Source: Bacteroidia bacterium | GTDB lineage: Bacteria > Bacteroidota > Bacteroidia > AKYH767-A > OLB10 | Length of the DNA stretch: 64,000 nucleotides | NCBI GenBank assembly: GCA_038215705.1 | Contig: JBBQQQ010000010.1 | Span: 452-64,451, forward strand | Reading direction: 5' to 3' | Shown here: positions 1 to 64,000 of the stretch, in pieces | Numbering within the stretch: position 1 is the first letter of the stretch | Layout: each line of letters begins with the position of its first letter | Notes under the pieces: generated by a model | Told to the model about the DNA's origin: nothing | Database searches by the model: none | What the model saw: only the letters and a program-made list of their open reading frames with translations | Made by a program: the position numbers and the translations under genes

Positions 1-163
1 ATACAAATTTAACGCGACACAGGTTCAGCCTGATGTGATCATGCTGGAATCATCATTAGTTATTAAAAGTGAATCAGTTTCCGTGTCTGAGCTTAATTTT
101 ATTGAAAATTCATTCAAAGCAATAGCCAAAGTTAATAATTCACGCTTAATTGTTTCACATTGA
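1..163 (+). CDS. 3' end of a gene begun upstream of the window (...YKFNATQVQPDVIMLESSLVIKSESVSVSELNFIENSFKAIAKVNNSRLIVSH*); may be the C-terminus of a DUF3857/DUF3858-type protein
   Basis: Frame open from nt 2 to TGA at 161-163, followed by a terminator hairpin; the pattern loosely resembles the C-termini of the DUF3857 proteins at 14308-18217. Confidence 0.55.
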   Translation, partial: YKFNATQVQPDVIMLESSLVIKSESVSVSELNFIENSFKAIAKVNNSRLIVSH

Positions 164-176
164 ATTTCCATTTTAA

Positions 177-210
177 TAATAAACGGGACCAAATTTGCTC
201 CCGTTTATTA
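177..210 (+). terminator. Intrinsic terminator-like hairpin
   Basis: taataaacggga-N10-tcccgtttatta inverted repeat just after the stop at 163. Confidence 0.7.
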
Positions 211-440
211 TACCTTACTGGTTGAAAAACCTGTTTTTAGTAGTTTTCAATGCATCTGTTTTTTTATGCTCAATATAAGTGCTTATACAACATGTTGCCC
301 TGCTGTAAGGTCTGACTTATTAAATATTTTAAAAAGATTTGTTAATCCGAGTGTAATTTTTACTAAATTTATTCCGGTCTTTAATCATCGCTTCCGGTTG
401 GTATGTAAGATCTTGCAATCATTTTCTAAATCTCATCATT

Positions 441-2012
441 ATGAAAATAGCACTATTCTGCTTTCTTTTTACAGTTTGCTTTCTGCCGGTAAGTTCACAA
501 TATCGTTTCCAGAAAAAGCATGTTTATACTAATATTGTTGATGAGTATAACGCAATTGTACAGACTTCTGACAGCGGGTATGCTGTTGCCGGTAGCCCTG
601 GAGCAACAAATAACGATGCTGACCTGGTTCTTACCAGGATGAATAAACTCGGCGATACCTTATGGACCCGTACTTTTGGGAGTCCTACAATTGGAAACCA
701 GGAGAGTTGCTGGGCCAGATCCCTTGTGCAGGCAGATGATGATGGATTTTTTATAGCGGGGTATACAGAAGGTTTTGGCAGTACCAATTTTAATTATTAC
801 CTGGTACGTACCAACCCACTGGGAGATACTTTATGGACACGCACATTAAGCTATCCGAACAGCGGGCACGATTACGCTTATTCCTGCCTGCAAACTTCAG
901 ATGGGAATTTTGTTGCTTTTGGCAGACAGGGAGTTTTCAATGTCGATTTTTACCTTTCCAAATGGGATGATACGGGTTCATTGTTGTGGAACAAAAAATA
1001 TGATCTCGGTTCGAACCATGATTTCGGAAACTCGGTGGATGAAACTTCTGATGGAGGTTTTATTATGGGTGGTTATACAAATGCGAACGGGGCAACACCT
1101 GAAATTCTGGTGGTCAGAACCGACAGCACCGGGACTTTGCAGTGGGCAAAAAAATTTGCTTCAGCATCCGACAATCAATGCAATTCTGTGATGCAAACGA
1201 GCGATGGCGGTTACGTGATTGCAGGGACGTCCCAGTATAATATTTTTGTTATAAAGCTCAACAGTACCGGCGATACTAGCTGGTCCCGGATCTATGGAAA
1301 TACAGCTGTTGAGTATGGAATGAAGATCAGGGAAATTCCCGGAAATGGTTATATCATTACTGGAGAAGCCTTTAATACATCCATCTCGCAGAGTCAGATG
1401 TGCCTGGTAAGAATTGATCCATCCGGAAATATAATGTGGTCAAATACTTATGGATCCTCTTCAGTGAATAGTGAAGGGATGGATGTTTCTCTTGCCATTG
1501 ACGGAGGCTTTATTGCATGCGGCCACATCTTTGATTCCCCCCGGGGAGGTTATATTGTTAAAACAGATGCAGCCGGTATCAGCGGATGTAACCAGTCACC
1601 CCTTATACTGAATTCATCCGCAACATCTTTCCAGGTTAGTACAGTGACACCCACCGTAAGTGCTTCCGCACAAGTCGGCTATCCTCCATCCATTGTAGGC
1701 AGTGGGTTGAGTGAAACGCTTTATTGCTTTTCTACGGGCTTAGATGATGAAATTTCTAACAGGAACATTTTTACCATATATCCCAACCCCGCATTTGATC
1801 AGGTTACTGTTCAGTACGAGGGGAATAGTGAGAACGTAACACTGAATATTTACTCCTTAATGGGAGCTCTTGTGCATGAAAGCAAGATTTTACCGGGCGA
1901 TACAAAAATTGATATCCTTAGCCTGGAACCCGGATTGTACATAGCTGAAATTAAAAGTTTAACCGGCAGCTCCAATAAAAAGTTTGCCGTAGCGAGCATG
2001 TTTAATAATTAA
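441..2012 (+). CDS. Secreted beta-propeller repeat protein with T9SS type A C-terminal sorting domain
   Basis: Signal peptide; repeated QTSDGG(F/Y)...G.T / G(D/N)TLW.(R/K)T(F/Y)G blades; C-terminal IYPNPA...G.Y...K motif. Confidence 0.85.
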   Translation: MKIALFCFLFTVCFLPVSSQYRFQKKHVYTNIVDEYNAIVQTSDSGYAVAGSPGATNNDADLVLTRMNKLGDTLWTRTFGSPTIGNQESCWARSLVQADDDGFFIAGYTEGFGSTNFNYYLVRTNPLGDTLWTRTLSYPNSGHDYAYSCLQTSDGNFVAFGRQGVFNVDFYLSKWDDTGSLLWNKKYDLGSNHDFGNSVDETSDGGFIMGGYTNANGATPEILVVRTDSTGTLQWAKKFASASDNQCNSVMQTSDGGYVIAGTSQYNIFVIKLNSTGDTSWSRIYGNTAVEYGMKIREIPGNGYIITGEAFNTSISQSQMCLVRIDPSGNIMWSNTYGSSSVNSEGMDVSLAIDGGFIACGHIFDSPRGGYIVKTDAAGISGCNQSPLILNSSATSFQVSTVTPTVSASAQVGYPPSIVGSGLSETLYCFSTGLDDEISNRNIFTIYPNPAFDQVTVQYEGNSENVTLNIYSLMGALVHESKILPGDTKIDILSLEPGLYIAEIKSLTGSSNKKFAVASMFNN

Positions 2013-2295
2013 CCCTGATTAGTTAAGCAATAATTTTTATTCACCTGTATCCATTGCTCAAGTATAGGTCACGATTCCCCGTCACCTGGTTGTACGGAGA
2101 TTTAAAACCCGTTTCTTAATCGGGTAAATCTGAAAATTGTGCTCATTTTTTAAACGTTCAGACTTGTATACTTTAGCAAATTTATTGTTGTGCTTTTTCC
2201 AGGCTATAGAACTATTTTTACATAACCTGTTAATCATATTTTATCAGGCAGTGATTTGAAAAATTTTACTAAAATTATTTTATAACGTAACCACC

Positions 2296-5067
2296 ATGAA
2301 ATTTATACAGATGCGTTCCTTTTTGTTTGTTGCATTTTGTTTTAATTATTCTATCGTAATGTCGCAGAATTATGATACCTATCCTCCAATTCCCGGAGCT
2401 ACGCCTGCCACTGTGATGAATGATGTTGCATTCGATAACTCAAACCGTTTCTGGATTAATACAGCAAGTATCGGTACAGCCGTTTATGATTCGATTTCTA
2501 ACAGCTGGTGGATGCTGAATATCAGTAACGGCTTACCGTCGGATACAACCACTTGCATCAGTTTTCAGGGTAATGAAGCCTGGATAGGAACCAGTAACGG
2601 GGCTGCCCGGTATTCGGGTTATCCTACTCAGGGTGGCAGCATTCTTAATACTTACACAACTCCGCAACTTCCGGGAATTGTTGTTACGGATATTTTTTCA
2701 GAAACCGGTTATGTATGGTTTGGAACGCATGCCGGACTGGCACGACTTGAAATAGCGAATAACAACTGGAATTACTATTCCCTGGTGAATGACTCGATAA
2801 CCAAAATTATGCGCGATGGAAACGGAAATCTCTGGGTAGGTACGCGCAATGGGCTTTGCATGACAAGTGATAATGGAATTACCTGGAATACATTCACACC
2901 CGGTACTACCAATAATGTGCTCAGTCCCTATATTTACGACCTGGAATATGACACGTATGGAAGAGTGTGGATCTCTTCCGGAATTTTATCATTTCAGAAT
3001 GTTCCGACAGGTGGTGTTTGTTATTTCCTGAATTCTATTTTCAAACCATTTCGACTTGAAGATTTTGAATACGGTTATGCCTATGGCGCTTATGTTGGAC
3101 GAGGTATAAATTTTGCCAAAGATATTGCCGGTCGTGTACTTTTTATCAATTCCAATCAAAGTGCAGCATATGGTCAACTGGTAAATCCATGGGATTGTGA
3201 TTTGTTACATTTTCAGGTCAATCCGATTTTGGCTGGATTCTCATGTTCAGGTACTGCTTTATATGGTTATATTCATGAGATCATGCCAAATGGTAAAATG
3301 TGGCGGTCTACCAGGCGAAACATTTGTCCTGTATCATTTGAATATGAAGATTATCTAAATCCGATTACACAAACTATATTACCTGAGATACCATCGAGTA
3401 ATACCTGTGCCGGTTGCGCGTACCCGACAATCGGGCAAAATGATTTTGATATCAATCTCGTAAGGACTACAATTTTATCAGGTGGTGATATGCATTGGGA
3501 CCTGAGTAATCCCCAATATGAGGTTCCGAAGGGTTCGGGTAAGCATACGGTATTCGCATCGTCACATTGGATCGGGGGAATTGATGCCGGTGGTCAAACC
3601 CGTGTGGCAGCTCAAACATATCGTCAGACAGGGAATGATTTCTGGGCCGGACCGTTAGATGAAATGAGTATTGTGCCCGGTGATTCAACATCACTTTATT
3701 TCGACGAGGTTTATAAAGTGAGCCGATGGGAAATTGAAGCATTTAAAAATCATTTTCTCAACAATACCGTATCCTATCAGCAGTGTAATAATAATGTACC
3801 GCTTAGCATTATTAACTGGCCTGCTAAAGGCAATGGAATTGTTACGGGTAATCTGGCACCATTTGTTGATGTTGATGGTAACGGTTTATACAACCCGCTT
3901 ACCGGAGGTGATTATCCTGATATTTTAGGTGACCAGATGTTGTATAAAATTTTTAATGACTCACTGAATGTTCATACAGAATCCGGCAGCGAGCCTATGG
4001 GCGTGGAATTGCGTACTTCCGTGTACGGATTTCTATGTGATAACAGTACTCCTGTAAATGATGTGATTAACTATACAACGTTTTATAAAACTGAAATGAT
4101 TAACCGGAGCAATCGTAATTATACGGATGTATATTTTGGTTTTTGGGTTGATTCAGACCTGGGCAATGCAACAGATGATTATGTGGGTTGTGATGTAGGG
4201 CGAAATGCCGGGTTTACATACAATGGTGATGCGGATGATGAAACTGCATCCGGGTATGGATTGAACCCGCCCATTATGAATGTAAAAGTCCTGCATGGCC
4301 CCATTGCACCTTCAGGAGATGGAATGGATAATAATAATAACGGTACAACTGATGAGCCTGGAGAATATTTTGGAATGAATAAATTTCTTTCATACTATGG
4401 CGCAAATGCCAGTCCTATAGGAAATCCAAATGGTTACCAGGATTTTTACAATTTTCTAAGAGGAGTGTGGCTGAATAACCAACCGATGACATATGGGGGA
4501 AACGGATATAATTTTAGTAGCACTGTTTGTAATTTTATGTACCCCGGAACTACGGATCCCGTTAATTTTCCATTATATGGTGATTGGTCTGAATTCACTG
4601 CCGGAAACCCTGCGGAAGACAGACGGTTTCTTATGAGCAGTGGTCCGTTCACTTTAAACGCAGGTGATACTGTCGTTTATGATTATGCGTATGTTTTCAG
4701 CAGGGATTCTCTGAGCGGTGGTAATCTCAATTTTACGCTCAACAACGCAAATTTAGATCTTGTTCAGTCCTGGTTTAATAACAGCAGTTTTCCGGGATGT
4801 ACTGTATATTCAGTAGGCATTGAAGAGGAGGAGGGTCATGGTATTTTGGTTTATCCTAATCCCGCAACCAATAAGATCAATATAACACTGAGTTCTAAAA
4901 ATACGCGAAACATACACTATGAAATTATTAATCTTCTTGGGGAAAATGTTGCCAAAGGAATTCTTTCTTCATCAACAATTGACATTGACTATTTAGCACC
5001 TCAAATGTATGTTTTGAAACTAAAGAGTGAAAATACGGTATGGATAACAAGATTTATGAAACAGTAA
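2296..5067 (+). CDS. Secreted protein: N-terminal two-component-regulator-type propeller repeats, conserved uncharacterised middle domain, T9SS type A CTD
   Basis: Signal peptide; GNLWVGT.NGL / WFGT.AGL blades; YEVPKGSGKH..F...WIGG...AAQTYRQ.GNDFW.GP block; DxDxNG Ca-type loops; VYPNPA CTD. Confidence 0.8.
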   Translation: MKFIQMRSFLFVAFCFNYSIVMSQNYDTYPPIPGATPATVMNDVAFDNSNRFWINTASIGTAVYDSISNSWWMLNISNGLPSDTTTCISFQGNEAWIGTSNGAARYSGYPTQGGSILNTYTTPQLPGIVVTDIFSETGYVWFGTHAGLARLEIANNNWNYYSLVNDSITKIMRDGNGNLWVGTRNGLCMTSDNGITWNTFTPGTTNNVLSPYIYDLEYDTYGRVWISSGILSFQNVPTGGVCYFLNSIFKPFRLEDFEYGYAYGAYVGRGINFAKDIAGRVLFINSNQSAAYGQLVNPWDCDLLHFQVNPILAGFSCSGTALYGYIHEIMPNGKMWRSTRRNICPVSFEYEDYLNPITQTILPEIPSSNTCAGCAYPTIGQNDFDINLVRTTILSGGDMHWDLSNPQYEVPKGSGKHTVFASSHWIGGIDAGGQTRVAAQTYRQTGNDFWAGPLDEMSIVPGDSTSLYFDEVYKVSRWEIEAFKNHFLNNTVSYQQCNNNVPLSIINWPAKGNGIVTGNLAPFVDVDGNGLYNPLTGGDYPDILGDQMLYKIFNDSLNVHTESGSEPMGVELRTSVYGFLCDNSTPVNDVINYTTFYKTEMINRSNRNYTDVYFGFWVDSDLGNATDDYVGCDVGRNAGFTYNGDADDETASGYGLNPPIMNVKVLHGPIAPSGDGMDNNNNGTTDEPGEYFGMNKFLSYYGANASPIGNPNGYQDFYNFLRGVWLNNQPMTYGGNGYNFSSTVCNFMYPGTTDPVNFPLYGDWSEFTAGNPAEDRRFLMSSGPFTLNAGDTVVYDYAYVFSRDSLSGGNLNFTLNNANLDLVQSWFNNSSFPGCTVYSVGIEEEEGHGILVYPNPATNKINITLSSKNTRNIHYEIINLLGENVAKGILSSSTIDIDYLAPQMYVLKLKSENTVWITRFMKQ

Positions 5068-5352
5068 ACTTTTTCAATTTCTCTCTGATATTACGACCTG
5101 ATCAGGATACCCTAATTAAATTGTTGACCGTGGACAATGATGAATAAAATTTTCTTGTATCAACATATTTATAAATATTTTGTAACTGCTTGTACTAGGT
5201 TTTTATCAATTAGTAATAGTTTAAAGGTTAACAAATGGGTGGATATTACCCGGCATATGTCCCCCGTGTGGCACTAAAAAATTTATGTTAAATTAGCATT
5301 TATTTGAAATTTAATTTAAATTTGACCAAACTAACCTAAACAAACAAAAAAC

Positions 5353-5811
5353 ATGAAAAGATTCCTCTTATTTGGAGGGCTTATAGCCCTTCTTGGCTTT
5401 GTGGCGTGTAAAGATGACGAAGATGATCCGATTATTCCTACACCGCTGCCCACGTTTCCCAGTGGTCAGTACAAGGTTGCAAAAATTGAATTCCGTGATT
5501 CTACGAATCAATTGGTTCAAACATTTACACAGCCAAACGATTCTACACAGTACTTGTACTATAATGCATTGGGTCAATTTGCGAAAGCCGTCAGGGTTAA
5601 GCCTACTGAATGTATTGACAACTGGACTGATTTTACAAATTCCCTGGGTTTTGCTACGTATGATTCAACACAATTCTTTCCTCCGCTGAATATTATAAAG
5701 TTGCATTTTTATGTGGGATGGCAATCGGCTGGATTTGGTGATGAGGAATACCTGTTTTATTATTTAACAAAATCCAGTTACCTACAGGCTGATACAGTTT
5801 CCTGTAATTAA
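5353..5811 (+). CDS. Hypothetical lipoprotein, probably surface-exposed
   Basis: Lipobox FVA-C followed by acidic KDDEDD export-signal-like stretch; TAAATTTG -7 box upstream. Confidence 0.75.
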   Translation: MKRFLLFGGLIALLGFVACKDDEDDPIIPTPLPTFPSGQYKVAKIEFRDSTNQLVQTFTQPNDSTQYLYYNALGQFAKAVRVKPTECIDNWTDFTNSLGFATYDSTQFFPPLNIIKLHFYVGWQSAGFGDEEYLFYYLTKSSYLQADTVSCN

Positions 5812-5836
5812 GCAACTAAACGCGAATTATTGCATC

Positions 5837-5861
5837 AAGGGAAGAGAAATCTTCCCTTTTT
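5837..5861 (+). terminator. Intrinsic terminator
   Basis: aagggaaga-gaaa-tcttccctt followed by a T run. Confidence 0.8.
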
Positions 5862-5878
5862 ATTTTTAAATTTACTTA

Positions 5879-6195
5879 TACAATGCATTCAGTAAAATCA
5901 CGAAGGCGGGAAACCTATTCTCAGTTAAAAGCATTCGTAAAGGTAGATTCGTAAGGCGAAGCCTATTCGAGAATTTGTATTACAATGCATTTAGTAAAAT
6001 CACGAAGGCGGGAAACCTATTCTCAGTTAAAAGCATTCGTAAATTCGTAGATTCATAAGGCGAAGCCTCTTCGAGAAATATGTATTACAATGCATTCAGT
6101 AAAATCACGAAGGCGGGAAACCTATTCTCAGTTAAAAGCATTCGTAAATTCGTAGATTCGTAAGGCGAAGCCTATTCGTTATTCGTTACATTCGT
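5879..6195. repeat. Three near-identical tandem units of 102-105 bp (REP/BIME-like) with an ATTCGT(A/T) tail
   Basis: TACAATGCATT.AGTAAAATCACGAAGGCGGGAAACCTATTCTCAGTTAAAAGCATTCGTAAA starts at 5879, 5981 and 6086; each unit has an AGGCGAAGCCT hairpin. Confidence 0.92.
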
Positions 6196-6785
6196 TACTT
6201 CTCGTGGGCTTTTAACAAAAAACCATTCCTGGTCGAAGGTGCAAAAATTTGATTGGGAGATAAATCAAGGATGCTTTTTAATAAATGGTATATATCCTGG
6301 AAGCTGTTAGGCTTCTGAATATATCTTGTTGCACCTTGAAGAAAAGTTTGTTCTACCTGCTCGAGATTAGCCGAGGTCGAATAAATTAAAATTGGGATAT
6401 ACTGCAATCGGGGATCCTGTTTGAGGTTATTCAGACACTGAAAGCCGTTCATAACGGGCATGTTAAGATCAAGGAAAATAATATCCGGAGGATCCATCGT
6501 ATGCAACATGCGTAATAAATCAACACCATTAGTTGCTGTACTTACTTTAATCTTAGTTGAAATATTTGCCATCGCTTCAATAAATAATTCTTTATCATCA
6601 TCATCATCGTCGGCAATGACGATATGAAGAAAATTATTATTGTCGCTTATATCTAAAACAGATTGAATGATTTTATTGAACCCCAGGTTATTATTTAAAT
6701 TGCGAAGGAAATTACTGAAGTCATGAACATATTCCGATAAAACGCTCGATGGAATAGAATTATAAAATACAGATGTCATATTCAT
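6195..6785 (-). CDS. Stand-alone response regulator receiver protein with a ~50-aa N-terminal extension
   Basis: IVIADDD, DIIFLDLNMP (phospho-Asp), IYSTS, YIQKP motifs; ATG overlaps the kinase stop (TAATG). Confidence 0.88.
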   Translation of the reverse strand: MNMTSVFYNSIPSSVLSEYVHDFSNFLRNLNNNLGFNKIIQSVLDISDNNNFLHIVIADDDDDDKELFIEAMANISTKIKVSTATNGVDLLRMLHTMDPPDIIFLDLNMPVMNGFQCLNNLKQDPRLQYIPILIYSTSANLEQVEQTFLQGATRYIQKPNSFQDIYHLLKSILDLSPNQIFAPSTRNGFLLKAHEK

Positions 6786-8428
6786 TATTTGTGAGTGGTT
6801 ATTTTGTTTTCAAAATTTGCCTGGGATACTGGAACGATGACTGTAAATTCAGTAAAACGTTCATTGCTTTCTGCAGAAATTATACCGTGATGATAATCGG
6901 CAATTTTACGGCAAATAGCTAATCCGATTCCGGAACCGTTATATTGGGAAAGATTATGCAAACGTTCAAATGCGTTAAAAATTAGTTCTTTATACTGGGA
7001 ATCAAAACCAATACCATGATCACGGATTGTAATAGCACAAAATTCTTCCTTTGACCAGTAATAATCTTCATTCCATCCCTTGAATTTATAGTGCGTGTGC
7101 AGACGGTCAGCGTTTTTGATAGAAGAACCACTAAGAATTTTATGAAAAATTTCAATTTCAGGGCGTATTCCAGGCTTGCTGAATTTAATTGCATTACCAA
7201 TTAAGTTTTGAAATAGCTGACCCCACTGCGATGAGTTTCCTTCTATTACCGGAAGTTCCTGGATTTCAATTTTACTATCAGTGGTTTGAATACTGATTTC
7301 GAGATCGGTTAATACGTTTTGTACGATTTCATTTAAATTTATAGTGCTAAAATTTGTTAATTCCGCTGATAACCTTGAAAAGCTTAAAATGTCTTTCATC
7401 AATTGCTGCATGCGGGTGGCGGCAGTATTAATTTTCAACAAATATTTTTGACTCTGGTCATCCTTCAATAGCGCCTGATTTTCTATTTCAAGTCTGTCTA
7501 AATAGGTCTTAATTTTACGCAACGGTTCTTGTAAATCATGTGAAGCCACATATGCAAATTTCTGCAATTCCGTATTAACTTCTTCCAGCTCGAGTGATTT
7601 GGAAATTAATTCCTGTTCCGCTTTTTTATTTTCTGTTACATCCTGACCGGTTCCTATCATTTTTAAAATTTCACCTGATGCGTCTAAAATGACTTCCCCT
7701 TTTGCCTGTAAAATTTTGACATTTCCCTTGGGCGTAATTATTCTATGAAAATAATCTGTAAATTTTTTGCTCTCAAATCCCTGCCTGATGGTTTGATCAA
7801 CATAGTTTTTATCATCAGGGTGAATGAATTGAAGAAAAAAGTCATAGGTCAATCCTCCTTCAGTGGACGGTATTTCATAAATAGTAAACAATCCTTCCGA
7901 CCAGGTTACTTTATTCGAAGCAACATCCCACTCCCATGATCCCATTTTAGCAAGTGCCTGGGCTTCATTCATTTGTTTTATAATGACTTTTAATTCCTCT
8001 TCAGCACGTTTTCTGCTTTCCACCTCTGCTTCCAGCACTTCAGGCCTCTTCAACGACAAAGCAACCGGGATCAATTTTACAAGATTAAATACTGTTAGCC
8101 AACTTAGAATTCCAGTAATAAAAAGAAAGATTGCACTCACCCTGTAAATGGGTTTCCAAAATATTATTGCATCGATTAAATGCGTGATGCCACAGGATAA
8201 TATAAATGCTGCAAATAGAAAATACACCCGCGGAAATCGCACCTCTTTCCGCTTGTTGAGGTAAATTAATATGATTACGGGAATTGCAAAGTATGCTGAC
8301 CAAATTAATAGATCACTTATAATATACAGCCAGCCATGAAACTCTGTCCAGCCCTTCCCACAAAGCCAACGTGGTGGAAACTCTGAAGAATCAAACAGTT
8401 TGGTAAAAAAATCTTTAACGTCATCCAT
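6785..8428 (-). CDS. Membrane sensor histidine kinase: ETR1-like ethylene-binding domain (3 TM) + PAS + HisKA + HATPase
   Basis: ISDLLIWSAYFAIP and FAAFILSCGITHLI match ETR1 ISDFFIAIAYFSIP and FGAFIVLCGATHLI; PAS (GSWEWD...IHPDD); FAYVASHDLQEPLRKI H-box; QLFQNLIGNAIKF, DHGIGF, GSGIGL boxes. Confidence 0.92.
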   Translation of the reverse strand: MDDVKDFFTKLFDSSEFPPRWLCGKGWTEFHGWLYIISDLLIWSAYFAIPVIILIYLNKRKEVRFPRVYFLFAAFILSCGITHLIDAIIFWKPIYRVSAIFLFITGILSWLTVFNLVKLIPVALSLKRPEVLEAEVESRKRAEEELKVIIKQMNEAQALAKMGSWEWDVASNKVTWSEGLFTIYEIPSTEGGLTYDFFLQFIHPDDKNYVDQTIRQGFESKKFTDYFHRIITPKGNVKILQAKGEVILDASGEILKMIGTGQDVTENKKAEQELISKSLELEEVNTELQKFAYVASHDLQEPLRKIKTYLDRLEIENQALLKDDQSQKYLLKINTAATRMQQLMKDILSFSRLSAELTNFSTINLNEIVQNVLTDLEISIQTTDSKIEIQELPVIEGNSSQWGQLFQNLIGNAIKFSKPGIRPEIEIFHKILSGSSIKNADRLHTHYKFKGWNEDYYWSKEEFCAITIRDHGIGFDSQYKELIFNAFERLHNLSQYNGSGIGLAICRKIADYHHGIISAESNERFTEFTVIVPVSQANFENKITTHK

Positions 8429-8447
8429 ATACGCAGTTGATTTGAGG

Positions 8448-8497
8448 CAAATTTATTGAGTTTCATTGGAATTTACTTGAATTTCATTGAAATTCAA
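8448..8497 (-). promoter_or_regulatory. Kinase promoter: -7 box TAAATTTG (8448-8455) abutting two tandem 21-bp palindromic boxes
   Basis: 8477-8497 TTGAATTTCA-T-TGAAATTCAA is a perfect palindrome; 8456-8476 TTGAGTTTCA-T-TGGAATTTAC is a degenerate copy. Confidence 0.6.
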
Positions 8498-8603
8498 ATT
8501 TTTACTTTTCTCTGACATGGAGCTGTCTGCAAAAATAATTTTTTGAGAATTAATATTTATAAATCCGGCCTCCTAGATGCCCCTCTTTATTTATCCAGCT
8601 ATT

Positions 8604-8653
8604 TCTTTGCGTCCTTGGCGCCCTTTGCGTGAAACCCTTTTTATCACGCAAAA
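8604..8653. repeat. Dispersed intergenic element (CTTTGCG...GCGTGAAA), hairpin-forming
   Basis: tctttgcgtccttggcgccctttgcgtgaaaccctttttatcacgcaaaag; a related copy lies at ~20385-20430. Confidence 0.5.
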
Positions 8654-8781
8654 GATTGATCAGTTATAATATTGTGGAGTAAATTTCTCAGGTTGCCATA
8701 AAGTTTTAGTAATCATCAATTTTATTACCTGATTCGGGGGAATTTTATCCGGAAACCTCTGTAAATGCTGGTTTTTTTGAG

Positions 8782-8796
8782 TGGCACAATATTTTC
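8782..8796 (+). promoter_or_regulatory. sigma54-like -24/-12 motif upstream of the SET gene
   Basis: TGGCACAATATTTTC. Confidence 0.5.
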
Positions 8797-8842
8797 ATGA
8801 TTGCAACCAGCCACCAATTTTAACTAAATTTTATTGTATTTT

Positions 8843-9340
8843 ATGTCTGCTAGCAAGATTACTATATTCGATCATTTAATAATTGACGAAACTAATACAG
8901 GGAAGGGTATTTTTTCTGCCAAAGGGCTTGAACTAAATTATCCTGTTTGTTCTATTCGGGGTCAAATTGTGAATTTTTCTGAAACTATAAAGGATAAAAA
9001 AACCGAATCATTTTATTTGCAGATTGGGGAAGATAAATATATCAAATCGTTGTTTCCTTTTTACCTTTTTAATCATTCATGTAATCCGAATTGTGGGATT
9101 AATGAAAACATGGAATTGGTAACCATTCGACCTGTTAAAAAAGGTGAAGAGTTATGTTGGGATTTTTCCACATCAATGATGGAGCGTAGCTGGAAGATGA
9201 AGTGCAATTGTAAGGAAAAGAATTGCCGTTCTGTTATTCAGGATTTTGATACGCTTCCTCAAAATGTTCAATTGGAGTATCTTAATATGGATATTGTTTT
9301 ACCTTTTATAAGTTCTGTCTTAAAACAGAATACGTATTAA
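8843..9340 (+). CDS. SET domain protein with post-SET Cys motif (lysine methyltransferase fold)
   Basis: TGKGIFS, FNHSCNPN, GEELCWDF, CNCKEKNCR; ATG at 8843 preferred over the TTG at 8834. Confidence 0.88.
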   Translation: MSASKITIFDHLIIDETNTGKGIFSAKGLELNYPVCSIRGQIVNFSETIKDKKTESFYLQIGEDKYIKSLFPFYLFNHSCNPNCGINENMELVTIRPVKKGEELCWDFSTSMMERSWKMKCNCKEKNCRSVIQDFDTLPQNVQLEYLNMDIVLPFISSVLKQNTY

Positions 9341-9394
9341 ATAATTGAATATTAAAAAGAAGCCTGTATTATTTTATCAATCAGGTTCCAAAAT

Positions 9395-9901
9395 TTATAC
9401 TTCAATTTTCCCTTCCACACCATCATCCATTTCTTTTCCTGTAATTGCCCCTGCTACAATTTTAAGCAAGCTTATCATTTTATTATGTTTGGTATCCCAG
9501 TAATGTACGCTGAGTGGAATGACCTTAATTAAAGTTAATTCAGGATCGGAAGCTCCCTCGGGAAACCAGGTACGTGCCCAGGGCGACCATAATTCTTTTG
9601 CCTTGGCAGCATCTTTAATAATGGTTGCGCTTCCGGCAACATTCAGAAATTCAGCACTTCCGGGGTTGGAATAAAATAACTGAACCCTGGAATCACGTTT
9701 AATTTCAGCGTTTTTGTTACTGGTTGAACGACTGAAGAACCAGATGCAGCCGTTTTCATCGACATCACGCGTGCTCATTGGACGGGCGGGAATATGATTA
9801 TCTGTTAAACTTGTAGCAAACAAACACATATCTGCCGATTTTGCTAGTTCTTTCAGTTTCTCAATTCCCTGGGCTCCAGAAATATTTTTATCGGTGCTCA
9901 T
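9395..9901 (-). CDS. Pyridoxamine 5'-phosphate oxidase-like general stress protein (YdaG/GSP26 type)
   Basis: ARPMST, IWFFS..TS.KN.EI, ELWSP.A..WFP.G..DP, HYWD motifs. Confidence 0.88.
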   Translation of the reverse strand: MSTDKNISGAQGIEKLKELAKSADMCLFATSLTDNHIPARPMSTRDVDENGCIWFFSRSTSNKNAEIKRDSRVQLFYSNPGSAEFLNVAGSATIIKDAAKAKELWSPWARTWFPEGASDPELTLIKVIPLSVHYWDTKHNKMISLLKIVAGAITGKEMDDGVEGKIEV

Positions 9902-9932
9902 TATTCAAAAGTTTTAAGTTTAATAAATGAGG

Positions 9933-9947
9933 TCAATTTTCATGCCT
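9933..9947 (-). promoter_or_regulatory. sigma54-like -24/-12 motif
   Basis: AGGCATGAAAATTGA on the minus strand, ~30 bp before the start codon. Confidence 0.55.
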
Positions 9948-10070
9948 TCACCATTAATTCTAATTATTGGGCGAAGTTCAAATTTAATGTCCCTGAATTT
10001 CCCCATAAATTATAGCTCCAATTTTTGAAAATTTGAAATTATCGTTAAATTACACCCGAATATCCTACCC

Positions 10071-11006
10071 ATGAAAACGCTGTTTGTTCCTTTGCTCTTA
10101 TTTATTTTAACTGTTCATACAGCTAATGGTCAGTCTAAACAGGCTGAGATTGACACGCTTATGAAAAATGGGAAGTTTTCATCCGCCAAAAGCATTCTTG
10201 ATAAACTTATCGATAAGAATCCCGGTAATGATACCCTTCTTACAAAGCGAGGAATCTGTTTCTACGAAATGGATAAGATCCAGCTTTCCTATAATGATCT
10301 TTCTGCGGCCATTAAAGTGAATCCCCAAATGGCTAAAGCGTACCTGTACAGGGGCAAGGTTTTTTTATCTTCCAGCGAAAGCTCTGAAGCCATTAACGAC
10401 CTGAATATGGCTATTCGCCATGCTACTGATGATAGTGTGAAAATCAATTCCTATCTTACCCGTGGAAGCGCCCGGTTGATGATGCGTCAGCTTGAAGGTT
10501 CTATAGAAGATTCTAAGGCTGTTCTGGCAATTGATTCGACGAATATTCCTGCATTAAATAATATGGGAATGTCATTGAATCAACTGGGCAGGCATGATGA
10601 GGGCTTGGATTGCCTGTACAAAATTGCCGCTATTGATTCAACAATTATTTATGTGCCAATGAATATTGGTTTCATTATGATCAGCAAGGAACGTTATGCC
10701 GAAGCTATTGAATGGATTGATAAGGCGCTGAAAATTGATAATGCACAACCGCTGGCTTATAATAACAGGGGTTATGCCCGGCTGAAGATGGGCCTCCCCA
10801 ATGAAGCACTTGCCGACATCAATAAATCTTTAAGCATTAAGGAGAACAATAATTATGCGTATCGTAACCGAGCGCTTGTCTATATTGAATTGAAACAAAA
10901 GGAAAAAGCTTGCCTTGATTTGCAGAAATCACTTGACCTGGGATTCACGGAGCAATATGGTAATGAAGTAAAGGATCTGTATCGCACTAATTGCGTGAAA
11001 GATTGA
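10071..11006 (+). CDS. Periplasmic tetratricopeptide repeat protein
   Basis: Signal peptide; AYLYRG, AYNNRG, AYRNRA TPR helices; C-terminal AC.DL.K..DLG...C motif. Confidence 0.88.
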   Translation: MKTLFVPLLLFILTVHTANGQSKQAEIDTLMKNGKFSSAKSILDKLIDKNPGNDTLLTKRGICFYEMDKIQLSYNDLSAAIKVNPQMAKAYLYRGKVFLSSSESSEAINDLNMAIRHATDDSVKINSYLTRGSARLMMRQLEGSIEDSKAVLAIDSTNIPALNNMGMSLNQLGRHDEGLDCLYKIAAIDSTIIYVPMNIGFIMISKERYAEAIEWIDKALKIDNAQPLAYNNRGYARLKMGLPNEALADINKSLSIKENNNYAYRNRALVYIELKQKEKACLDLQKSLDLGFTEQYGNEVKDLYRTNCVKD

Positions 11007-11048
11007 TATGATGCCCCTCAATAGTATTTCATAAATAAACCACCTCCT

Positions 11049-14000
11049 ATGAAAATTTATTTCTTCAGTTTATTGCTGACTGTTCTAAACGCTGTTTCTG
11101 TTCTGGCACAGGTCAAACAATCACCGCCATTAACTCCGGATTATGATACCATGATGGTTAAAGCAACTGCTTTCACCGGTGAGGGTGAGTACAAGAAGGT
11201 AATTGATTTATTGAAGGATTTTCCTGAAAACGATACTGCCTATGCTACATCGCTGGATAAATTAGCTCTTGCTTACCTGGGTGAAGAAAAATGGGATGAG
11301 GCTATTACAACTTCCAAAAAAGGGCTTACACTACGGTCTCCGTATAAACGTCATTTTTATGAAATGCTTGCTGCGGCGTATGATGAAAAAAAAGATTATA
11401 CACAGGCCCTTGATGTGCTAAAAGAAGGACAAAAGGAATTTCCGCTTTACACCCGTTTTTATTATCAAACGGGCGTAACAAGCATGAACGCGAAAAAATA
11501 TGAGCAGGCTTATGAAAATCTGAAGACCTCAATACGGTTGAACCCATTTGAAACCAGTGCTCATCTCCAGCTGGGTTTGCTGATGTATAACAGCAACAGG
11601 ATGATCCCAGCCATGTTATCCTTTCACATTTTTTTGATGCTGGACCCTGCCACATCTAAAAGCATAAATGTACTCCGGGAATATGAGAAAATGGGAAATG
11701 GAGAATATAAAAGCAATAAAGATTCACTGTATCTGAATCTACCCGCCACCACCGATAATTTCCAGGAGCTGGAAGCCATTGTGCAGTCAAAGTTCGCTCT
11801 TAACTCTAATTATAAATCCAATGTCAAGATCAAATACAATACAATCGTTAAAACCATGCAGATCATTGGTGAAAAAATTGAAATGAATAAGGCGGATACC
11901 GGCTTTTACATGCAGTTTTATGTTCCGATCTTTTTGGAAATGGTTCAAAATAATCTTTACAACTCTTCCATTTATTATAACCTGAGATCTATCGATGATG
12001 AAGAAGTAAGAAAGGAAGTTAAAAAGCAGGATGCTAATATCACTAAAATGGCTTCCTATCTGAATAATTATTTAACCAAATACCGGCAGGATCAGTGGAG
12101 AGCTCATAAAATGGCTACGAATGACACCTGGTTCAATACGACAGGCACTTTGTCATCGGAAGGTGCGTATAACAGCAAATCCAACCTGGCAACCGGTGAT
12201 TACACCTATTATTGGCCGAGTGGTCATGTGAAAAGCAAAGGTTCTTATACAGCTTCTGGTAAGTCAACAGGCAAATGGCAGTACTATTACCCGGAAGGTG
12301 AATTGCAGGCGATAAAATATTACAAGGATGATTTGCTTGTTGATTCCACTACATTTTATCACCCTGAAGGAAATGTATCAGAGGTAATTCCTTATAAAAA
12401 TGATAAGCATAACGGAGTTGTGAAAAGCTTTTATGCAACAGGAGGGCCGCGTACACTTGTGACATTTGCCAATGGCGTTCGAACGGGTCCGGTTTTATAC
12501 CATTATGCAAATGGCAGAAAAAAACTTGAAGGCAATCTGGTTAATGAAAAATTGAATGGAAAATATATTGAGTATTATGACAATGGAAAAAAATTGGAAG
12601 AGGCTGATTACAAAGACGGTGTCATAACAGGTACATTCAAAAGCTGGTATGGCAATGGTAATCTGAAGTCTGAAGGGGCCTATAAAAATGGTTTAAAAGA
12701 AGGTGAATGGAAGTATTATCATGAGGAAGGATACCTCAATAACTCGGGTAATTATAAAGCAGGTAAGGAAGATGGTATATGGAAATCTCTTGACCAGGAG
12801 GGTAAAGTATTTTCAGAACTGAAATATTCCGGAGGGAAAATAGAAGGGGATGCCAATTTTTATGATGATGGAAAACTATGGTCCGTGCTGACTTTTGGGA
12901 AAGGCAATATCAAAAAGTATAAGTATTATGATAAGAATAATAAAGTGATTTCCGAAGGCGTTGAGAAGAATGGAGTTCTGGATCTGAAATCGTTTTATGC
13001 CGATGGCTCCCGCTTCAGAGAGCGGATTTACAAGGATGGAATTGCAATGGGAAAATGTACAACATGGAATATGTATGGCAACACGGAATCGTTAGAATAT
13101 TATGCTGATGATGAACAGGATGGGAAACAGCAGTATTATTTTGATGATGGTACCCTCAAATCAGAAATTAATTATAAAGCAGGAGTGCTTGAAGGACTGG
13201 CAGTGTATTACTACAAAAACGGGGTGATAAGCAGCCAGGGTTGGTATAAGGATGATAATAAACGCGGTGAATGGAGAGAATACAACCCTGATGGTGTCAT
13301 TTCGTCTACTGACTATTATCAGAACGGAGAGTTACAGGGTGCGTCCGTAAATTATGATGTATCAGGAAAGATGGAAACGGTTTTCACATACAATAACGGT
13401 GATCTTGTTATGTATACCGACTATGATACCCTGGGAAATATACTTATCGCTGAAAAAATTAAGAACGGTTCCGGTTCTTTTAATTCGCTTCATCTGAATA
13501 AAAAGGCAAAGTCAAATCTTAATTATAAAAATGGCAGGCTAGAGGGTGAAATAAAACGGTATTACAGCAATGGTAAGGTAAGGAACGTCATTTTGTACAC
13601 CAATGGAAGCGCTAACGGTCCGTATAAACGCTATGAATGGGATGGATCTATTGATGAAGAAGGATTTTATGAAGATGGTTATATCGACAGTACCCGGACC
13701 ACATATAAAAATGGAAAACTTTACAGTAAGGCAAATTATTTCAGGGGCGATTTGCATGGTGAGAGAGAGTTTTATTATCCCAATGGAGTCGTTTCTACAC
13801 GGGGGAACTTCAGATATGATAATCAGGAAGGTTACTTCTATTATTATGCTGATAACGGAATGGTGCGTTACCGGTTATTGTTTAAGGATGGTGATGTTCA
13901 ATCCTATTCATACCTGGCCCCTGACAGTACATTCAAGCCTGAAATTCCACTCCCAAAAAGTACAGGGGATGTTAAGGCTTTTTATCAGAATGGAAATCCT

Positions 14001-14327
14001 TCAGTGAGTTTTACTTTTAAAGGCGGTTATTATCACGGACCATTCATACAGTATTTTCCAAGTGGAAAAGTGCGGAAGGAAATAAATTATGTTTCACATG
14101 AAGAAGAAGGAACTACCAAAGAATACAATGAAGCAGGAAAGCTGGTGTCAGAAGAAAACAACAAATATGACCGCTATGACGGTGTATGCCGGTATTATAA
14201 CAACGGAGTTCTGGAGAGAGAGTCGGTGTATGTTATGAACTGGATGCACGGCCCTACAAAACTTTACGACAAAGCGGGTAAAGTTATTAAAACAGTTAAA
14301 ATGTACAATGATGAACCATTTGAATAG
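11049..14327 (+). CDS. Secreted TPR + MORN-variant (YwqK-like) repeat protein
   Basis: Signal peptide; N-terminal TPRs; ~30 YY.NG..K.EG.Y..G...G.W repeats. Confidence 0.88.
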   Translation: MKIYFFSLLLTVLNAVSVLAQVKQSPPLTPDYDTMMVKATAFTGEGEYKKVIDLLKDFPENDTAYATSLDKLALAYLGEEKWDEAITTSKKGLTLRSPYKRHFYEMLAAAYDEKKDYTQALDVLKEGQKEFPLYTRFYYQTGVTSMNAKKYEQAYENLKTSIRLNPFETSAHLQLGLLMYNSNRMIPAMLSFHIFLMLDPATSKSINVLREYEKMGNGEYKSNKDSLYLNLPATTDNFQELEAIVQSKFALNSNYKSNVKIKYNTIVKTMQIIGEKIEMNKADTGFYMQFYVPIFLEMVQNNLYNSSIYYNLRSIDDEEVRKEVKKQDANITKMASYLNNYLTKYRQDQWRAHKMATNDTWFNTTGTLSSEGAYNSKSNLATGDYTYYWPSGHVKSKGSYTASGKSTGKWQYYYPEGELQAIKYYKDDLLVDSTTFYHPEGNVSEVIPYKNDKHNGVVKSFYATGGPRTLVTFANGVRTGPVLYHYANGRKKLEGNLVNEKLNGKYIEYYDNGKKLEEADYKDGVITGTFKSWYGNGNLKSEGAYKNGLKEGEWKYYHEEGYLNNSGNYKAGKEDGIWKSLDQEGKVFSELKYSGGKIEGDANFYDDGKLWSVLTFGKGNIKKYKYYDKNNKVISEGVEKNGVLDLKSFYADGSRFRERIYKDGIAMGKCTTWNMYGNTESLEYYADDEQDGKQQYYFDDGTLKSEINYKAGVLEGLAVYYYKNGVISSQGWYKDDNKRGEWREYNPDGVISSTDYYQNGELQGASVNYDVSGKMETVFTYNNGDLVMYTDYDTLGNILIAEKIKNGSGSFNSLHLNKKAKSNLNYKNGRLEGEIKRYYSNGKVRNVILYTNGSANGPYKRYEWDGSIDEEGFYEDGYIDSTRTTYKNGKLYSKANYFRGDLHGEREFYYPNGVVSTRGNFRYDNQEGYFYYYADNGMVRYRLLFKDGDVQSYSYLAPDSTFKPEIPLPKSTGDVKAFYQNGNPSVSFTFKGGYYHGPFIQYFPSGKVRKEINYVSHEEEGTTKEYNEAGKLVSEENNKYDRYDGVCRYYNNGVLERESVYVMNWMHGPTKLYDKAGKVIKTVKMYNDEPFE

Positions 14328-16257
14328 ATTCGCTGTTGCGCTGTTATTACTGCTGTCAACAAATAACATATATGCGCAACCGGTATTCAATTTCGTGGAA
14401 TTGCAGAGTCTTTATCCCGATAAGGATGTAATTATACTCAATCAGAAAGAGCACCTTATCATTAAAAATACTTCCGCCGGATTAAAGATTCAGACTAACA
14501 AAAGTTCTGAAATACTTTATTTGTCCGAAAAAGCAAGTCATCTCCTGGAAAGGTCAATTTTTTATTATGATAATTTTACGCTGGTACGTGATATCGATGC
14601 TAATTCCTGGATACCTGATGCAGAAGGAAAAAAGCTCAGGAAAATTAGCGTAGGAAATATCTATACCCGCAAACCGGTTAATGATAATGTATTTTATGAT
14701 GATATTAAGGAAAAGTATTTTACATATCCTTCCCTGAAAAAAGGAGCCGTATCAACACTGAGTTATTCTGAAGATATTTTTGACCCTCATTTTCTTTCTG
14801 CCTTTTATTTTGGAACATATGCACCTATTGAAAATGCTGAGTTCCGAATTACCCTGCCCGATGATGTACACCTCCGTTATGTAATAAAAGATCCTTCCGG
14901 GATGATCAGCTTCCGCGAAGAGCGTTCGAGAAATACGGTTACCTATATTTTCAGTGGTGGCCGTAACAAGGGTTTTATCATGGAAGATGATGCCCCCGAC
15001 AGAAGCCATTTTCTGCCCCACGTGCTTGTATACATTGACAGCTATTCCGTAGGAGGGACCAAAAAATCGGTTTTGCCGGATGTTGATGCACTTTATGGAT
15101 GGTATCGTGAATTAATGAGCAGGATGAAAAATGAGAACCGGGCAGAGTTGAAGGAGATTTCGGATTCTCTCACTAAAAATACTCCCGATACAATTCAGAA
15201 GATAAAGAATGTTTTTTACTGGGTACAGCAGGAAATAAAATATATAGCTTTTGAAGAAGGATTGGGTGGATTTATTCCAAGGGAACCCATTGACACTTAC
15301 AATAAAAGATTCGGTGATTGTAAAGATAAGGCAATGCTGATTAATGCACTGCTGAACCAGGCCGGAATTCCGGCATACCCGGTATGGATTGGTACGAGGG
15401 ATATACCTTACCGTTATGCCGAAGTGCCTACCCCCCAGGTTGATAATCATATGATATCTGCTGTTAAAATGAATGGTGAATGGGTGTTTTTAGATGGCAC
15501 TGCTGTTCATCTGGAGTATGGACTCCCTACCTCAATGATCCAGGGGAAAGAAGGTCTTATTGGTTTGTCAGAAAAAGAATATAAAGTGGTTGAAGTTCCT
15601 GCGGTAGACCGCCTTAAAAGTGTTTCTCATGAAATTTATAATATTTCATTAAATGGTGAACGCGTAACAGGAAACGCAAGCAATTCCTTTACCGGATATT
15701 TTAAACAAAATCTCTATTATAATCTTAGCCAGTCGGGGCTGGATAAGCGGATGCAGTTCATCAATAAGCAGCTTGCACTTGGAAACAGCAAGTATGAAGC
15801 TACCAATATTACTTTTTTTCCGGGATATGAGAACCGTGATTCATTATTAGGTTATACATTTGATTTTGTACTGGATGATTATGTGACATCCGTGGATGAA
15901 AAAATGTATGTGAACCTTCACATTAAAAAACCAAATGACTATGATAAGATAGCTATTGATAAACGTTTTTCAGAAGTAATAGTGGATTTTAAGAATACAG
16001 AAATTATGGAAACCACTTTTAGTATACCGGCAGGGTACGAAATCGTAAGCATTCCGGGTGTAAATAAGTTCCATGATAAAAGTTTTGGTTATTCTGTTAT
16101 TTATGAGAAAAAAGATAACCTTGTGACTATGCGCCGCGAAATTTTTACTGATGCCCTTGCTATTGAAAAGAAAGATTTTGTTGAATGGAATAAATTCGTT
16201 TCCGGTCTGAACGATGCCAGTAAAGAACTGGTGATTATTAAAAAATCAAAACCTTAA
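14308..16257 (+). CDS. DUF3857 + transglutaminase-like domain protein, catalytic triad intact
   Basis: Signal peptide; GDCKDKA (Cys), DNHMI (His), FLDGT (Asp). Confidence 0.88.
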   Translation: MMNHLNRFAVALLLLLSTNNIYAQPVFNFVELQSLYPDKDVIILNQKEHLIIKNTSAGLKIQTNKSSEILYLSEKASHLLERSIFYYDNFTLVRDIDANSWIPDAEGKKLRKISVGNIYTRKPVNDNVFYDDIKEKYFTYPSLKKGAVSTLSYSEDIFDPHFLSAFYFGTYAPIENAEFRITLPDDVHLRYVIKDPSGMISFREERSRNTVTYIFSGGRNKGFIMEDDAPDRSHFLPHVLVYIDSYSVGGTKKSVLPDVDALYGWYRELMSRMKNENRAELKEISDSLTKNTPDTIQKIKNVFYWVQQEIKYIAFEEGLGGFIPREPIDTYNKRFGDCKDKAMLINALLNQAGIPAYPVWIGTRDIPYRYAEVPTPQVDNHMISAVKMNGEWVFLDGTAVHLEYGLPTSMIQGKEGLIGLSEKEYKVVEVPAVDRLKSVSHEIYNISLNGERVTGNASNSFTGYFKQNLYYNLSQSGLDKRMQFINKQLALGNSKYEATNITFFPGYENRDSLLGYTFDFVLDDYVTSVDEKMYVNLHIKKPNDYDKIAIDKRFSEVIVDFKNTEIMETTFSIPAGYEIVSIPGVNKFHDKSFGYSVIYEKKDNLVTMRREIFTDALAIEKKDFVEWNKFVSGLNDASKELVIIKKSKP

Positions 16258-16267
16258 ATTTTATCCT

Positions 16268-18217
16268 ATGAGAATTGCTCCGGTATTAATTGTACTTTTT
16301 ATTGCAGGGTTTAATCTGCAGGTACGTTCACAGGCTTATGAAACACGCTCCTATGATTTGGGGGCCGATACAAAACATGCAACGCTAACGGCTGCTGAGC
16401 AGAAAGAACCTGCAGTAATTCTGTTGGATAAGCGGGTGTACGAATACCTTTATGATAAGAAGGGTGATCTGGAATTGTATTATACTGCACATCGCCATGT
16501 ACATATTAATGATGCCGCATACGTGGATAACTATAACCGCATCTACCTCCCTGTGAGCGATCCTGCCAATTTGTTATCGCTGAGATTGCGCTCAGTAAGC
16601 AAAAGCGGTAAGGTCAGGGAAATGTATAAGGGTGATATGAAACGAATCACCGAGGAAGGTAATGATTATCTTATTCTGGCCATTGAGGGTCTTGAAAAAG
16701 ATTCGGAACTCGAATATTTTTATACCACAAAAAGAAGCGTTACCTATTTTATATCTGAATGGATGCAATCCGGTGTGTACACACGTCATTCGGATTTTAG
16801 AGTCATCAGTCCGGAGAACCTGCTTTTTGAAATGAAATCCTATAACGGTGATGTTGTGAAAACCGATACCGTTATAAGCGACAAAAATTTTATTACAGTA
16901 ACCCGCGATTCAACTCCTGTTTTAGACATGGAGGAAAAGTATATAGCCGGAAATGCCAACAAGATCCGTGTTGAATTCAAACTTGCAAAAAATACTTCAG
17001 GTGGTGATATGCGACTATTCACCTGGGCAGATGCCGGCAACAGGTTTTACAAAATCATGCATGCCGAAGAGAAGACAGCACGAAAGGAAATTGAAAAACT
17101 AGCATCTACACTCGAACTAAAAAAGAAGAAGACTCCTGAAGAACAGATCAGGACATTTGAAAATTACATGAAGACCACCGTCAACAATAAAAGTGACGAT
17201 GATAATCTTACTATCGCAAGCATGTTAAAGAAGCATTATGGTTCCATGAACCAAATTACTTCATTATATATACTGATGTTTGAATACCTGAATATACCCC
17301 ATGAGTTTGTGATCACTACCAGTAGGTTCAATGCATCGTTTGACCCTGATTTCGATACCTGGAATTATCTTGACGTATACCTGATTTATTTTCCTTCAAC
17401 AGGTAAATATCTTGACCCGATTAATTATGCGTACCGGTATGGATTAATTTCATATGAATACAGTGGAAACAATGGATTGTTTATTAAAAAGATTTCCATT
17501 GGAGATGTTTCTAATGGCATCAGCTCAGTGAAGAAAATTGAAGCTACAGATTTTGCAAGAAATTTCGATAACATGGATGTTTCAATCAGTTTTGAAAATG
17601 ACATGAAAGAAACAAAAATAAAAATGAAACGCGACTTCAGCGGTCATTCCGATAACCAGATACGGGCCGCTTACTTTTATTCAGATGCAGAAAATAAAGA
17701 AGATATCGTTGATCAGTTACTGGAGTCCTCTGTAAAGGATATTAAAACCAAGGATGCTAAATTGATTAATTATGATCTGGTGAAGGATGATTATGATAAA
17801 CCGCTGGTTATGGAAAGTACTGTTACAACGACCGCATTGATCGAAAACGCTGCTGATAACGTGGTATTTGCAATTGGCATGGTGATCGGCACACAACTGG
17901 AAATGTACCAGGATCATGAACGTCAAAGCCCGATTGATATTAACTATCCTCATAGTTATAACCGGGTATTGAAAGTTACTGTTCCCGAGGGGTATGATGT
18001 GAAGGGACTTGAAAAACTGAACATGAACATTGTGTATGATGATAAAGGCATCGGATTTACATCTACTTACACGATGGAAGGAAAGTTGCTTACCGTTACT
18101 ATAAAGGAATGGTATAAAAACATTGAACTTCCTGTTTCAGCATACGATGATTTCAAAAAGGTAATAAATGCTGCTGCTGATTTTAACAAGATCAAACTTA
18201 TTTTTACAAAAGCATAG
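16268..18217 (+). CDS. DUF3857 domain protein with a degenerate transglutaminase fold (no catalytic Cys/His)
   Basis: Same length and architecture as the upstream gene; GSMNQI replaces GDCKD and YLDVYLI replaces NHMI; YLDP retained. Confidence 0.8.
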   Translation: MRIAPVLIVLFIAGFNLQVRSQAYETRSYDLGADTKHATLTAAEQKEPAVILLDKRVYEYLYDKKGDLELYYTAHRHVHINDAAYVDNYNRIYLPVSDPANLLSLRLRSVSKSGKVREMYKGDMKRITEEGNDYLILAIEGLEKDSELEYFYTTKRSVTYFISEWMQSGVYTRHSDFRVISPENLLFEMKSYNGDVVKTDTVISDKNFITVTRDSTPVLDMEEKYIAGNANKIRVEFKLAKNTSGGDMRLFTWADAGNRFYKIMHAEEKTARKEIEKLASTLELKKKKTPEEQIRTFENYMKTTVNNKSDDDNLTIASMLKKHYGSMNQITSLYILMFEYLNIPHEFVITTSRFNASFDPDFDTWNYLDVYLIYFPSTGKYLDPINYAYRYGLISYEYSGNNGLFIKKISIGDVSNGISSVKKIEATDFARNFDNMDVSISFENDMKETKIKMKRDFSGHSDNQIRAAYFYSDAENKEDIVDQLLESSVKDIKTKDAKLINYDLVKDDYDKPLVMESTVTTTALIENAADNVVFAIGMVIGTQLEMYQDHERQSPIDINYPHSYNRVLKVTVPEGYDVKGLEKLNMNIVYDDKGIGFTSTYTMEGKLLTVTIKEWYKNIELPVSAYDDFKKVINAAADFNKIKLIFTKA

Positions 18218-18241
18218 GTTCAGCCCCCTTCCCGGAAACGG

Positions 18242-19087
18242 TTAATCTTTAATAAATTTTATAAAAGTGGAATGGTCTTCCAATTGTAGCTCTGTAAGGT
18301 AAATTCCCGGTGACAGATTTGCAATATTTATGGGTCCGGGCATATGCTCTGAAAGTATCTGTCCGAAAACCGACCATAATCGTAATTTTAATACTAAACC
18401 GGTATTCCTGTCATTTGTAACTGTAATATAATCCCTGGCGGGATTTGGAAAAACACGATACGATACTTTCTCTTGATCGCCATTGGTGTATGTAGCCCCT
18501 TCAAATGAAAAATTGTCAAGTTGACACCAGGAAGTAGTGGGTCCGCCGGCCGATAGTTTTGCAGTAATGTACCGGCATGTATCAGGACTTATAAACGAAA
18601 AACTTCTCAATGACCATACGCAACTGTCGGGAATAGGTGAAGTGAAAACTGTTGTACCGAAAGATGTATCGGATGTTGAAACTCCAATGTAAAAGGGGTG
18701 CGGAACATTATTTGACAGAAAGCCGTGACGGTCAAAGTAAGTTATGGTGTATAAATTTCCTGTTACCAAAGGCGATGATAATTCCAGGGAAATGGCATCT
18801 GTGCCACCACCTGTAAGGGCGACATACCACGAGCCATCCTGCGCCGGGGAAGCACAATAATTTGCTGAGCCAATTATATCCATGTTCCCTCCGGCAGGTC
18901 CTCCACCGTTATAGCTTCCGAAAGCAATAGAATTATTCATTAACGAATTGTAAACTGCATTGGTAACATTGATTTGGTCACCGGGTGCGGTATTATTCTC
19001 AAAGCTCCCGTTAAGAAACACCTGGCCATGTGCACATGTTGTTAGAGAAATCATGAAAGCTAACCCAGTCGCTTTTGAGAATGTCAT
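18242..19087 (-). CDS. Small secreted beta-sandwich protein with T9SS type A CTD
   Basis: Signal peptide; LNGSFEN start typical of CBM-like domains; VFPNPARD...LSPGIY...KFIK. Confidence 0.8.
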   Translation of the reverse strand: MTFSKATGLAFMISLTTCAHGQVFLNGSFENNTAPGDQINVTNAVYNSLMNNSIAFGSYNGGGPAGGNMDIIGSANYCASPAQDGSWYVALTGGGTDAISLELSSPLVTGNLYTITYFDRHGFLSNNVPHPFYIGVSTSDTSFGTTVFTSPIPDSCVWSLRSFSFISPDTCRYITAKLSAGGPTTSWCQLDNFSFEGATYTNGDQEKVSYRVFPNPARDYITVTNDRNTGLVLKLRLWSVFGQILSEHMPGPINIANLSPGIYLTELQLEDHSTFIKFIKD

Positions 19088-19128
19088 AAGTAATAATTTT
19101 ATGATTGTAAAATTTGTTAACCGTTAAA

Positions 19129-19989
19129 TCATATTCTTTCTATCACCAATGCCCTGTAACTATGATTCATGATGGCCTGCCCTGAAGTCATGAATAATTT
19201 TTCATTTGGTATTTCTTCGCCGTTCATTTGTACGGTAACAAGGTTAGCGGTAAAATTTTCACGATCAAGTTGTTCTATCAACCGTGAAGTTAGCGACTCC
19301 GGGCTGTACACTCTCGAAAAATGTCCGCTGCCGGATCCGCCTGGAAGGGTAGCAGTTTTGTCGGTAATCCACTCGCCGGCCTCGTTCCATTGATTAAAAC
19401 CAGGGTCATCAGTTATTAATAAAGGAACTTCATTAACAAATATAGGAAGAATCACACATTTGCCTCCGGGCGTGAGTAAACGTTGCACTTCTTTCATGAA
19501 ATCAATATCAGCGTTTTCCCGGAAGTGTTCAATGGAATGATGGCAGGATATTTTGTGAACACTTTTGTTGTCTAAAGGAATGGCAGCACATGAAGAATCC
19601 AGGTATGTTACTTTGTCTCCATGAAAAGACTTTAATTTTTCTGATATCCGGATATCCTGAATAATTTTTTTTCTGCAATTAATTTTGGAAGCATAGGAAT
19701 ATTGTCCACCAGCGGCATCCATGTAAACATCTTCCGGATGAATGTCTAAAAGGAGGAAACTCACGTACAATTCCAGCATTTTTTTATGCATGGCGGTCTT
19801 AAATAATGCCACACCTTCAGGAAAATAGTCGTTTTGCCACTTTAAAAATTCATCCCTGTTAATCTCAAGAGGTATAACCGGGATAGCAATCCTGGTTTTT
19901 AGCTGTAAAGTCGGAAGGGGTATGGCTTTTTTATTGGCCACCTTGTTTTTAATAGTTTTTCCGGGCAGGAATTTGTTCAGCAGTCTCAT
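19129..19989 (-). CDS. Class I SAM-dependent methyltransferase-like protein
   Basis: YMDAAGG (degenerate motif I), IPLDNKSVHKISCHHSIEHF, EVQRLLTPGG; ATG at 19989 or TTG at 19998. Confidence 0.75.
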   Translation of the reverse strand: MRLLNKFLPGKTIKNKVANKKAIPLPTLQLKTRIAIPVIPLEINRDEFLKWQNDYFPEGVALFKTAMHKKMLELYVSFLLLDIHPEDVYMDAAGGQYSYASKINCRKKIIQDIRISEKLKSFHGDKVTYLDSSCAAIPLDNKSVHKISCHHSIEHFRENADIDFMKEVQRLLTPGGKCVILPIFVNEVPLLITDDPGFNQWNEAGEWITDKTATLPGGSGSGHFSRVYSPESLTSRLIEQLDRENFTANLVTVQMNGEEIPNEKLFMTSGQAIMNHSYRALVIERI

Positions 19990-20161
19990 TGAAAGCAAGT
20001 GGTTAAACCGGTCTAAAGATAGGCATATATCAAATATTCACCCATGACTGGTGCGTTTCATCGCCTGTTTATACCTGTTAAATCGCATCATTAACCCATA
20101 AAAACTATCAATTTATCAAGTTCCTGCCCACCCGGGCTTTAACCTGCTATAAATTGGCGGT

Positions 20162-20371
20162 ATGAGAAATGAAGAACTATTTGGCGTGGCCGTAACTCAG
20201 ATGTACGCCTGCCTCATCAAGAATGAAGTGCTGCTGAAGTACCCTAATTTCTTTTTTGAACGAGGAGTAATCCTCTATGATTACGATAACGAGACCTACG
20301 TATATAGCGGTTATTCAGAAGAAGAGCAAAAAATCCTAAAAGAAGCCGCTCGTAAAATCATGCGCAACTAA
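20162..20371 (+). CDS. Small unknown protein (69 aa), paralog of 25502-25711
   Basis: 40/69 identical residues, ungapped, with the second copy; mostly conservative substitutions. Confidence 0.85.
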   Translation: MRNEELFGVAVTQMYACLIKNEVLLKYPNFFFERGVILYDYDNETYVYSGYSEEEQKILKEAARKIMRN

Positions 20372-20483
20372 AAATCGCAATTATCCCTTTGCGCTCTGAG
20401 AGCCCTCTGCGTGAAAAAGAGTATCACTCCACGGAGCCTGAAAACCCTGTTTCAAAAAAGGAACCATGCGTGATTTTTAAAAT

Positions 20484-22160
20484 TTACCGTACCAGTGTTT
20501 TATATTTAATCCGGTGCGGACCGGTATCACCCAAACGTTTCTTTTTATTTTCTTCATACTCCGAGTAACCTCCTTCAAAGAAATAAACCTGGGAATCACC
20601 TTCAAACGCAAGCATGTGGGTACATACACGATCTAAAAACCACCGGTCGTGGGAAATGATCACAGCACATCCGGCAAAGTTTTCAAGCGCTTCTTCCAGA
20701 GCCCTAAGGGTATTGATATCAATGTCGTTGGTAGGTTCATCCAGCAGCAATACGTTTGCCTCCGACTTCAGCGTCATCGCAAGGTGTAAACGGTTTCGTT
20801 CACCACCCGACAAAACTCCTGCCTTCTTTCCCTGGTCAGCACCACTGAAATTGAATCGGCCTACATAAGCACGCGAATTTAATGCACGTCCTCCAAGGTC
20901 CATGAATTCATGACCTCCTGATATTACTTCCCACACAGTTTTGTTATTATCAATTCCATCATGTGACTGGTCAACATATCCCGTTACAACGGTCGGGCCT
21001 ATATGAATTTCTCCGGCATCCGGTTTTTCAACGCCCATCATCATTCTGAACAACGTGGTTTTACCGGCACCATTCGGACCGATGATACCAACAATGCCGG
21101 CAGGAGGGAGGCGGAAGCTGAGGTTTTCAAATAACAGTTTATCACCATACGATTTGGAAATTCCTTCGGCTTCTATAACCTCATTTCCCAAACGGGGACC
21201 ATTGGGAATAAAAATTTCCAGCCGCTCTTCCTTGGTCTTTACATCTTCACTCATCATTTTTTCGTAAGCTGCCAAACGGGCTTTGCTTTTTGCATGACGT
21301 GCCTTAGGAGCCATTCTGACCCATTCCAACTCGCGTTGTAATGTTTTCTGACGTTTTCCCTCGGTCTTTTCTTCCTGTGCCAGGCGTTTCGATTTCTGAT
21401 CGAGCCACGAAGAATAATTTCCCTGCCACGGAATGCCTTCACCACGATCCAGTTCAAGGATCCAACCGGCAACATTATCAAGAAAATAACGGTCGTGGGT
21501 TACGGCTATTACCGTTCCTTTATAGCGCTGTAAATGTTGCTCCAGCCAGTCTACCGATTCCGCATCCAGGTGATTGGTAGGCTCATCCAGCAGCAGGATA
21601 TCCGGCTCCTGCAAAAGCAGTCTGCACAATGCAAGCCGCCTGCGCTCTCCTCCCGATAAATTGACTACCGGTGTATCACCTTCCGGACAACGCAGCGCAT
21701 CCATTGCAATTTCAATACGGTTGTCAAGTTCCCAGGCTCCCTGCTGTTCAATTTTATCCATCAGCACACCCTGGCGTTCAATGAGCTTGTTCATTGCATC
21801 ATCACTCATGGGTTCTGAAAACTTGTTATTCACTTCCTCATATTCCTTCAACACATCCACAATTTCCTGAACGCCTTCCATAACCACTTCCTTTGCGGTT
21901 TTTGTGTTATCCAATTGTGGTTCCTGCGGAAGATAACCAACCGTGTAACCGGGGGAAAACACAACGTCTCCCTGGTACGATTTATCGAGACCGGCAATTA
22001 TCTTAAGCAGTGTTGATTTACCGGATCCGTTTAAACCCAGGATTCCGATTTTGGCACCGTAATAAAAGGAGAGGTAAATGTTTTTAAGTACTTGTTTTTG
22101 TGGAGGATAAATTTTGTTTACTCCAACCATCGAAAAAATTATTTTTTTATCGTCTGCCAT
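20484..22160 (-). CDS. ettA: Energy-dependent translational throttle ABC-F protein EttA
   Basis: Two ABC domains (GLNGSGKST, GPNGAGKTT), LKNIYLSFYYGAKIG, GEGIPWQGNYSSWL, RELEWVR. Confidence 0.95.
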   Translation of the reverse strand: MADDKKIIFSMVGVNKIYPPQKQVLKNIYLSFYYGAKIGILGLNGSGKSTLLKIIAGLDKSYQGDVVFSPGYTVGYLPQEPQLDNTKTAKEVVMEGVQEIVDVLKEYEEVNNKFSEPMSDDAMNKLIERQGVLMDKIEQQGAWELDNRIEIAMDALRCPEGDTPVVNLSGGERRRLALCRLLLQEPDILLLDEPTNHLDAESVDWLEQHLQRYKGTVIAVTHDRYFLDNVAGWILELDRGEGIPWQGNYSSWLDQKSKRLAQEEKTEGKRQKTLQRELEWVRMAPKARHAKSKARLAAYEKMMSEDVKTKEERLEIFIPNGPRLGNEVIEAEGISKSYGDKLLFENLSFRLPPAGIVGIIGPNGAGKTTLFRMMMGVEKPDAGEIHIGPTVVTGYVDQSHDGIDNNKTVWEVISGGHEFMDLGGRALNSRAYVGRFNFSGADQGKKAGVLSGGERNRLHLAMTLKSEANVLLLDEPTNDIDINTLRALEEALENFAGCAVIISHDRWFLDRVCTHMLAFEGDSQVYFFEGGYSEYEENKKKRLGDTGPHRIKYKTLVR

Positions 22161-22188
22161 AAGAAACTGTTTTTAGAATTCCGGAGTG

Positions 22189-22196
22189 CAAAGTTA
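22189..22196 (-). promoter_or_regulatory. Bacteroidota sigma-A -7 box for ettA
   Basis: TAACTTTG on the minus strand, ~30 bp upstream of ATG. Confidence 0.65.
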
Positions 22197-22215
22197 ATAA
22201 TTTGAACCATATTAC

Positions 22216-22241
22216 CCTGCGGGGTAGCCTCACCCCGCGGG
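22216..22241. repeat. GC-rich hairpin between divergent genes
   Basis: cctgcggggt-agcctc-accccgcggg, a 10-bp stem. Confidence 0.5.
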
Positions 22242-22310
22242 AATGCACATTATGTACTGTTTTTTACTCATTACTACACCCGGAAGCACCTGGGAGGGGT
22301 GTTTACGAAA

Positions 22311-22325
22311 TGGCATGTTTTTGAC
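22311..22325 (+). promoter_or_regulatory. sigma54-like -24/-12 motif
   Basis: TGGCATGTTTTTGAC(AGT); same TGGCAT-N5-TGACAGT as at 26900. Confidence 0.55.
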
Positions 22326-22360
22326 AGTCTGGTTACTGTATAACTATAAAAAAAACCATC

Positions 22361-22900
22361 ATGAAAAAATCAATTTTAATGATACTTGCAGCTTTCAGCG
22401 TAAGTATTACCGTTGCACAGAATAATCCTCCTGCAACCAATCCGGCAAGGGGTACCAATAACCCCGACCAACGTACACAGACCCAGTCAGGAACAACACC
22501 TCAAAGTTCCGATGTTCCAGGCACTATCAGCAAGCGATTCAGTACCGATTACCCTAACACCCAGTCAAACTGGTCACAGGTAGGTACGAATTACAGGGCA
22601 GAATATGCTGATACAGCATCCCGGTTAACCCGCGCAATAATTTATGATGTCAATGGTAATCCGGTAGGTAGTGAAAGTCAGTTGGGCAATAACGAATATC
22701 CACGCACTATCGGCGATTATTATTCAAAATCCTATCCGAATGAGAAGTATAATGTATGGTCAAGCCAGGATAATACGGGCAAACGCTCCTATTATATAAC
22801 CCGTGAATCCGATGTAATCTGGTTTGATGATAAAGGGAATTACCAGAACAAAACTCCCCGTACCATCAACAGAACAGATACCGGAAATTTTAACAGGTAA
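22361..22900 (+). CDS. Secreted PepSY-like (BLIP-like) domain protein
   Basis: Signal peptide; VP..I...F...YPN...W...Y.AEY and a second P..I..Y..K.YPN repeat. Confidence 0.7.
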   Translation: MKKSILMILAAFSVSITVAQNNPPATNPARGTNNPDQRTQTQSGTTPQSSDVPGTISKRFSTDYPNTQSNWSQVGTNYRAEYADTASRLTRAIIYDVNGNPVGSESQLGNNEYPRTIGDYYSKSYPNEKYNVWSSQDNTGKRSYYITRESDVIWFDDKGNYQNKTPRTINRTDTGNFNR

Positions 22901-22932
22901 TTATTTTTAATTTAATTATAAAATATAGTATA

Positions 22933-23256
22933 ATGAAAAATGTAATTTCAAAACTCCTTATCGCCGGTTCGCTTGTTCTCGGCCTGGGATTCATTGCGTG
23001 TGACAACAAAAATAATAATGATGAAAATGAACTTCCTGCTGAAACAGTAGGAACTCAGGACGGCGAAAATCAGCGCCTGGGTGGAACGGATGGTTCCGAT
23101 GGCATCGATAATGATGACATGTCAACAGGTTCCGGTACCGGAACAAACCCTGCAAATAATGCAGAGACTGGAAGAAATTCCGGTGGCGAGGTTGCTGATT
23201 CACTCAATTCGGTGACAGATACAACAAGAACAGGATCGGGAAATTATCCCCGGTAA
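22933..23256 (+). CDS. Low-complexity acidic/Gly-Thr-Asn-rich lipoprotein
   Basis: Lipobox FIA-C; hydrophilic disordered-looking remainder. Confidence 0.75.
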   Translation: MKNVISKLLIAGSLVLGLGFIACDNKNNNDENELPAETVGTQDGENQRLGGTDGSDGIDNDDMSTGSGTGTNPANNAETGRNSGGEVADSLNSVTDTTRTGSGNYPR

Positions 23257-23280
23257 CCTGCAGTTCAAACAGTGCAAATA

Positions 23281-23311
23281 AAAACGACCGGTTTATTAAG
23301 CCGGTCGTTTT
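23281..23311. terminator. Bidirectional intrinsic terminator
   Basis: aaaacgaccggttt-att-aagccggtcgtttt between convergent genes. Confidence 0.85.
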
Positions 23312-23360
23312 AGTTGCAATAAAGAAACAAAAATTTTAAAAATGTTTCCAAAAATTATCA

Positions 23361-23987
23361 CTAACGCTCTTCTTCCATTTCTTCCGAATACGAAGCATTT
23401 TGAGCATCACTCATTTCTTTTGCTTCATCATTTATATCGGAAGCTATTTCAGAAAGTAATTCATCGGTATTTTCTTCTTCATCAAGGGACCGACCTAAAA
23501 GGTCATGCAAATTGGAATAGCCTAAAACATCCGCCAGCTCACATAAGGAACCGTAGGCCGCAATTTCATAATGTTCAATTTTTTGCGAACCAATAATTAG
23601 TGCTGAATCCCGCACCGGACTCTCCTCGTACTCCTCAATAATTTTTTTGCCTTCCTCAATTAACCCTGCCATTGCTTCACAGGGTTCAATATCGGAAATG
23701 TCAATTTCAAAACGGTCAAAAACTTTTTCTAAACGTGAAACCTGTTTCAGCGTTTGTTCATAATGGAGTGTAAAGGCATTCTGCAATTCTTCATTTTGAG
23801 CTGCATCCGCCATTTCCGGTATTGCATCAAGCAATTGGACTTCTGCACTGTAAATATCTTTTAAATTGTCTTCCAGTAATTCATCCAGCGTCTTTTGCTT
23901 TTTACCGGCACTTGATTTTTTAGCGTACTGTGCTTTACTGCCTGATTTTTTTGCAGGGATCTCTGAAGTCCTGGATTTGGATGTCAT
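23361..23987 (-). CDS. Ferritin-like DUF892 (YciE/YciF family) stress protein with a basic N-terminal tail
   Basis: LKDIYSAE.QL, H..QT..QV.RLE, CEAM.GLIEE, QKIEHYEIAAYG, EE..TDELL. Confidence 0.92.
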   Translation of the reverse strand: MTSKSRTSEIPAKKSGSKAQYAKKSSAGKKQKTLDELLEDNLKDIYSAEVQLLDAIPEMADAAQNEELQNAFTLHYEQTLKQVSRLEKVFDRFEIDISDIEPCEAMAGLIEEGKKIIEEYEESPVRDSALIIGSQKIEHYEIAAYGSLCELADVLGYSNLHDLLGRSLDEEENTDELLSEIASDINDEAKEMSDAQNASYSEEMEEER

Positions 23988-24154
23988 AATTTTAGAATTT
24001 AATATGGTTTAAAATAGTTGTGTATAAAAACAGTAGTGACCTCTTGCTGACCAGGTTACTGGATCATGAGAATTTTATAGTCAGTAAGTTCATCAAACCT
24101 CGGAGGTGTTAATTATGATTACTGCTTGACCTTAGCTTTAGGTTTAAAAAATAT

Positions 24155-24169
24155 ACAAAAAATGTGCCC
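24155..24169 (-). promoter_or_regulatory. sigma54-like -24/-12 motif for the DUF892 gene leader
   Basis: GGGCACATTTTTTGT on the minus strand. Confidence 0.55.
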
Positions 24170-24226
24170 TACCACTCTGACTGGGGATTTGAAAGATTTA
24201 AGAAATTTTTTTGCGAATTTTATTCC

Positions 24227-24679
24227 TCACAAAAGCAATCTGCGAGAACTTTTTTGCACATTACCCGGATTAATTTTATTTTTTGTAAAAGAATCAGAAT
24301 AGGTTTTCAAAAGTTTAAATACAATGCTTTCATATTCCTGTAATGAATAAGGCTTTACCAGGTAGTCAGTGGCGCCTTTATTGATGCATTCATTTCGTTC
24401 TGATATTGAATTACTGGTACTGAAGATAATTACGTTTAAATTCCGGTAGATTGCGGAATTGCGTATTAATTTTAGTGCTTCCAGTCCTGACATGACCGGC
24501 ATATTTAAATCCATTAAAACAAAAAGTGGAAGTTCAGTGTAGTTTTTCAATGATGAAAGAAGTTCAAGACCATTGTTGCAGGTTATTATTTCATAACCAG
24601 ATTTGTGTTTATCAAAGGCTCCTTTAATAAAACCAAGATCATCAACATCATCATCTACCAGGTAAATGCGCTTCATCAT
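24227..24679 (-). CDS. Single-domain response regulator receiver
   Basis: LVDDDVDD, LMDLNMP, IFSTS, YLVKP. Confidence 0.9.
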   Translation of the reverse strand: MMKRIYLVDDDVDDLGFIKGAFDKHKSGYEIITCNNGLELLSSLKNYTELPLFVLMDLNMPVMSGLEALKLIRNSAIYRNLNVIIFSTSNSISERNECINKGATDYLVKPYSLQEYESIVFKLLKTYSDSFTKNKINPGNVQKSSRRLLL

Positions 24680-24786
24680 GGTATTTTCAATATGGTTTTT
24701 AAATGTATAACACCTTTTCCGAAATACCTAATATTCTCACCTGTTTATTTCCCTTACCAATTTTAATCCCGACTGACGAATCGAAT

Positions 24787-24801
24787 TGGCACATCTTTTG
24801 T
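24787..24801 (+). promoter_or_regulatory. sigma54-like -24/-12 motif
   Basis: TGGCACATCTTTTGT. Confidence 0.6.
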
Positions 24802-24944
24802 TTAGTATGAAGTGCTTAATTTCCAAGCAATTAAATTCACATTTCTGGAATGATCACCGGAAATTGAAATTGTTAATTTCTTTTTTTATTTGAGTAAATC
24901 ATAATCAAATTTTACAACTTACAAACCCCCCAAAATTACTCCCT

Positions 24945-25448
24945 ATGGAAAATGGCTTTATAAATGATATGTTTGGCAATGGTACCGATCTCACTGCACT
25001 TCAAATGGCAGCACGAACATTTATTGTTTTTGTTATCGGGCTCGTGCTGATCCGTATTTCCGGAAGACGGTCGTTTGGTATGCAGGTGGCGTTTGATAAT
25101 GTTTTGCTGATTTTACTGGGCGCCATACTCAGCCGCGCTGTTGTCGGAGCATCCCCGTTCATTCCAACTATTGCAGCTGCTGCCACCATTGCAATTCTCC
25201 ACCGGCTGACCGGGATGCTCGCTTATTACAGCAGTAAGTGGGGTAAGTATGTGAAGGGTGAATCGCTTCCAATTTATAAGGATGGGAAAGTTTACAGGAA
25301 GAATATGATGTATTGCATGGTTACGCAAAATGATTTAGAAGCCAGTGTAAGATTAGCAATGAACACCGATAGCATGGAGGGAGTCGAAGCCGTTTATATG
25401 GAACGCGAAGGGAGACTGAGCGTAGTTAAGAAAAAACAAACTGTATAA
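24945..25448 (+). CDS. DUF421 (YetF-like) membrane protein
   Basis: RISGRRSF...FD.VL.ILLGAILSRAV; C-terminal MEREGRLSVV. Confidence 0.88.
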   Translation: MENGFINDMFGNGTDLTALQMAARTFIVFVIGLVLIRISGRRSFGMQVAFDNVLLILLGAILSRAVVGASPFIPTIAAAATIAILHRLTGMLAYYSSKWGKYVKGESLPIYKDGKVYRKNMMYCMVTQNDLEASVRLAMNTDSMEGVEAVYMEREGRLSVVKKKQTV

Positions 25449-25456
25449 ATATTATA

Positions 25457-25471
25457 TGGCCTCTAATTTGT
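25457..25471 (+). promoter_or_regulatory. sigma54-like -24/-12 motif
   Basis: TGGCCTCTAATTTGT, 30 bp before the ATG at 25502. Confidence 0.5.
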
Positions 25472-25501
25472 ATTAAAGACAGATCATTAACATACGGAAT
25501 T

Positions 25502-25711
25502 ATGAAAATGGAAGAATTTTTGGGCTTGTGTATAACCAATACTTATGTTAGCCTTATTCGTAACGAGGTTAAACTTCGTTACCCTGATTTTTATTTTGAA
25601 AGAGGCGTAATTGTATATGATTATGAAAGCGAAATGTACGTGTATTCCGGATTTTCATCGGAAGAACAGCGGATATTGCGGGAAGCAGAGCGGGCCTTGC
25701 TTGCTAACTGA
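25502..25711 (+). CDS. Small unknown protein (69 aa), paralog of 20162-20371
   Basis: Shared LI.NEV.L.YP.F.FERGVI.YDY..E.YVYSG.S.EEQ.IL.EA. Confidence 0.85.
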   Translation: MKMEEFLGLCITNTYVSLIRNEVKLRYPDFYFERGVIVYDYESEMYVYSGFSSEEQRILREAERALLAN

Positions 25712-25719
25712 TGCTGTGA

Positions 25720-26832
25720 TCAGGCGCAGATCAGATTATTTATAATTACCATTTCATTCCTGACCTGATTCTTCAATATATCCAATAGCCATTTCTCTTC
25801 TGCTGAAAGCATTTCACTTTTCTTTGCAGGATATTCTTTACGTAAACCGGGAAGTTTATTGTTCTCAAACATTTCGAGGATAACCGGATGGATATAATAT
25901 TTTTTGCATACGGCGCGTGTATTTCCCAAACGTTCACTCACATGATCGACAATCGTATTGATGAGTTGTTTTTTACTGCCTTTCATTTCTCCTCGACTCA
26001 TTTCTTTAATTTTCCGTAAAGCATTTACCGAACCTGCCCAGGTTCTGAAATCTTTTGTTGTAAACTGATTTCCACCTAATGCCTGAATATAATTGTTCAC
26101 CATGCCCGAATCAATTTTTCTCCTCGATCCATCCTTAGCAATATATTGAAACAATTCTTTTCCCGGCATATCGCGGCATTGCTTCACCAATTGTGCAAGT
26201 TTTTTATTGCGGATGCTGATTTTATGAGAAACTCCTTTTTTACCGATGAAGAAAAAAGTAATAGTAGATCCATCCACCTGGACGTGCTTATTTTTTAGAG
26301 TAGTTAATCCGTGCGAGCCGTTAACTTTTTCATAATAATCACTGCCAACGCGTATGTACGTCTGCTCCATAACACTTAAAATAATTGCAATTACCTTGCT
26401 TTCGCTGATTTCTTTCTGAGAAATATCTTTCTCTAACTTTTTTCGGATCTGAGGAAGGGATTTCCCAAACTCCAGCATATTTGAAAATTTGGCCTGGTTG
26501 CGCAATGCATTCCAGTTGGGATGATACCGGTATTGCTTCCGGTTTTTTGTATCAATTCCCGTAGCCTGTAAATGGCCTTTGTCATCCGCACAGATCCAAA
26601 CGTTCTGCCAGGCCGGGGGAATTACCAGGGAGTAGATTCTTTTAAGCGTTGCTGCGTTCGTAACCAGCTTATTATCATGAAGATATATAAAATTCTTTCC
26701 CTTTTTTATACGTAGGATACCTGGCGTTGAATCACCGGTATAAACCAGGTTAACCGCCCTGGCACAGGCCTGCATGTTGTTGCTGAGTTTCGAAAGGGGA
26801 GGTAACTGTCGTGTTGATCGGATGGTTTGCAT
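25720..26832 (-). CDS. Bacterial DNA topoisomerase IB
   Basis: IPPAWQNVWIC...GHLQATG.D...RKQYRYH, IRVG, F.GKKG, KDFRTW, LGNTRAVCKKYYIHP. Confidence 0.95.
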   Translation of the reverse strand: MQTIRSTRQLPPLSKLSNNMQACARAVNLVYTGDSTPGILRIKKGKNFIYLHDNKLVTNAATLKRIYSLVIPPAWQNVWICADDKGHLQATGIDTKNRKQYRYHPNWNALRNQAKFSNMLEFGKSLPQIRKKLEKDISQKEISESKVIAIILSVMEQTYIRVGSDYYEKVNGSHGLTTLKNKHVQVDGSTITFFFIGKKGVSHKISIRNKKLAQLVKQCRDMPGKELFQYIAKDGSRRKIDSGMVNNYIQALGGNQFTTKDFRTWAGSVNALRKIKEMSRGEMKGSKKQLINTIVDHVSERLGNTRAVCKKYYIHPVILEMFENNKLPGLRKEYPAKKSEMLSAEEKWLLDILKNQVRNEMVIINNLICA

Positions 26833-26859
26833 AATCGGTAGGCATTTGCCGGAATCGTT

Positions 26860-26914
26860 AGAAACATCGTACCATTTAATTTTTTACAAATTTCCCGTTT
26901 GGCATAAAAATGAC
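26860..26914. promoter_or_regulatory. Back-to-back sigma54-like motifs for TopIB (-) and the DUF6496-like gene (+)
   Basis: TGGTACGATGTTTCT (minus, 26860-26874) and TGGCATAAAAATGAC (plus, 26900-26914). Confidence 0.55.
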
Positions 26915-26950
26915 AGTATTCAGTAACAGTCTTAATAGAAACACATAATT

Positions 26951-27130
26951 ATGGCAAAGAATTCAGCAAAAGCCCGGGAGAAAGTGGGTGAGGTTATGGA
27001 AGAATTTAAGAAAGGAAAACTGAAAAGCAGCAGCGGTGATAAGGTTACCACTCGTAAACAAGCTATCGCTATCGGTTTAAGTGAAGCCCGTGAAAAAGGG
27101 TATAAGGCTCCGAAAAAAAAGAGTAAGTAG
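26951..27130 (+). CDS. Small basic DUF6496-like protein (59 aa), absent from the ORF track
   Basis: MAKNSAKAREKVGEVMEEFKKGKLKSSSGDKVTTRKQAIAIGLSEAREKGYKAPKKKSK*; KV..VM.EFK.G.L.S...KV..RKQAIAIGLSEAR signature. Confidence 0.88.
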   Translation: MAKNSAKAREKVGEVMEEFKKGKLKSSSGDKVTTRKQAIAIGLSEAREKGYKAPKKKSK

Positions 27131-27164
27131 AAAAGAGGTAATTGATAAATTATAATCAAATGAT

Positions 27165-27217
27165 CCCTTCTCCTTTGGAGAGGTTGGGTGAGGCTGACCC
27201 CTTCTCCTTTGGAGAGG
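27165..27217. repeat. REP-like element, two copies of CCCTTCTCCTTTGGAGAGG
   Basis: cccttctcctttggagaggttgggtgagg-ctga-ccccttctcctttggagagg; CTCC-TTT-GGAG hairpin core. Confidence 0.75.
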
Positions 27218-27255
27218 TAATGTAAGCTGTCCACTTATTTGTTTACTTTTGCCTC

Positions 27256-28122
27256 ATGCCTTCAGGTAAATTTACGCATTACTTTTCACTGATAAAATTC
27301 AGTCATACCATCTTCGCACTTCCATTTGCGCTCATTGGTTTTCTTGCCGGGGCTAAAGCCGTGAACTTTGAATTTGATTCATGGTTGGTTTTACTGGTTT
27401 TATTATGCATGATTTTCGCACGGTCTGCAGCAATGGCATTTAACCGCTGGGCTGATCGTGAAATTGATGCGAAAAACAGCAGGACTGTGATCAGGGAAAT
27501 TCCGGCAGGCAAAATCTCCGCTTCATCGGCATTATTGTTTACGATACTGAATTGCATTGCTTTTATACTATCAACCTGGTTTATCAATCCAATATGTTTT
27601 TACCTCTCACCGGTTGCTCTTATTGTTATATTGGGATACAGTTACACCAAACGGTTTACTCCGTTTAGTCATGTGGTTCTTGGTGTGGGTTTATCATTAG
27701 CGCCAATTGGAGCCTATCTTGCAGTCACCGGTGAATTTGCAATTTTACCAATTTTGTTTTCGATAGCAGTGATGACGTGGGTCTCGGGCTTTGATATAAT
27801 TTATTCTTTGCAGGATGAAGAATTTGATAAACAACAAAAACTTTTTTCAATTCCTTCAGTTTTTGGAACTACAGTGTCACTGCGAATTTCCGAAGTGCTT
27901 CACCTCGTTGCTGCTATAGTATTGCTTGCTGCTTCCTTTTATGGAAATTATGGCTGGATTTACCTTTCGGGATGGGTAATTTTTTCAGGATTGCTCGTAT
28001 ACCAGCATACACTCGTTAAAGCAGGTGACCTGAGTAAAGTCAACCTGGCCTTTTTTACGACCAATGGAATTGCCAGCATTCTGCTTGCTGTTTTTACAGC
28101 GGCCGATATGTTATTCTTTTAA
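27256..28122 (+). CDS. UbiA-family polyprenyltransferase (MqnP/'ubiA-other' type)
   Basis: IKFSHTIFALPFA, ARSAAMAFNR.AD..IDA.N.RT..REIP.G, GFDIIY.LQD..FD, VN.AFFT.NG; TACTTTTG -7 box at 27244. Confidence 0.88.
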   Translation: MPSGKFTHYFSLIKFSHTIFALPFALIGFLAGAKAVNFEFDSWLVLLVLLCMIFARSAAMAFNRWADREIDAKNSRTVIREIPAGKISASSALLFTILNCIAFILSTWFINPICFYLSPVALIVILGYSYTKRFTPFSHVVLGVGLSLAPIGAYLAVTGEFAILPILFSIAVMTWVSGFDIIYSLQDEEFDKQQKLFSIPSVFGTTVSLRISEVLHLVAAIVLLAASFYGNYGWIYLSGWVIFSGLLVYQHTLVKAGDLSKVNLAFFTTNGIASILLAVFTAADMLFF

Positions 28123-28256
28123 CTGTTCCTTTCCCTGGGTGTCATAATGGAATTGTGAAGTAAACTGATTACATTCAGCTGGTTAAGCCAACTTTACCGA
28201 TTTGAAAGATCAGCCTTTTTTCCTTATTTTTGTAATCCGATTTTACCCCAGCTGCA

Positions 28257-30695
28257 ATGAACCCACCATATCCGACTAATTCCACCGATAACCAGGAACT
28301 TACTTATGCTGATTTTCGCCAGGTAATACTGAATGATTACAGGATAGCCAATGAAAGTCGTCAGACCAGTTTACTTGGAAGAAAAGAAGTTCTGACCGGC
28401 AAAGCGAAATTTGGAATTTTTGGAGATGGTAAGGAGATCGCCCAATTGGCAATGGCGAAAGTTTTTAAAAACGGAGATTTTCGTTCAGGGTATTATCGCG
28501 ATCAGACTTTCATGATGGCTACCGGATTGCTTACCATCCAGGAATTTTTTGCACAGTTGTATGCTCACCCCGATGTGAATGCCGACCCTTCTTCAGCAGG
28601 TCGCTTGATGAACGGGCATTATGCAACACGCTTACTCGATGAATCTGGCAACTGGAAAGATCTTACTTCATTAAAAAATTCATCAGCCGATATTTCTCCT
28701 ACAGCCGGTCAAATGCCGCGGTTACTCGGACTTGCACTGGCCTCAAAAATGTACCGGCAAAATCCGGAATTACACAGCGACAAATTCCGTAAATTTTCCA
28801 TTAAGGGAAATGAAGTTGCTTTTGGAACAATTGGTGATGCCTCTACATCGGAAGGGTTATTTTTTGAAACCATAAATGCCGCCGGAGTGCTTCAGGTTCC
28901 CATGGCAATTTCAGTATGGGATGATGGTTATGGAATTTCGGTCCCCAGTAAATTTCAAACCACCAAACAAAATATTTCTGAAGCACTAAAGGGTTTCGAA
29001 AGAACGGCAACACAGGAAGGTTTTCACATTGTGACAGGTAAAGGCTGGGATTACCCGGGACTTATTGAACTGTATGAAAAAGGAATTTCTGTTTGTCGTG
29101 ACCAACACGTTCCGGTTTTATTTCACATTCAGGAAATGACACAGCCGCAGGGCCATTCCACATCAGGGTCGCATGAGCGGTATAAATCAAAAGAGCGGCT
29201 AAAATGGGAAGAGGAATTTGATTGCTTACGCAAGATGCGGGAGTGGATGATACAGTCGGCAATTGCCACACCTGATGAATTGAATGCGATTGAAAGTGAT
29301 GCAAAAAAAGTAGTTGCTGAAGCTAAACGAAAAGCATGGGAAGCTTTTAAAAAGGATATCCGTGAGGAATTACTCGCAGCCGATGAACAAATGGCGCAAT
29401 TGCAGTCAGCATCGGACAACGGTGTTTTTATTGGTAAAATCAGGGAAGAACTCAATGGTAATCCGGAAGCGGAACGTAAAGATATTGCTGTGGCTGTAAA
29501 AGCATCGTTGCGACTGGCACGGGGTGAGAATTCGCAGGCGAAAAGTAATCTCATCAACTGGCTTGTGAATTGGGATCAGCAAAATCTCGACCGGTTCGAT
29601 TCCCATTTATACAGTCAGTCGCGCAATGCAGCCCTGCAGGTAACTCCTGTAGCACCTCAATTTGGTGAAACACCACATCTCGTCGATGGGCGTGAAATTT
29701 TGCTCGCGAATTTTGAGAAGCTCATGAATAAATATCCTGAAATGATTGCTTTTGGTGAAGATGTAGGTCACATCGGCGGTGTAAATCAAACCTGGGCAGG
29801 ATTGCAGGAAAAATTCGGATTGAACCGTGTTATGGATACCGGTATTCGTGAGGCCACCATTATCGGGCAGGGAATAGGAATGGCGTTGCGTGGTTTGCGG
29901 CCAATTGCAGAAATTCAATATCTCGACTATCTCGTATATGCCCTGAACGTTATTACCGATGATCTTGCTTGTTTGCAGTATCGTACAAAAGGCGGACAAA
30001 AAGCGCCGCTAATTATCAGTACGCGCGGTCACCGGCTCGAAGGCGTCTGGCACAGTGGTTCTCCAATATCCATGATGCTGGGCAGCATGCGGGGAATTTT
30101 TATTTTGTCACCACGCAATATGACACAGGCCGCGGGATTTTATAATACCATGATGGCGTCCGATGATCCTGCAATAATTATTGAACCGCTTAATGGCTAC
30201 CGAACCAAAGAGAATATGCCGCTTAATATCGGCGAGTATCGACTTCCACTGGGCATTCCGGAAACACTTTGTGAAGGCGATGATATCACCATCATTACGT
30301 ATGGTTCCTGTTGCCGCATTGTTATGGATGCCGTTAAACAATTGGAGCAGGTTGACATTAGCTGCGAGGTGATTGATGTGCAAACTTTATTGCCTTTTGA
30401 TATCAATCATGCAATTGTTGAATCTTTGAAGAAGACAAATAAAATTTTGTTTGTTGATGAGGATGTACCGGGTGGCGGAACAGCATATATGTTTCAGAAG
30501 GTCATGGAAGAGCAGGGTGGTTTTGATTTTCTTGAAATACCACCTGTTACTTTGGCTGCCAAAGATCATCGTCCCGCTTACGGTTCTGATGGCGATTATT
30601 ATTCCAAACCGAATGTGGAAGATGTTTTTGATACAGTGTATGAAATGATCCGCCGATGCAATCCAGGTTTATATCCCCCGGTTTATCACGCATGA
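28257..30695 (+). CDS. Fused alpha/beta E1 component of a 2-oxoacid (branched-chain type) dehydrogenase
   Basis: GDASTSEG...WDDGYGISVP TPP motif; GHSTSG; FGEDVG..GGV; DTGIRE; IAEIQ; transketolase C-terminal domain. Confidence 0.92.
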   Translation: MNPPYPTNSTDNQELTYADFRQVILNDYRIANESRQTSLLGRKEVLTGKAKFGIFGDGKEIAQLAMAKVFKNGDFRSGYYRDQTFMMATGLLTIQEFFAQLYAHPDVNADPSSAGRLMNGHYATRLLDESGNWKDLTSLKNSSADISPTAGQMPRLLGLALASKMYRQNPELHSDKFRKFSIKGNEVAFGTIGDASTSEGLFFETINAAGVLQVPMAISVWDDGYGISVPSKFQTTKQNISEALKGFERTATQEGFHIVTGKGWDYPGLIELYEKGISVCRDQHVPVLFHIQEMTQPQGHSTSGSHERYKSKERLKWEEEFDCLRKMREWMIQSAIATPDELNAIESDAKKVVAEAKRKAWEAFKKDIREELLAADEQMAQLQSASDNGVFIGKIREELNGNPEAERKDIAVAVKASLRLARGENSQAKSNLINWLVNWDQQNLDRFDSHLYSQSRNAALQVTPVAPQFGETPHLVDGREILLANFEKLMNKYPEMIAFGEDVGHIGGVNQTWAGLQEKFGLNRVMDTGIREATIIGQGIGMALRGLRPIAEIQYLDYLVYALNVITDDLACLQYRTKGGQKAPLIISTRGHRLEGVWHSGSPISMMLGSMRGIFILSPRNMTQAAGFYNTMMASDDPAIIIEPLNGYRTKENMPLNIGEYRLPLGIPETLCEGDDITIITYGSCCRIVMDAVKQLEQVDISCEVIDVQTLLPFDINHAIVESLKKTNKILFVDEDVPGGGTAYMFQKVMEEQGGFDFLEIPPVTLAAKDHRPAYGSDGDYYSKPNVEDVFDTVYEMIRRCNPGLYPPVYHA

Positions 30696-31501
30696 GCAAC
30701 CGGATCACTGAATCAGATTCCCATTACCAGTCACTGGAGCAAATGAGCACGCTCGAATTGCTGACCAGCATCAACAACGAAGATAAGACAGTTCCACAGG
30801 CAATCGAAAAAGCCATGCAGCAGGTTGTCGCTCTTGCGGATGCTGTTCATGCAAAAATGAAAAACGGTGGCCGGCTTTTTTATATCGGAGCCGGAACAAG
30901 CGGTCGCCTCGGAATTGTGGATGCATCAGAGTGTCCTCCCACTTATGGAATTGAACATGGTCGCGTGATAGGCATTATCGCAGGAGGTGACGCCGCAATC
31001 AGGAAAGCAGTTGAGTTTGCCGAAGATGATACGGAAGGTGCATGGAAGGATTTGTTGGCTTATAATGTCAATGACAATGATATCGTTGTCGGAATCGCAG
31101 CGTCAGGGTCGACACCTTACGTGGTTGGCGGATTGAAATCCTGTAAAGAAAAAAACATAGCTACCGGTTGTATTACCTGTAATCCCGGGGCACCGGTTTC
31201 TTTGGTAGCTGATTTTCCAGTTGAGGTAATTGTCGGCCCTGAATTCGTAACCGGTTCAACCCGTATGAAGGCTGGCACAGCTCAGAAACTGGTCCTGAAT
31301 ATGATTACCACATCAGTTATGGTAAAACTTGGAAGGGTGAGAGGCAATAAAATGGTCGATATGCAGCTTTCCAACAATAAACTCATCGACAGGGGAGCCA
31401 AAATGATAATGACTGCGCTTAAGATTGACGAAGCTACCGCCCTGGAGCTTCTCGAAAAACACGGAAGCGTGCGTAAGGCTATTGATAATTTTAAGCCGTA
31501 A
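30692..31501 (+). CDS. murQ: N-acetylmuramic acid 6-phosphate etherase
   Basis: GAGTSGRLGIVDASECPPTYG, GPEFVTGSTRMKAGTAQKLVLN; ATG at 30692 overlaps the upstream TGA (ATGA). Confidence 0.95.
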   Translation: MSNRITESDSHYQSLEQMSTLELLTSINNEDKTVPQAIEKAMQQVVALADAVHAKMKNGGRLFYIGAGTSGRLGIVDASECPPTYGIEHGRVIGIIAGGDAAIRKAVEFAEDDTEGAWKDLLAYNVNDNDIVVGIAASGSTPYVVGGLKSCKEKNIATGCITCNPGAPVSLVADFPVEVIVGPEFVTGSTRMKAGTAQKLVLNMITTSVMVKLGRVRGNKMVDMQLSNNKLIDRGAKMIMTALKIDEATALELLEKHGSVRKAIDNFKP

Positions 31502-31542
31502 ATAATCTTTACTTTTCAATACTAATTTCCCTTCTTTGACAT

Positions 31543-31550
31543 TAACTTTG
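31543..31550 (+). promoter_or_regulatory. sigma-A -7 box
   Basis: TAACTTTG, ~170 bp upstream of the ATG at 31722. Confidence 0.55.
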
Positions 31551-31556
31551 TAATAG

Positions 31557-31696
31557 GGAAATGACATTGGGTCAGCAGGAAATTGGATAATTGGATAATT
31601 CGGTTGCCAGCTCATTGGGTGGTCAACCTATTTCAGGCTACCTCAACTCGTCACTCATCACTCGTCACTCGTCACTCCTCCAATGTCCTAATTTCC
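31557..31696. repeat. Short-period repeat element: (a/c)ATTGG octamer copies and CACTC(G/A)T heptamers, enclosed by an imperfect inverted repeat
   Basis: ggaaatgacattgg ... ccaatgtcctaatttcc; aattggataattggataatt; ctcgtcactcatcactcgtcactcgtcactc. Confidence 0.6.
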
Positions 31697-31721
31697 AAAT
31701 GACTTAATTTTAATACTAAAA

Positions 31722-32291
31722 ATGCAAGACATAGAACCCTACTACCGGTGGCGTGATTTGTACACGTCGGAAGAGGATGAGTTATCACCCTTTTATGGTC
31801 GTGAGCATAGTGAATTTGAATATTCCAACACGATCTACAATTATTTTATTCATCCGCAATGGGATGATTTCGGATCGAACACCCTTTACCTTAAGGTATT
31901 GTTTGCCGACTATCAAATGCGCTTTGCCATTATTGAACTGATAGGAGAGTGGAATGATTGCATTAACAATGATGTGATGACTTTAAAACGCGATCTGATT
32001 GATGATTTGATCGGCAGAGGTATTCATAAATTTATTCTGATTGGAGAAAATGTACTTAATTTCCATGCTTCCGATGATTGTTACTACCAGGAGTGGTTTG
32101 AAGATGTACAGGAGGACGGTTGGGTAGCCGCAATCAATTTTCGCGATCATGTGCTGCATGAGTTTTCGCGCAACAACATTGATTACTACCTCGTTTATGG
32201 AGGTGAACTCGACGATTTTCCCTGGCGCACCTACAATCCCGTTCAGTTTTTTGCCCATGTGGAAAAAGTCATAAACAGGCGGTTGACATGA
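31722..32291 (+). CDS. Hypothetical cytoplasmic acidic/aromatic-rich protein
   Basis: 189-aa ORF with an A-rich initiation region; IHPQWDDFGS.TLYLK, IIELIGEWND, KFILIGENVLNFH look like conserved blocks. Confidence 0.8.
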   Translation: MQDIEPYYRWRDLYTSEEDELSPFYGREHSEFEYSNTIYNYFIHPQWDDFGSNTLYLKVLFADYQMRFAIIELIGEWNDCINNDVMTLKRDLIDDLIGRGIHKFILIGENVLNFHASDDCYYQEWFEDVQEDGWVAAINFRDHVLHEFSRNNIDYYLVYGGELDDFPWRTYNPVQFFAHVEKVINRRLT

Positions 32292-32317
32292 AGTGATATT
32301 TTTTGTATCCTTGTTTC

Positions 32318-33001
32318 ATGAACCGGTTTGCACTTATCGTTATAGTTATTGTTTCCGCAATTCCGATTCTACTATCTTCTCAGACTTCACAACAAGAGAA
32401 TCCACTTCCCGGGAAGGCTTCTTATTATGCAAAAAAATTTCATGGCAGGATGACGGCCAATGGAGAGATATTTAACAATTTTGATTACACCGCCGCCCAT
32501 CGCACCCTGCCCTTCAACACCTATCTGAATATTGTTAATCGTGATAATGGTTATAATATTATTGTCAGGGTGAACGACCGCGGTCCGTATGCGAAGAACA
32601 GGGTTATCGACTTATCGGAAGCTGCTGCACGGCGGATCGGTGGTTATCATCATGGCCTCGTACATGTGCGGCTCGAAGTGCTGAACCTGCTGCAGCCTAC
32701 TAAAGAGCTGCTTGAATTATATCATGCACATCCTGTTGTTGATTGTATGGGCAATGAAGCAGAACTGAAAGATCTTTCGTTATCACTATGGTCGACACAT
32801 GATTTGATTCATGCAATTTATGTTGCCAATGATTTATATCTGAAGGAACCTGTTGACGAAGTGCTGATCGGCATAAGAGATAAGGATGGTGTTAAAAAAT
32901 ATCACATTATTATTTCCGGAATAAAAGACAAAGCAGCAGCTGCTAAAATAAAAGATGAGTTTGAAAGAAAGGGATTCATGAATGTGAAATTATATTCATG
33001 A
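32318..33001 (+). CDS. rlpA: Septal ring lytic transglycosylase RlpA family protein
   Basis: GKASYYA.KFHGR.TANGE, TAAHRTLPF, VRVNDRGP...RVIDLS; ATG at 32318. Confidence 0.88.
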   Translation: MNRFALIVIVIVSAIPILLSSQTSQQENPLPGKASYYAKKFHGRMTANGEIFNNFDYTAAHRTLPFNTYLNIVNRDNGYNIIVRVNDRGPYAKNRVIDLSEAAARRIGGYHHGLVHVRLEVLNLLQPTKELLELYHAHPVVDCMGNEAELKDLSLSLWSTHDLIHAIYVANDLYLKEPVDEVLIGIRDKDGVKKYHIIISGIKDKAAAAKIKDEFERKGFMNVKLYS

Positions 33002-33481
33002 ATGGTTTTTAAGAAAAAGCTCCAACAGTAAACCCGAAACTTTTTGATCAATCGGAAAGGTAAAATCTTCCGGTACCAACTCTGAAATTGCAATCCACCT
33101 CAGACTTTGAGTTCCATCTTGCCGCTGACTGAAATCAAATTTTTTATCGGAAACGGAAATTGGGTTTTCTCCTGCTCGTTCAACAATATAGTATATACTT
33201 ATTACCTGTTGAGTGGGGTCAAAGACTGAAGCCTGAAAAAAATCGACCGTGTAAAAGTGTTCCCTGACAAAAATTTCAAGCTGCATCTCCTCCATAAATT
33301 CCCGTTTAATGCATTCATGAGTGCTTTCCCCGAATTGCAAGCCTCCCCCGGGGAATTTTGTTATATTTCTTTCGTGATGCACTTCATCGGAGACCAGTAG
33401 GGCACCTTTTTCAATTAATATTCCATAAACCCTTACATTAAAAATCGGACGGGGTAAGGAGTAATTCGTTGGTTCCTGCAT
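32996..33481 (-). CDS. Nudix hydrolase
   Basis: FNVRVYGIL; KFPGGGLQFGESTHECIKREFMEEM Nudix box. Confidence 0.9.
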   Translation of the reverse strand: MQEPTNYSLPRPIFNVRVYGILIEKGALLVSDEVHHERNITKFPGGGLQFGESTHECIKREFMEEMQLEIFVREHFYTVDFFQASVFDPTQQVISIYYIVERAGENPISVSDKKFDFSQRQDGTQSLRWIAISELVPEDFTFPIDQKVSGLLLELFLKNHS

Positions 33482-33645
33482 TGTAATTCTATTCTTACGG
33501 GAGGTTTATGACAGTTACAGTTTGCTATTTAAAATGAAACATTATTCATATTTCTTTCAAAGGTAACTCTTCGATTGCTTTCCCGCTAATTGGTCACGTA
33601 TAAAACCTATTTTTATGTTTCTCTGATCTTAAAATAAAGCAAACC

Positions 33646-34527
33646 ATGTTGGATAGAAGAATTTATGCCGGATTAATTGCGCTAATTACTGTTATTACCG
33701 CCTGCAGCAAAGATGATGATGCAACACCACAACCTGCACCGGCACCACCTCCTGCAGTTGGAATTACTGCACCTCCCGCTTCTTTCACAAAAAAAGTCCT
33801 GCTCGAATATCACACTGCCGCCTGGTGTGGCGCTTGCCCTGATGCGGAGGTTAAACGTCAGCAGGTTGCTGCTGCTTATCCGGGTAAAATTATTCCGGTG
33901 GCGTATCATCAGTCGGATGCTATGCAGATCCCGCTGTTCATGACTATTGACGCAACATTTGGATCTAATCCCACTTATGGGATGATCAACAGAATTCCAT
34001 CTCTAAATAATGTGCTTCTTAATCGCACCCAGTGGATGTCAAACACCTCTGCTCAGGTTTCCGGTGCCGCTAAATGCGGACTGGCTATACGCTCGGCTGT
34101 TTCCGGAACAACTGCGACTATTGAAGTGCAGGCAGCATTTCGCGAGAATTTATCAGGTCAGCACACAATTACTGTTTACCTTGTTGAAAATGATATTAGC
34201 GGCACTGGTGCATCGTACGACCAGGTAAATAATTACAATACCGATCAATCGAGTCCGTATTATAACCAGGGGAATCCAATTACAGGGTTCAAGCACCAGG
34301 CCGTGGCTCGAAAAGTTCTGACCGCAAATCTCGGTGATCCGGTTGATGCTTCTAAACTCGTTGCCGATGGTTTGTTAAAACAGAATTTCACTGCCGACCT
34401 TACGGGGATGGTGGCTGAGAAAGTTTTTGTAATTGCCTTTATCAATAAAACCGGTACGTCAGCAACTACGTATGAAATACTAAATGTTCAACAGGGAAAA
34501 CTGGGAACTCTTAAGAACTGGGATTAG
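33646..34527 (+). CDS. Omp28-related outer-membrane lipoprotein with thioredoxin-like CxxC
   Basis: Lipobox ITA-C + KDDD; KKVLLEY.TAAWCGACP; VYLVEN...H..V.R; VIAFI...EILNVQ. Confidence 0.85.
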   Translation: MLDRRIYAGLIALITVITACSKDDDATPQPAPAPPPAVGITAPPASFTKKVLLEYHTAAWCGACPDAEVKRQQVAAAYPGKIIPVAYHQSDAMQIPLFMTIDATFGSNPTYGMINRIPSLNNVLLNRTQWMSNTSAQVSGAAKCGLAIRSAVSGTTATIEVQAAFRENLSGQHTITVYLVENDISGTGASYDQVNNYNTDQSSPYYNQGNPITGFKHQAVARKVLTANLGDPVDASKLVADGLLKQNFTADLTGMVAEKVFVIAFINKTGTSATTYEILNVQQGKLGTLKNWD

Positions 34528-34529
34528 TT

Positions 34530-34557
34530 GCAGAGACACATTGTATTGCGTCTCTGC
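34530..34557. repeat. REP-like hairpin / bidirectional terminator
   Basis: gcagagacac-attgtatt-gcgtctctgc between convergent genes. Confidence 0.6.
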
Positions 34558-34589
34558 TCATATCGTCTTCGCTCGGCAAGATATTTTTA

Positions 34590-35027
34590 CTATTCTTCGT
34601 GCACTTCAATTTTCTTGATCAAATCACCTGCGCTGATATCATCAATTACATCAAGTCCGTCTACTACTCTTCCAAAACAGGTATGAACACGATCAAGGTG
34701 AGCAGTATTTTTTCTGCTATGGCAAACAAAAAATTGTGAACCACCGGTATCTTTTCCCGCATGAGCCATTGATAAAACACCGCGATCATGGTATTGGTTA
34801 TCGCCGGAAGTTTCACATTTGATTTTATATCCCGGCCCACCGGTTCCATCACCTTTCGGACAACCCCCTTGGATTACAAAATCAGGTATAACACGATGAA
34901 ATTTTAATCCGTTATAAAAACCTTTTTTAGCAAGGTTAATGAAATTATCAACGGTTCCCGGAGCATCTTTCTCAAAGAACTCTACTTCCATGTCACCTTT
35001 GTCGGTGTAAATTGTTGCTGTACGCAT
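34590..35027 (-). CDS. Cyclophilin-type peptidyl-prolyl cis-trans isomerase
   Basis: [38 protein letters not shown]. Confidence 0.95.
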
Positions 35028-35134
35028 GTTTGTTTTTTAAATTAATTACTGAATGAATAGGTAAACTTTAGTAGTGTAAAATTAATTAATTTATTACCGT
35101 AAAAGAAGGATAAAACGGCAGGTCGGGATTAAAA

Positions 35135-35767
35135 TCATCCATATCGTTTCATCAATTCCCTGAACTCACTAATCATCATGGCTGTGCCTCCCCAAATGGA
35201 ATGACCGTTCATTTCAAAATAAGGTGCTTCAAGCAGGCCATAGGATGTGTGAAATTGTTTTGAATTTTGTTTAAGTTGCAGCAATTGACTGATGTGAACC
35301 GGAATCAGTGACCGTACTTCATCCGGATTGGGAATAAATCCGGGCATAGTTTCCATAATTCCCACATGCGGAATTACCAGGAAATTACTCGCCGGTATAA
35401 ATAACTGCGATAAGGGTCCCAGGATACGGATTTCGGATGCCGGCACCCCAATCTCTTCTTCAGTTTCCCTTAATGCCGTCCGAGCGGGTGTACCATCTTC
35501 TTCATCCATTTTACCTCCCGGGAAAGCAATCTGTCCGCTGTGAATACTTTCATCAATCGGCCGCTCAATAAATATTGTACTCAACTGGCCTTTTACATCC
35601 GGGTATAGTAAAATCATAACGCTGCTCAACCGGTGTGCAGGGTTTGCCTGTAACAACTCGTCTGTTGTCTTGCGAATTTTAGGCGCCATGAGATGCTGGG
35701 CAACTACTCCGGGCAGAGGATCCTGAAGCGCTTTTTCAATAAATGATATACCTTTTGAGAAGTTCAA
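35135..35767 (-). CDS. CoA pyrophosphatase (Nudix, NudL/PCD1 type)
   Basis: HSGQIAFPGGK...TALRETEEEIG, PNPDEV, IWG.TAM. Confidence 0.9.
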   Translation of the reverse strand: MNFSKGISFIEKALQDPLPGVVAQHLMAPKIRKTTDELLQANPAHRLSSVMILLYPDVKGQLSTIFIERPIDESIHSGQIAFPGGKMDEEDGTPARTALRETEEEIGVPASEIRILGPLSQLFIPASNFLVIPHVGIMETMPGFIPNPDEVRSLIPVHISQLLQLKQNSKQFHTSYGLLEAPYFEMNGHSIWGGTAMMISEFRELMKRYG

Positions 35768-35785
35768 TATTTTTAGCCTATTGTT

Positions 35786-35827
35786 TAGATGATAGGTATG
35801 TCAGATGATAAATGATAGATGATAGAT
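35786..35827 (-). repeat. Heptamer repeat tract (ATCATCT/ATCATTT on the transcribed strand)
   Basis: tagatgataggtatgtcagatgataaatgatagatgatagat; same family as 43826-43857. Confidence 0.65.
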
Positions 35828-35879
35828 ATTTTTATTTAGATATAATAATGTTTTTCAAACGAATTAATTCAATGCGTAT

Positions 35880-37649
35880 TTAAGAATCAGCTGTTATACC
35901 CGCCTCTTTCTGCCTTTCTCCGATTTGCTGTCTCCACATTGCGAAGTACAACCCATTTCGTTCGAGCAGTTCGTGATGCTTTCCTTTTTCTATTATTTGT
36001 CCTTTTTCAAGAACGTAGATACAATCAGAATGCATCACCGTGGATAAACGGTGCGCTATGAGAATGGTAATATGATTTCGGTTTCCGGAAATATCGCGAA
36101 TGGTTTCACTAATTTCTTCTTCAGTAAGGGAATCCAGCGCAGAGGTAGCTTCATCGAATACAAGAAGATTAGGCTGACGTAATAATGCACGCGCAATCGA
36201 TAATCGTTGCTTTTCACCACCGGAAACTTTTACACCGCCTTCACCGATCACAGAGTCTAAACCTTTATCGGCACGGGCAAGTAAACTCTGACAGGCTGCT
36301 TTATTGAGTACATCAATACATTGTGCATCGGTTGCAGTAGGATTCACAAACAACAAATTTTCACGAATGGTTCCCGAAAATAATTGTGTGTCCTGTGTAA
36401 CAAATCCAATCTGGTTGCGCAGCTCATCCATATTTACCTGGTCGTACCGGAAATTATTGTACAAAATTTCCCCCTTAAGCGGACGGTATAATCCAACAAG
36501 CATTTTTACAAGTGTGGTTTTGCCGGATCCGGAAGGCCCCACAAAAGCAATTGTTTCACCCAGCCCGGTTTGAAAATTAATATTGCTTATGGCATTATTA
36601 TTTGCAGACTGATGTTTAAAGGTAACATCGCGAAATTCAAGCCGGCTGATTTCACCCAGCTTAACCGGGTTAACGGGAGCCGGTTCTTTTTCCATCTGCA
36701 TAATATCTTCAAAATTTTTCAGCGACACTTCAGCCTCCCTGTATATATTAATTATATTTCCCATTTCCTGAAGCGGACCAAAAATGAAGAATGAATAAAT
36801 GAAAAGGGAGAAAAATTCACCGACAGTTATCTTTTCCATAAATACCAGGTACATCATAAAAAACAAAAGGCAGTTGCGAAGCAGGTTAACAAAAGTTCCC
36901 TGAATGAAACTGAGGCTGCGTATATACTTCACTTTTTTTAATTCGAGCTGGAGAATTTTATCAGTGGTCGTATTCAACCGGCTTATTTCCTGGTTGGCAA
37001 GTCCAAGGCTTTTCACCAGTTCAATATTCCGCAGCGACTCGGTAGTACTTCCTGCCAAAGCAGTGGTTTCAGCAACAATTTTCTTTTGTATCTTTTTAAT
37101 GCGTTTACTCAAAACGGAACTGAGTATTCCCAATAATGGAATCATCGAAAAATATACCGGGGCAATAAGCGGATACACCTGTATGGAATAAATGGTAACG
37201 AATACAATACCAACAATCGATGTAAAAAGAATATTTACAAAGGCCGAGATCAAACGCTCGGTGTCAATCCTCACTTTTTGCAGTTTCCCCAGCGTTTCAC
37301 CGCTTCGCTGGTCTTCAAAAACCTGGTAAGGGAGTTCAAGTGAATGTTTCAGACCGTCGGCATAAATCTGCGCTCCCAGCCGTTGTGTGATGGAGTTCAC
37401 ATAATAATCCTGGAAGTTTTTTGCCACCCGGCTAACAAATGCCGCTCCCATTGCCATACCAATTAGTAAACCCGCACCTTTAAGGAATTCCGGTGTAGTA
37501 TACCTTTCGGGATGAGTAACATAGTTATCAATAATTTTACGGAAAATCCACGGATCCAGCAATGAAAACACCTGGTTCACCGTTGCAAGGAATAAGGCAA
37601 GGAAAACGAGATTCTTGTAAAGAAGAAGATAATTATAAAGGGTTCTCAT
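35880..37649 (-). CDS. ABC exporter, fused permease + ATP-binding domain
   Basis: TM N-terminal half; GPSGSGKTT, VSGGEKQRLSIAR, VFDEATSALD, IAHRLST. Confidence 0.93.
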   Translation of the reverse strand: MRTLYNYLLLYKNLVFLALFLATVNQVFSLLDPWIFRKIIDNYVTHPERYTTPEFLKGAGLLIGMAMGAAFVSRVAKNFQDYYVNSITQRLGAQIYADGLKHSLELPYQVFEDQRSGETLGKLQKVRIDTERLISAFVNILFTSIVGIVFVTIYSIQVYPLIAPVYFSMIPLLGILSSVLSKRIKKIQKKIVAETTALAGSTTESLRNIELVKSLGLANQEISRLNTTTDKILQLELKKVKYIRSLSFIQGTFVNLLRNCLLFFMMYLVFMEKITVGEFFSLFIYSFFIFGPLQEMGNIINIYREAEVSLKNFEDIMQMEKEPAPVNPVKLGEISRLEFRDVTFKHQSANNNAISNINFQTGLGETIAFVGPSGSGKTTLVKMLVGLYRPLKGEILYNNFRYDQVNMDELRNQIGFVTQDTQLFSGTIRENLLFVNPTATDAQCIDVLNKAACQSLLARADKGLDSVIGEGGVKVSGGEKQRLSIARALLRQPNLLVFDEATSALDSLTEEEISETIRDISGNRNHITILIAHRLSTVMHSDCIYVLEKGQIIEKGKHHELLERNGLYFAMWRQQIGERQKEAGITADS

Positions 37650-37803
37650 AGGAAAGGACGAGCTATTAAAAGGGGCAAATTTAGTGATTTTATATATGGC
37701 AGGGTTGTTGATTAAATGTCACAAATCCGGCGTTTTTGTTCCCATTCCGGTAGTATTTATAATAATTTTGTACCAAGCAAATCTTTAATCAATAGCTACA
37801 ACT

Positions 37804-38310
37804 ATGAAAAAATCAATTGTGTTATTCCTGTTCCTCTCCCTTTCGGTGTTTGTACTCAATGCCCAGCACACTATCGTACTTAAGTCAGGTGAGAAAATGA
37901 CGGGGGAAGTGAAATCCATGAATGATGGCGTTATTAAATTTAATTTTAAAGGCAATGAAATGAGTTTTAAAGTTGCCGAAGTAAGCGAGATCCAATTCGA
38001 CAAAGGTGCCCAGGCCGATAATTCTGCCAAGGGATCCACCACCAAAGGTGTTTCTTATGTAATGGCCGGACGTAAAATGACCAAAGAACCGAAAATTGAT
38101 AATCTTACCATGGAAAAAGGAGTTGTGGTTGTTGAAATTACTATCAATAAATATGGAAATGTAATAAAAGCCAATCCGGGTATTGAAGGGTCAACCACTA
38201 CCAGTAAATATCTTCTTACCAAAGCACAACAGGCAGCTCAGAGCGTTATGTTCGATACCAGCCCTATAATGCCGCTGGAGCAAAAAGGTACAATTACCAT
38301 AACTTTTTAA
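37804..38310 (+). CDS. Secreted protein with a small N-terminal beta domain and a TonB C-terminal-like domain
   Basis: Signal peptide; TIVLKSGEKMTGEV; GVVVVEITINKYGNV..A...GSTT...L...A..AA...GTIT..F. Confidence 0.7.
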   Translation: MKKSIVLFLFLSLSVFVLNAQHTIVLKSGEKMTGEVKSMNDGVIKFNFKGNEMSFKVAEVSEIQFDKGAQADNSAKGSTTKGVSYVMAGRKMTKEPKIDNLTMEKGVVVVEITINKYGNVIKANPGIEGSTTTSKYLLTKAQQAAQSVMFDTSPIMPLEQKGTITITF

Positions 38311-38328
38311 CCCTGAAACAAATTATTG

Positions 38329-38360
38329 AAAAACTCTCCGGCTCTCCCGGGGAGTTTTTT
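38329..38360. terminator. Bidirectional intrinsic terminator
   Basis: aaaaactctccgg-ctctc-ccggggagtttttt. Confidence 0.85.
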
Positions 38361-38379
38361 GCATTCCGGGAAATCCGTT

Positions 38380-39216
38380 TTAAAAAAATGCACTCGTACC
38401 GAATTTGGTATAGGTGCGCATCAATAAAATAACCTTTCTCATATCCGGCACTCTGATTCGTGTTTCCATTACCTGGCCAGCCGGAACTTTTTGAATATTC
38501 TTCAGCAATTCACGATAATAAATAAATGCAGTGTATACACCCGGTCTTACACCTTTTGGCAATTGCATCATTCCCGGATAAGCAGCCCTGAAATCATTAT
38601 CAATATCCAGCTCAATCTGTTTCTTTACCGTGTTGTTAAAATTTGAAAAATCAACGCCCGGAAAATAAACCCGGCCTCTTTCCTGGTAATCACTTTTCAG
38701 ATCACGCAAAAAATTTACCTTTTGAAACGCCGCACCCAGGCGTCGGGCCGGCTCAACAAGCTTATCATAAAGTGATGCATCGCATTCACAAAAAACACGC
38801 AGGCACATGAGCCCCACCACTTCGGCGGAACCATAAATATAAGTAGCGTAAAAGGTTTCATCATAATCTTTTTTCTCCAGGTCCATTTCCATACTGTAAA
38901 GAAATGCTTCTATGAGTTTCTTATCGATTGCATACTGGTTTACAATCAGCTGAAATGCATGTAAAACAGGATTGGTGCTTATTCTTGAATCAATGGCGTC
39001 CCACGTATCTTTCCTGAATTTTTCTAACAATGTTTTTTTATCAAAATCATGAAAGGTATCCACTATTTCATCGGCCAATCGCACAAATCCGTACACCGAG
39101 TAAATCGGGTTGTGAAAACGTTTGTGCAGGGTTTTAATCCCTCTTGTAAAAGAAGTGCTGTACCGTTGTGTTATAACGGTACTCAGGTCCATGCACAAAT
39201 CGTTATACTCTTTCAT
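38380..39216 (-). CDS. crtB: Phytoene synthase
   Basis: YSTSF, YGFVRLADEIVD, YIYGSAEVVGLMCL, FQKVNFLRDL..D...RGRVYFP; ATG at 39216 overlaps the crtI end. Confidence 0.92.
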   Translation of the reverse strand: MKEYNDLCMDLSTVITQRYSTSFTRGIKTLHKRFHNPIYSVYGFVRLADEIVDTFHDFDKKTLLEKFRKDTWDAIDSRISTNPVLHAFQLIVNQYAIDKKLIEAFLYSMEMDLEKKDYDETFYATYIYGSAEVVGLMCLRVFCECDASLYDKLVEPARRLGAAFQKVNFLRDLKSDYQERGRVYFPGVDFSNFNNTVKKQIELDIDNDFRAAYPGMMQLPKGVRPGVYTAFIYYRELLKNIQKVPAGQVMETRIRVPDMRKVILLMRTYTKFGTSAFF

Positions 39217-40684
39217 GATCTTTTTCAATTCGTTCGGTGACAAGACGGGAACTGATTACAACAATCGGCAACCCTGTCCCGGGAACAGTACTTGCCCCAA
39301 CATAATATAAATTTTTAAATTCTTCGTCTTTATTCGAAGGACGAAGTCCGCCAATCTGGTTTAAACCATGCGCAAGACCAAGTCCGCTGCCGCGATAAAG
39401 ATTAAATTTATCCTGCCAGTCAATAGGGTTAAGGATGGTTCTTGATACGGTATTATTTTTCAAATCAAACCCGATACGTTTTGATAAATCGTCAATGATT
39501 GTCTCCGCCAGTTTCTCGCTGTCCGACCAGTCAGGCTTATAACGTAAATCCGGAACCGGACAAAGTATAAACAGGTTTTCACAACCCTCCGGTGCACAGT
39601 CGGGATTTGATTTCGAACTTACATTAACATAATAATAAGGTTTTTGCGGACTCACTGAGGTTTTAAAAATTGTATTGGAATAATCTTTAAAGTTACTTCC
39701 TAAAAAGTAATTATGGTGATTAATATTTTTTAATTTTCCTTTTACACCAAGGTAAATAGTAAACGGGGAGAGCGTCCACTCCATGGCATCCAGTTTCTCA
39801 GCAGAATGACTTTTACGATTTAATACTTTGCCCCTGAAAGCTGCGGCATCCGCATTCACAACATACACATCGGAAGTCCATTTTTTTCCATGCTGATCGG
39901 TGAATCCCGTAATATTTTTCCCATCGGTTTCAACAGATGTTATTTCCGTATTAAAATGAAATTTAACTCCGCGCTGATCCAAAATTCCTTTAATTTTCTC
40001 AACAATTTTATACATTCCGCCCTGAACGTTCCAATATCCGTCGTGAACCAGTTCGGTATAGTTGAGCAAACTATAAACAGCAGGTGTCTGGAAAGGAGTG
40101 GTTCCCAGGAAAAACGCCACCAGCGAAAAAATAACTTTTACTTCCTGGCTATCAAAATTCTTCTCAAGCTCCGACCACATAGAGCGGAACATTTTGGGTG
40201 CATGTTTTAATGGAACCCGGGCAAGTTTTGACAAATAATCCAGTTTTCCGTCAAAATTCTGCCGGATCACAATATCTTCCGTATCATGAAATAGCTTTCC
40301 TGCGGCGGCAAGGTACTTTTTGGTCTTTGCAGCCATATCCGGTTCAATTCCCTTAAACTCCTGTTCCAGTTTGTCAAGATCCTTATGAATTTGGAAAGGC
40401 TTTTCCCTGTTATCGAAAAAAACAGAATATAAAGGATTTAACTCATTTAAAATAAGTGGATTGGGAATTCCGCAGGATTTAAAGAGTTCGTTGAATTCAT
40501 AACTCATCGAAAAAAAAGAGGGTCCCATGTCAAAGGTAAATCCATCTTTTTCGATAAGATTCAGTCGACCACCCGCCCGATGATATTTTTCCACCAATTC
40601 AACATCATAGCCCTTGAAGCTTAGCCGGAGGGCTGTTGCCAACGCACCTAAGCCGGTTCCGATAATGAGTACTTTTTTTGACAC
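39203..40684 (-). CDS. crtI: Phytoene desaturase family protein
   Basis: IIGTGLG.L..A dinucleotide motif, GFTFDMGPS, NLYYVGAST.PGTGLP.VVIS; adjacent to crtB. Confidence 0.85.
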   Translation of the reverse strand: MSKKVLIIGTGLGALATALRLSFKGYDVELVEKYHRAGGRLNLIEKDGFTFDMGPSFFSMSYEFNELFKSCGIPNPLILNELNPLYSVFFDNREKPFQIHKDLDKLEQEFKGIEPDMAAKTKKYLAAAGKLFHDTEDIVIRQNFDGKLDYLSKLARVPLKHAPKMFRSMWSELEKNFDSQEVKVIFSLVAFFLGTTPFQTPAVYSLLNYTELVHDGYWNVQGGMYKIVEKIKGILDQRGVKFHFNTEITSVETDGKNITGFTDQHGKKWTSDVYVVNADAAAFRGKVLNRKSHSAEKLDAMEWTLSPFTIYLGVKGKLKNINHHNYFLGSNFKDYSNTIFKTSVSPQKPYYYVNVSSKSNPDCAPEGCENLFILCPVPDLRYKPDWSDSEKLAETIIDDLSKRIGFDLKNNTVSRTILNPIDWQDKFNLYRGSGLGLAHGLNQIGGLRPSNKDEEFKNLYYVGASTVPGTGLPIVVISSRLVTERIEKDHERV

Positions 40685-40938
40685 CCGATCTGCTGATTAA
40701 AATAATTTGCATAATATACTGTCAGGCTAACTCCTGGGATTAAAGTGCTAAATGACTATAAATCAGTTGCTAATCAAGTAAATGTATTGCTGCAAAGTTA
40801 GAGAAATAACAAACCGGGAAGACGATAAGTTTTAATTCACGACATTAATGCCTGCAGCCTCATTTGAAGTGAATGGCATGAATGAAATAAGGCAGTTAAA
40901 AACCTGATTAAATTACGGTTTATGGTTCTAAAAAAGTG

Positions 40939-40946
40939 TAATTTTG
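40939..40946 (+). promoter_or_regulatory. sigma-A -7 box for the nuo operon
   Basis: TAATTTTG; a divergent TAACTTTG box for crtI lies at 40793-40800 (-). Confidence 0.65.
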
Positions 40947-40999
40947 CGGCCTCTTATAAACTATGATTTCATTTCATTTGTTAAATATATAGTTGAAAA

Positions 41000-41371
41000 A
41001 TGATCCTACTGAGTGTTCCTGCTGATTACCTGCCAATGGTTATCATGTTTGTAGTAGCTATTGGCTTCGTTCTTACAACAATATTTGTTACTCACTTATT
41101 GGGTCCACAAAGAAAATCTGCGGTAAAACTCGACACATTTGAGTGTGGTATTGAACCCCAGGGTAATTCCCGCATCCCGTTTTCAATTAAATATCTTCTG
41201 GTTGCAATTTTATTTGTGTTGTTTGATGTTGAAGTGATTTTCATGTATCCCTGGGCCGTTAATTTTATTGAACTGGGGATGTATGGTTTTGTAGAGATGA
41301 TAATATTTATCAGCCTTTTTATGTTAGGGTTTCTTTACATAGTTAAAAAAGGTGCCCTTAAATGGGATTAA
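41000..41371 (+). CDS. nuoA: NADH-quinone oxidoreductase subunit A
   Basis: FECG, AILFVLFDVEVIFMYPWAV, KKGALKWD. Confidence 0.95.
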   Translation: MILLSVPADYLPMVIMFVVAIGFVLTTIFVTHLLGPQRKSAVKLDTFECGIEPQGNSRIPFSIKYLLVAILFVLFDVEVIFMYPWAVNFIELGMYGFVEMIIFISLFMLGFLYIVKKGALKWD

Positions 41372-41432
41372 TTATTTCGGAAGGCTGAAGAGCATTCCGG
41401 TTCTGAAGTTTACAGTACTATTGAAAAAATAA

Positions 41433-41969
41433 ATGGTTGATATAGTAAAAGCACCTGAAGGGTTTGAAGGTCCGGGTTTCTTCGCCACCAGCCTGGATAA
41501 AATGGTTGGTATGGCCCGTAAGAATTCATTATGGCCCCTGCCTTTCGCAACTTCCTGTTGCGGAATTGAATTTATGGCAACAATGGGTGCGCATTATGAT
41601 TTTGCGCGGTTTGGGTCGGAACGGCTGAGTTTTTCTCCCCGCCAGGCCGACCTTCTGATGGTGATGGGAACCATAGCCAAAAAAATGGGACCTGTATTAC
41701 GCCAGGTATATGAACAAATGGCGGAACCGCGCTGGGTTCTTTCGGTAGGAGCATGTGCTTCAAGCGGTGGAATTTTTGATACCTACAGCGTACTGCAGGG
41801 AATTGATCGCATCATACCGGTGGATGTATACGTGCCGGGATGTCCGCCAAGGCCGGAACAGATTTTAGATGGTGTGTTACGAATCCAGGATCTTGTGCAG
41901 AATGAATCATTGCGACGCCGCGATTCGGCTGAATACAAAGCATTGTTAGCCTCATACGGAATAGAATAA
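41433..41969 (+). CDS. nuoB: NADH-quinone oxidoreductase subunit B
   Basis: [31 protein letters not shown]. Confidence 0.96.
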
Positions 41970-41976
41970 AACTGAA

Positions 41977-42480
41977 ATGCCAGAGATTACATCGCAAGCA
42001 ATAGAAGAAGTTCTGCAAGATATATTTCCCGGAAAAATTTCGGATATCGAACATCCGTATGATTTTCTAACGATAACCGTTTCACTTGACAGCATCAGCG
42101 AAGTGATCCGGTATTTGCATGATCATGAAGGTTTCCAGTTTAAATTCCTTACCAGTGCCTGTGGTATGCACTATCCTGATGCGCCAAAGAAATTTGCCAT
42201 GGTGTATCACCTGCACAGCCTTACCAATAACTTCCGTATCCGTTTAAAATCATTCACCAATGAAGATCCACCGGTGTTTCCTTCCTTAACCGGTTTATTC
42301 CGCGCCGCCAATTGGATGGAACGTGAAACGTATGATTTTTTCGGGTTTAAATTTACAGGCCATCCTGACCTGCGACGCATTCTGAATGTAGATGATATGG
42401 AAGGCTTTCCGATGCGGAAAGAATTTCCTCTGGAAGATCAGTTCCGTAAAGACAAAGACGATAAGATGTTTGGACGCTAA
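41977..42480 (+). CDS. nuoC: NADH-quinone oxidoreductase subunit C
   Basis: ANWMERETYDFFG..F.GHPDLRRIL, FPMRKEFPL. Confidence 0.95.
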   Translation: MPEITSQAIEEVLQDIFPGKISDIEHPYDFLTITVSLDSISEVIRYLHDHEGFQFKFLTSACGMHYPDAPKKFAMVYHLHSLTNNFRIRLKSFTNEDPPVFPSLTGLFRAANWMERETYDFFGFKFTGHPDLRRILNVDDMEGFPMRKEFPLEDQFRKDKDDKMFGR

Positions 42481-42520
42481 CTAATGTACACCGGAAGCTT
42501 CGTTTATTTACCAGTGACCA

Positions 42521-43762
42521 ATGACCATCAAAATGATCGATAAGAAAAACGAAAATATACATCCCCTCGAAGTTCATCATCCTGAGAAAGAGTATACCAC
42601 GCTCAACCTGGGTCCTACACACCCTGCCACGCATGGAATTTTTCAGAATGTACTTAAAATGGATGGTGAAGTCATAGTCTCGGCTGAACCTACCATCGGG
42701 TATATTCACAGGGCGTTTGAAAAACTTGCAGAACGCAGGCCTTACTACCAGATAACGCCAATTACCGACCGCATGAATTATTGTTCATCACCTATCAACA
42801 ATATGGGATGGCACATGACGGTTGAAAAATTAATTGGTGCAAAATTGCCGAAGCGCGTTGAGTACATGCGTGTGATCATAATGGAACTTGCACGTATTTC
42901 CGATCATATTGTTTGTAATTCCGTAATCGGAGTTGATTCCGGAGCACTAACGGGCTTCGTATATATGTTTCAGGAGCGTGAAAAAATTTATGAAATTTAC
43001 GAGGAGATCTGCGGTGCCCGCCTTACTACAAACATCGGGCGCATCGGTGGGTTTGAACGTGATTTTCCACAGGCAGCATGGGATCGTCTCGACAAATTCA
43101 TAAAAGAATTTCCCGCCAAACTACAGGAGTTTGAAAATCTCCTGAACCGTAACCGAATATTTATGGATCGTACCATCGGCACAGGTCCTATCAGTGTTGA
43201 AGATGCACTGAATTATAGTTTCACCGGCCCCAACCTCCGCGCTGCAGGAGTGGATTATGATGTGCGTGTGATGAATCCCTATTCATCGTACGAAGATTTT
43301 GATTTTATCATTCCTGTGGGAACCAATGGCGATACATATGACCGCTACATGGTGCGTCATGAAGAAATGAAGCAAAGCGTAGGCATTATCAACCAGGCAC
43401 TCGAAAAACTGAGCAAGCTTTCAGATAAAACTTCTTTCCATGCCGATGTACCTGAATTTTATCTGCCTCCGAAAGAAGATGTTTATAACACGATGGAAGG
43501 ACTGATATGGCACTTTAAAATAATTATGGGCGAAACCGATATTCCTAAAGGTGAAGTTTATCACTGTGTGGAAGGTGGAAACGGAGAACTTGGATTTTAT
43601 CTTGTCAGTGACGGAGGAAGAAATCCATTCCGCCTGCATTTCCGCCGGCCCTGTTTTATCTTCTACCAGGCATATCCTGAAATGATAAAAGGAAGTATGT
43701 TGTCGGATGCAATTCTTACCATGAGTTCTATGAATGTCATAGCCGGTGAACTCGATGCATAA
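42521..43762 (+). CDS. nuoD: NADH-quinone oxidoreductase subunit D
   Basis: LNLGPTHPATHG, GYIHRAFEK, DRMNY, GELGFY, GELD. Confidence 0.96.
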   Translation: MTIKMIDKKNENIHPLEVHHPEKEYTTLNLGPTHPATHGIFQNVLKMDGEVIVSAEPTIGYIHRAFEKLAERRPYYQITPITDRMNYCSSPINNMGWHMTVEKLIGAKLPKRVEYMRVIIMELARISDHIVCNSVIGVDSGALTGFVYMFQEREKIYEIYEEICGARLTTNIGRIGGFERDFPQAAWDRLDKFIKEFPAKLQEFENLLNRNRIFMDRTIGTGPISVEDALNYSFTGPNLRAAGVDYDVRVMNPYSSYEDFDFIIPVGTNGDTYDRYMVRHEEMKQSVGIINQALEKLSKLSDKTSFHADVPEFYLPPKEDVYNTMEGLIWHFKIIMGETDIPKGEVYHCVEGGNGELGFYLVSDGGRNPFRLHFRRPCFIFYQAYPEMIKGSMLSDAILTMSSMNVIAGELDA

Positions 43763-43825
43763 TCTTATTATCATTTTAAAAATCAATATCAACTACATAA
43801 TATAATAATTACAAAAAGACCTTTA

Positions 43826-43857
43826 TTTATCATTTATCATCTATCATCTCTCATACC
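43826..43857 (+). repeat. Heptamer repeat tract in the nuoD-nuoE spacer
   Basis: tttatcatttatcatctatcatctctcatacc. Confidence 0.6.
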
Positions 43858-43891
43858 CCTCTAATTAAATTTCCATCATAATAAGATTCTA

Positions 43892-44440
43892 ATGTTTAAA
43901 GACAAAAATGATGTAGTTTTTTCCGACGATGCTTCTGCATTGATCCGCAAGATTATCAGCCGTTATCCGGTAGGAAAACATAAATCGGCAATTCTTCCAA
44001 TCCTTCACCTTGCACAGGCGGAGTTTGAAGGATGGTTGCATCCCGCGGTAATGGATAAAGTGGCCGAAATACTGAATATTCAACCTATCGAAGTGTATGA
44101 AGTTGCATCGTTTTACTCAATGTTTAATCTGAAGCCCGTTGGAAAATGTGTAATTGAAGTTTGTCGTACCGGTCCGTGCTGGCTGATGGGAGCAGAGGAT
44201 ATTGTGAAATATCTTGAGAAGAAATTGAATGTGCGTGAAGGACAAACTTCAGCCGATGGAATGTTTACGCTTAAGACGGTTGAATGTCTTGCCTCATGTG
44301 GCACTGCACCGATGATGCAGGTTGGACAAACATATCATGAAAATCTTACGCTTGATAAAGTAGATGGAATCCTGAATGATTATCATTCAAATACTAAGGG
44401 ACATATTTCTCACTGGGCTAAAGACAAGATCAAAGCATAA
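43892..44440 (+). CDS. nuoE: NADH-quinone oxidoreductase subunit E
   Basis: VASFYSMF, CRTGPCWLMG, VECLASCGTAP. Confidence 0.95.
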   Translation: MFKDKNDVVFSDDASALIRKIISRYPVGKHKSAILPILHLAQAEFEGWLHPAVMDKVAEILNIQPIEVYEVASFYSMFNLKPVGKCVIEVCRTGPCWLMGAEDIVKYLEKKLNVREGQTSADGMFTLKTVECLASCGTAPMMQVGQTYHENLTLDKVDGILNDYHSNTKGHISHWAKDKIKA

Positions 44441-44442
44441 CC

Positions 44443-45789
44443 ATGGGAAAACAATTGTTGCTTGCCAATATTAATGTCCCCGGCATAAGGGGAATCAATG
44501 CATATCGTGCAAATGGCGGCTATGCTGCTTTAGAAAAAGCACTTCGCATGAAACCCGATGAAATTACTGAAGAAGTAAAGAAGTCAGGTCTGCGCGGAAG
44601 GGGAGGTGCAGGCTTTCCCACAGGATTGAAATGGAGTTTTCTTGCAAAGCCTGAAGGGGTTTCCCGGTACCTGGTTTGTAATGCAGATGAAAGTGAGCCC
44701 GGTACTTTTAAGGATCGTTACCTGATGTCACATATCCCTCACTCGTTAGTAGAGGGAATGATAGTTTCGAGTTTTGCTTTAGGTGCTGCCACTTCTTATA
44801 TTTATATCAGGGGTGAAATGATGGAAGTATATCATATTCTTGAAGCAGCAATTGCAGAAGCGTATGAAGCTGGTTTGCTTGGAAAAAATATTCTTGGCTC
44901 CGGGTATTCGCTCGATCTGTATGTACATCCCGGTGGAGGCGCATACATTTGCGGTGAAGAAACCGCATTGATTGAATCACTCGAAGGAAAACGTGGAAAT
45001 CCCAGGATCAAACCACCGTTTCCTGCTGTTAAAGGTGTTTGGGGCTGTCCTACCGTGGTGAATAATGTTGAAACCATTGCAGCCGTTCCTTTCATAATTA
45101 ATATGGGAGGTGATGAATATGCAAAAATCGGTATTGGAAAAAGCACCGGAACAAAACTGATCTCCGCTTGCGGTCATATTAACAAACCGGGCGTATATGA
45201 AATTGAACTCGGCCTGCCGGTTGAAGAATTTATTTATTCGGAAAGTTATTGTGGCGGAATACGAAATGGAAAAAAACTAAAAGCTGTTGTTGCCGGTGGC
45301 TCTTCAGTACCCATTCTACCCGCCGACTTAATATTGACCACTGCGAAAGGTGAACCCCGGCTGATGAGCTATGAATCACTGGCCGACGGAGGCTTTGCAA
45401 CCGGAACAATGCTGGGTTCCGGAGGTTTTATTGTGATGGATGAAGATTCCAGCGTGGTAAAAAATCTCTGGAATTTTACTCGATTTTATCATCATGAAAG
45501 TTGTGGTCAGTGCAGCCCTTGCCGGGAAGGTACAGGCTGGATGGAAAAAATATTGCACAAATTCCTCGATGGTCACGCTACAATAGCTGACATTGATTTG
45601 TTATTTGATATTCAGGGAAAGATCGAAGGTAAAACTATTTGCCCTCTTGGTGATGCAGCAGCATGGCCGGTTGCGAGTGCGATCCGACATTTCCGAAGTG
45701 AATTTGAAGAGTATGTGAAAAATCCGCAGCAGATAAAAGATTTAAAACATTATTACCGGGTGAATAATCTTGATCCCGTTGCCGGGTAA
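44443..45789 (+). CDS. nuoF: NADH-quinone oxidoreductase subunit F
   Basis: [49 protein letters not shown]. Confidence 0.97.
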
Positions 45790-45811
45790 AAGTGATTAAA
45801 GCGCTAACAAA

Positions 45812-46798
45812 ATGCCTAAAGTAACTATAGATACTATTGAAATTGACGTTCCGGAGGGAACAACCATTCTGCAGGCCGCGCGTATGATCGGCGGTGATGT
45901 GGTTCCTCCGGCAATGTGTTATTATTCGAAGCTTGAAAACAGCGGTGGTTATTGCCGGACCTGCATTGTGAAAGTAACACAGGGTTCTGCCAAAGATCCG
46001 AGGCCAATGCCGAAACCTGTTGCATCGTGCCGTACTCCGGTCATGGATGGTATGGTGGTTGAAAACCGGTTGTCGCCCGATTTGCTCGAAGCAAGAAAAG
46101 GTGTTGTGGAATTTTTGCTGATTAATCATCCGCTCGATTGCCCCATTTGTGACCAGGCTGGCGAATGTCATCTGCAGGATCTTAGTTATGAAAATGGTCT
46201 GTCTAAATCCCGTTATGAATTTCGCAGAAGGGAATTTGAAAAGATTGATATTGGCGATAAAATAAAATTACACATGACACGATGCATTCTTTGCTACCGT
46301 TGTGTGAAAGTTGCCGACCAGTTGTGTGATGGAAGAGTGCATGGCGTTATTAACCGCGGTGATGTTTCTGAAATAAGCACCTACATTCAAAATGTAGTTG
46401 ATAATGATTTTTCAGGTAACATGATTGACGTTTGCCCTGTTGGTGCTCTAACCGATCGCACTTTCCGTTTCAAAAGCCGTGTGTGGTTTACAAAACCTAT
46501 GGACGCGCACCGTGATTGTAAAAAGTGCAGCGGAAAAGTAGCATTGTGGATGAGTGGCAGTGAAGTGCTTCGCGTTACAGGTCGTAAAGACCGTTATGGA
46601 GAAGTTGAATCATGGGTTTGCAACGAATGTCGTTTTGAGAGAAAAGAAATTGCGGATTGGAAAGTTGAAGGCCCGCGGAATATTGAAAGGCATTCAGTAA
46701 TGTCGCAGAATAATTATACAGTTCTCAAACAATTAAAAATTGATGTGTCGAGGCAGAAAGAAATTGCCGAGAAAGCACACCAAAATCAAAATCAATAG
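45812..46798 (+). CDS. nuoG: NADH-quinone oxidoreductase subunit G, short form (Fe-S domains only)
   Basis: P.MCY...G.CRTC, NHPLDCPICDQAGECHLQD, RCILCYRC, VCPVGAL; only 328 aa. Confidence 0.92.
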   Translation: MPKVTIDTIEIDVPEGTTILQAARMIGGDVVPPAMCYYSKLENSGGYCRTCIVKVTQGSAKDPRPMPKPVASCRTPVMDGMVVENRLSPDLLEARKGVVEFLLINHPLDCPICDQAGECHLQDLSYENGLSKSRYEFRRREFEKIDIGDKIKLHMTRCILCYRCVKVADQLCDGRVHGVINRGDVSEISTYIQNVVDNDFSGNMIDVCPVGALTDRTFRFKSRVWFTKPMDAHRDCKKCSGKVALWMSGSEVLRVTGRKDRYGEVESWVCNECRFERKEIADWKVEGPRNIERHSVMSQNNYTVLKQLKIDVSRQKEIAEKAHQNQNQ

Positions 46799-46812
46799 CC
46801 GGCCGGCTCAAT

Positions 46813-47862
46813 ATGGAAACTGCTGATTTATTATTTAAAGCCATCTTCGTAGTTGCAATATTTGCAGTATCGCTGGTGATCGCCATGTACTCCACCTATG
46901 CGGAACGTAAGGTAGCTGCATTTTTACAGGACCGTATCGGTCCCAACCGTGCCGGGCCCTTTGGTTTGCTTCAGCCTTTAGCCGATGGAGTTAAAATGTT
47001 TATGAAAGAGGAAATAATTCCGGCGCAGGCCGATAAAAACCTTTTCATATTAGGACCTGCACTTGCGATGTTAACCGCGTGCATGACGGGTGTGGTGATC
47101 CCCTGGGGCGACTCGTTGATTATTAACGGACGTGAATTCCTGTTGCAGGTAACCGATGTAAATATTGGAATTCTTTATGTTTTCGGAGTGGTATCAATTG
47201 GGGTGTATGGAATTATGATAGGAGGCTGGGCATCCAACAATAAATTTTCGTTACTCGGCGCACTGCGTGCTTCTGCGCAGATGATCAGTTATGAACTGGC
47301 AATGGGCTTGTCGATTGTGGCGTTGGTGATGATGAGCGGTACACTCAGTGTTCGTGAAATAGTGGAATCCCAGCCCGGCGCCCACTGGAATGTTTTGGTT
47401 CAGCCTCTTGGTTTTCTTATATTTATTATCTGCGCTTTCGCGGAAACCAATCGTACACCATTCGATTTACCGGAATGTGAAACGGAACTTGTTGGTGGTT
47501 ATCACACTGAATATTCGAGTATGAAGCTGGGTTTTTACCTTTTCTCGGAATATATCAACATGTTCATTTCTTCCGCTATCATTGTGAGCCTGTACTTCGG
47601 AGGTTATAATTTTCCGTTTATAAACAGTCTTGGCCTGTCTCATAATGTTGTGGCATTGCTGGGAGTCGCTATATTCTTTGCTAAAATATTTTTCTTTATC
47701 TTCTTTTTTATGTGGATTCGCTGGACCATCCCACGCTTCCGTTATGATCAGCTGATGCGGGTGGGCTGGAATGTGCTGTTGCCGCTGGCTATGCTAAATA
47801 TTGTTTTAACTGCTGTTTACCTGTTGTGGAAACATGACTTGTGGACGCTCTCATTGAATTAA
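46813..47862 (+). CDS. nuoH: NADH-quinone oxidoreductase subunit H
   Basis: ERKV...QDR.GPN, QPLADG.K...KE, AETNRTPFDLPE.E.ELV.GY. Confidence 0.96.
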   Translation: METADLLFKAIFVVAIFAVSLVIAMYSTYAERKVAAFLQDRIGPNRAGPFGLLQPLADGVKMFMKEEIIPAQADKNLFILGPALAMLTACMTGVVIPWGDSLIINGREFLLQVTDVNIGILYVFGVVSIGVYGIMIGGWASNNKFSLLGALRASAQMISYELAMGLSIVALVMMSGTLSVREIVESQPGAHWNVLVQPLGFLIFIICAFAETNRTPFDLPECETELVGGYHTEYSSMKLGFYLFSEYINMFISSAIIVSLYFGGYNFPFINSLGLSHNVVALLGVAIFFAKIFFFIFFFMWIRWTIPRFRYDQLMRVGWNVLLPLAMLNIVLTAVYLLWKHDLWTLSLN

Positions 47863-47874
47863 AGGAAGTATAAA

Positions 47875-48414
47875 ATGCAATTAACCAACCGGTCGAAAAT
47901 TGTCAGTAATAAGGAAATGAGTTTTGTAGAGAAACTCTACTTTCCTGCCATTGTTGGCGGTCTCATGATTACAATGCGACATTTTTTTCGCAAGAAAACG
48001 ACAATGAACTATCCCGAGGTTCAGAAGGAATATACACCTGTTTACCGGGGCCACCATGTTTTGAAACGTGATGAGGAAGGGCGTGAGAACTGCACTGCTT
48101 GCGGGTTGTGTGCCCTGGCTTGCCCTGCCGAAGCTATTACTATGACTGCATCAGAACGGTTGCCGGGTGAGGAAAAACTTTACAGGGAAGAAAAATATGC
48201 TTCTGTTTATGAGATCAATATGCTGCGATGTATTTTTTGCGGCCTTTGTGAGGAAGCTTGTCCGAAAGAAGCCATTTTCCTAACCGATAAAATTGTTTAT
48301 GCAGGTTATCAGCGTGATGGTTTTATTTATGGTAAGGATAAACTGGTTGAACCTGTCGATCCCGATAAAAGAGTGGATATCTCAGGACGCATTCAAGCTC
48401 ATCGTAAAAGTTAA
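47875..48414 (+). CDS. nuoI: NADH-quinone oxidoreductase subunit I
   Basis: CTACGLCALACP and CIFCGLCEEACP. Confidence 0.96.
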   Translation: MQLTNRSKIVSNKEMSFVEKLYFPAIVGGLMITMRHFFRKKTTMNYPEVQKEYTPVYRGHHVLKRDEEGRENCTACGLCALACPAEAITMTASERLPGEEKLYREEKYASVYEINMLRCIFCGLCEEACPKEAIFLTDKIVYAGYQRDGFIYGKDKLVEPVDPDKRVDISGRIQAHRKS

Positions 48415-48500
48415 TAAATAGTTCAAATGAATCGGGCTGAATTGTTAATTTCGCCCTCTGATTGCAACCTCAATAGCTGAATTACCCGCAGTATCCGTTT

Positions 48501-49001
48501 ATGTCAAAGTACGCCTTCTTCATTTTAGCTTTTCTTTCCGTATTCAGCGCGCTGATGGTGGTGTTTTCACGCAAGCCGGTGCATAGTGTTTTATATACCA
48601 TATTTTGTTTCTTTACAATCGCCGGTCATTATATACTTCTCAATGCCCAGTTTCTGGCTGCCGTTCATGTTATTGTATACTCAGGTGCCATCATGGTGCT
48701 CTTTCTATATGTGATCATGATGCTTAACCTCAATGCAGAAGGTGAGCCTCACAAATCAGGGATCATTAAAACAGCAGCAGTTATCTCAGGTGGTCTCTTT
48801 CTGCTGGTAATGGTGAGTGTGCTTAAAAGTGCCGACGGACTTGAAGTTGCCGCCTCAGGTGATAATCAGATCGGTATGGTCAAATCACTTGGAATGGTGC
48901 TTTACAGGGAATATATGCTTCCATTTGAAGTTTCTGCTTTACTTTTTCTAACCGCCATGATCGGAGCTACCATGATTGGAAAAAAAGAACTGAACTCATA
49001 A
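48501..49001 (+). CDS. nuoJ: NADH-quinone oxidoreductase subunit J
   Basis: IVYSGAIMVLFLYVIM, PFEV. Confidence 0.95.
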   Translation: MSKYAFFILAFLSVFSALMVVFSRKPVHSVLYTIFCFFTIAGHYILLNAQFLAAVHVIVYSGAIMVLFLYVIMMLNLNAEGEPHKSGIIKTAAVISGGLFLLVMVSVLKSADGLEVAASGDNQIGMVKSLGMVLYREYMLPFEVSALLFLTAMIGATMIGKKELNS

Positions 49002-49325
49002 ATGAATAATTCCATACTCGATATCGTCCACATTAATAACTACCTGTACCTGTCGCTGATTTTATTTGCAATAGGTGTTCTAGGTGTGTTATTCAGGCGG
49101 AATACGATTATTATTTTTATGTGCATCGAGTTAATGCTGAATGCCGTGAATCTTTTGCTGGTTGCATTTTCAACCATGCATTCTGATCCCGGAGGGCAGG
49201 TTATGGTATTTTTTATTATGGCCGTTGCTGCAGCTGAAGTTGCAGTGGGCCTCGCAATACTGGTAATGATATTCAGGAATTTCGGTGGTGTTGATATCAA
49301 CCTGCTGAACCGTTTAAAATGGTAA
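49002..49325 (+). CDS. nuoK: NADH-quinone oxidoreductase subunit K
   Basis: [24 protein letters not shown]. Confidence 0.96.
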
Positions 49326-49347
49326 TTTGTAAATATGATTTGTTGAA

Positions 49348-51246
49348 GTGAATAATTTATTGTGGCTTATTCCTGTATTACCACTACTCGGTTTCCTGAT
49401 TAACGGAATCGGTAATAAACATATACCGCCGGCGGCAAGCGGATGGCTTGCATCACTTACTGTGCTTGGAAGTTTTATTATTTCGGCAGGTTTGTTTATG
49501 CAATTGCTGCATGATCCCGCTACAGTTGTGCAGGCCGATTATTTTCAATGGATGAATGCGGGAGCCTTCGATCTGAATTTCGGATTTCTTGTCGACCGGC
49601 TCTCTGTTATCATGCTACTCGTAATTACCGGAGTGGGTTTCCTGATCCATGTTTATTCTATCGGTTATATGTCGCATGAACCCGATTATGCCCGTTACTT
49701 TGCGTACCTGAACCTCTTTGTTTTTTTTATGCTGGTGCTGGTACTGGGTTCCAGTTATGTACTCATGTTTGTGGGATGGGAAGGAGTAGGTCTTTGTTCT
49801 TACCTGCTTATAGGATTTTGGTTTAAGAATCAAAATTATAATGATGCGGCTAAAAAAGCATTCATTATGAATCGTATCGGTGACCTGGGATTTCTGTTGG
49901 GCATGTTTCTTATTTTCCAGACTTTCGGTTCGCTTGAATATGATACTGTTTTTGCAAGTGCTTCACTGTTACCATTCAATGAGCCTGTATTAACAGCAAT
50001 CACACTGTTATTGTTTATTGGTGCAATAGGTAAAAGTGCACAGCTTCCGCTTTACACATGGCTACCCGATGCCATGGCCGGACCTACACCCGTATCGGCA
50101 TTGATTCATGCAGCAACAATGGTTACTGCCGGTATCTACATGGTGGTGCGCTCAAATGTTTTGTATGTCATGGCGCCATTCAGTTCTGAAATTATTGCAG
50201 TTGTAGGTTTGGTTACAGCTGTTATGGCTGCACTGATCGGGCTGAAGCAAACAGATATTAAAAAAGTTCTTGCCTATTCAACGGTTAGTCAACTTGGTTT
50301 TATGGTAGTTGCACTGGGAACCGGTGCGTATACAACAGCGTTGTTTCATGTAATAACCCATGCGTTTTTTAAAGCCCTTCTGTTCCTTTGCGCAGGAAGC
50401 GTTATTCATGCTATGGGAGGTGAGCAGGATGTGCGCCGTATGGGCGGACTGAAAAAAGCATTGCCGGTAACCCATTTTACATTTCTTATCGGTACCCTTG
50501 CCATTGCAGGCGCTCCGCCTTTCGCAGGATTCTTTTCTAAAGATGAAATTCTTGCTAATGCATATATACACTCTCCGTTAATGTTTGCCGTTCTTGCAAT
50601 AACTGCAATTATAACGGCTGTGTATATGTTCCGTCTTTATTTCCTCACGTTCCATGGAACTTTCCGTGGGACCATGCATCAGAAAGACCATCTGCATGAG
50701 TCGCCAGCAACTATGACCGTTCCGCTAATTATTCTTGCAGTGTTAAGTACTATTGGCGGATTTATTGGAATGCCTGAAATATTTCATGCTCCGCATTTTC
50801 TCAATGATTTTATGCGTCCTGTAACAGCATTGGCAGATGCTTACAAGGGTGGTCATGTATCGCACATGTTCGAATACATTCTTATTGGTGTCACACTTGT
50901 TATACTGGCAGCAGTAGTATATCTTACTCACAAAAAATATGTTACCGACGGGCATGTTCCTGCACGTGATTCTGACCTGGTGGGAATTCAGCGGGTACTT
51001 GCAAATAAATTTTATGTTGATGAATTCTTCAATGCGGTTTTTACACGTCCCATGGATGTACTCAGCCGACTCTCTTACAAATGGATCGAACTTGGACTTA
51101 TTGATAAAATCGTAAATTCATTCGGCACCGTTACAAACGGCACTTCTTCGATGCTGCGTTTCAGCCAGCAGGGAAATTTAGGGTATTATCTCTTCGCTAT
51201 GGTATTTGCCATTATGCTGATGTTAGTTTATATGTTGGTTATCTGA
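49348..51246 (+). CDS. nuoL: NADH-quinone oxidoreductase subunit L
   Basis: GWEGVGLCSYLLIGFW, KSAQLPL..WLPDAMAGPTPVSALIHAATMV; GTG start. Confidence 0.96.
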   Translation: MNNLLWLIPVLPLLGFLINGIGNKHIPPAASGWLASLTVLGSFIISAGLFMQLLHDPATVVQADYFQWMNAGAFDLNFGFLVDRLSVIMLLVITGVGFLIHVYSIGYMSHEPDYARYFAYLNLFVFFMLVLVLGSSYVLMFVGWEGVGLCSYLLIGFWFKNQNYNDAAKKAFIMNRIGDLGFLLGMFLIFQTFGSLEYDTVFASASLLPFNEPVLTAITLLLFIGAIGKSAQLPLYTWLPDAMAGPTPVSALIHAATMVTAGIYMVVRSNVLYVMAPFSSEIIAVVGLVTAVMAALIGLKQTDIKKVLAYSTVSQLGFMVVALGTGAYTTALFHVITHAFFKALLFLCAGSVIHAMGGEQDVRRMGGLKKALPVTHFTFLIGTLAIAGAPPFAGFFSKDEILANAYIHSPLMFAVLAITAIITAVYMFRLYFLTFHGTFRGTMHQKDHLHESPATMTVPLIILAVLSTIGGFIGMPEIFHAPHFLNDFMRPVTALADAYKGGHVSHMFEYILIGVTLVILAAVVYLTHKKYVTDGHVPARDSDLVGIQRVLANKFYVDEFFNAVFTRPMDVLSRLSYKWIELGLIDKIVNSFGTVTNGTSSMLRFSQQGNLGYYLFAMVFAIMLMLVYMLVI

Positions 51247-51253
51247 TCTGGAA

Positions 51254-52711
51254 ATGCAAACACTGCTGATGTTCTTATTTCCCATTTTAGGGATGCTTGT
51301 TGTGAGACTGCTGTCCGACAGCAAATCCACTGCACGTGCTGCCTTGTTGCTTTCGCTGGTTTCCCTTGCTGACACTATCTGGAAATTATCCATGTTCAAC
51401 CCCGCCGGCGGAGTACAATTTTTATTTGACCAGTATTGGGTAGAGAATCTGGGAATCAGTTTTAAATTTGGATTGGATGGAGTAGGACTTATCATGGTAC
51501 TGCTGACAAACGCGTTAGTACCATTGATTATATATTCTTCCTTTGACAGGGAAATTAAAGATTTCAAAAATTACTTCAGTTTAATTTTCCTTATGCAGTT
51601 TGCACTGCTTGGTGTGTTCAGTTCACTCGATGGATTTCTTTTTTATGTTTTCTGGGAACTGGCTCTTATTCCTATATGGTTTATTTGTTTATTGTGGGGA
51701 GGACATGATAGGGTTCGCATCACATTAAAATTCTTTATTTACACCTTATCGGGAAGTCTTTTGATGCTCGTGGGTTTAATCTATCTCTACCTGCAAACTC
51801 CTGGTACCCACTCCTTCGATATTAACAGCTTTTACGAGCTTGCCCTGAACCAGGAACAACAAAGTTGGCTATTCTGGGCATTCTTTGCAGCCTTTGCAAT
51901 TAAGATCCCGATTTTCCCTTTCCACACATGGCAGCCCGACACGTACACAACAGCTCCTACACAGGGAACAATGCTTTTGTCCGGTATTATGCTGAAAATG
52001 GGATTGTATGGAATCATTCGCTGGATGCTTCCCGTAATTCCTTTGGGTGTTTCTGAATGGTCGTGGCTTGCAATACTGCTTGCCGTAACAGGAATTATTT
52101 ACAGTTCGGCAATGGCTATTGCACAAAAAGATTTTAAACGGTTGATTGCATATTCTTCCATCGCTCACGTGGGGTTGATTGCTGCCGGAATATTTTCATT
52201 AAACATAATGGGTCTGCAGGGAGCTGTTTACCAAATGATCAGTCATGGAGTAAATGCAGTAGGATTATTCTTTATTTCCGACATCCTGCTGCACCGGATG
52301 AAGGATCGTACTATGAACGAAATGGGAGGTCTCGCACACAGCTCACGTCCTTTTGCGATTGGATTTATGATTATACTTCTTGGAAGCATTGCACTGCCGC
52401 TGACGAACGGATTTATCGGTGAATTCATGCTGTTATCCGGACTTTTCAGTGTCAATGCATGGGTGGCGATGTTCGCCGGGCTTATAGTAATTTTCGGGGC
52501 AGTTTATATGCTGCGGGCGTACCAGAAAATTATGCTTGGCGCAGAAACTGAAGCATCGGCTTCTTTTATACCACTTACGATTAATGAAAAAGTACTGATT
52601 GGTATTATCTCCATCATAATAATTATTACCGGCGTATATCCAAAGCCGTTATTGGATATTGCAGGACCCTCATTACAGGCAATTCTTAACCAGGCAGGAG
52701 TCAGTATTTAA
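51254..52711 (+). CDS. nuoM: NADH-quinone oxidoreductase subunit M
   Basis: FYVFWE, KIPIFPFHTW, LKMG.YG, KRLIAYSSIAH, GFIGEF. Confidence 0.96.
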   Translation: MQTLLMFLFPILGMLVVRLLSDSKSTARAALLLSLVSLADTIWKLSMFNPAGGVQFLFDQYWVENLGISFKFGLDGVGLIMVLLTNALVPLIIYSSFDREIKDFKNYFSLIFLMQFALLGVFSSLDGFLFYVFWELALIPIWFICLLWGGHDRVRITLKFFIYTLSGSLLMLVGLIYLYLQTPGTHSFDINSFYELALNQEQQSWLFWAFFAAFAIKIPIFPFHTWQPDTYTTAPTQGTMLLSGIMLKMGLYGIIRWMLPVIPLGVSEWSWLAILLAVTGIIYSSAMAIAQKDFKRLIAYSSIAHVGLIAAGIFSLNIMGLQGAVYQMISHGVNAVGLFFISDILLHRMKDRTMNEMGGLAHSSRPFAIGFMIILLGSIALPLTNGFIGEFMLLSGLFSVNAWVAMFAGLIVIFGAVYMLRAYQKIMLGAETEASASFIPLTINEKVLIGIISIIIIITGVYPKPLLDIAGPSLQAILNQAGVSI

Positions 52712-52733
52712 CATGACCGGAATATATAATTAA

Positions 52734-54107
52734 ATGAATACGTTAATCACCATCACCGGAATAGGCATCGTTGCCATGCTTGCGGAAATATTCAACTTCC
52801 GTAAAGTATTATTTCCCCTGGTGCTTACAGGCCTGGCAGTTGCAATGGGTCTTGCGGTACTGGATTGGGATACGAATATCCGGCATTTTAATGATATGAT
52901 GTTTTTTGACAATTATGCAATATCGTTTACAGTTGTTATGCTTGTCACGGTTTTTCTCTGGTTTCTCCTTAGCAGCGATTATGTGCGAAAGAGTTCGCAT
53001 GAAACTGATTTTACAAGTCTTATTATTTTTTCTCTTGCCGGTGGTGTGGTGATGGTGAGTTTTGCGGATCTTACCATGTTGTTTCTTGGTTTGGAAATTT
53101 TATCGATAGCCATGTATATAATGGCAGCAGCAAATAAATCGGAACTGCGTTCAAACGAGGCCGGGTTTAAATATTTTATGCTGGGTGCATTTGCAACCGG
53201 CTTTTTGTTATTTGGAATCGCGTTGATTTATGGAGCAGTGGGTTCCTTTAATCTGCAGGAAATTAGTGGTTATGTTTCAGCGAATCGCGGAAATTTGCCG
53301 GTTATATTTAATGCAGGAATTGTGCTTATGCTGGTAGGTTTAATTTTTAAAGTATCAGCCGCACCATTTCATTTCTGGGCGCCTGATGTTTATGAGGGCG
53401 CTCCGTCACCGGTTACTGCATATATGTCAACCGTTGTAAAAACTGCTGCCTTTGCTGCGTTTCTGCGGTTATTCACGGTATGTTTCAGCAGCCTTGCCGA
53501 TTGGTGGGGGCCGTTACTTGCAGTCTGTTCTGCTTTAACAATGCTTGCAGGGAATATTCTTGCCGTATATCAGAAAAGCATTAAAAGAATGCTGGCTTAT
53601 TCAAGTGTGTCGCATGCAGGTTATATGCTAATGGCAATTGTTGCGATGCATCAGAATTCCGACAGCGCATTGCTCATGTACACCGCTGCGTATTCAATCG
53701 GTTCAATTGGGATTTTCACGCTGGTGTTAACCATGACTAAAAACCAGAATGAAACACTTTCCTCTTTAAAGGGGTTCGCCACGGTGAACAAAATTCCGGC
53801 CTTCATCATTTCAGTAATTATGCTTTCCCTTGCGGGGATACCTCCGGTAGCAGGTTTTTTTGCGAAATATTATGTGTTTACAACCACCCTTGATAAAGAC
53901 TACACCTGGCTGGTTATTTTGGCTGTAATCAGTTCATTGATAGGTGTTTATTACTATTTTAAGGTGATAATTGCAATGTATCAGCCGGCCGACCGCGACT
54001 CAGTGCAGATGGATTTTTCACCAATGCATCATCTGGTTCTCTGGATTACACTGGCTATTACCGTTGGGTTGGGTATAGCTCCGGGCTTTTTATTGAGTTT
54101 AATCTAA
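52734..54107 (+). CDS. nuoN: NADH-quinone oxidoreductase subunit N
   Basis: EAGFKYF, FKVSAAPFHFWAPDVYEGAP, KRMLAYSS, GIPP.AGF.AK. Confidence 0.96.
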   Translation: MNTLITITGIGIVAMLAEIFNFRKVLFPLVLTGLAVAMGLAVLDWDTNIRHFNDMMFFDNYAISFTVVMLVTVFLWFLLSSDYVRKSSHETDFTSLIIFSLAGGVVMVSFADLTMLFLGLEILSIAMYIMAAANKSELRSNEAGFKYFMLGAFATGFLLFGIALIYGAVGSFNLQEISGYVSANRGNLPVIFNAGIVLMLVGLIFKVSAAPFHFWAPDVYEGAPSPVTAYMSTVVKTAAFAAFLRLFTVCFSSLADWWGPLLAVCSALTMLAGNILAVYQKSIKRMLAYSSVSHAGYMLMAIVAMHQNSDSALLMYTAAYSIGSIGIFTLVLTMTKNQNETLSSLKGFATVNKIPAFIISVIMLSLAGIPPVAGFFAKYYVFTTTLDKDYTWLVILAVISSLIGVYYYFKVIIAMYQPADRDSVQMDFSPMHHLVLWITLAITVGLGIAPGFLLSLI

Positions 54108-54200
54108 CACTTTATTAATCAGGCTCCTGTAATTTTACGGGAAATATTTTTCCCAACCTGTTTTCCCTCTTTTTTTATACCTGTTCAGAGGGAAATTCAC

Positions 54201-54232
54201 TTTGATCTATCGTGGAAATTTGCTTATATTTG
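54201..54232 (+). promoter_or_regulatory. Bacteroidota sigma-A promoter for the giant adhesin
   Basis: TTTG (54201-54204), 20-bp spacer, TATATTTG (54225-54232). Confidence 0.7.
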
Positions 54233-54289
54233 TTTGCCGAAATATGCGTAACCGGGATTTTCATAATAATCGGGCAGGCAATCATTTAT

Positions 54290-57200
54290 ATGGGGTTTAA
54301 ACTAATACGAAAAGTTGTGTATGATATTTTTTTGCCGGTAAAAAAAGGAAGAGCTCTTATTTTACTTATTGTTTTATTTTTTGCTTCTCTCACTTTATCT
54401 GCAGCTGGTACATTTAGTTCTCCTGCGCCTTTCCCGGTATCTTTCACAACAAGTGATTACAATGGATTTGGTGTTTCATGCAACGGAAGTGCAGATGGAT
54501 CGGTTGATTTAACTATTAACGGTGGAGTGGCACCCTATGATATATTATGGTCGAACAACGAAACTACTGAAGATATTTCAGGTTTGACAGCGGGTAATTA
54601 CATTGTAACAATTATTGATGCTGTTCAGGACACAACAGTTGATTCCGTTTTCATTTCCGAACCTCCTGTGATTGATGTTGTTTTTTTAGCAGTAACATCT
54701 GTTACCTGTAATGGACTTTCTGATGGTGCAATCGATATAACTCCTTCCGGAGGAACAAATGTCTTTACTTACCTGTGGAACCAGGGAACAATTACGGAAG
54801 ATTTATCTGGAATCAATGCAGGTACGTACACGGTTTCAGTTACTGATAATAATAATTGCCTGGTTGTTGCTGATACGCTTATTACTGAGCCGGATGCATT
54901 GGTTATTTCCTTCGCGTCAGTAACTGCAGTTTCATGCAACGGACTTTCAGATGGTGCAATCGATATTACTCCTTCCGGTGGAACGGGATCGTATTCTTTC
55001 CAGTGGAATCAGGGTGCAATAACTGAAGATCTTACGGCATTGGACGCAGGTAATTATACTGTTTTTGTTACTGACGATAATAATTGTCTTGCCCAGCGAG
55101 ATACGTTCATTACAGAACCCGCTTCTCTTGAAATATTTTTTGCAGCAGTTTCTCATGTCAAGTGCAACGGATTTTCAGACGGAGCAATTGACATGACTCC
55201 TTCCGGTGGCACAGGAACTTATTCTTTTGAATGGAACCAGGGTGCATTCACTGAAGACATTTCAGCTTTGAGTGCCGGCATTTACACGGTGTCGGTCACT
55301 GATGCAAACAATTGTATTGCCACAGGTGATACTACAATCACTGAACCTGATGCCTTGGAAATTGATTTTGCCGCGGTGAATGCCATCACATGTAATGGTT
55401 TTAATGATGGTATCATCAACATTACTCCTTCAGGTGGTACCGGGGCCTATTCATTTCAATGGAATCAAGGTTCAATAAGTGAAGATCTTTCAGCATTGAG
55501 TGCAGGACCTTACACTGTTTCAGTAACAGATGCAAATAATTGTCTTGTTCAGGGCGATACCATTATAACAGAACCTGATGCTTTAGTGCTTGATTTTACT
55601 TCCGTAAATTCTATTACCTGTAATGGATTTTCAGATGGTGTTATTGATGTTACTCCATCAGGCGGAACAGGTGCCTATACGTTTTTATGGAACCAGGGTG
55701 CGGTTACCGAAGATCTGTCAGGACTTGATGAAGGATCTTATACGTTATCACTTACCGACGCGAATAATTGCGTGGTAGTTGCCGATACAGTCGTAACAGA
55801 ACCCGATGTGGTTGCTGTTGATTTTACCACAGTAAATCCTATCACTTGCTTTGGGCTCGCAGATGGAATAATTGACATAACACCTTCCGGTGGAACCGGT
55901 TCCTTTACTTTTTTATGGAATGACGGAACAGTTTCAGAAGATCTTTCAGGACTGGATGATGGAAATTATACAGTTTCAGTAACTGACGATAACAACTGTC
56001 TTGCTGTTGCTGATACAATCATAACGGAACCGCCTTTAGTAGCACTTGATTTTATTTCCGTTACACCAATTACCTGTAACGGGTTTGCTGACGGAAGTAT
56101 CAATATCACTCCTTCCGGGGGAACCGGAACTTTTTCATTCCAATGGAGTGATGGAACACTAACAGAAGATATTTCGGGATTGGATGCAGGAGTGTATTCC
56201 ATATCTGTTAGTGATATCAATAATTGTTTTGCAGAAGGAGATACTCTCATAACCGAACCGGATGCTATAGTTATCAATCTTGATACACAGGATGCCAATG
56301 CAGCACCTGATGGTGAAGCTTCTGTAACTCCGGTAGGAGGGACCGGTAGTTTCTCATTCCTTTGGTCCAACGGTGCAACAACTTCCCTGATCACAGGATT
56401 ACTTCCCGGTAATTATACGATCACTGTTACTGATGATAATCTTTGTACTGTAACTGAAGTAGCTACCATTAATAACGCACTTGGTGGATGTTCCATTATA
56501 ACTGATTCGATTGTGAATGTAAGTTGTAATGGTCTTAATAACGGAGCAATTTATATTAGCACATTAGGAACATTTGCACCTGTAATTTATCAATGGTCAA
56601 ACGGAGCTATTACCCAGGACATCACCGGTCTTGCTCCCGGAACTTATACAGTTACAATAACCGACGTTGTCCTTTGTTCATCCACTCAGTCTTTTTCAAT
56701 TACGCAGCCTGCAGTGCTGAATGTAACAACCACACCGGTACCGGAAACCTGTGGTGCGAATAACGGATCTGTATCCACTAATGTTACCGGTGGAACGGGT
56801 TCGTATTCTTATCAATGGTCAAACGGAGCCGGTACAGCCTCCGTTTCATCACTTAACGGAGCTACGTATACGGTTACCGTTACTGATCAGAACGGATGTA
56901 CAGATGTTGCAAATGCTGTTGTTCCGGCAATTACTCCGCCCCAGGTTGTAATTGATTCGGTAAGGAATGTTGCCTGCTTCGGTGGAGCTACGGGTGCGGT
57001 TTTTTCCACCGTCAGTAATGGAACACTTCCGTATTCAATCATATGGTCGAATGGCCAGTCAATACAGGATATTACGGGGCTTATTTCAGGATCTTACACG
57101 GTTACCGTTACGGATGCTGATTTGTGTACGGCAACTGCCAACGCAGTAGTTGCTCAGCCATCTGCTGCATTGAATGATTCGGTGCAAACCGTACAGCCTA

Positions 57201-60200
57201 CGTGTGGTTTTAGTAATGGTTCTATTACTGTGTATCCTTACAACGGAACTTCGCCTTATACTTATTTGTGGAATAATTCTCAAACCACACAAACTATATC
57301 CGGACTTGCTCCCGGTTCTTACACGGTTACTATTACTGATGCAAATTTGTGTACACGACAGCGTACAGTTGTATTGTCAAACATAACAGGACCTGTTGCA
57401 TCTGTTGATTCATTGCGTGCAGTCAGATGTTTTGGTGGTGCTACCGGAGGAGTTTTCATAACTGCCACAGGTGGAACACTTCCCTTAACGTATGTTTGGT
57501 CGAATTCAGCCGTTACACAGGATATTGTCAACGTTGCTGCCGGAACGTATACCGTTACCGTTACTGATGCGAATTCGTGTACCTCCGTTACGAGTGGTAT
57601 TGTTACACAACCCGCCGCTGCATTGAACGATTCGGTTCAAACAACACGCCCGACATGCGGGAATAATAATGGTACAATTACCTCGTATCCGTACAATGGA
57701 ACTTCGCCCTATACTTATTTGTGGAATAATTCTCAAACATCACAAACGATATCCGGACTTGCTCCCGGCACCTATACGGTAACAATCACAGATGCTAATC
57801 TTTGTACCCGTCAGCGTACAGCATCTATAACAAATATAGCAGGACCTGCTTTACTGCTTGATTCTGTCAGGCCGGTTAATTGCTTCGGTGGATCAACCGG
57901 AGGTGTTTTTGTTTCCGCTTCGGGGGGTACTGCACCGCTGACGTACTTATGGTCGAACAGCGCGGTCTCGCAGGATATTACCGGCGTTGCTGCAGGAACG
58001 TATACGGTTACCGTTACAGATGCTAATTCATGTACCGCAACAGTAAGCGGAATTGTTACGCAACCGGCTGCTGCATTAAATGATTCGGTACAAACTGTTA
58101 ATCCTACCTGTGGAAACAGCAATGGCTCTGTTACAGTTTATCCTTACGGTGGAACCGGGCCCTACACCTACCTGTGGAATAACGGACTAACAACACAAAC
58201 TATTTCCGGCCTGACTACAGGATCATATACCGTTACAATTACCGATGCCAATCTTTGCACCCGTCAGCGTATCGCTTCACTGATCAATATTGGCGGACCC
58301 GTAGCAGTGGTTGATTCCATCAGAAACGTGCGTTGTTTTGGTGGAGCTACCGGTGCGGTATATATCTCGGTTTCCGGAGGAACACTGCCTTTTACCTATC
58401 TCTGGTCGAATGGTGCAGTAACCCAGGACCTGGTGAATGTTGTATCAGGAACTAAAATAGTAACTGTAACCGATGCAAACTCCTGTACAGCTTCCGCAAA
58501 CGGAATAATAACACAACCTTCAGCAGCGTTAGCCGATTCAGTAAATTCGGTTCGACCTACTTGCGGATTTAATAACGGCAGTATTACAGTTTATCCTTAC
58601 AACGGAACTTCACCGTATACCTATCTCTGGAATAACGGACAAACAACACAGACCATCTCCGGGCTGGCTGCAGGAACCTATACCGTTACAACCACCGATG
58701 CAAATTTATGCACACGACTCAGGTCAGCATCCATCACCATTATTGCTCCTCCTGTTGCAACGCTTGATTCAGTAAAGAATGTCCGCTGCTTCGGAACTTT
58801 AACAGGAGCAGTTTATGTAACAGTTACAGGGGGAGCCGCTCCAAGGGTCTATCAGTGGACTAACGGTGCCGCAACCCAGGATATTACAAATGTGGCGGCG
58901 GGGGCGTATACGCTTACCGTTACAGATGCCAACCTGTGTACCTCCGTTATCAATGCTACAGTTACGCAACCCACGGGAATAAGTGACTCTGTTCAGGTGA
59001 CAAATGCTACCTGCTCCAATGCGAACGGAGGCATAAGTATATTTCCTTTTGGAGGGACGCCCGGTTATACCTACCTGTGGAATAATTCTCAAACATCTTC
59101 AACACTTTCGTTAATTAACTCCGGAACGTATACGGTTACCGTTACAGATGCCAATCTTTGCACCCGTGTCAGGGCTGTGAGCGTTACTAATATACCGGGC
59201 CCTGTTGGCGGAATTGATTCGACCCGGAATGTTCGTTGCTTTGGAGGTTCTACAGGAGGAGTTTTTGTTACTGTTACGGGATCAGCACTTCCGCTAACTT
59301 ATCAATGGTCAAATGGCGCTGTCACCCAGGATTTAAATAATGTTCCTGCCGGTACCTATACGGTTACCGTTACCGATGCAAATAATTGCACCACAACTAT
59401 TGATACGGTTTTATCTCAACCGGCCCTGATTACTGTTAACAGTGCCGTTACCAATGCGGCCTGCAGCCAGGCAACAGGAGCTGTAACAGCTGCACCTTCC
59501 GGTGGTGTTGCACCGTATACCTATTTGTGGAATAATGGACTTACAACACCTTCAATTAGCGGATTAACTGCAGGTAATTACACCGTTACCGTTACTGATG
59601 CAAATAGTTGTACCTCCTTAAAAAATGCCACAGTTGGAACGATAGCTCCACCGGTTATTGTTGTGGACTCTGTCAGAAACGTTCGTTGTAACGGTGATAC
59701 CACCGGTGCAATTTTTATCAGTCTTACCGGAGGAACAGCACCTTTCACGTATCAGTGGACCGGCGGAATCGCCAGCCAGGACCTGGTTAACGTCATTGCA
59801 GGTACCTACACCGTGATCGTAACGGATTCTAACGCCTGTGGAGATACGCTTTCAGCGACAATAACACAACCACTTCCTTTAAGTGATTCTATTCAGGTCT
59901 CAAATGCTTTGTGTGGTGCTCCTACCGGATCTGCAACGGTATTTCCATCAGGTGGAACCACTCCTTACACTTATTTGTGGAGCACAGGTTCATTAATCCC
60001 GACAGTTTTTGGATTGAATGCAGGAAGTTATACGGTTACCATTACCGATGCTTTTGGTTGCACCTTACAGGATGTAGCTAACATAAGCAGTACCGGTGGC
60101 CCTGTTGTTACCATTGATTCCATCCGCAATGTGAAATGCTTTGGAGCTTTAACAGGGGGTGTGTTTATTTCTGTATCAGGAGGCACTTTTCCGTATACAT

Positions 60201-63200
60201 ACCTGTGGTCTAATAATTCAGCAAGCCAGGATTTAGCAAATGTTGGAGCAGGTACCTATACGGTAACTATTACCGATGACAATAATTGCGTGGCAATAGT
60301 TAGCGGCACCATAACACAGCCACCCGTGTTGAACGATTCTACATCCGTCGTTAACAGTACATGTGGTTTGGCCAATGGTTCGGTAACAACATATCCCTAT
60401 GGTGGCGTCCCACCGTATACATTGTTATGGAATAACGGACTGTCAACCCCAATTATTTCAGGTTTAGTTCCCGGAATTTATACGGTTACCGTTACCGATT
60501 TTAATGGTTGTACGGTTGTAAGAAGTGACACCGTGTTCGGAACAAACGTACCTTTGATAATTGTAGATTCAATAATTAATGTGAGCTGTTTCAATTTAAC
60601 GGATGGTGATATTTATATAACTGCTACAGGAGGTACAGGAACCCTTTCTTATTTATGGTCGACAAACGCGGTTACTCAGAATTTATTAAATGTCGGCGCC
60701 GGTACGTATACGGTTACCGTTACAGACCAGAATTCGTGTACAGCGGTGGCTTCTGCAACCATACAACAGCCCGGTGCACTGTTGGATTCCGCACACGTAA
60801 CTCCTGAAGCGTGCAATTCCGTTAACGGTGCAATAAATTTATTTCCTTATGGTGGAACCCCACCTTACAGCTTTGTATGGAACAACGGAATTTTTACAGA
60901 GGATCTTACCGGGTTATTAGCCGGTACCTACACTGTTACTGTCAGTGACAGCCTGGGATGCCAGGTCACTTCCTCGTATGTAGTTCCATCAGTTGGTAGC
61001 CCTCAGATCGTACTGGATTCGATACAGCAGGTAAGTTGTTTCGGACTTTCTGATGGTGCTATTTATATCTCTGTAACCGGCGGGTCGGCTCCGTTTGTTT
61101 ATAGTTGGTCGAATAGTGCCCCTGGTGAAGACATTACCAACCTGTTGGCTGGGAATTATACCGTAATAGTAATTGATACATTCCTTTGCAGTGACACCGC
61201 TTCATTCGTAATAACTGAACCGGCAATATTGCAGGATTCAATTACTATAGTGTCGTCAAGCTGCGGATTGGCTAATGGCAGTGCCACAATTTTCCCATTT
61301 GGAGGAACTCCCAACTACGGGTATTTATGGTCGAATGGTCAGCTCACTCAAACAGCTTTTAACCTTCCTGCCGGACCCATTACCGTGACCGTTACTGATG
61401 CCAATTCATGTACAATTACAGAAACCATAACCATAACAGATCAGCCCATCCATGCCATAGTAGTTGATAGTGTCGTGAGTGTGTCGTGTTTTGGAGTTGC
61501 TGATGGAGGTATTTACATATCGGTGACCGGTGGAAGCGGAACATTCGGATATCAATGGTCGAATACTGCAATTACAGAAGATCTGACAGGAGTAGTGGCA
61601 GATAATTATACAGTAACTGTTACCGATATCAATTCGTGTTCGGTAACCCAGACTTTTACAATTTCACAACCTGATCTGTTAACCGACAGCACCGAAGTAA
61701 ATGATGCTACTTGCGGATTAGCAAATGGTGCAGCTACAATTTTCCCAATAGGTGGTACCGGTCCGCATACTTACCTGTGGAATACCAATGCCGTTACTCA
61801 GTCTATCTCCAACCTGCTTTCCGCAATCTACACAGTTACTATAACTGATTTCAACGGATGCACACTCATTGAAACAATAGCAGTGGGAGATGTTGGAGGT
61901 CCTACTGTTGTACTTGACAGCCTCTTTAACACAGGTTGTTTTAACGGGAATGATGGAGCGATTTACATATCCGTTACAACAGGGTTACCTAATTTTAATT
62001 ACCTGTGGTCAAACTTCGCCGTAACCCAGGATATTACCGGTTTAACTGCGGGTATTTACAGTGTTACCGTAACTGATCAAAGCAATTGTCAGCAGTTTAT
62101 TTCATTCACTGTGGAGCAACCTGATGTACTGCAGGATTCTGCCGTTATATCGCCTGCAAGTTGCGGCGCACTAAACGGCAGTATTACTGATTTTCCATAT
62201 GGCGGTACAGGTCCTTATTCCTTCCTGTGGAATAATGGTGCAGTGACTCAGACTGTAACCGGCCTTATAGCAGGAACATATACGGTTACCGTTACCGATT
62301 CCAACAGTTGCACAGTCACATCACAGTATGTAATCAACAACCTCAACGGTCCTTCTGTGACAGTAGATTCCATTATCCAGGTTTCCTGTGCCGGCGACTC
62401 TACCGGGGCGATCTATATTTCAGTAACCGATGGAACTGCTCCTTATACTTATTTGTGGTCGGGAACACAGATTGTACAGGATGTTATTGATATTCCTGCA
62501 GGAACGTATACGGTTACCGTTACTGATTTTAATCAATGTACTTCGGTAATTACCAATACCATTAATGAACCACCACCTGTTGAAGTCGATTTCACTTCAA
62601 CGCCGTCAAGTTGCAATGCATCAAACGGTTCTGTAATAGCGGTAGTTTCAGGAGGAGTGCCGGGGTATGATTTAGAATGGAATAACGGTTTTGCCACACC
62701 GGGAATATCCAATCTTTCTGCAGGTGTATATACGCTTACCGTTACTGATCAGAATAATTGTGTTGATAGTTTCAACGTTTCTGTGAGCAATATCTCAGCA
62801 CCGGTTATAACAGTTGTTGATTCCGGCAATGTTTCGTGCTCAGGGGCAGAGGACGGTTTTATTAACGTGTCAGTAAGTGGTGGTGCTTTACCTTACAACT
62901 ATTCCTGGTCGAATACCAGTCAGACAGGAAATTCCTTGGTCGATCTTGATGGTAATGTTACCTATACTTTAACTATTACCGACAGCCTTGGATGTATTGC
63001 CATACTTCCCGTATTTATTTCGGAACCCGCGCCATTTACAATTAATGGAATAATTCCCCAACTCAACGGAACCTTTAATTTGACGTGTTTTGGAAGCAAT
63101 GACGGAAGCATTAATTTGGTGGTGAGCGGCGGAACAGAACCCTATGCTTATTTGTGGTCAAACTTTGCAGTAACTGATAGTATAGGAAGCCTGAGTGCAG

Positions 63201-64000
63201 GAAATTATACCGTAACAGTAACCGATGATAATGGCTGTACGGCATCTCAAAGCTTCACATTAACACAGCCGCCTTTGCTTGTGTCAAATGCAGGTCCTAA
63301 TAAAGTAATATGCGGATTCAATAGTGATACCCTTAATGCTGACGTTCCTACTTTCGGAACAGGTACCTGGATTGTTGTAAGTGGTTCGGGAACTTTTGCA
63401 AACCCTAATCAACCTAATACAATAGTTACCAATCTTACTAACGGTGTGAATGTGTACCAATGGGTTGTGACCGATGGTGTTTGTTCGGCTTTCTCGCAAG
63501 TGGTAATCACCTTCAGCACTCAAATAAATGCGATTGCAGGTGCGAATAAGGAAGTTTGCGAAAATTCCGCTCTGCTCACTGCTACAGCACCTCAATTTGG
63601 ATTGGGATACTGGCAAATCGTAAATAGTCACGCAACTATTAATGATACTTTAGAAGCTGTTACAGCGGTGACAGGTTTAAATTATGGTGCTAATGTATTC
63701 CGATGGTTTGTACTTAATGGAACATGTATCGACAGTGCTGATGTAACGATATTCCTTAATAATCCCGAGGATTGTTTTGAAGAACTGGAATTGCCAACAG
63801 GCTTCACACCAAATGGCGATGGTAAAAATGATTATTTCTTTGTGAAAGGTCTCGATGATTATCCTGAGAATTCAATTGTAGTTTTCAACCGCTGGGGAAA
63901 TAAAGTTTATGAAAAAGCCGGTTATACTAATGACTGGGATGGGTCAAACAATTCAGGTGACCCGCTTCCGGACGGAACTTATTTTGTGATATTTAAAGTC
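54290..64000 (+). CDS. Giant SprB-repeat surface adhesin with gliding-motility/T9SS type B CTD; 3' end lies just beyond the window (>=3237 aa)
   Basis: ATG 54290 gives MGFKLIRK...ALILLIVLFFASLTLSA signal; same frame at both ends and in spot checks; ~39 C.G..DG.I.....GG..PY.Y.WSN...T.D...L.AG.YTVTVTD.N.C repeats; ends FTPNGDGKND.F...FNRWG.KVY...WDG...LPDGTYF. Confidence 0.92.
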   Translation, partial: MGFKLIRKVVYDIFLPVKKGRALILLIVLFFASLTLSAAGTFSSPAPFPVSFTTSDYNGFGVSCNGSADGSVDLTINGGVAPYDILWSNNETTEDISGLTAGNYIVTIIDAVQDTTVDSVFISEPPVIDVVFLAVTSVTCNGLSDGAIDITPSGGTNVFTYLWNQGTITEDLSGINAGTYTVSVTDNNNCLVVADTLITEPDALVISFASVTAVSCNGLSDGAIDITPSGGTGSYSFQWNQGAITEDLTALDAGNYTVFVTDDNNCLAQRDTFITEPASLEIFFAAVSHVKCNGFSDGAIDMTPSGGTGTYSFEWNQGAFTEDISALSAGIYTVSVTDANNCIATGDTTITEPDALEIDFAAVNAITCNGFNDGIINITPSGGTGAYSFQWNQGSISEDLSALSAGPYTVSVTDANNCLVQGDTIITEPDALVLDFTSVNSITCNGFSDGVIDVTPSGGTGAYTFLWNQGAVTEDLSGLDEGSYTLSLTDANNCVVVADTVVTEPDVVAVDFTTVNPITCFGLADGIIDITPSGGTGSFTFLWNDGTVSEDLSGLDDGNYTVSVTDDNNCLAVADTIITEPPLVALDFISVTPITCNGFADGSINITPSGGTGTFSFQWSDGTLTEDISGLDAGVYSISVSDINNCFAEGDTLITEPDAIVINLDTQDANAAPDGEASVTPVGGTGSFSFLWSNGATTSLITGLLPGNYTITVTDDNLCTVTEVATINNALGGCSIITDSIVNVSCNGLNNGAIYISTLGTFAPVIYQWSNGAITQDITGLAPGTYTVTITDVVLCSSTQSFSITQPAVLNVTTTPVPETCGANNGSVSTNVTGGTGSYSYQWSNGAGTASVSSLNGATYTVTVTDQNGCTDVANAVVPAITPPQVVIDSVRNVACFGGATGAVFSTVSNGTLPYSIIWSNGQSIQDITGLISGSYTVTVTDADLCTATANAVVAQPSAALNDSVQTVQPTCGFSNGSITVYPYNGTSPYTYLWNNSQTTQTISGLAPGSYTVTITDANLCTRQRTVVLSNITGPVASVDSLRAVRCFGGATGGVFITATGGTLPLTYVWSNSAVTQDIVNVAAGTYTVTVTDANSCTSVTSGIVTQPAAALNDSVQTTRPTCGNNNGTITSYPYNGTSPYTYLWNNSQTSQTISGLAPGTYTVTITDANLCTRQRTASITNIAGPALLLDSVRPVNCFGGSTGGVFVSASGGTAPLTYLWSNSAVSQDITGVAAGTYTVTVTDANSCTATVSGIVTQPAAALNDSVQTVNPTCGNSNGSVTVYPYGGTGPYTYLWNNGLTTQTISGLTTGSYTVTITDANLCTRQRIASLINIGGPVAVVDSIRNVRCFGGATGAVYISVSGGTLPFTYLWSNGAVTQDLVNVVSGTKIVTVTDANSCTASANGIITQPSAALADSVNSVRPTCGFNNGSITVYPYNGTSPYTYLWNNGQTTQTISGLAAGTYTVTTTDANLCTRLRSASITIIAPPVATLDSVKNVRCFGTLTGAVYVTVTGGAAPRVYQWTNGAATQDITNVAAGAYTLTVTDANLCTSVINATVTQPTGISDSVQVTNATCSNANGGISIFPFGGTPGYTYLWNNSQTSSTLSLINSGTYTVTVTDANLCTRVRAVSVTNIPGPVGGIDSTRNVRCFGGSTGGVFVTVTGSALPLTYQWSNGAVTQDLNNVPAGTYTVTVTDANNCTTTIDTVLSQPALITVNSAVTNAACSQATGAVTAAPSGGVAPYTYLWNNGLTTPSISGLTAGNYTVTVTDANSCTSLKNATVGTIAPPVIVVDSVRNVRCNGDTTGAIFISLTGGTAPFTYQWTGGIASQDLVNVIAGTYTVIVTDSNACGDTLSATITQPLPLSDSIQVSNALCGAPTGSATVFPSGGTTPYTYLWSTGSLIPTVFGLNAGSYTVTITDAFGCTLQDVANISSTGGPVVTIDSIRNVKCFGALTGGVFISVSGGTFPYTYLWSNNSASQDLANVGAGTYTVTITDDNNCVAIVSGTITQPPVLNDSTSVVNSTCGLANGSVTTYPYGGVPPYTLLWNNGLSTPIISGLVPGIYTVTVTDFNGCTVVRSDTVFGTNVPLIIVDSIINVSCFNLTDGDIYITATGGTGTLSYLWSTNAVTQNLLNVGAGTYTVTVTDQNSCTAVASATIQQPGALLDSAHVTPEACNSVNGAINLFPYGGTPPYSFVWNNGIFTEDLTGLLAGTYTVTVSDSLGCQVTSSYVVPSVGSPQIVLDSIQQVSCFGLSDGAIYISVTGGSAPFVYSWSNSAPGEDITNLLAGNYTVIVIDTFLCSDTASFVITEPAILQDSITIVSSSCGLANGSATIFPFGGTPNYGYLWSNGQLTQTAFNLPAGPITVTVTDANSCTITETITITDQPIHAIVVDSVVSVSCFGVADGGIYISVTGGSGTFGYQWSNTAITEDLTGVVADNYTVTVTDINSCSVTQTFTISQPDLLTDSTEVNDATCGLANGAATIFPIGGTGPHTYLWNTNAVTQSISNLLSAIYTVTITDFNGCTLIETIAVGDVGGPTVVLDSLFNTGCFNGNDGAIYISVTTGLPNFNYLWSNFAVTQDITGLTAGIYSVTVTDQSNCQQFISFTVEQPDVLQDSAVISPASCGALNGSITDFPYGGTGPYSFLWNNGAVTQTVTGLIAGTYTVTVTDSNSCTVTSQYVINNLNGPSVTVDSIIQVSCAGDSTGAIYISVTDGTAPYTYLWSGTQIVQDVIDIPAGTYTVTVTDFNQCTSVITNTINEPPPVEVDFTSTPSSCNASNGSVIAVVSGGVPGYDLEWNNGFATPGISNLSAGVYTLTVTDQNNCVDSFNVSVSNISAPVITVVDSGNVSCSGAEDGFINVSVSGGALPYNYSWSNTSQTGNSLVDLDGNVTYTLTITDSLGCIAILPVFISEPAPFTINGIIPQLNGTFNLTCFGSNDGSINLVVSGGTEPYAYLWSNFAVTDSIGSLSAGNYTVTVTDDNGCTASQSFTLTQPPLLVSNAGPNKVICGFNSDTLNADVPTFGTGTWIVVSGSGTFANPNQPNTIVTNLTNGVNVYQWVVTDGVCSAFSQVVITFSTQINAIAGANKEVCENSALLTATAPQFGLGYWQIVNSHATINDTLEAVTAVTGLNYGANVFRWFVLNGTCIDSADVTIFLNNPEDCFEELELPTGFTPNGDGKNDYFFVKGLDDYPENSIVVFNRWGNKVYEKAGYTNDWDGSNNSGDPLPDGTYFVIFKV

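What the first reader, a model, noticed from the sequence alone, without database searches (positions are those of the whole stretch)
6785..8428. Ethylene-receptor-like histidine kinase in a Bacteroidota genome
Seen: residues 35-121 align to the Arabidopsis ETR1 ethylene-binding domain. Without gaps (offset +14), D39/Y46/I49/P50/I76/C79/H83 correspond to ETR1 D25/Y32/I35/P36/I62/C65/H69; in TM3, T105/S109/T112/P121 correspond to T94/S98/T101/P110. ETR1 K91 is replaced by Leu102. The domain is followed by PAS and a Cph1-class (SHDLQEPLRK) kinase. Established: these residues form the Cu(I)-dependent ethylene site in plant receptors and Synechocystis Slr1212, and homologs are known in some other bacteria. 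Inference: this is a copper-dependent gas/alkene sensor. I know of no experimentally characterised Bacteroidota example, and loss of K91 may alter affinity or ligand.
Basis: partly seen in the sequence, partly recalled or inferred. Interest (0 to 1): 0.85.

Follow-up and report, generated by a model that had tools for sequence, protein, structure and literature searches.

The report
Ethylene-receptor-type sensor kinase in Bacteroidota
A soil Bacteroidota bacterium carries a two-gene signalling system whose membrane sensor is a true relative of the plant ethylene-binding domain; such sensors are common in this phylum and untested there, and this one lacks a conserved basic residue that matters for ethylene binding in plants.

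Summary
Window 6785-8428 (-) encodes a 547-aa kinase. Residues 31-126 match Pfam ETR1_N end to end (E 8.7e-31, 106.5 bits, cut-off 27). PAS, HisKA and HATPase_c follow. A receiver-only response regulator gene overlaps the kinase stop codon by one base. D39, Y46, I49, P50, I76, C79 and H83 are all present.

A gapless BLASTP alignment to the ethylene-binding AzoEtr1 of Azospirillum places L102 opposite its K98, which the paper equates with ETR1 K91. AzoEtr1 has the same architecture and the same operon layout.

The family is not rare. It was found in 21 of 401 sampled Bacteroidota genomes. The domain gives 7126 cluster representatives at E<=0.001, and the closest named relatives are all Bacteroidota.

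Most relatives have Arg or Lys at position 102. Leu is a recurrent minority state, and Asn39 was paired with Leu in 11 of 11 cases. The query's Asp39/Leu102 state is inherited in a small clade with an intact binding site.

Verdict: a new member of a known kind. It is most likely a Cu(I)-dependent ethylene sensor, possibly with altered affinity or coupling. Interest is moderate.

The parts
6785..8428 (-). Sensor histidine kinase gene, 547 aa (EBD-PAS-HisKA-HATPase_c)
   Evidence: ORF; Pfam domains; AlphaFold2 model with mean pLDDT 84.4 and matching secondary structure
8339..8428 (-). N-terminal segment before TM1 (aa 1-30), inferred to be extracytoplasmic. It carries the family-invariant W21, C23, G24 and W27. 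C23 is the single Cys that may act like the N-terminal dimer cysteines of plant receptors.
   Evidence: Invariant columns in 94 full-length relatives; C23 counts; the single-Cys remark for cyanobacterial receptors is in PMC6682694. Topology is inferred from three helices and the basic loop at aa 58-67.
8051..8338 (-). Ethylene-binding-type domain (Pfam ETR1_N), aa 31-126, three transmembrane helices
   Evidence: Pfam E 8.7e-31; model helices at 29-59, 66-89 and 95-125; gapless alignment to the AzoEtr1 EBD
8312..8314 (-). Codon of D39 (equivalent to ETR1 D25 and AzoEtr1 D35)
8180..8194 (-). C79 to H83 (CGITH), equivalent to the Cu(I) ligands C65 and H69 of ETR1
   Evidence: both positions invariant in relatives
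8123..8125 (-). Codon CTT of L102, at the position of ETR1 K91 and AzoEtr1 K98
   Evidence: Relatives have R, K or L at this position.
7649..7909 (-). PAS_3 domain, aa 174-260, preceded by a long linker helix (aa 129-159)
7364..7567 (-). HisKA (DHp) domain, aa 288-355, with phospho-acceptor H297 in ASHDLQEPLRK
   Evidence: H297 invariant
6824..7234 (-). HATPase_c catalytic domain, aa 399-535
6195..6785 (-). Response regulator gene, 196 aa, with a receiver domain only (aa 55-169) and a poorly conserved N-terminal extension. Its ATG overlaps the kinase TAA stop by one base (TAATG).
   Evidence: alignment of 10 orthologous regulators

Best explanation
This is a two-gene two-component system. Its sensor is a three-helix, membrane-embedded ethylene-binding domain of the ETR1/SynEtr1/AzoEtr1 type.

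Inferred mechanism:
- C79 and H83 in helix 2, oriented by D39 in helix 1, hold Cu(I).
- Ethylene, or a very similar small alkene, dissolves in the membrane and binds the copper.
- The change passes through helix 3 and the linker helix and PAS domain to the kinase dimer, altering autophosphorylation at H297.
- The phosphate then goes to the receiver-only regulator encoded next door. That regulator must act by protein-protein contact, because it has no output domain.

By analogy with ETR1 and the predictions for SynEtr1 and AzoEtr1, ethylene probably lowers kinase activity. Helix 3 carries Leu instead of the usual Lys or Arg opposite D39. I therefore expect lower affinity or faster release of ethylene, or weaker coupling, than in the Lys/Arg-type relatives.

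Shown here: homology, an intact binding-site signature, architecture and operon layout. Inferred: copper binding, ligand identity, direction of regulation and downstream targets.
For: - **Domain match.** Full-length match to Pfam ETR1_N.
- **Binding-site residues.** The seven positions are present, and C79 and H83 are invariant in 120 close relatives and in 150 cluster representatives plus the query.
- **Conservation.** In 94 full-length relatives, 23 of 27 invariant columns lie in aa 21-121, so the membrane domain is the most constrained part of the protein.
- **Resemblance to AzoEtr1.** The alignment is gapless over the EBD and reaches E 1e-38 over the whole protein. AzoEtr1 has the same EBD-PAS-kinase order, a downstream receiver-only regulator and overlapping stop and start codons. 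Its first 130 aa bind 14C-ethylene saturably, and its D35A and C75A mutants fail to complement (passages of PMC11819568).
- **Structure.** The model shows three long helices followed by linker, PAS, DHp and CA.
- **Kinase and receiver motifs.** These are intact.
- **Persistence of the Asp39/Leu102 state.** It sits in a clade of 7 sequences that are 71-100% identical to one another over the EBD (71-84% to the query). In all 19 Asp/Leu sequences examined, Y46, I49, P50, I76, C79 and H83 are unchanged. This argues for a working site.
- **Copy number.** This is the only ETR1_N gene in the genome.
Against: - No biochemical data exist for any Bacteroidota member.
- In Arabidopsis ETR1, replacing K91 with a non-polar residue left copper binding intact but cut ethylene binding to about 6% (K91M) or 1% (K91A) of wild type and disturbed signalling (PMC10266040). 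Leu102 could therefore mean weak or no ethylene response.
- In relatives, loss of the basic residue usually accompanies Asp-to-Asn at position 39. The query keeps an unpaired Asp.
- The genome has no ACC deaminase over the cut-off, and nothing else in the window links the locus to plants.
- The gene was not found in the 7 same-genus genomes searched and was found in only 1 of 24 same-family genomes. It is therefore dispensable.
Confidence: 0.6

Rival explanations
1. The domain binds Cu(I), but its physiological signal is not ethylene. Candidates are another small unsaturated or pi-acceptor molecule in soil (propylene or other alkenes, alkynes, CO, isocyanides), or copper supply or the redox state of the Cu/Cys site itself. 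The Leu102 change would mark a shift in ligand or set-point.
For: The copper ligands are invariant, but the helix-3 partner of Asp39 varies (R, K, L, Y, F, Q, E). K91 mutants of ETR1 keep copper but lose most ethylene binding. ETR1 binds the competitive inhibitor 1-MCP at the same site, so the site is not strictly specific to ethylene.
Against: Every member tested so far binds ethylene (plant receptors, SynEtr1, Geitlerinema, AzoEtr1). All residues reported as needed for ethylene binding are kept here. No alternative natural ligand is documented in the passages I read.
Confidence: 0.2
2. The membrane domain is functionally uncoupled. Without the Asp-Lys/Arg bridge it no longer passes a signal to helix 3 and serves mainly as a membrane anchor and dimerisation module. 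The cytoplasmic PAS domain would then be the real sensor.
For: ETR1 K91M and some K91A lines behave as if stuck between the on and off states. Degenerate relatives exist. One is L002 from a same-family genome, with Ser at the Cys position and Leu at position 102. Another is a tandem copy in L007 with Phe at the His position. So loss of function does occur in this family.
Against: Unlike those degenerate copies, the query and all 19 Asp/Leu sequences keep every binding residue and the invariant helix-3 T105, S109, T112 and P121. The membrane domain is the most conserved part of the protein. This is hard to explain for a mere anchor.
Confidence: 0.15
3. Assembly or annotation artefact, or a pseudogene.
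For: None found.
Against: The frame is open for 547 aa with all motifs intact. The genome is estimated 100% complete with 0.01 contamination. An 83%-identical full-length relative comes from another source, and the model is confident.
Confidence: 0.01

Closest known systems
AzoEtr1 / AzoRR-etr1 of Azospirillum brasilense Sp7 (PMC11819568)
   Same: The domain order is identical: a three-helix EBD, then PAS, then histidine kinase (525 aa against 547 aa here). A receiver-only regulator gene lies directly downstream with overlapping stop and start codons. The alignment is gapless over the EBD, and D, C and H are conserved.
   Different: Overall identity is only 26%. AzoEtr1 has Lys98 where this protein has Leu102. 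The kinase H-box here is of the SHDLQEPLR type. The regulators are only distantly alike (29% over 97 aa). The hosts are an alphaproteobacterium and a Bacteroidota bacterium. Ethylene binding is shown for AzoEtr1 and untested here.
Arabidopsis ETR1 ethylene-binding domain (Pfam ETR1_N)
   Same: Three transmembrane helices, the Cys/His copper site, the Asp in helix 1, and the conserved T, S, T and P of helix 3. The match to the Pfam model built on this family covers its full length.
   Different: The helix 2-3 loop is three residues shorter, as in AzoEtr1 (His-to-Lys spacing 19 against 22). There is one N-terminal Cys instead of two. Leu replaces K91. The output is a working kinase plus a separate regulator, not GAF, a degenerate kinase and CTR1. 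I did not have the ETR1 N-terminal sequence from a tool, so the comparison is indirect.
SynEtr1 (Slr1212) of Synechocystis PCC 6803
   Same: A bacterial EBD fused to a histidine kinase that signals by phosphotransfer to a response regulator, with ethylene binding demonstrated (as described in PMC11819568).
   Different: SynEtr1 is a dual ethylene and light receptor, and its regulator activates a small RNA. This protein has a PAS domain and no photosensory module, and its regulator has no output domain. Not aligned here.
Arg/Lys-type EBD-PAS kinases of Chitinophagaceae and Cytophagales (uncharacterised, annotated as 'sensor histidine kinase' or 'ATP-binding protein')
   Same: 57-72% identity over aa 1-135 and the same architecture. 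The conserved pre-TM1 motif with W21, C23, G24 and W27 and the invariant R96 are shared.
   Different: Most carry Arg (close relatives) or Lys (more distant ones) at position 102.

Membership tests
ETR1_N / ethylene-binding domain family | Significant full-length match to the family profile | tested here: met
   PF25487 at E 8.7e-31 and 106.5 bits against a cut-off of 27, model positions 2-97 of 97; 0 of 14 control genomes match
ETR1_N / ethylene-binding domain family | Three N-terminal transmembrane helices | tested here: met
   AlphaFold2 helices at 29-59, 66-89 and 95-125, with block pLDDT of 80-89 over aa 31-120 and 77 for aa 121-130
Functional ethylene receptors (ETR1, SynEtr1, AzoEtr1) | Cu(I) ligands Cys65 and His69 and the orienting Asp25 | tested here: met
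   C79, H83 and D39 align with C75, H79 and D35 of AzoEtr1
Functional ethylene receptors (ETR1, SynEtr1, AzoEtr1) | Remaining residues required for ethylene binding (Y32, I35, P36, I62) | tested here: met
   Y46, I49, P50 and I76 are present at the right spacing. I35, P36 and I62 are named as essential in PMC6586836. Y32 is recalled.
Functional ethylene receptors (ETR1, SynEtr1, AzoEtr1) | Basic residue in helix 3 (K91) paired with Asp25 | tested here: not met
   L102 aligns with AzoEtr1 K98, which equals ETR1 K91. K91M and K91A lower ethylene binding to 6% and 1%. K91 is not among the seven residues required for binding, but it is highly conserved.
Functional ethylene receptors (ETR1, SynEtr1, AzoEtr1) | Copper binding and saturable ethylene binding | not testable with these tools
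   Needs protein expression and 14C-ethylene and copper assays
Bacterial two-component ethylene receptors (SynEtr1 / AzoEtr1 type) | [quoted passage not shown] | tested here: met
   HisKA with H297, HATPase_c, and an adjacent receiver gene overlapping by one base. Phosphotransfer itself was not tested.
Functional ethylene receptors (ETR1, SynEtr1, AzoEtr1) | N-terminal cysteine(s) for a disulfide-linked dimer | tested here: inconclusive
   A single Cys23 precedes TM1, invariant in 94 relatives, like the single Cys noted in cyanobacterial receptors. Whether it forms a disulfide is unknown.

The most novel reading that the evidence does not exclude
The Asp39/Leu102 proteins, and the Asn39/Leu102 proteins found elsewhere in the family, are a natural class of ethylene-binding domains that have given up the Asp25-Lys91 bridge while keeping the copper site. 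They would be low-affinity or fast-release ethylene sensors tuned to high soil ethylene, or sensors of a different small molecule. If so, nature has repeatedly run the experiment that was done by mutagenesis in Arabidopsis, and this protein would be a ready-made test of how ligand binding is coupled to helix 3.
Probability: 0.3. Interest if true: 0.55.

Novelty: new member of a known kind. Interest (0 to 1): 0.38.

Why it matters
Ethylene sensing outside plants and cyanobacteria has been shown experimentally only in Azospirillum and one fungus, according to PMC11819568. Bacteroidota, especially Chitinophagaceae, are abundant in soil and on roots.

This locus belongs to a large and strongly conserved family of ethylene-receptor-type kinases in that phylum, which genome annotations label only generically. 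If they work as predicted, ethylene would be a widely read gaseous cue in soil and rhizosphere Bacteroidota.

The Leu102 variant also offers a natural test of the Asp25-Lys91 coupling model for the plant receptor. The locus is otherwise an ordinary two-component operon.

Tried and rejected
**Solved structures.** A sequence search of the PDB found only kinase and PAS relatives and the ETR1 catalytic domain (4pl9). Nothing matched aa 1-130. A structural comparison with a solved ethylene-binding domain was therefore not possible, and I ran no fold search or second fold.

**Promoter and terminator scan** of 5700-8900. It found no more sites than in shuffled sequence (14 against 13.2; 2 against 2.1), and the consensus used is not the Bacteroidota type. 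Uninformative.

**Rfam scan** of the window. No RNA families.

**ACC deaminase (TIGR01274)** in the genome. Only weak PLP-enzyme matches below the cut-off. There is no link to plant ethylene metabolism, but this says little.

**Sequencing runs.** No RNA holder is listed. One DNA holder with nearly all the sampled words is marked as a possible source, and one other holds a small share that I did not lay.

**Tree-based test of Asp39/position-102 co-variation.** The 109-column FastTree has too few supported branches: 2 and 1 independent pairs on starred branches. No statistical claim is made. Only raw co-occurrence and an unsupported count of 20 maximal non-basic clades are reported.

**Literature.**
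- Searches for ethylene-binding domain with Bacteroidetes or Bacteroidota gave no relevant paper.
- One search was badly designed, because taxon words alone satisfied it, and it is uninformative.
- A search for the Pfam name found nothing relevant.
- PMC10452086 mentions Bacteroidetes only in connection with ACC deaminase.
- The bioRxiv preprint on calcium permeability of plant ethylene receptors contains no bacterial test in the passages seen.
The S-figures of PMC11819568 and the SI of PMC10266040, whose 1,221-sequence alignment may already show Leu or Asn variants, were not seen.

Full report
**What is there.**
The finding's coordinates hold one open reading frame on the minus strand, 6785..8428, of 547 aa. 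Pfam places four domains on it:
- ETR1_N, 'Ethylene receptor 1-like, N-terminal domain' (aa 31-126, model positions 2-97 of 97, E 8.7e-31, 106.5 bits against a cut-off of 27)
- PAS_3 (aa 174-260)
- HisKA (aa 288-355)
- HATPase_c (aa 399-535)

NCBIfam gives only generic kinase matches, all far below their cut-offs. L102 is codon CTT at 8123-8125, one base change away from an Arg codon.

An AlphaFold2 model built on 94 full-length relatives has mean pLDDT 84.4. It shows three long helices (29-59, 66-89, 95-125), a linker helix (129-159), a PAS fold, a DHp hairpin (265-355) and a catalytic domain.

Directly downstream lies a 196-aa protein that is a receiver domain only (aa 55-169, E 1.2e-19). 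Its ATG overlaps the kinase TAA stop by one base, TAATG. The flanking genes are on the other strand or unrelated: a SET-domain protein, a pyridoxamine-phosphate-oxidase-like protein, and proteins with a type IX secretion tail. The unit is therefore a two-gene operon.

**Is position 102 really the K91 position?**
No tool supplied the Arabidopsis N-terminal sequence, so I used a characterised bacterial receptor as a bridge.
- A tblastn search of plasmid records with aa 1-135 hit Azospirillum, cyanobacterial and other alphaproteobacterial replicons (19 records).
- The A. brasilense Sp7 hit holds a 525-aa ORF. Its length, its replicon (ABSP7_p1) and its first residues match the published forward cloning primer and the description of AzoEtr1.
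- BLASTP of the two proteins gives E 1e-38, and the alignment has no gap from residue 12 to residue 130.
- In that alignment D39, C79, H83 and L102 face D35, C75, H79 and K98.
- The AzoEtr1 paper equates these with ETR1 D25, C65, H69 and K91 (passages of PMC11819568).
- Independently, the column holding L102 is Arg or Lys in 129 of 151 sequences (150 cluster representatives plus the query).

**How common is it?**
- The genome has one copy.
- Among 40 relatives, the domain was not found in the 7 same-genus genomes searched. It was found over the cut-off in 1 of 24 same-family genomes, and one same-order genome had only a weak match below the cut-off.
- In an even sample of the phylum, 21 of 401 genomes (12 of 180 genera, G000 included) have it over the cut-off.
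- A word-indexed search with aa 1-135 returned 933 proteins. The named ones are Chitinophagaceae (Ferruginibacter, Flaviaesturariibacter, Niastella, Paracnuella, Flavipsychrobacter, Pseudobacter), Fulvivirga, Aquiflexum and Sphingobacteriales, annotated only as 'ATP-binding protein', 'sensor histidine kinase' or 'PAS domain protein'.
- A full HMMER pass over 1.84 billion cluster representatives found 7126 at E<=0.001, 4104 at E<=1e-10 and 624 at E<=1e-30.
- A scan of one genome per species found 119 relatives. The 80 kept, at 57-72% identity over the domain, are all from Bacteroidota.
- Of 75 representatives scanned (every second one of the 150 listed), 75 carry ETR1_N, 63 HATPase_c, 51 HisKA, most carry PAS domains, 12 a receiver and a few GAF.

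So this is one member of a large, patchily distributed Bacteroidota family of ethylene-receptor-type kinases. The patchiness (0 of 7 congeners) suggests an accessory function that is gained and lost.

**Constraint.**
In 94 full-length relatives, 23 of the 27 invariant columns lie in aa 21-121: W21, C23, G24, W27, G32, W33, W43, Y46, F72, F75, I76, C79, G80, T82, H83, F90, P93, Y95, R96, T105, S109, T112 and P121. The remaining four are H297 and three kinase glycine or leucine positions. The membrane domain is thus the most constrained part of the protein, as expected for the sensing module and not for a simple anchor.

The conserved block begins before the Pfam boundary, at W21-x-C23-G24. Cyanobacterial receptors are noted to have one Cys in this region where plant receptors have two dimer-forming cysteines (PMC6682694).

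**The Leu at the K91 position.**

Residue at position 102 in four sets:

| Set | n | Arg | Lys | Leu | Other |
|---|---|---|---|---|---|
| Closest proteins | 120 | 102 | 1 | 17 | 0 |
| Representatives plus query | 151 | 68 | 61 | 15 | 7 (Tyr 3, Phe 2, Gln 1, Glu 1) |
| ORFs from named genomes | 73 | 67 | 1 | 5 | 0 |
| Distinct ORFs from the even phylum sample and the relatives | 26 | 3 | 20 | 3 | 0 |

For the 73-ORF row, my script recovered a plus-strand domain ORF in 73 of the 80 loci. The other 7 were not recovered.

The three Leu cases in the last row are:
- the query;
- L015, which also has Asn39;
- L002, from a same-family genome, which also has Ser at the Cys position and so looks degenerate.

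Cross-tabulating positions 39 and 102 over 268 sequences gives Asp/Arg 165, Asp/Lys 62, Asp/Leu 19, Asn/Leu 11, and 11 others. Asn39 was paired with Leu in 11 of 11 cases.

This mirrors the Asp25-Lys91 evolutionary coupling reported for the family. It also connects to the mutagenesis in Arabidopsis (PMC10266040, passages read; abstract of PMC11971883):
- K91R keeps 63% of ethylene binding, K91M about 6% and K91A about 1%, while copper binding is unchanged in all three.
- D25N is functional but binds ethylene about 100-fold less tightly.

The query's Asp/Leu state is the less common form of the two. It is nevertheless inherited. On a FastTree of the domain, built with columns 39 and 102 removed, the query sits in a clade of 7 Asp/Leu sequences (local support 78). 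These are 71-100% identical to one another over aa 18-128, and 71-84% identical to the query. All 19 Asp/Leu and all 11 Asn/Leu sequences keep Y46, I49, P50, I76, C79, H83, R96, T105, S109, T112 and P121.

The tree shows 20 separate maximal clades without a basic residue. It is poorly supported, and the paired-comparison test had too few supported contrasts to mean anything. I therefore claim recurrence only loosely.

**Operon partner.**
Of the 73 ORFs, 36 have a receiver-only gene directly downstream. Ten of these are clear orthologues of the window's regulator (E below 1e-25), and three of those ten stand behind Leu-type kinases. Some of the 37 without one are long hybrid proteins or lie close to the end of the fetched stretch.

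The N-terminal extension of the regulator is poorly conserved among the ten orthologues, so it is not an evident output domain. AzoEtr1's partner is likewise a 135-aa receiver with no output motif.

**Mechanism.**
The best-supported reading is a Cu(I)-dependent ethylene sensor that controls a phosphorelay to a single-domain regulator, as set out under Best explanation. Homology, the site signature, architecture and operon layout are shown here. Copper binding, the ligand, the sign of regulation and the targets are inferred from ETR1, SynEtr1 and AzoEtr1.

The Leu102 substitution is the main reason for caution. By analogy with K91M it should weaken ethylene binding and coupling. Yet the intact and strongly conserved site in a whole Asp/Leu clade argues that the domain still does something selectable.

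The rivals are a different copper-bound ligand or a copper/redox signal (0.2), an uncoupled anchor with PAS as the sensor (0.15), and an artefact (0.01).

**Comparison and novelty.**
The protein meets the profile, topology and binding-residue tests for the ethylene-binding domain family. It fails one conserved but non-defining feature, the basic helix-3 residue. It works most like AzoEtr1.

I found no paper on a Bacteroidota member. However, the main surveys of bacterial ethylene-binding domains are not in the held library, and I recall, without being able to check, that they list several non-cyanobacterial phyla.

I rate this a new member of a known kind. Its secondary interest is as a natural Lys91-less variant.

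**Limits.**
- There was no direct alignment to ETR1 or SynEtr1.
- There are no expression data.
- Supplements were closed.

Noticed in passing
Alignments of relatives; window codons 8312-8314 and 8123-8125: Across 268 domain sequences, Asn at position 39 was paired with Leu at position 102 in 11 of 11 cases, and with Arg or Lys in none. This looks like a natural double variant of the Asp25-Lys91 pair studied by mutagenesis in Arabidopsis.
   Followed up: partly
L002 (G012:C10, same family as the window's genome), ORF at 1414-2568 (-): The only same-family homologue found (384 aa) has Ser at the copper-ligand Cys position, Leu at the I76 position, His at the C23 position and Leu at position 102. 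It is probably a degenerate domain that no longer binds copper.
   Followed up: no
L007 / L026 (G123:C1, about 330.2-332.2 kb): Two ETR1_N genes stand in tandem. One is a 225-aa protein with the full signature and Arg. The next is a 360-aa protein with Phe at the His69 position and Ser at the C23 position.
   Followed up: no
window 8339-8428 and 8141-8143 (aa 1-30 and R96): Strongly conserved features lie outside, or are not explained by, the plant-based description. One is the pre-TM1 motif with invariant W21, C23, G24 and W27 and nearly invariant H31, partly shared with AzoEtr1 (FFDTS...C..W). The other is an invariant Y95-R96 at the start of helix 3, where AzoEtr1 has Ala. Their roles are unknown; copper acquisition, dimerisation or a spare basic partner for D39 are possibilities.
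   Followed up: partly
L030 (Acaryochloris marina S15 plasmid), CDS 3052-5532: A cyanobacterial GAF-containing hybrid kinase with this domain has Gln at the K91 position while keeping Asp, Cys and His. Non-basic variants are therefore not confined to Bacteroidota.
   Followed up: no
window 8834-9340 (+): A 168-aa bacterial SET-domain protein (Pfam SET, E 5.2e-9) is encoded divergently upstream of the kinase. No link to the kinase was seen.
   Followed up: no
window 441-5067 and 11049-18217 (+): Two proteins carry type IX secretion C-terminal sorting domains (523 and 923 aa; the second also has two-component regulator propeller repeats). There is also a 1092-aa MORN-repeat protein. Two adjacent 649-aa ORFs follow: the first is transglutaminase-like with DUF3857, and the second has no Pfam match.
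   Followed up: no
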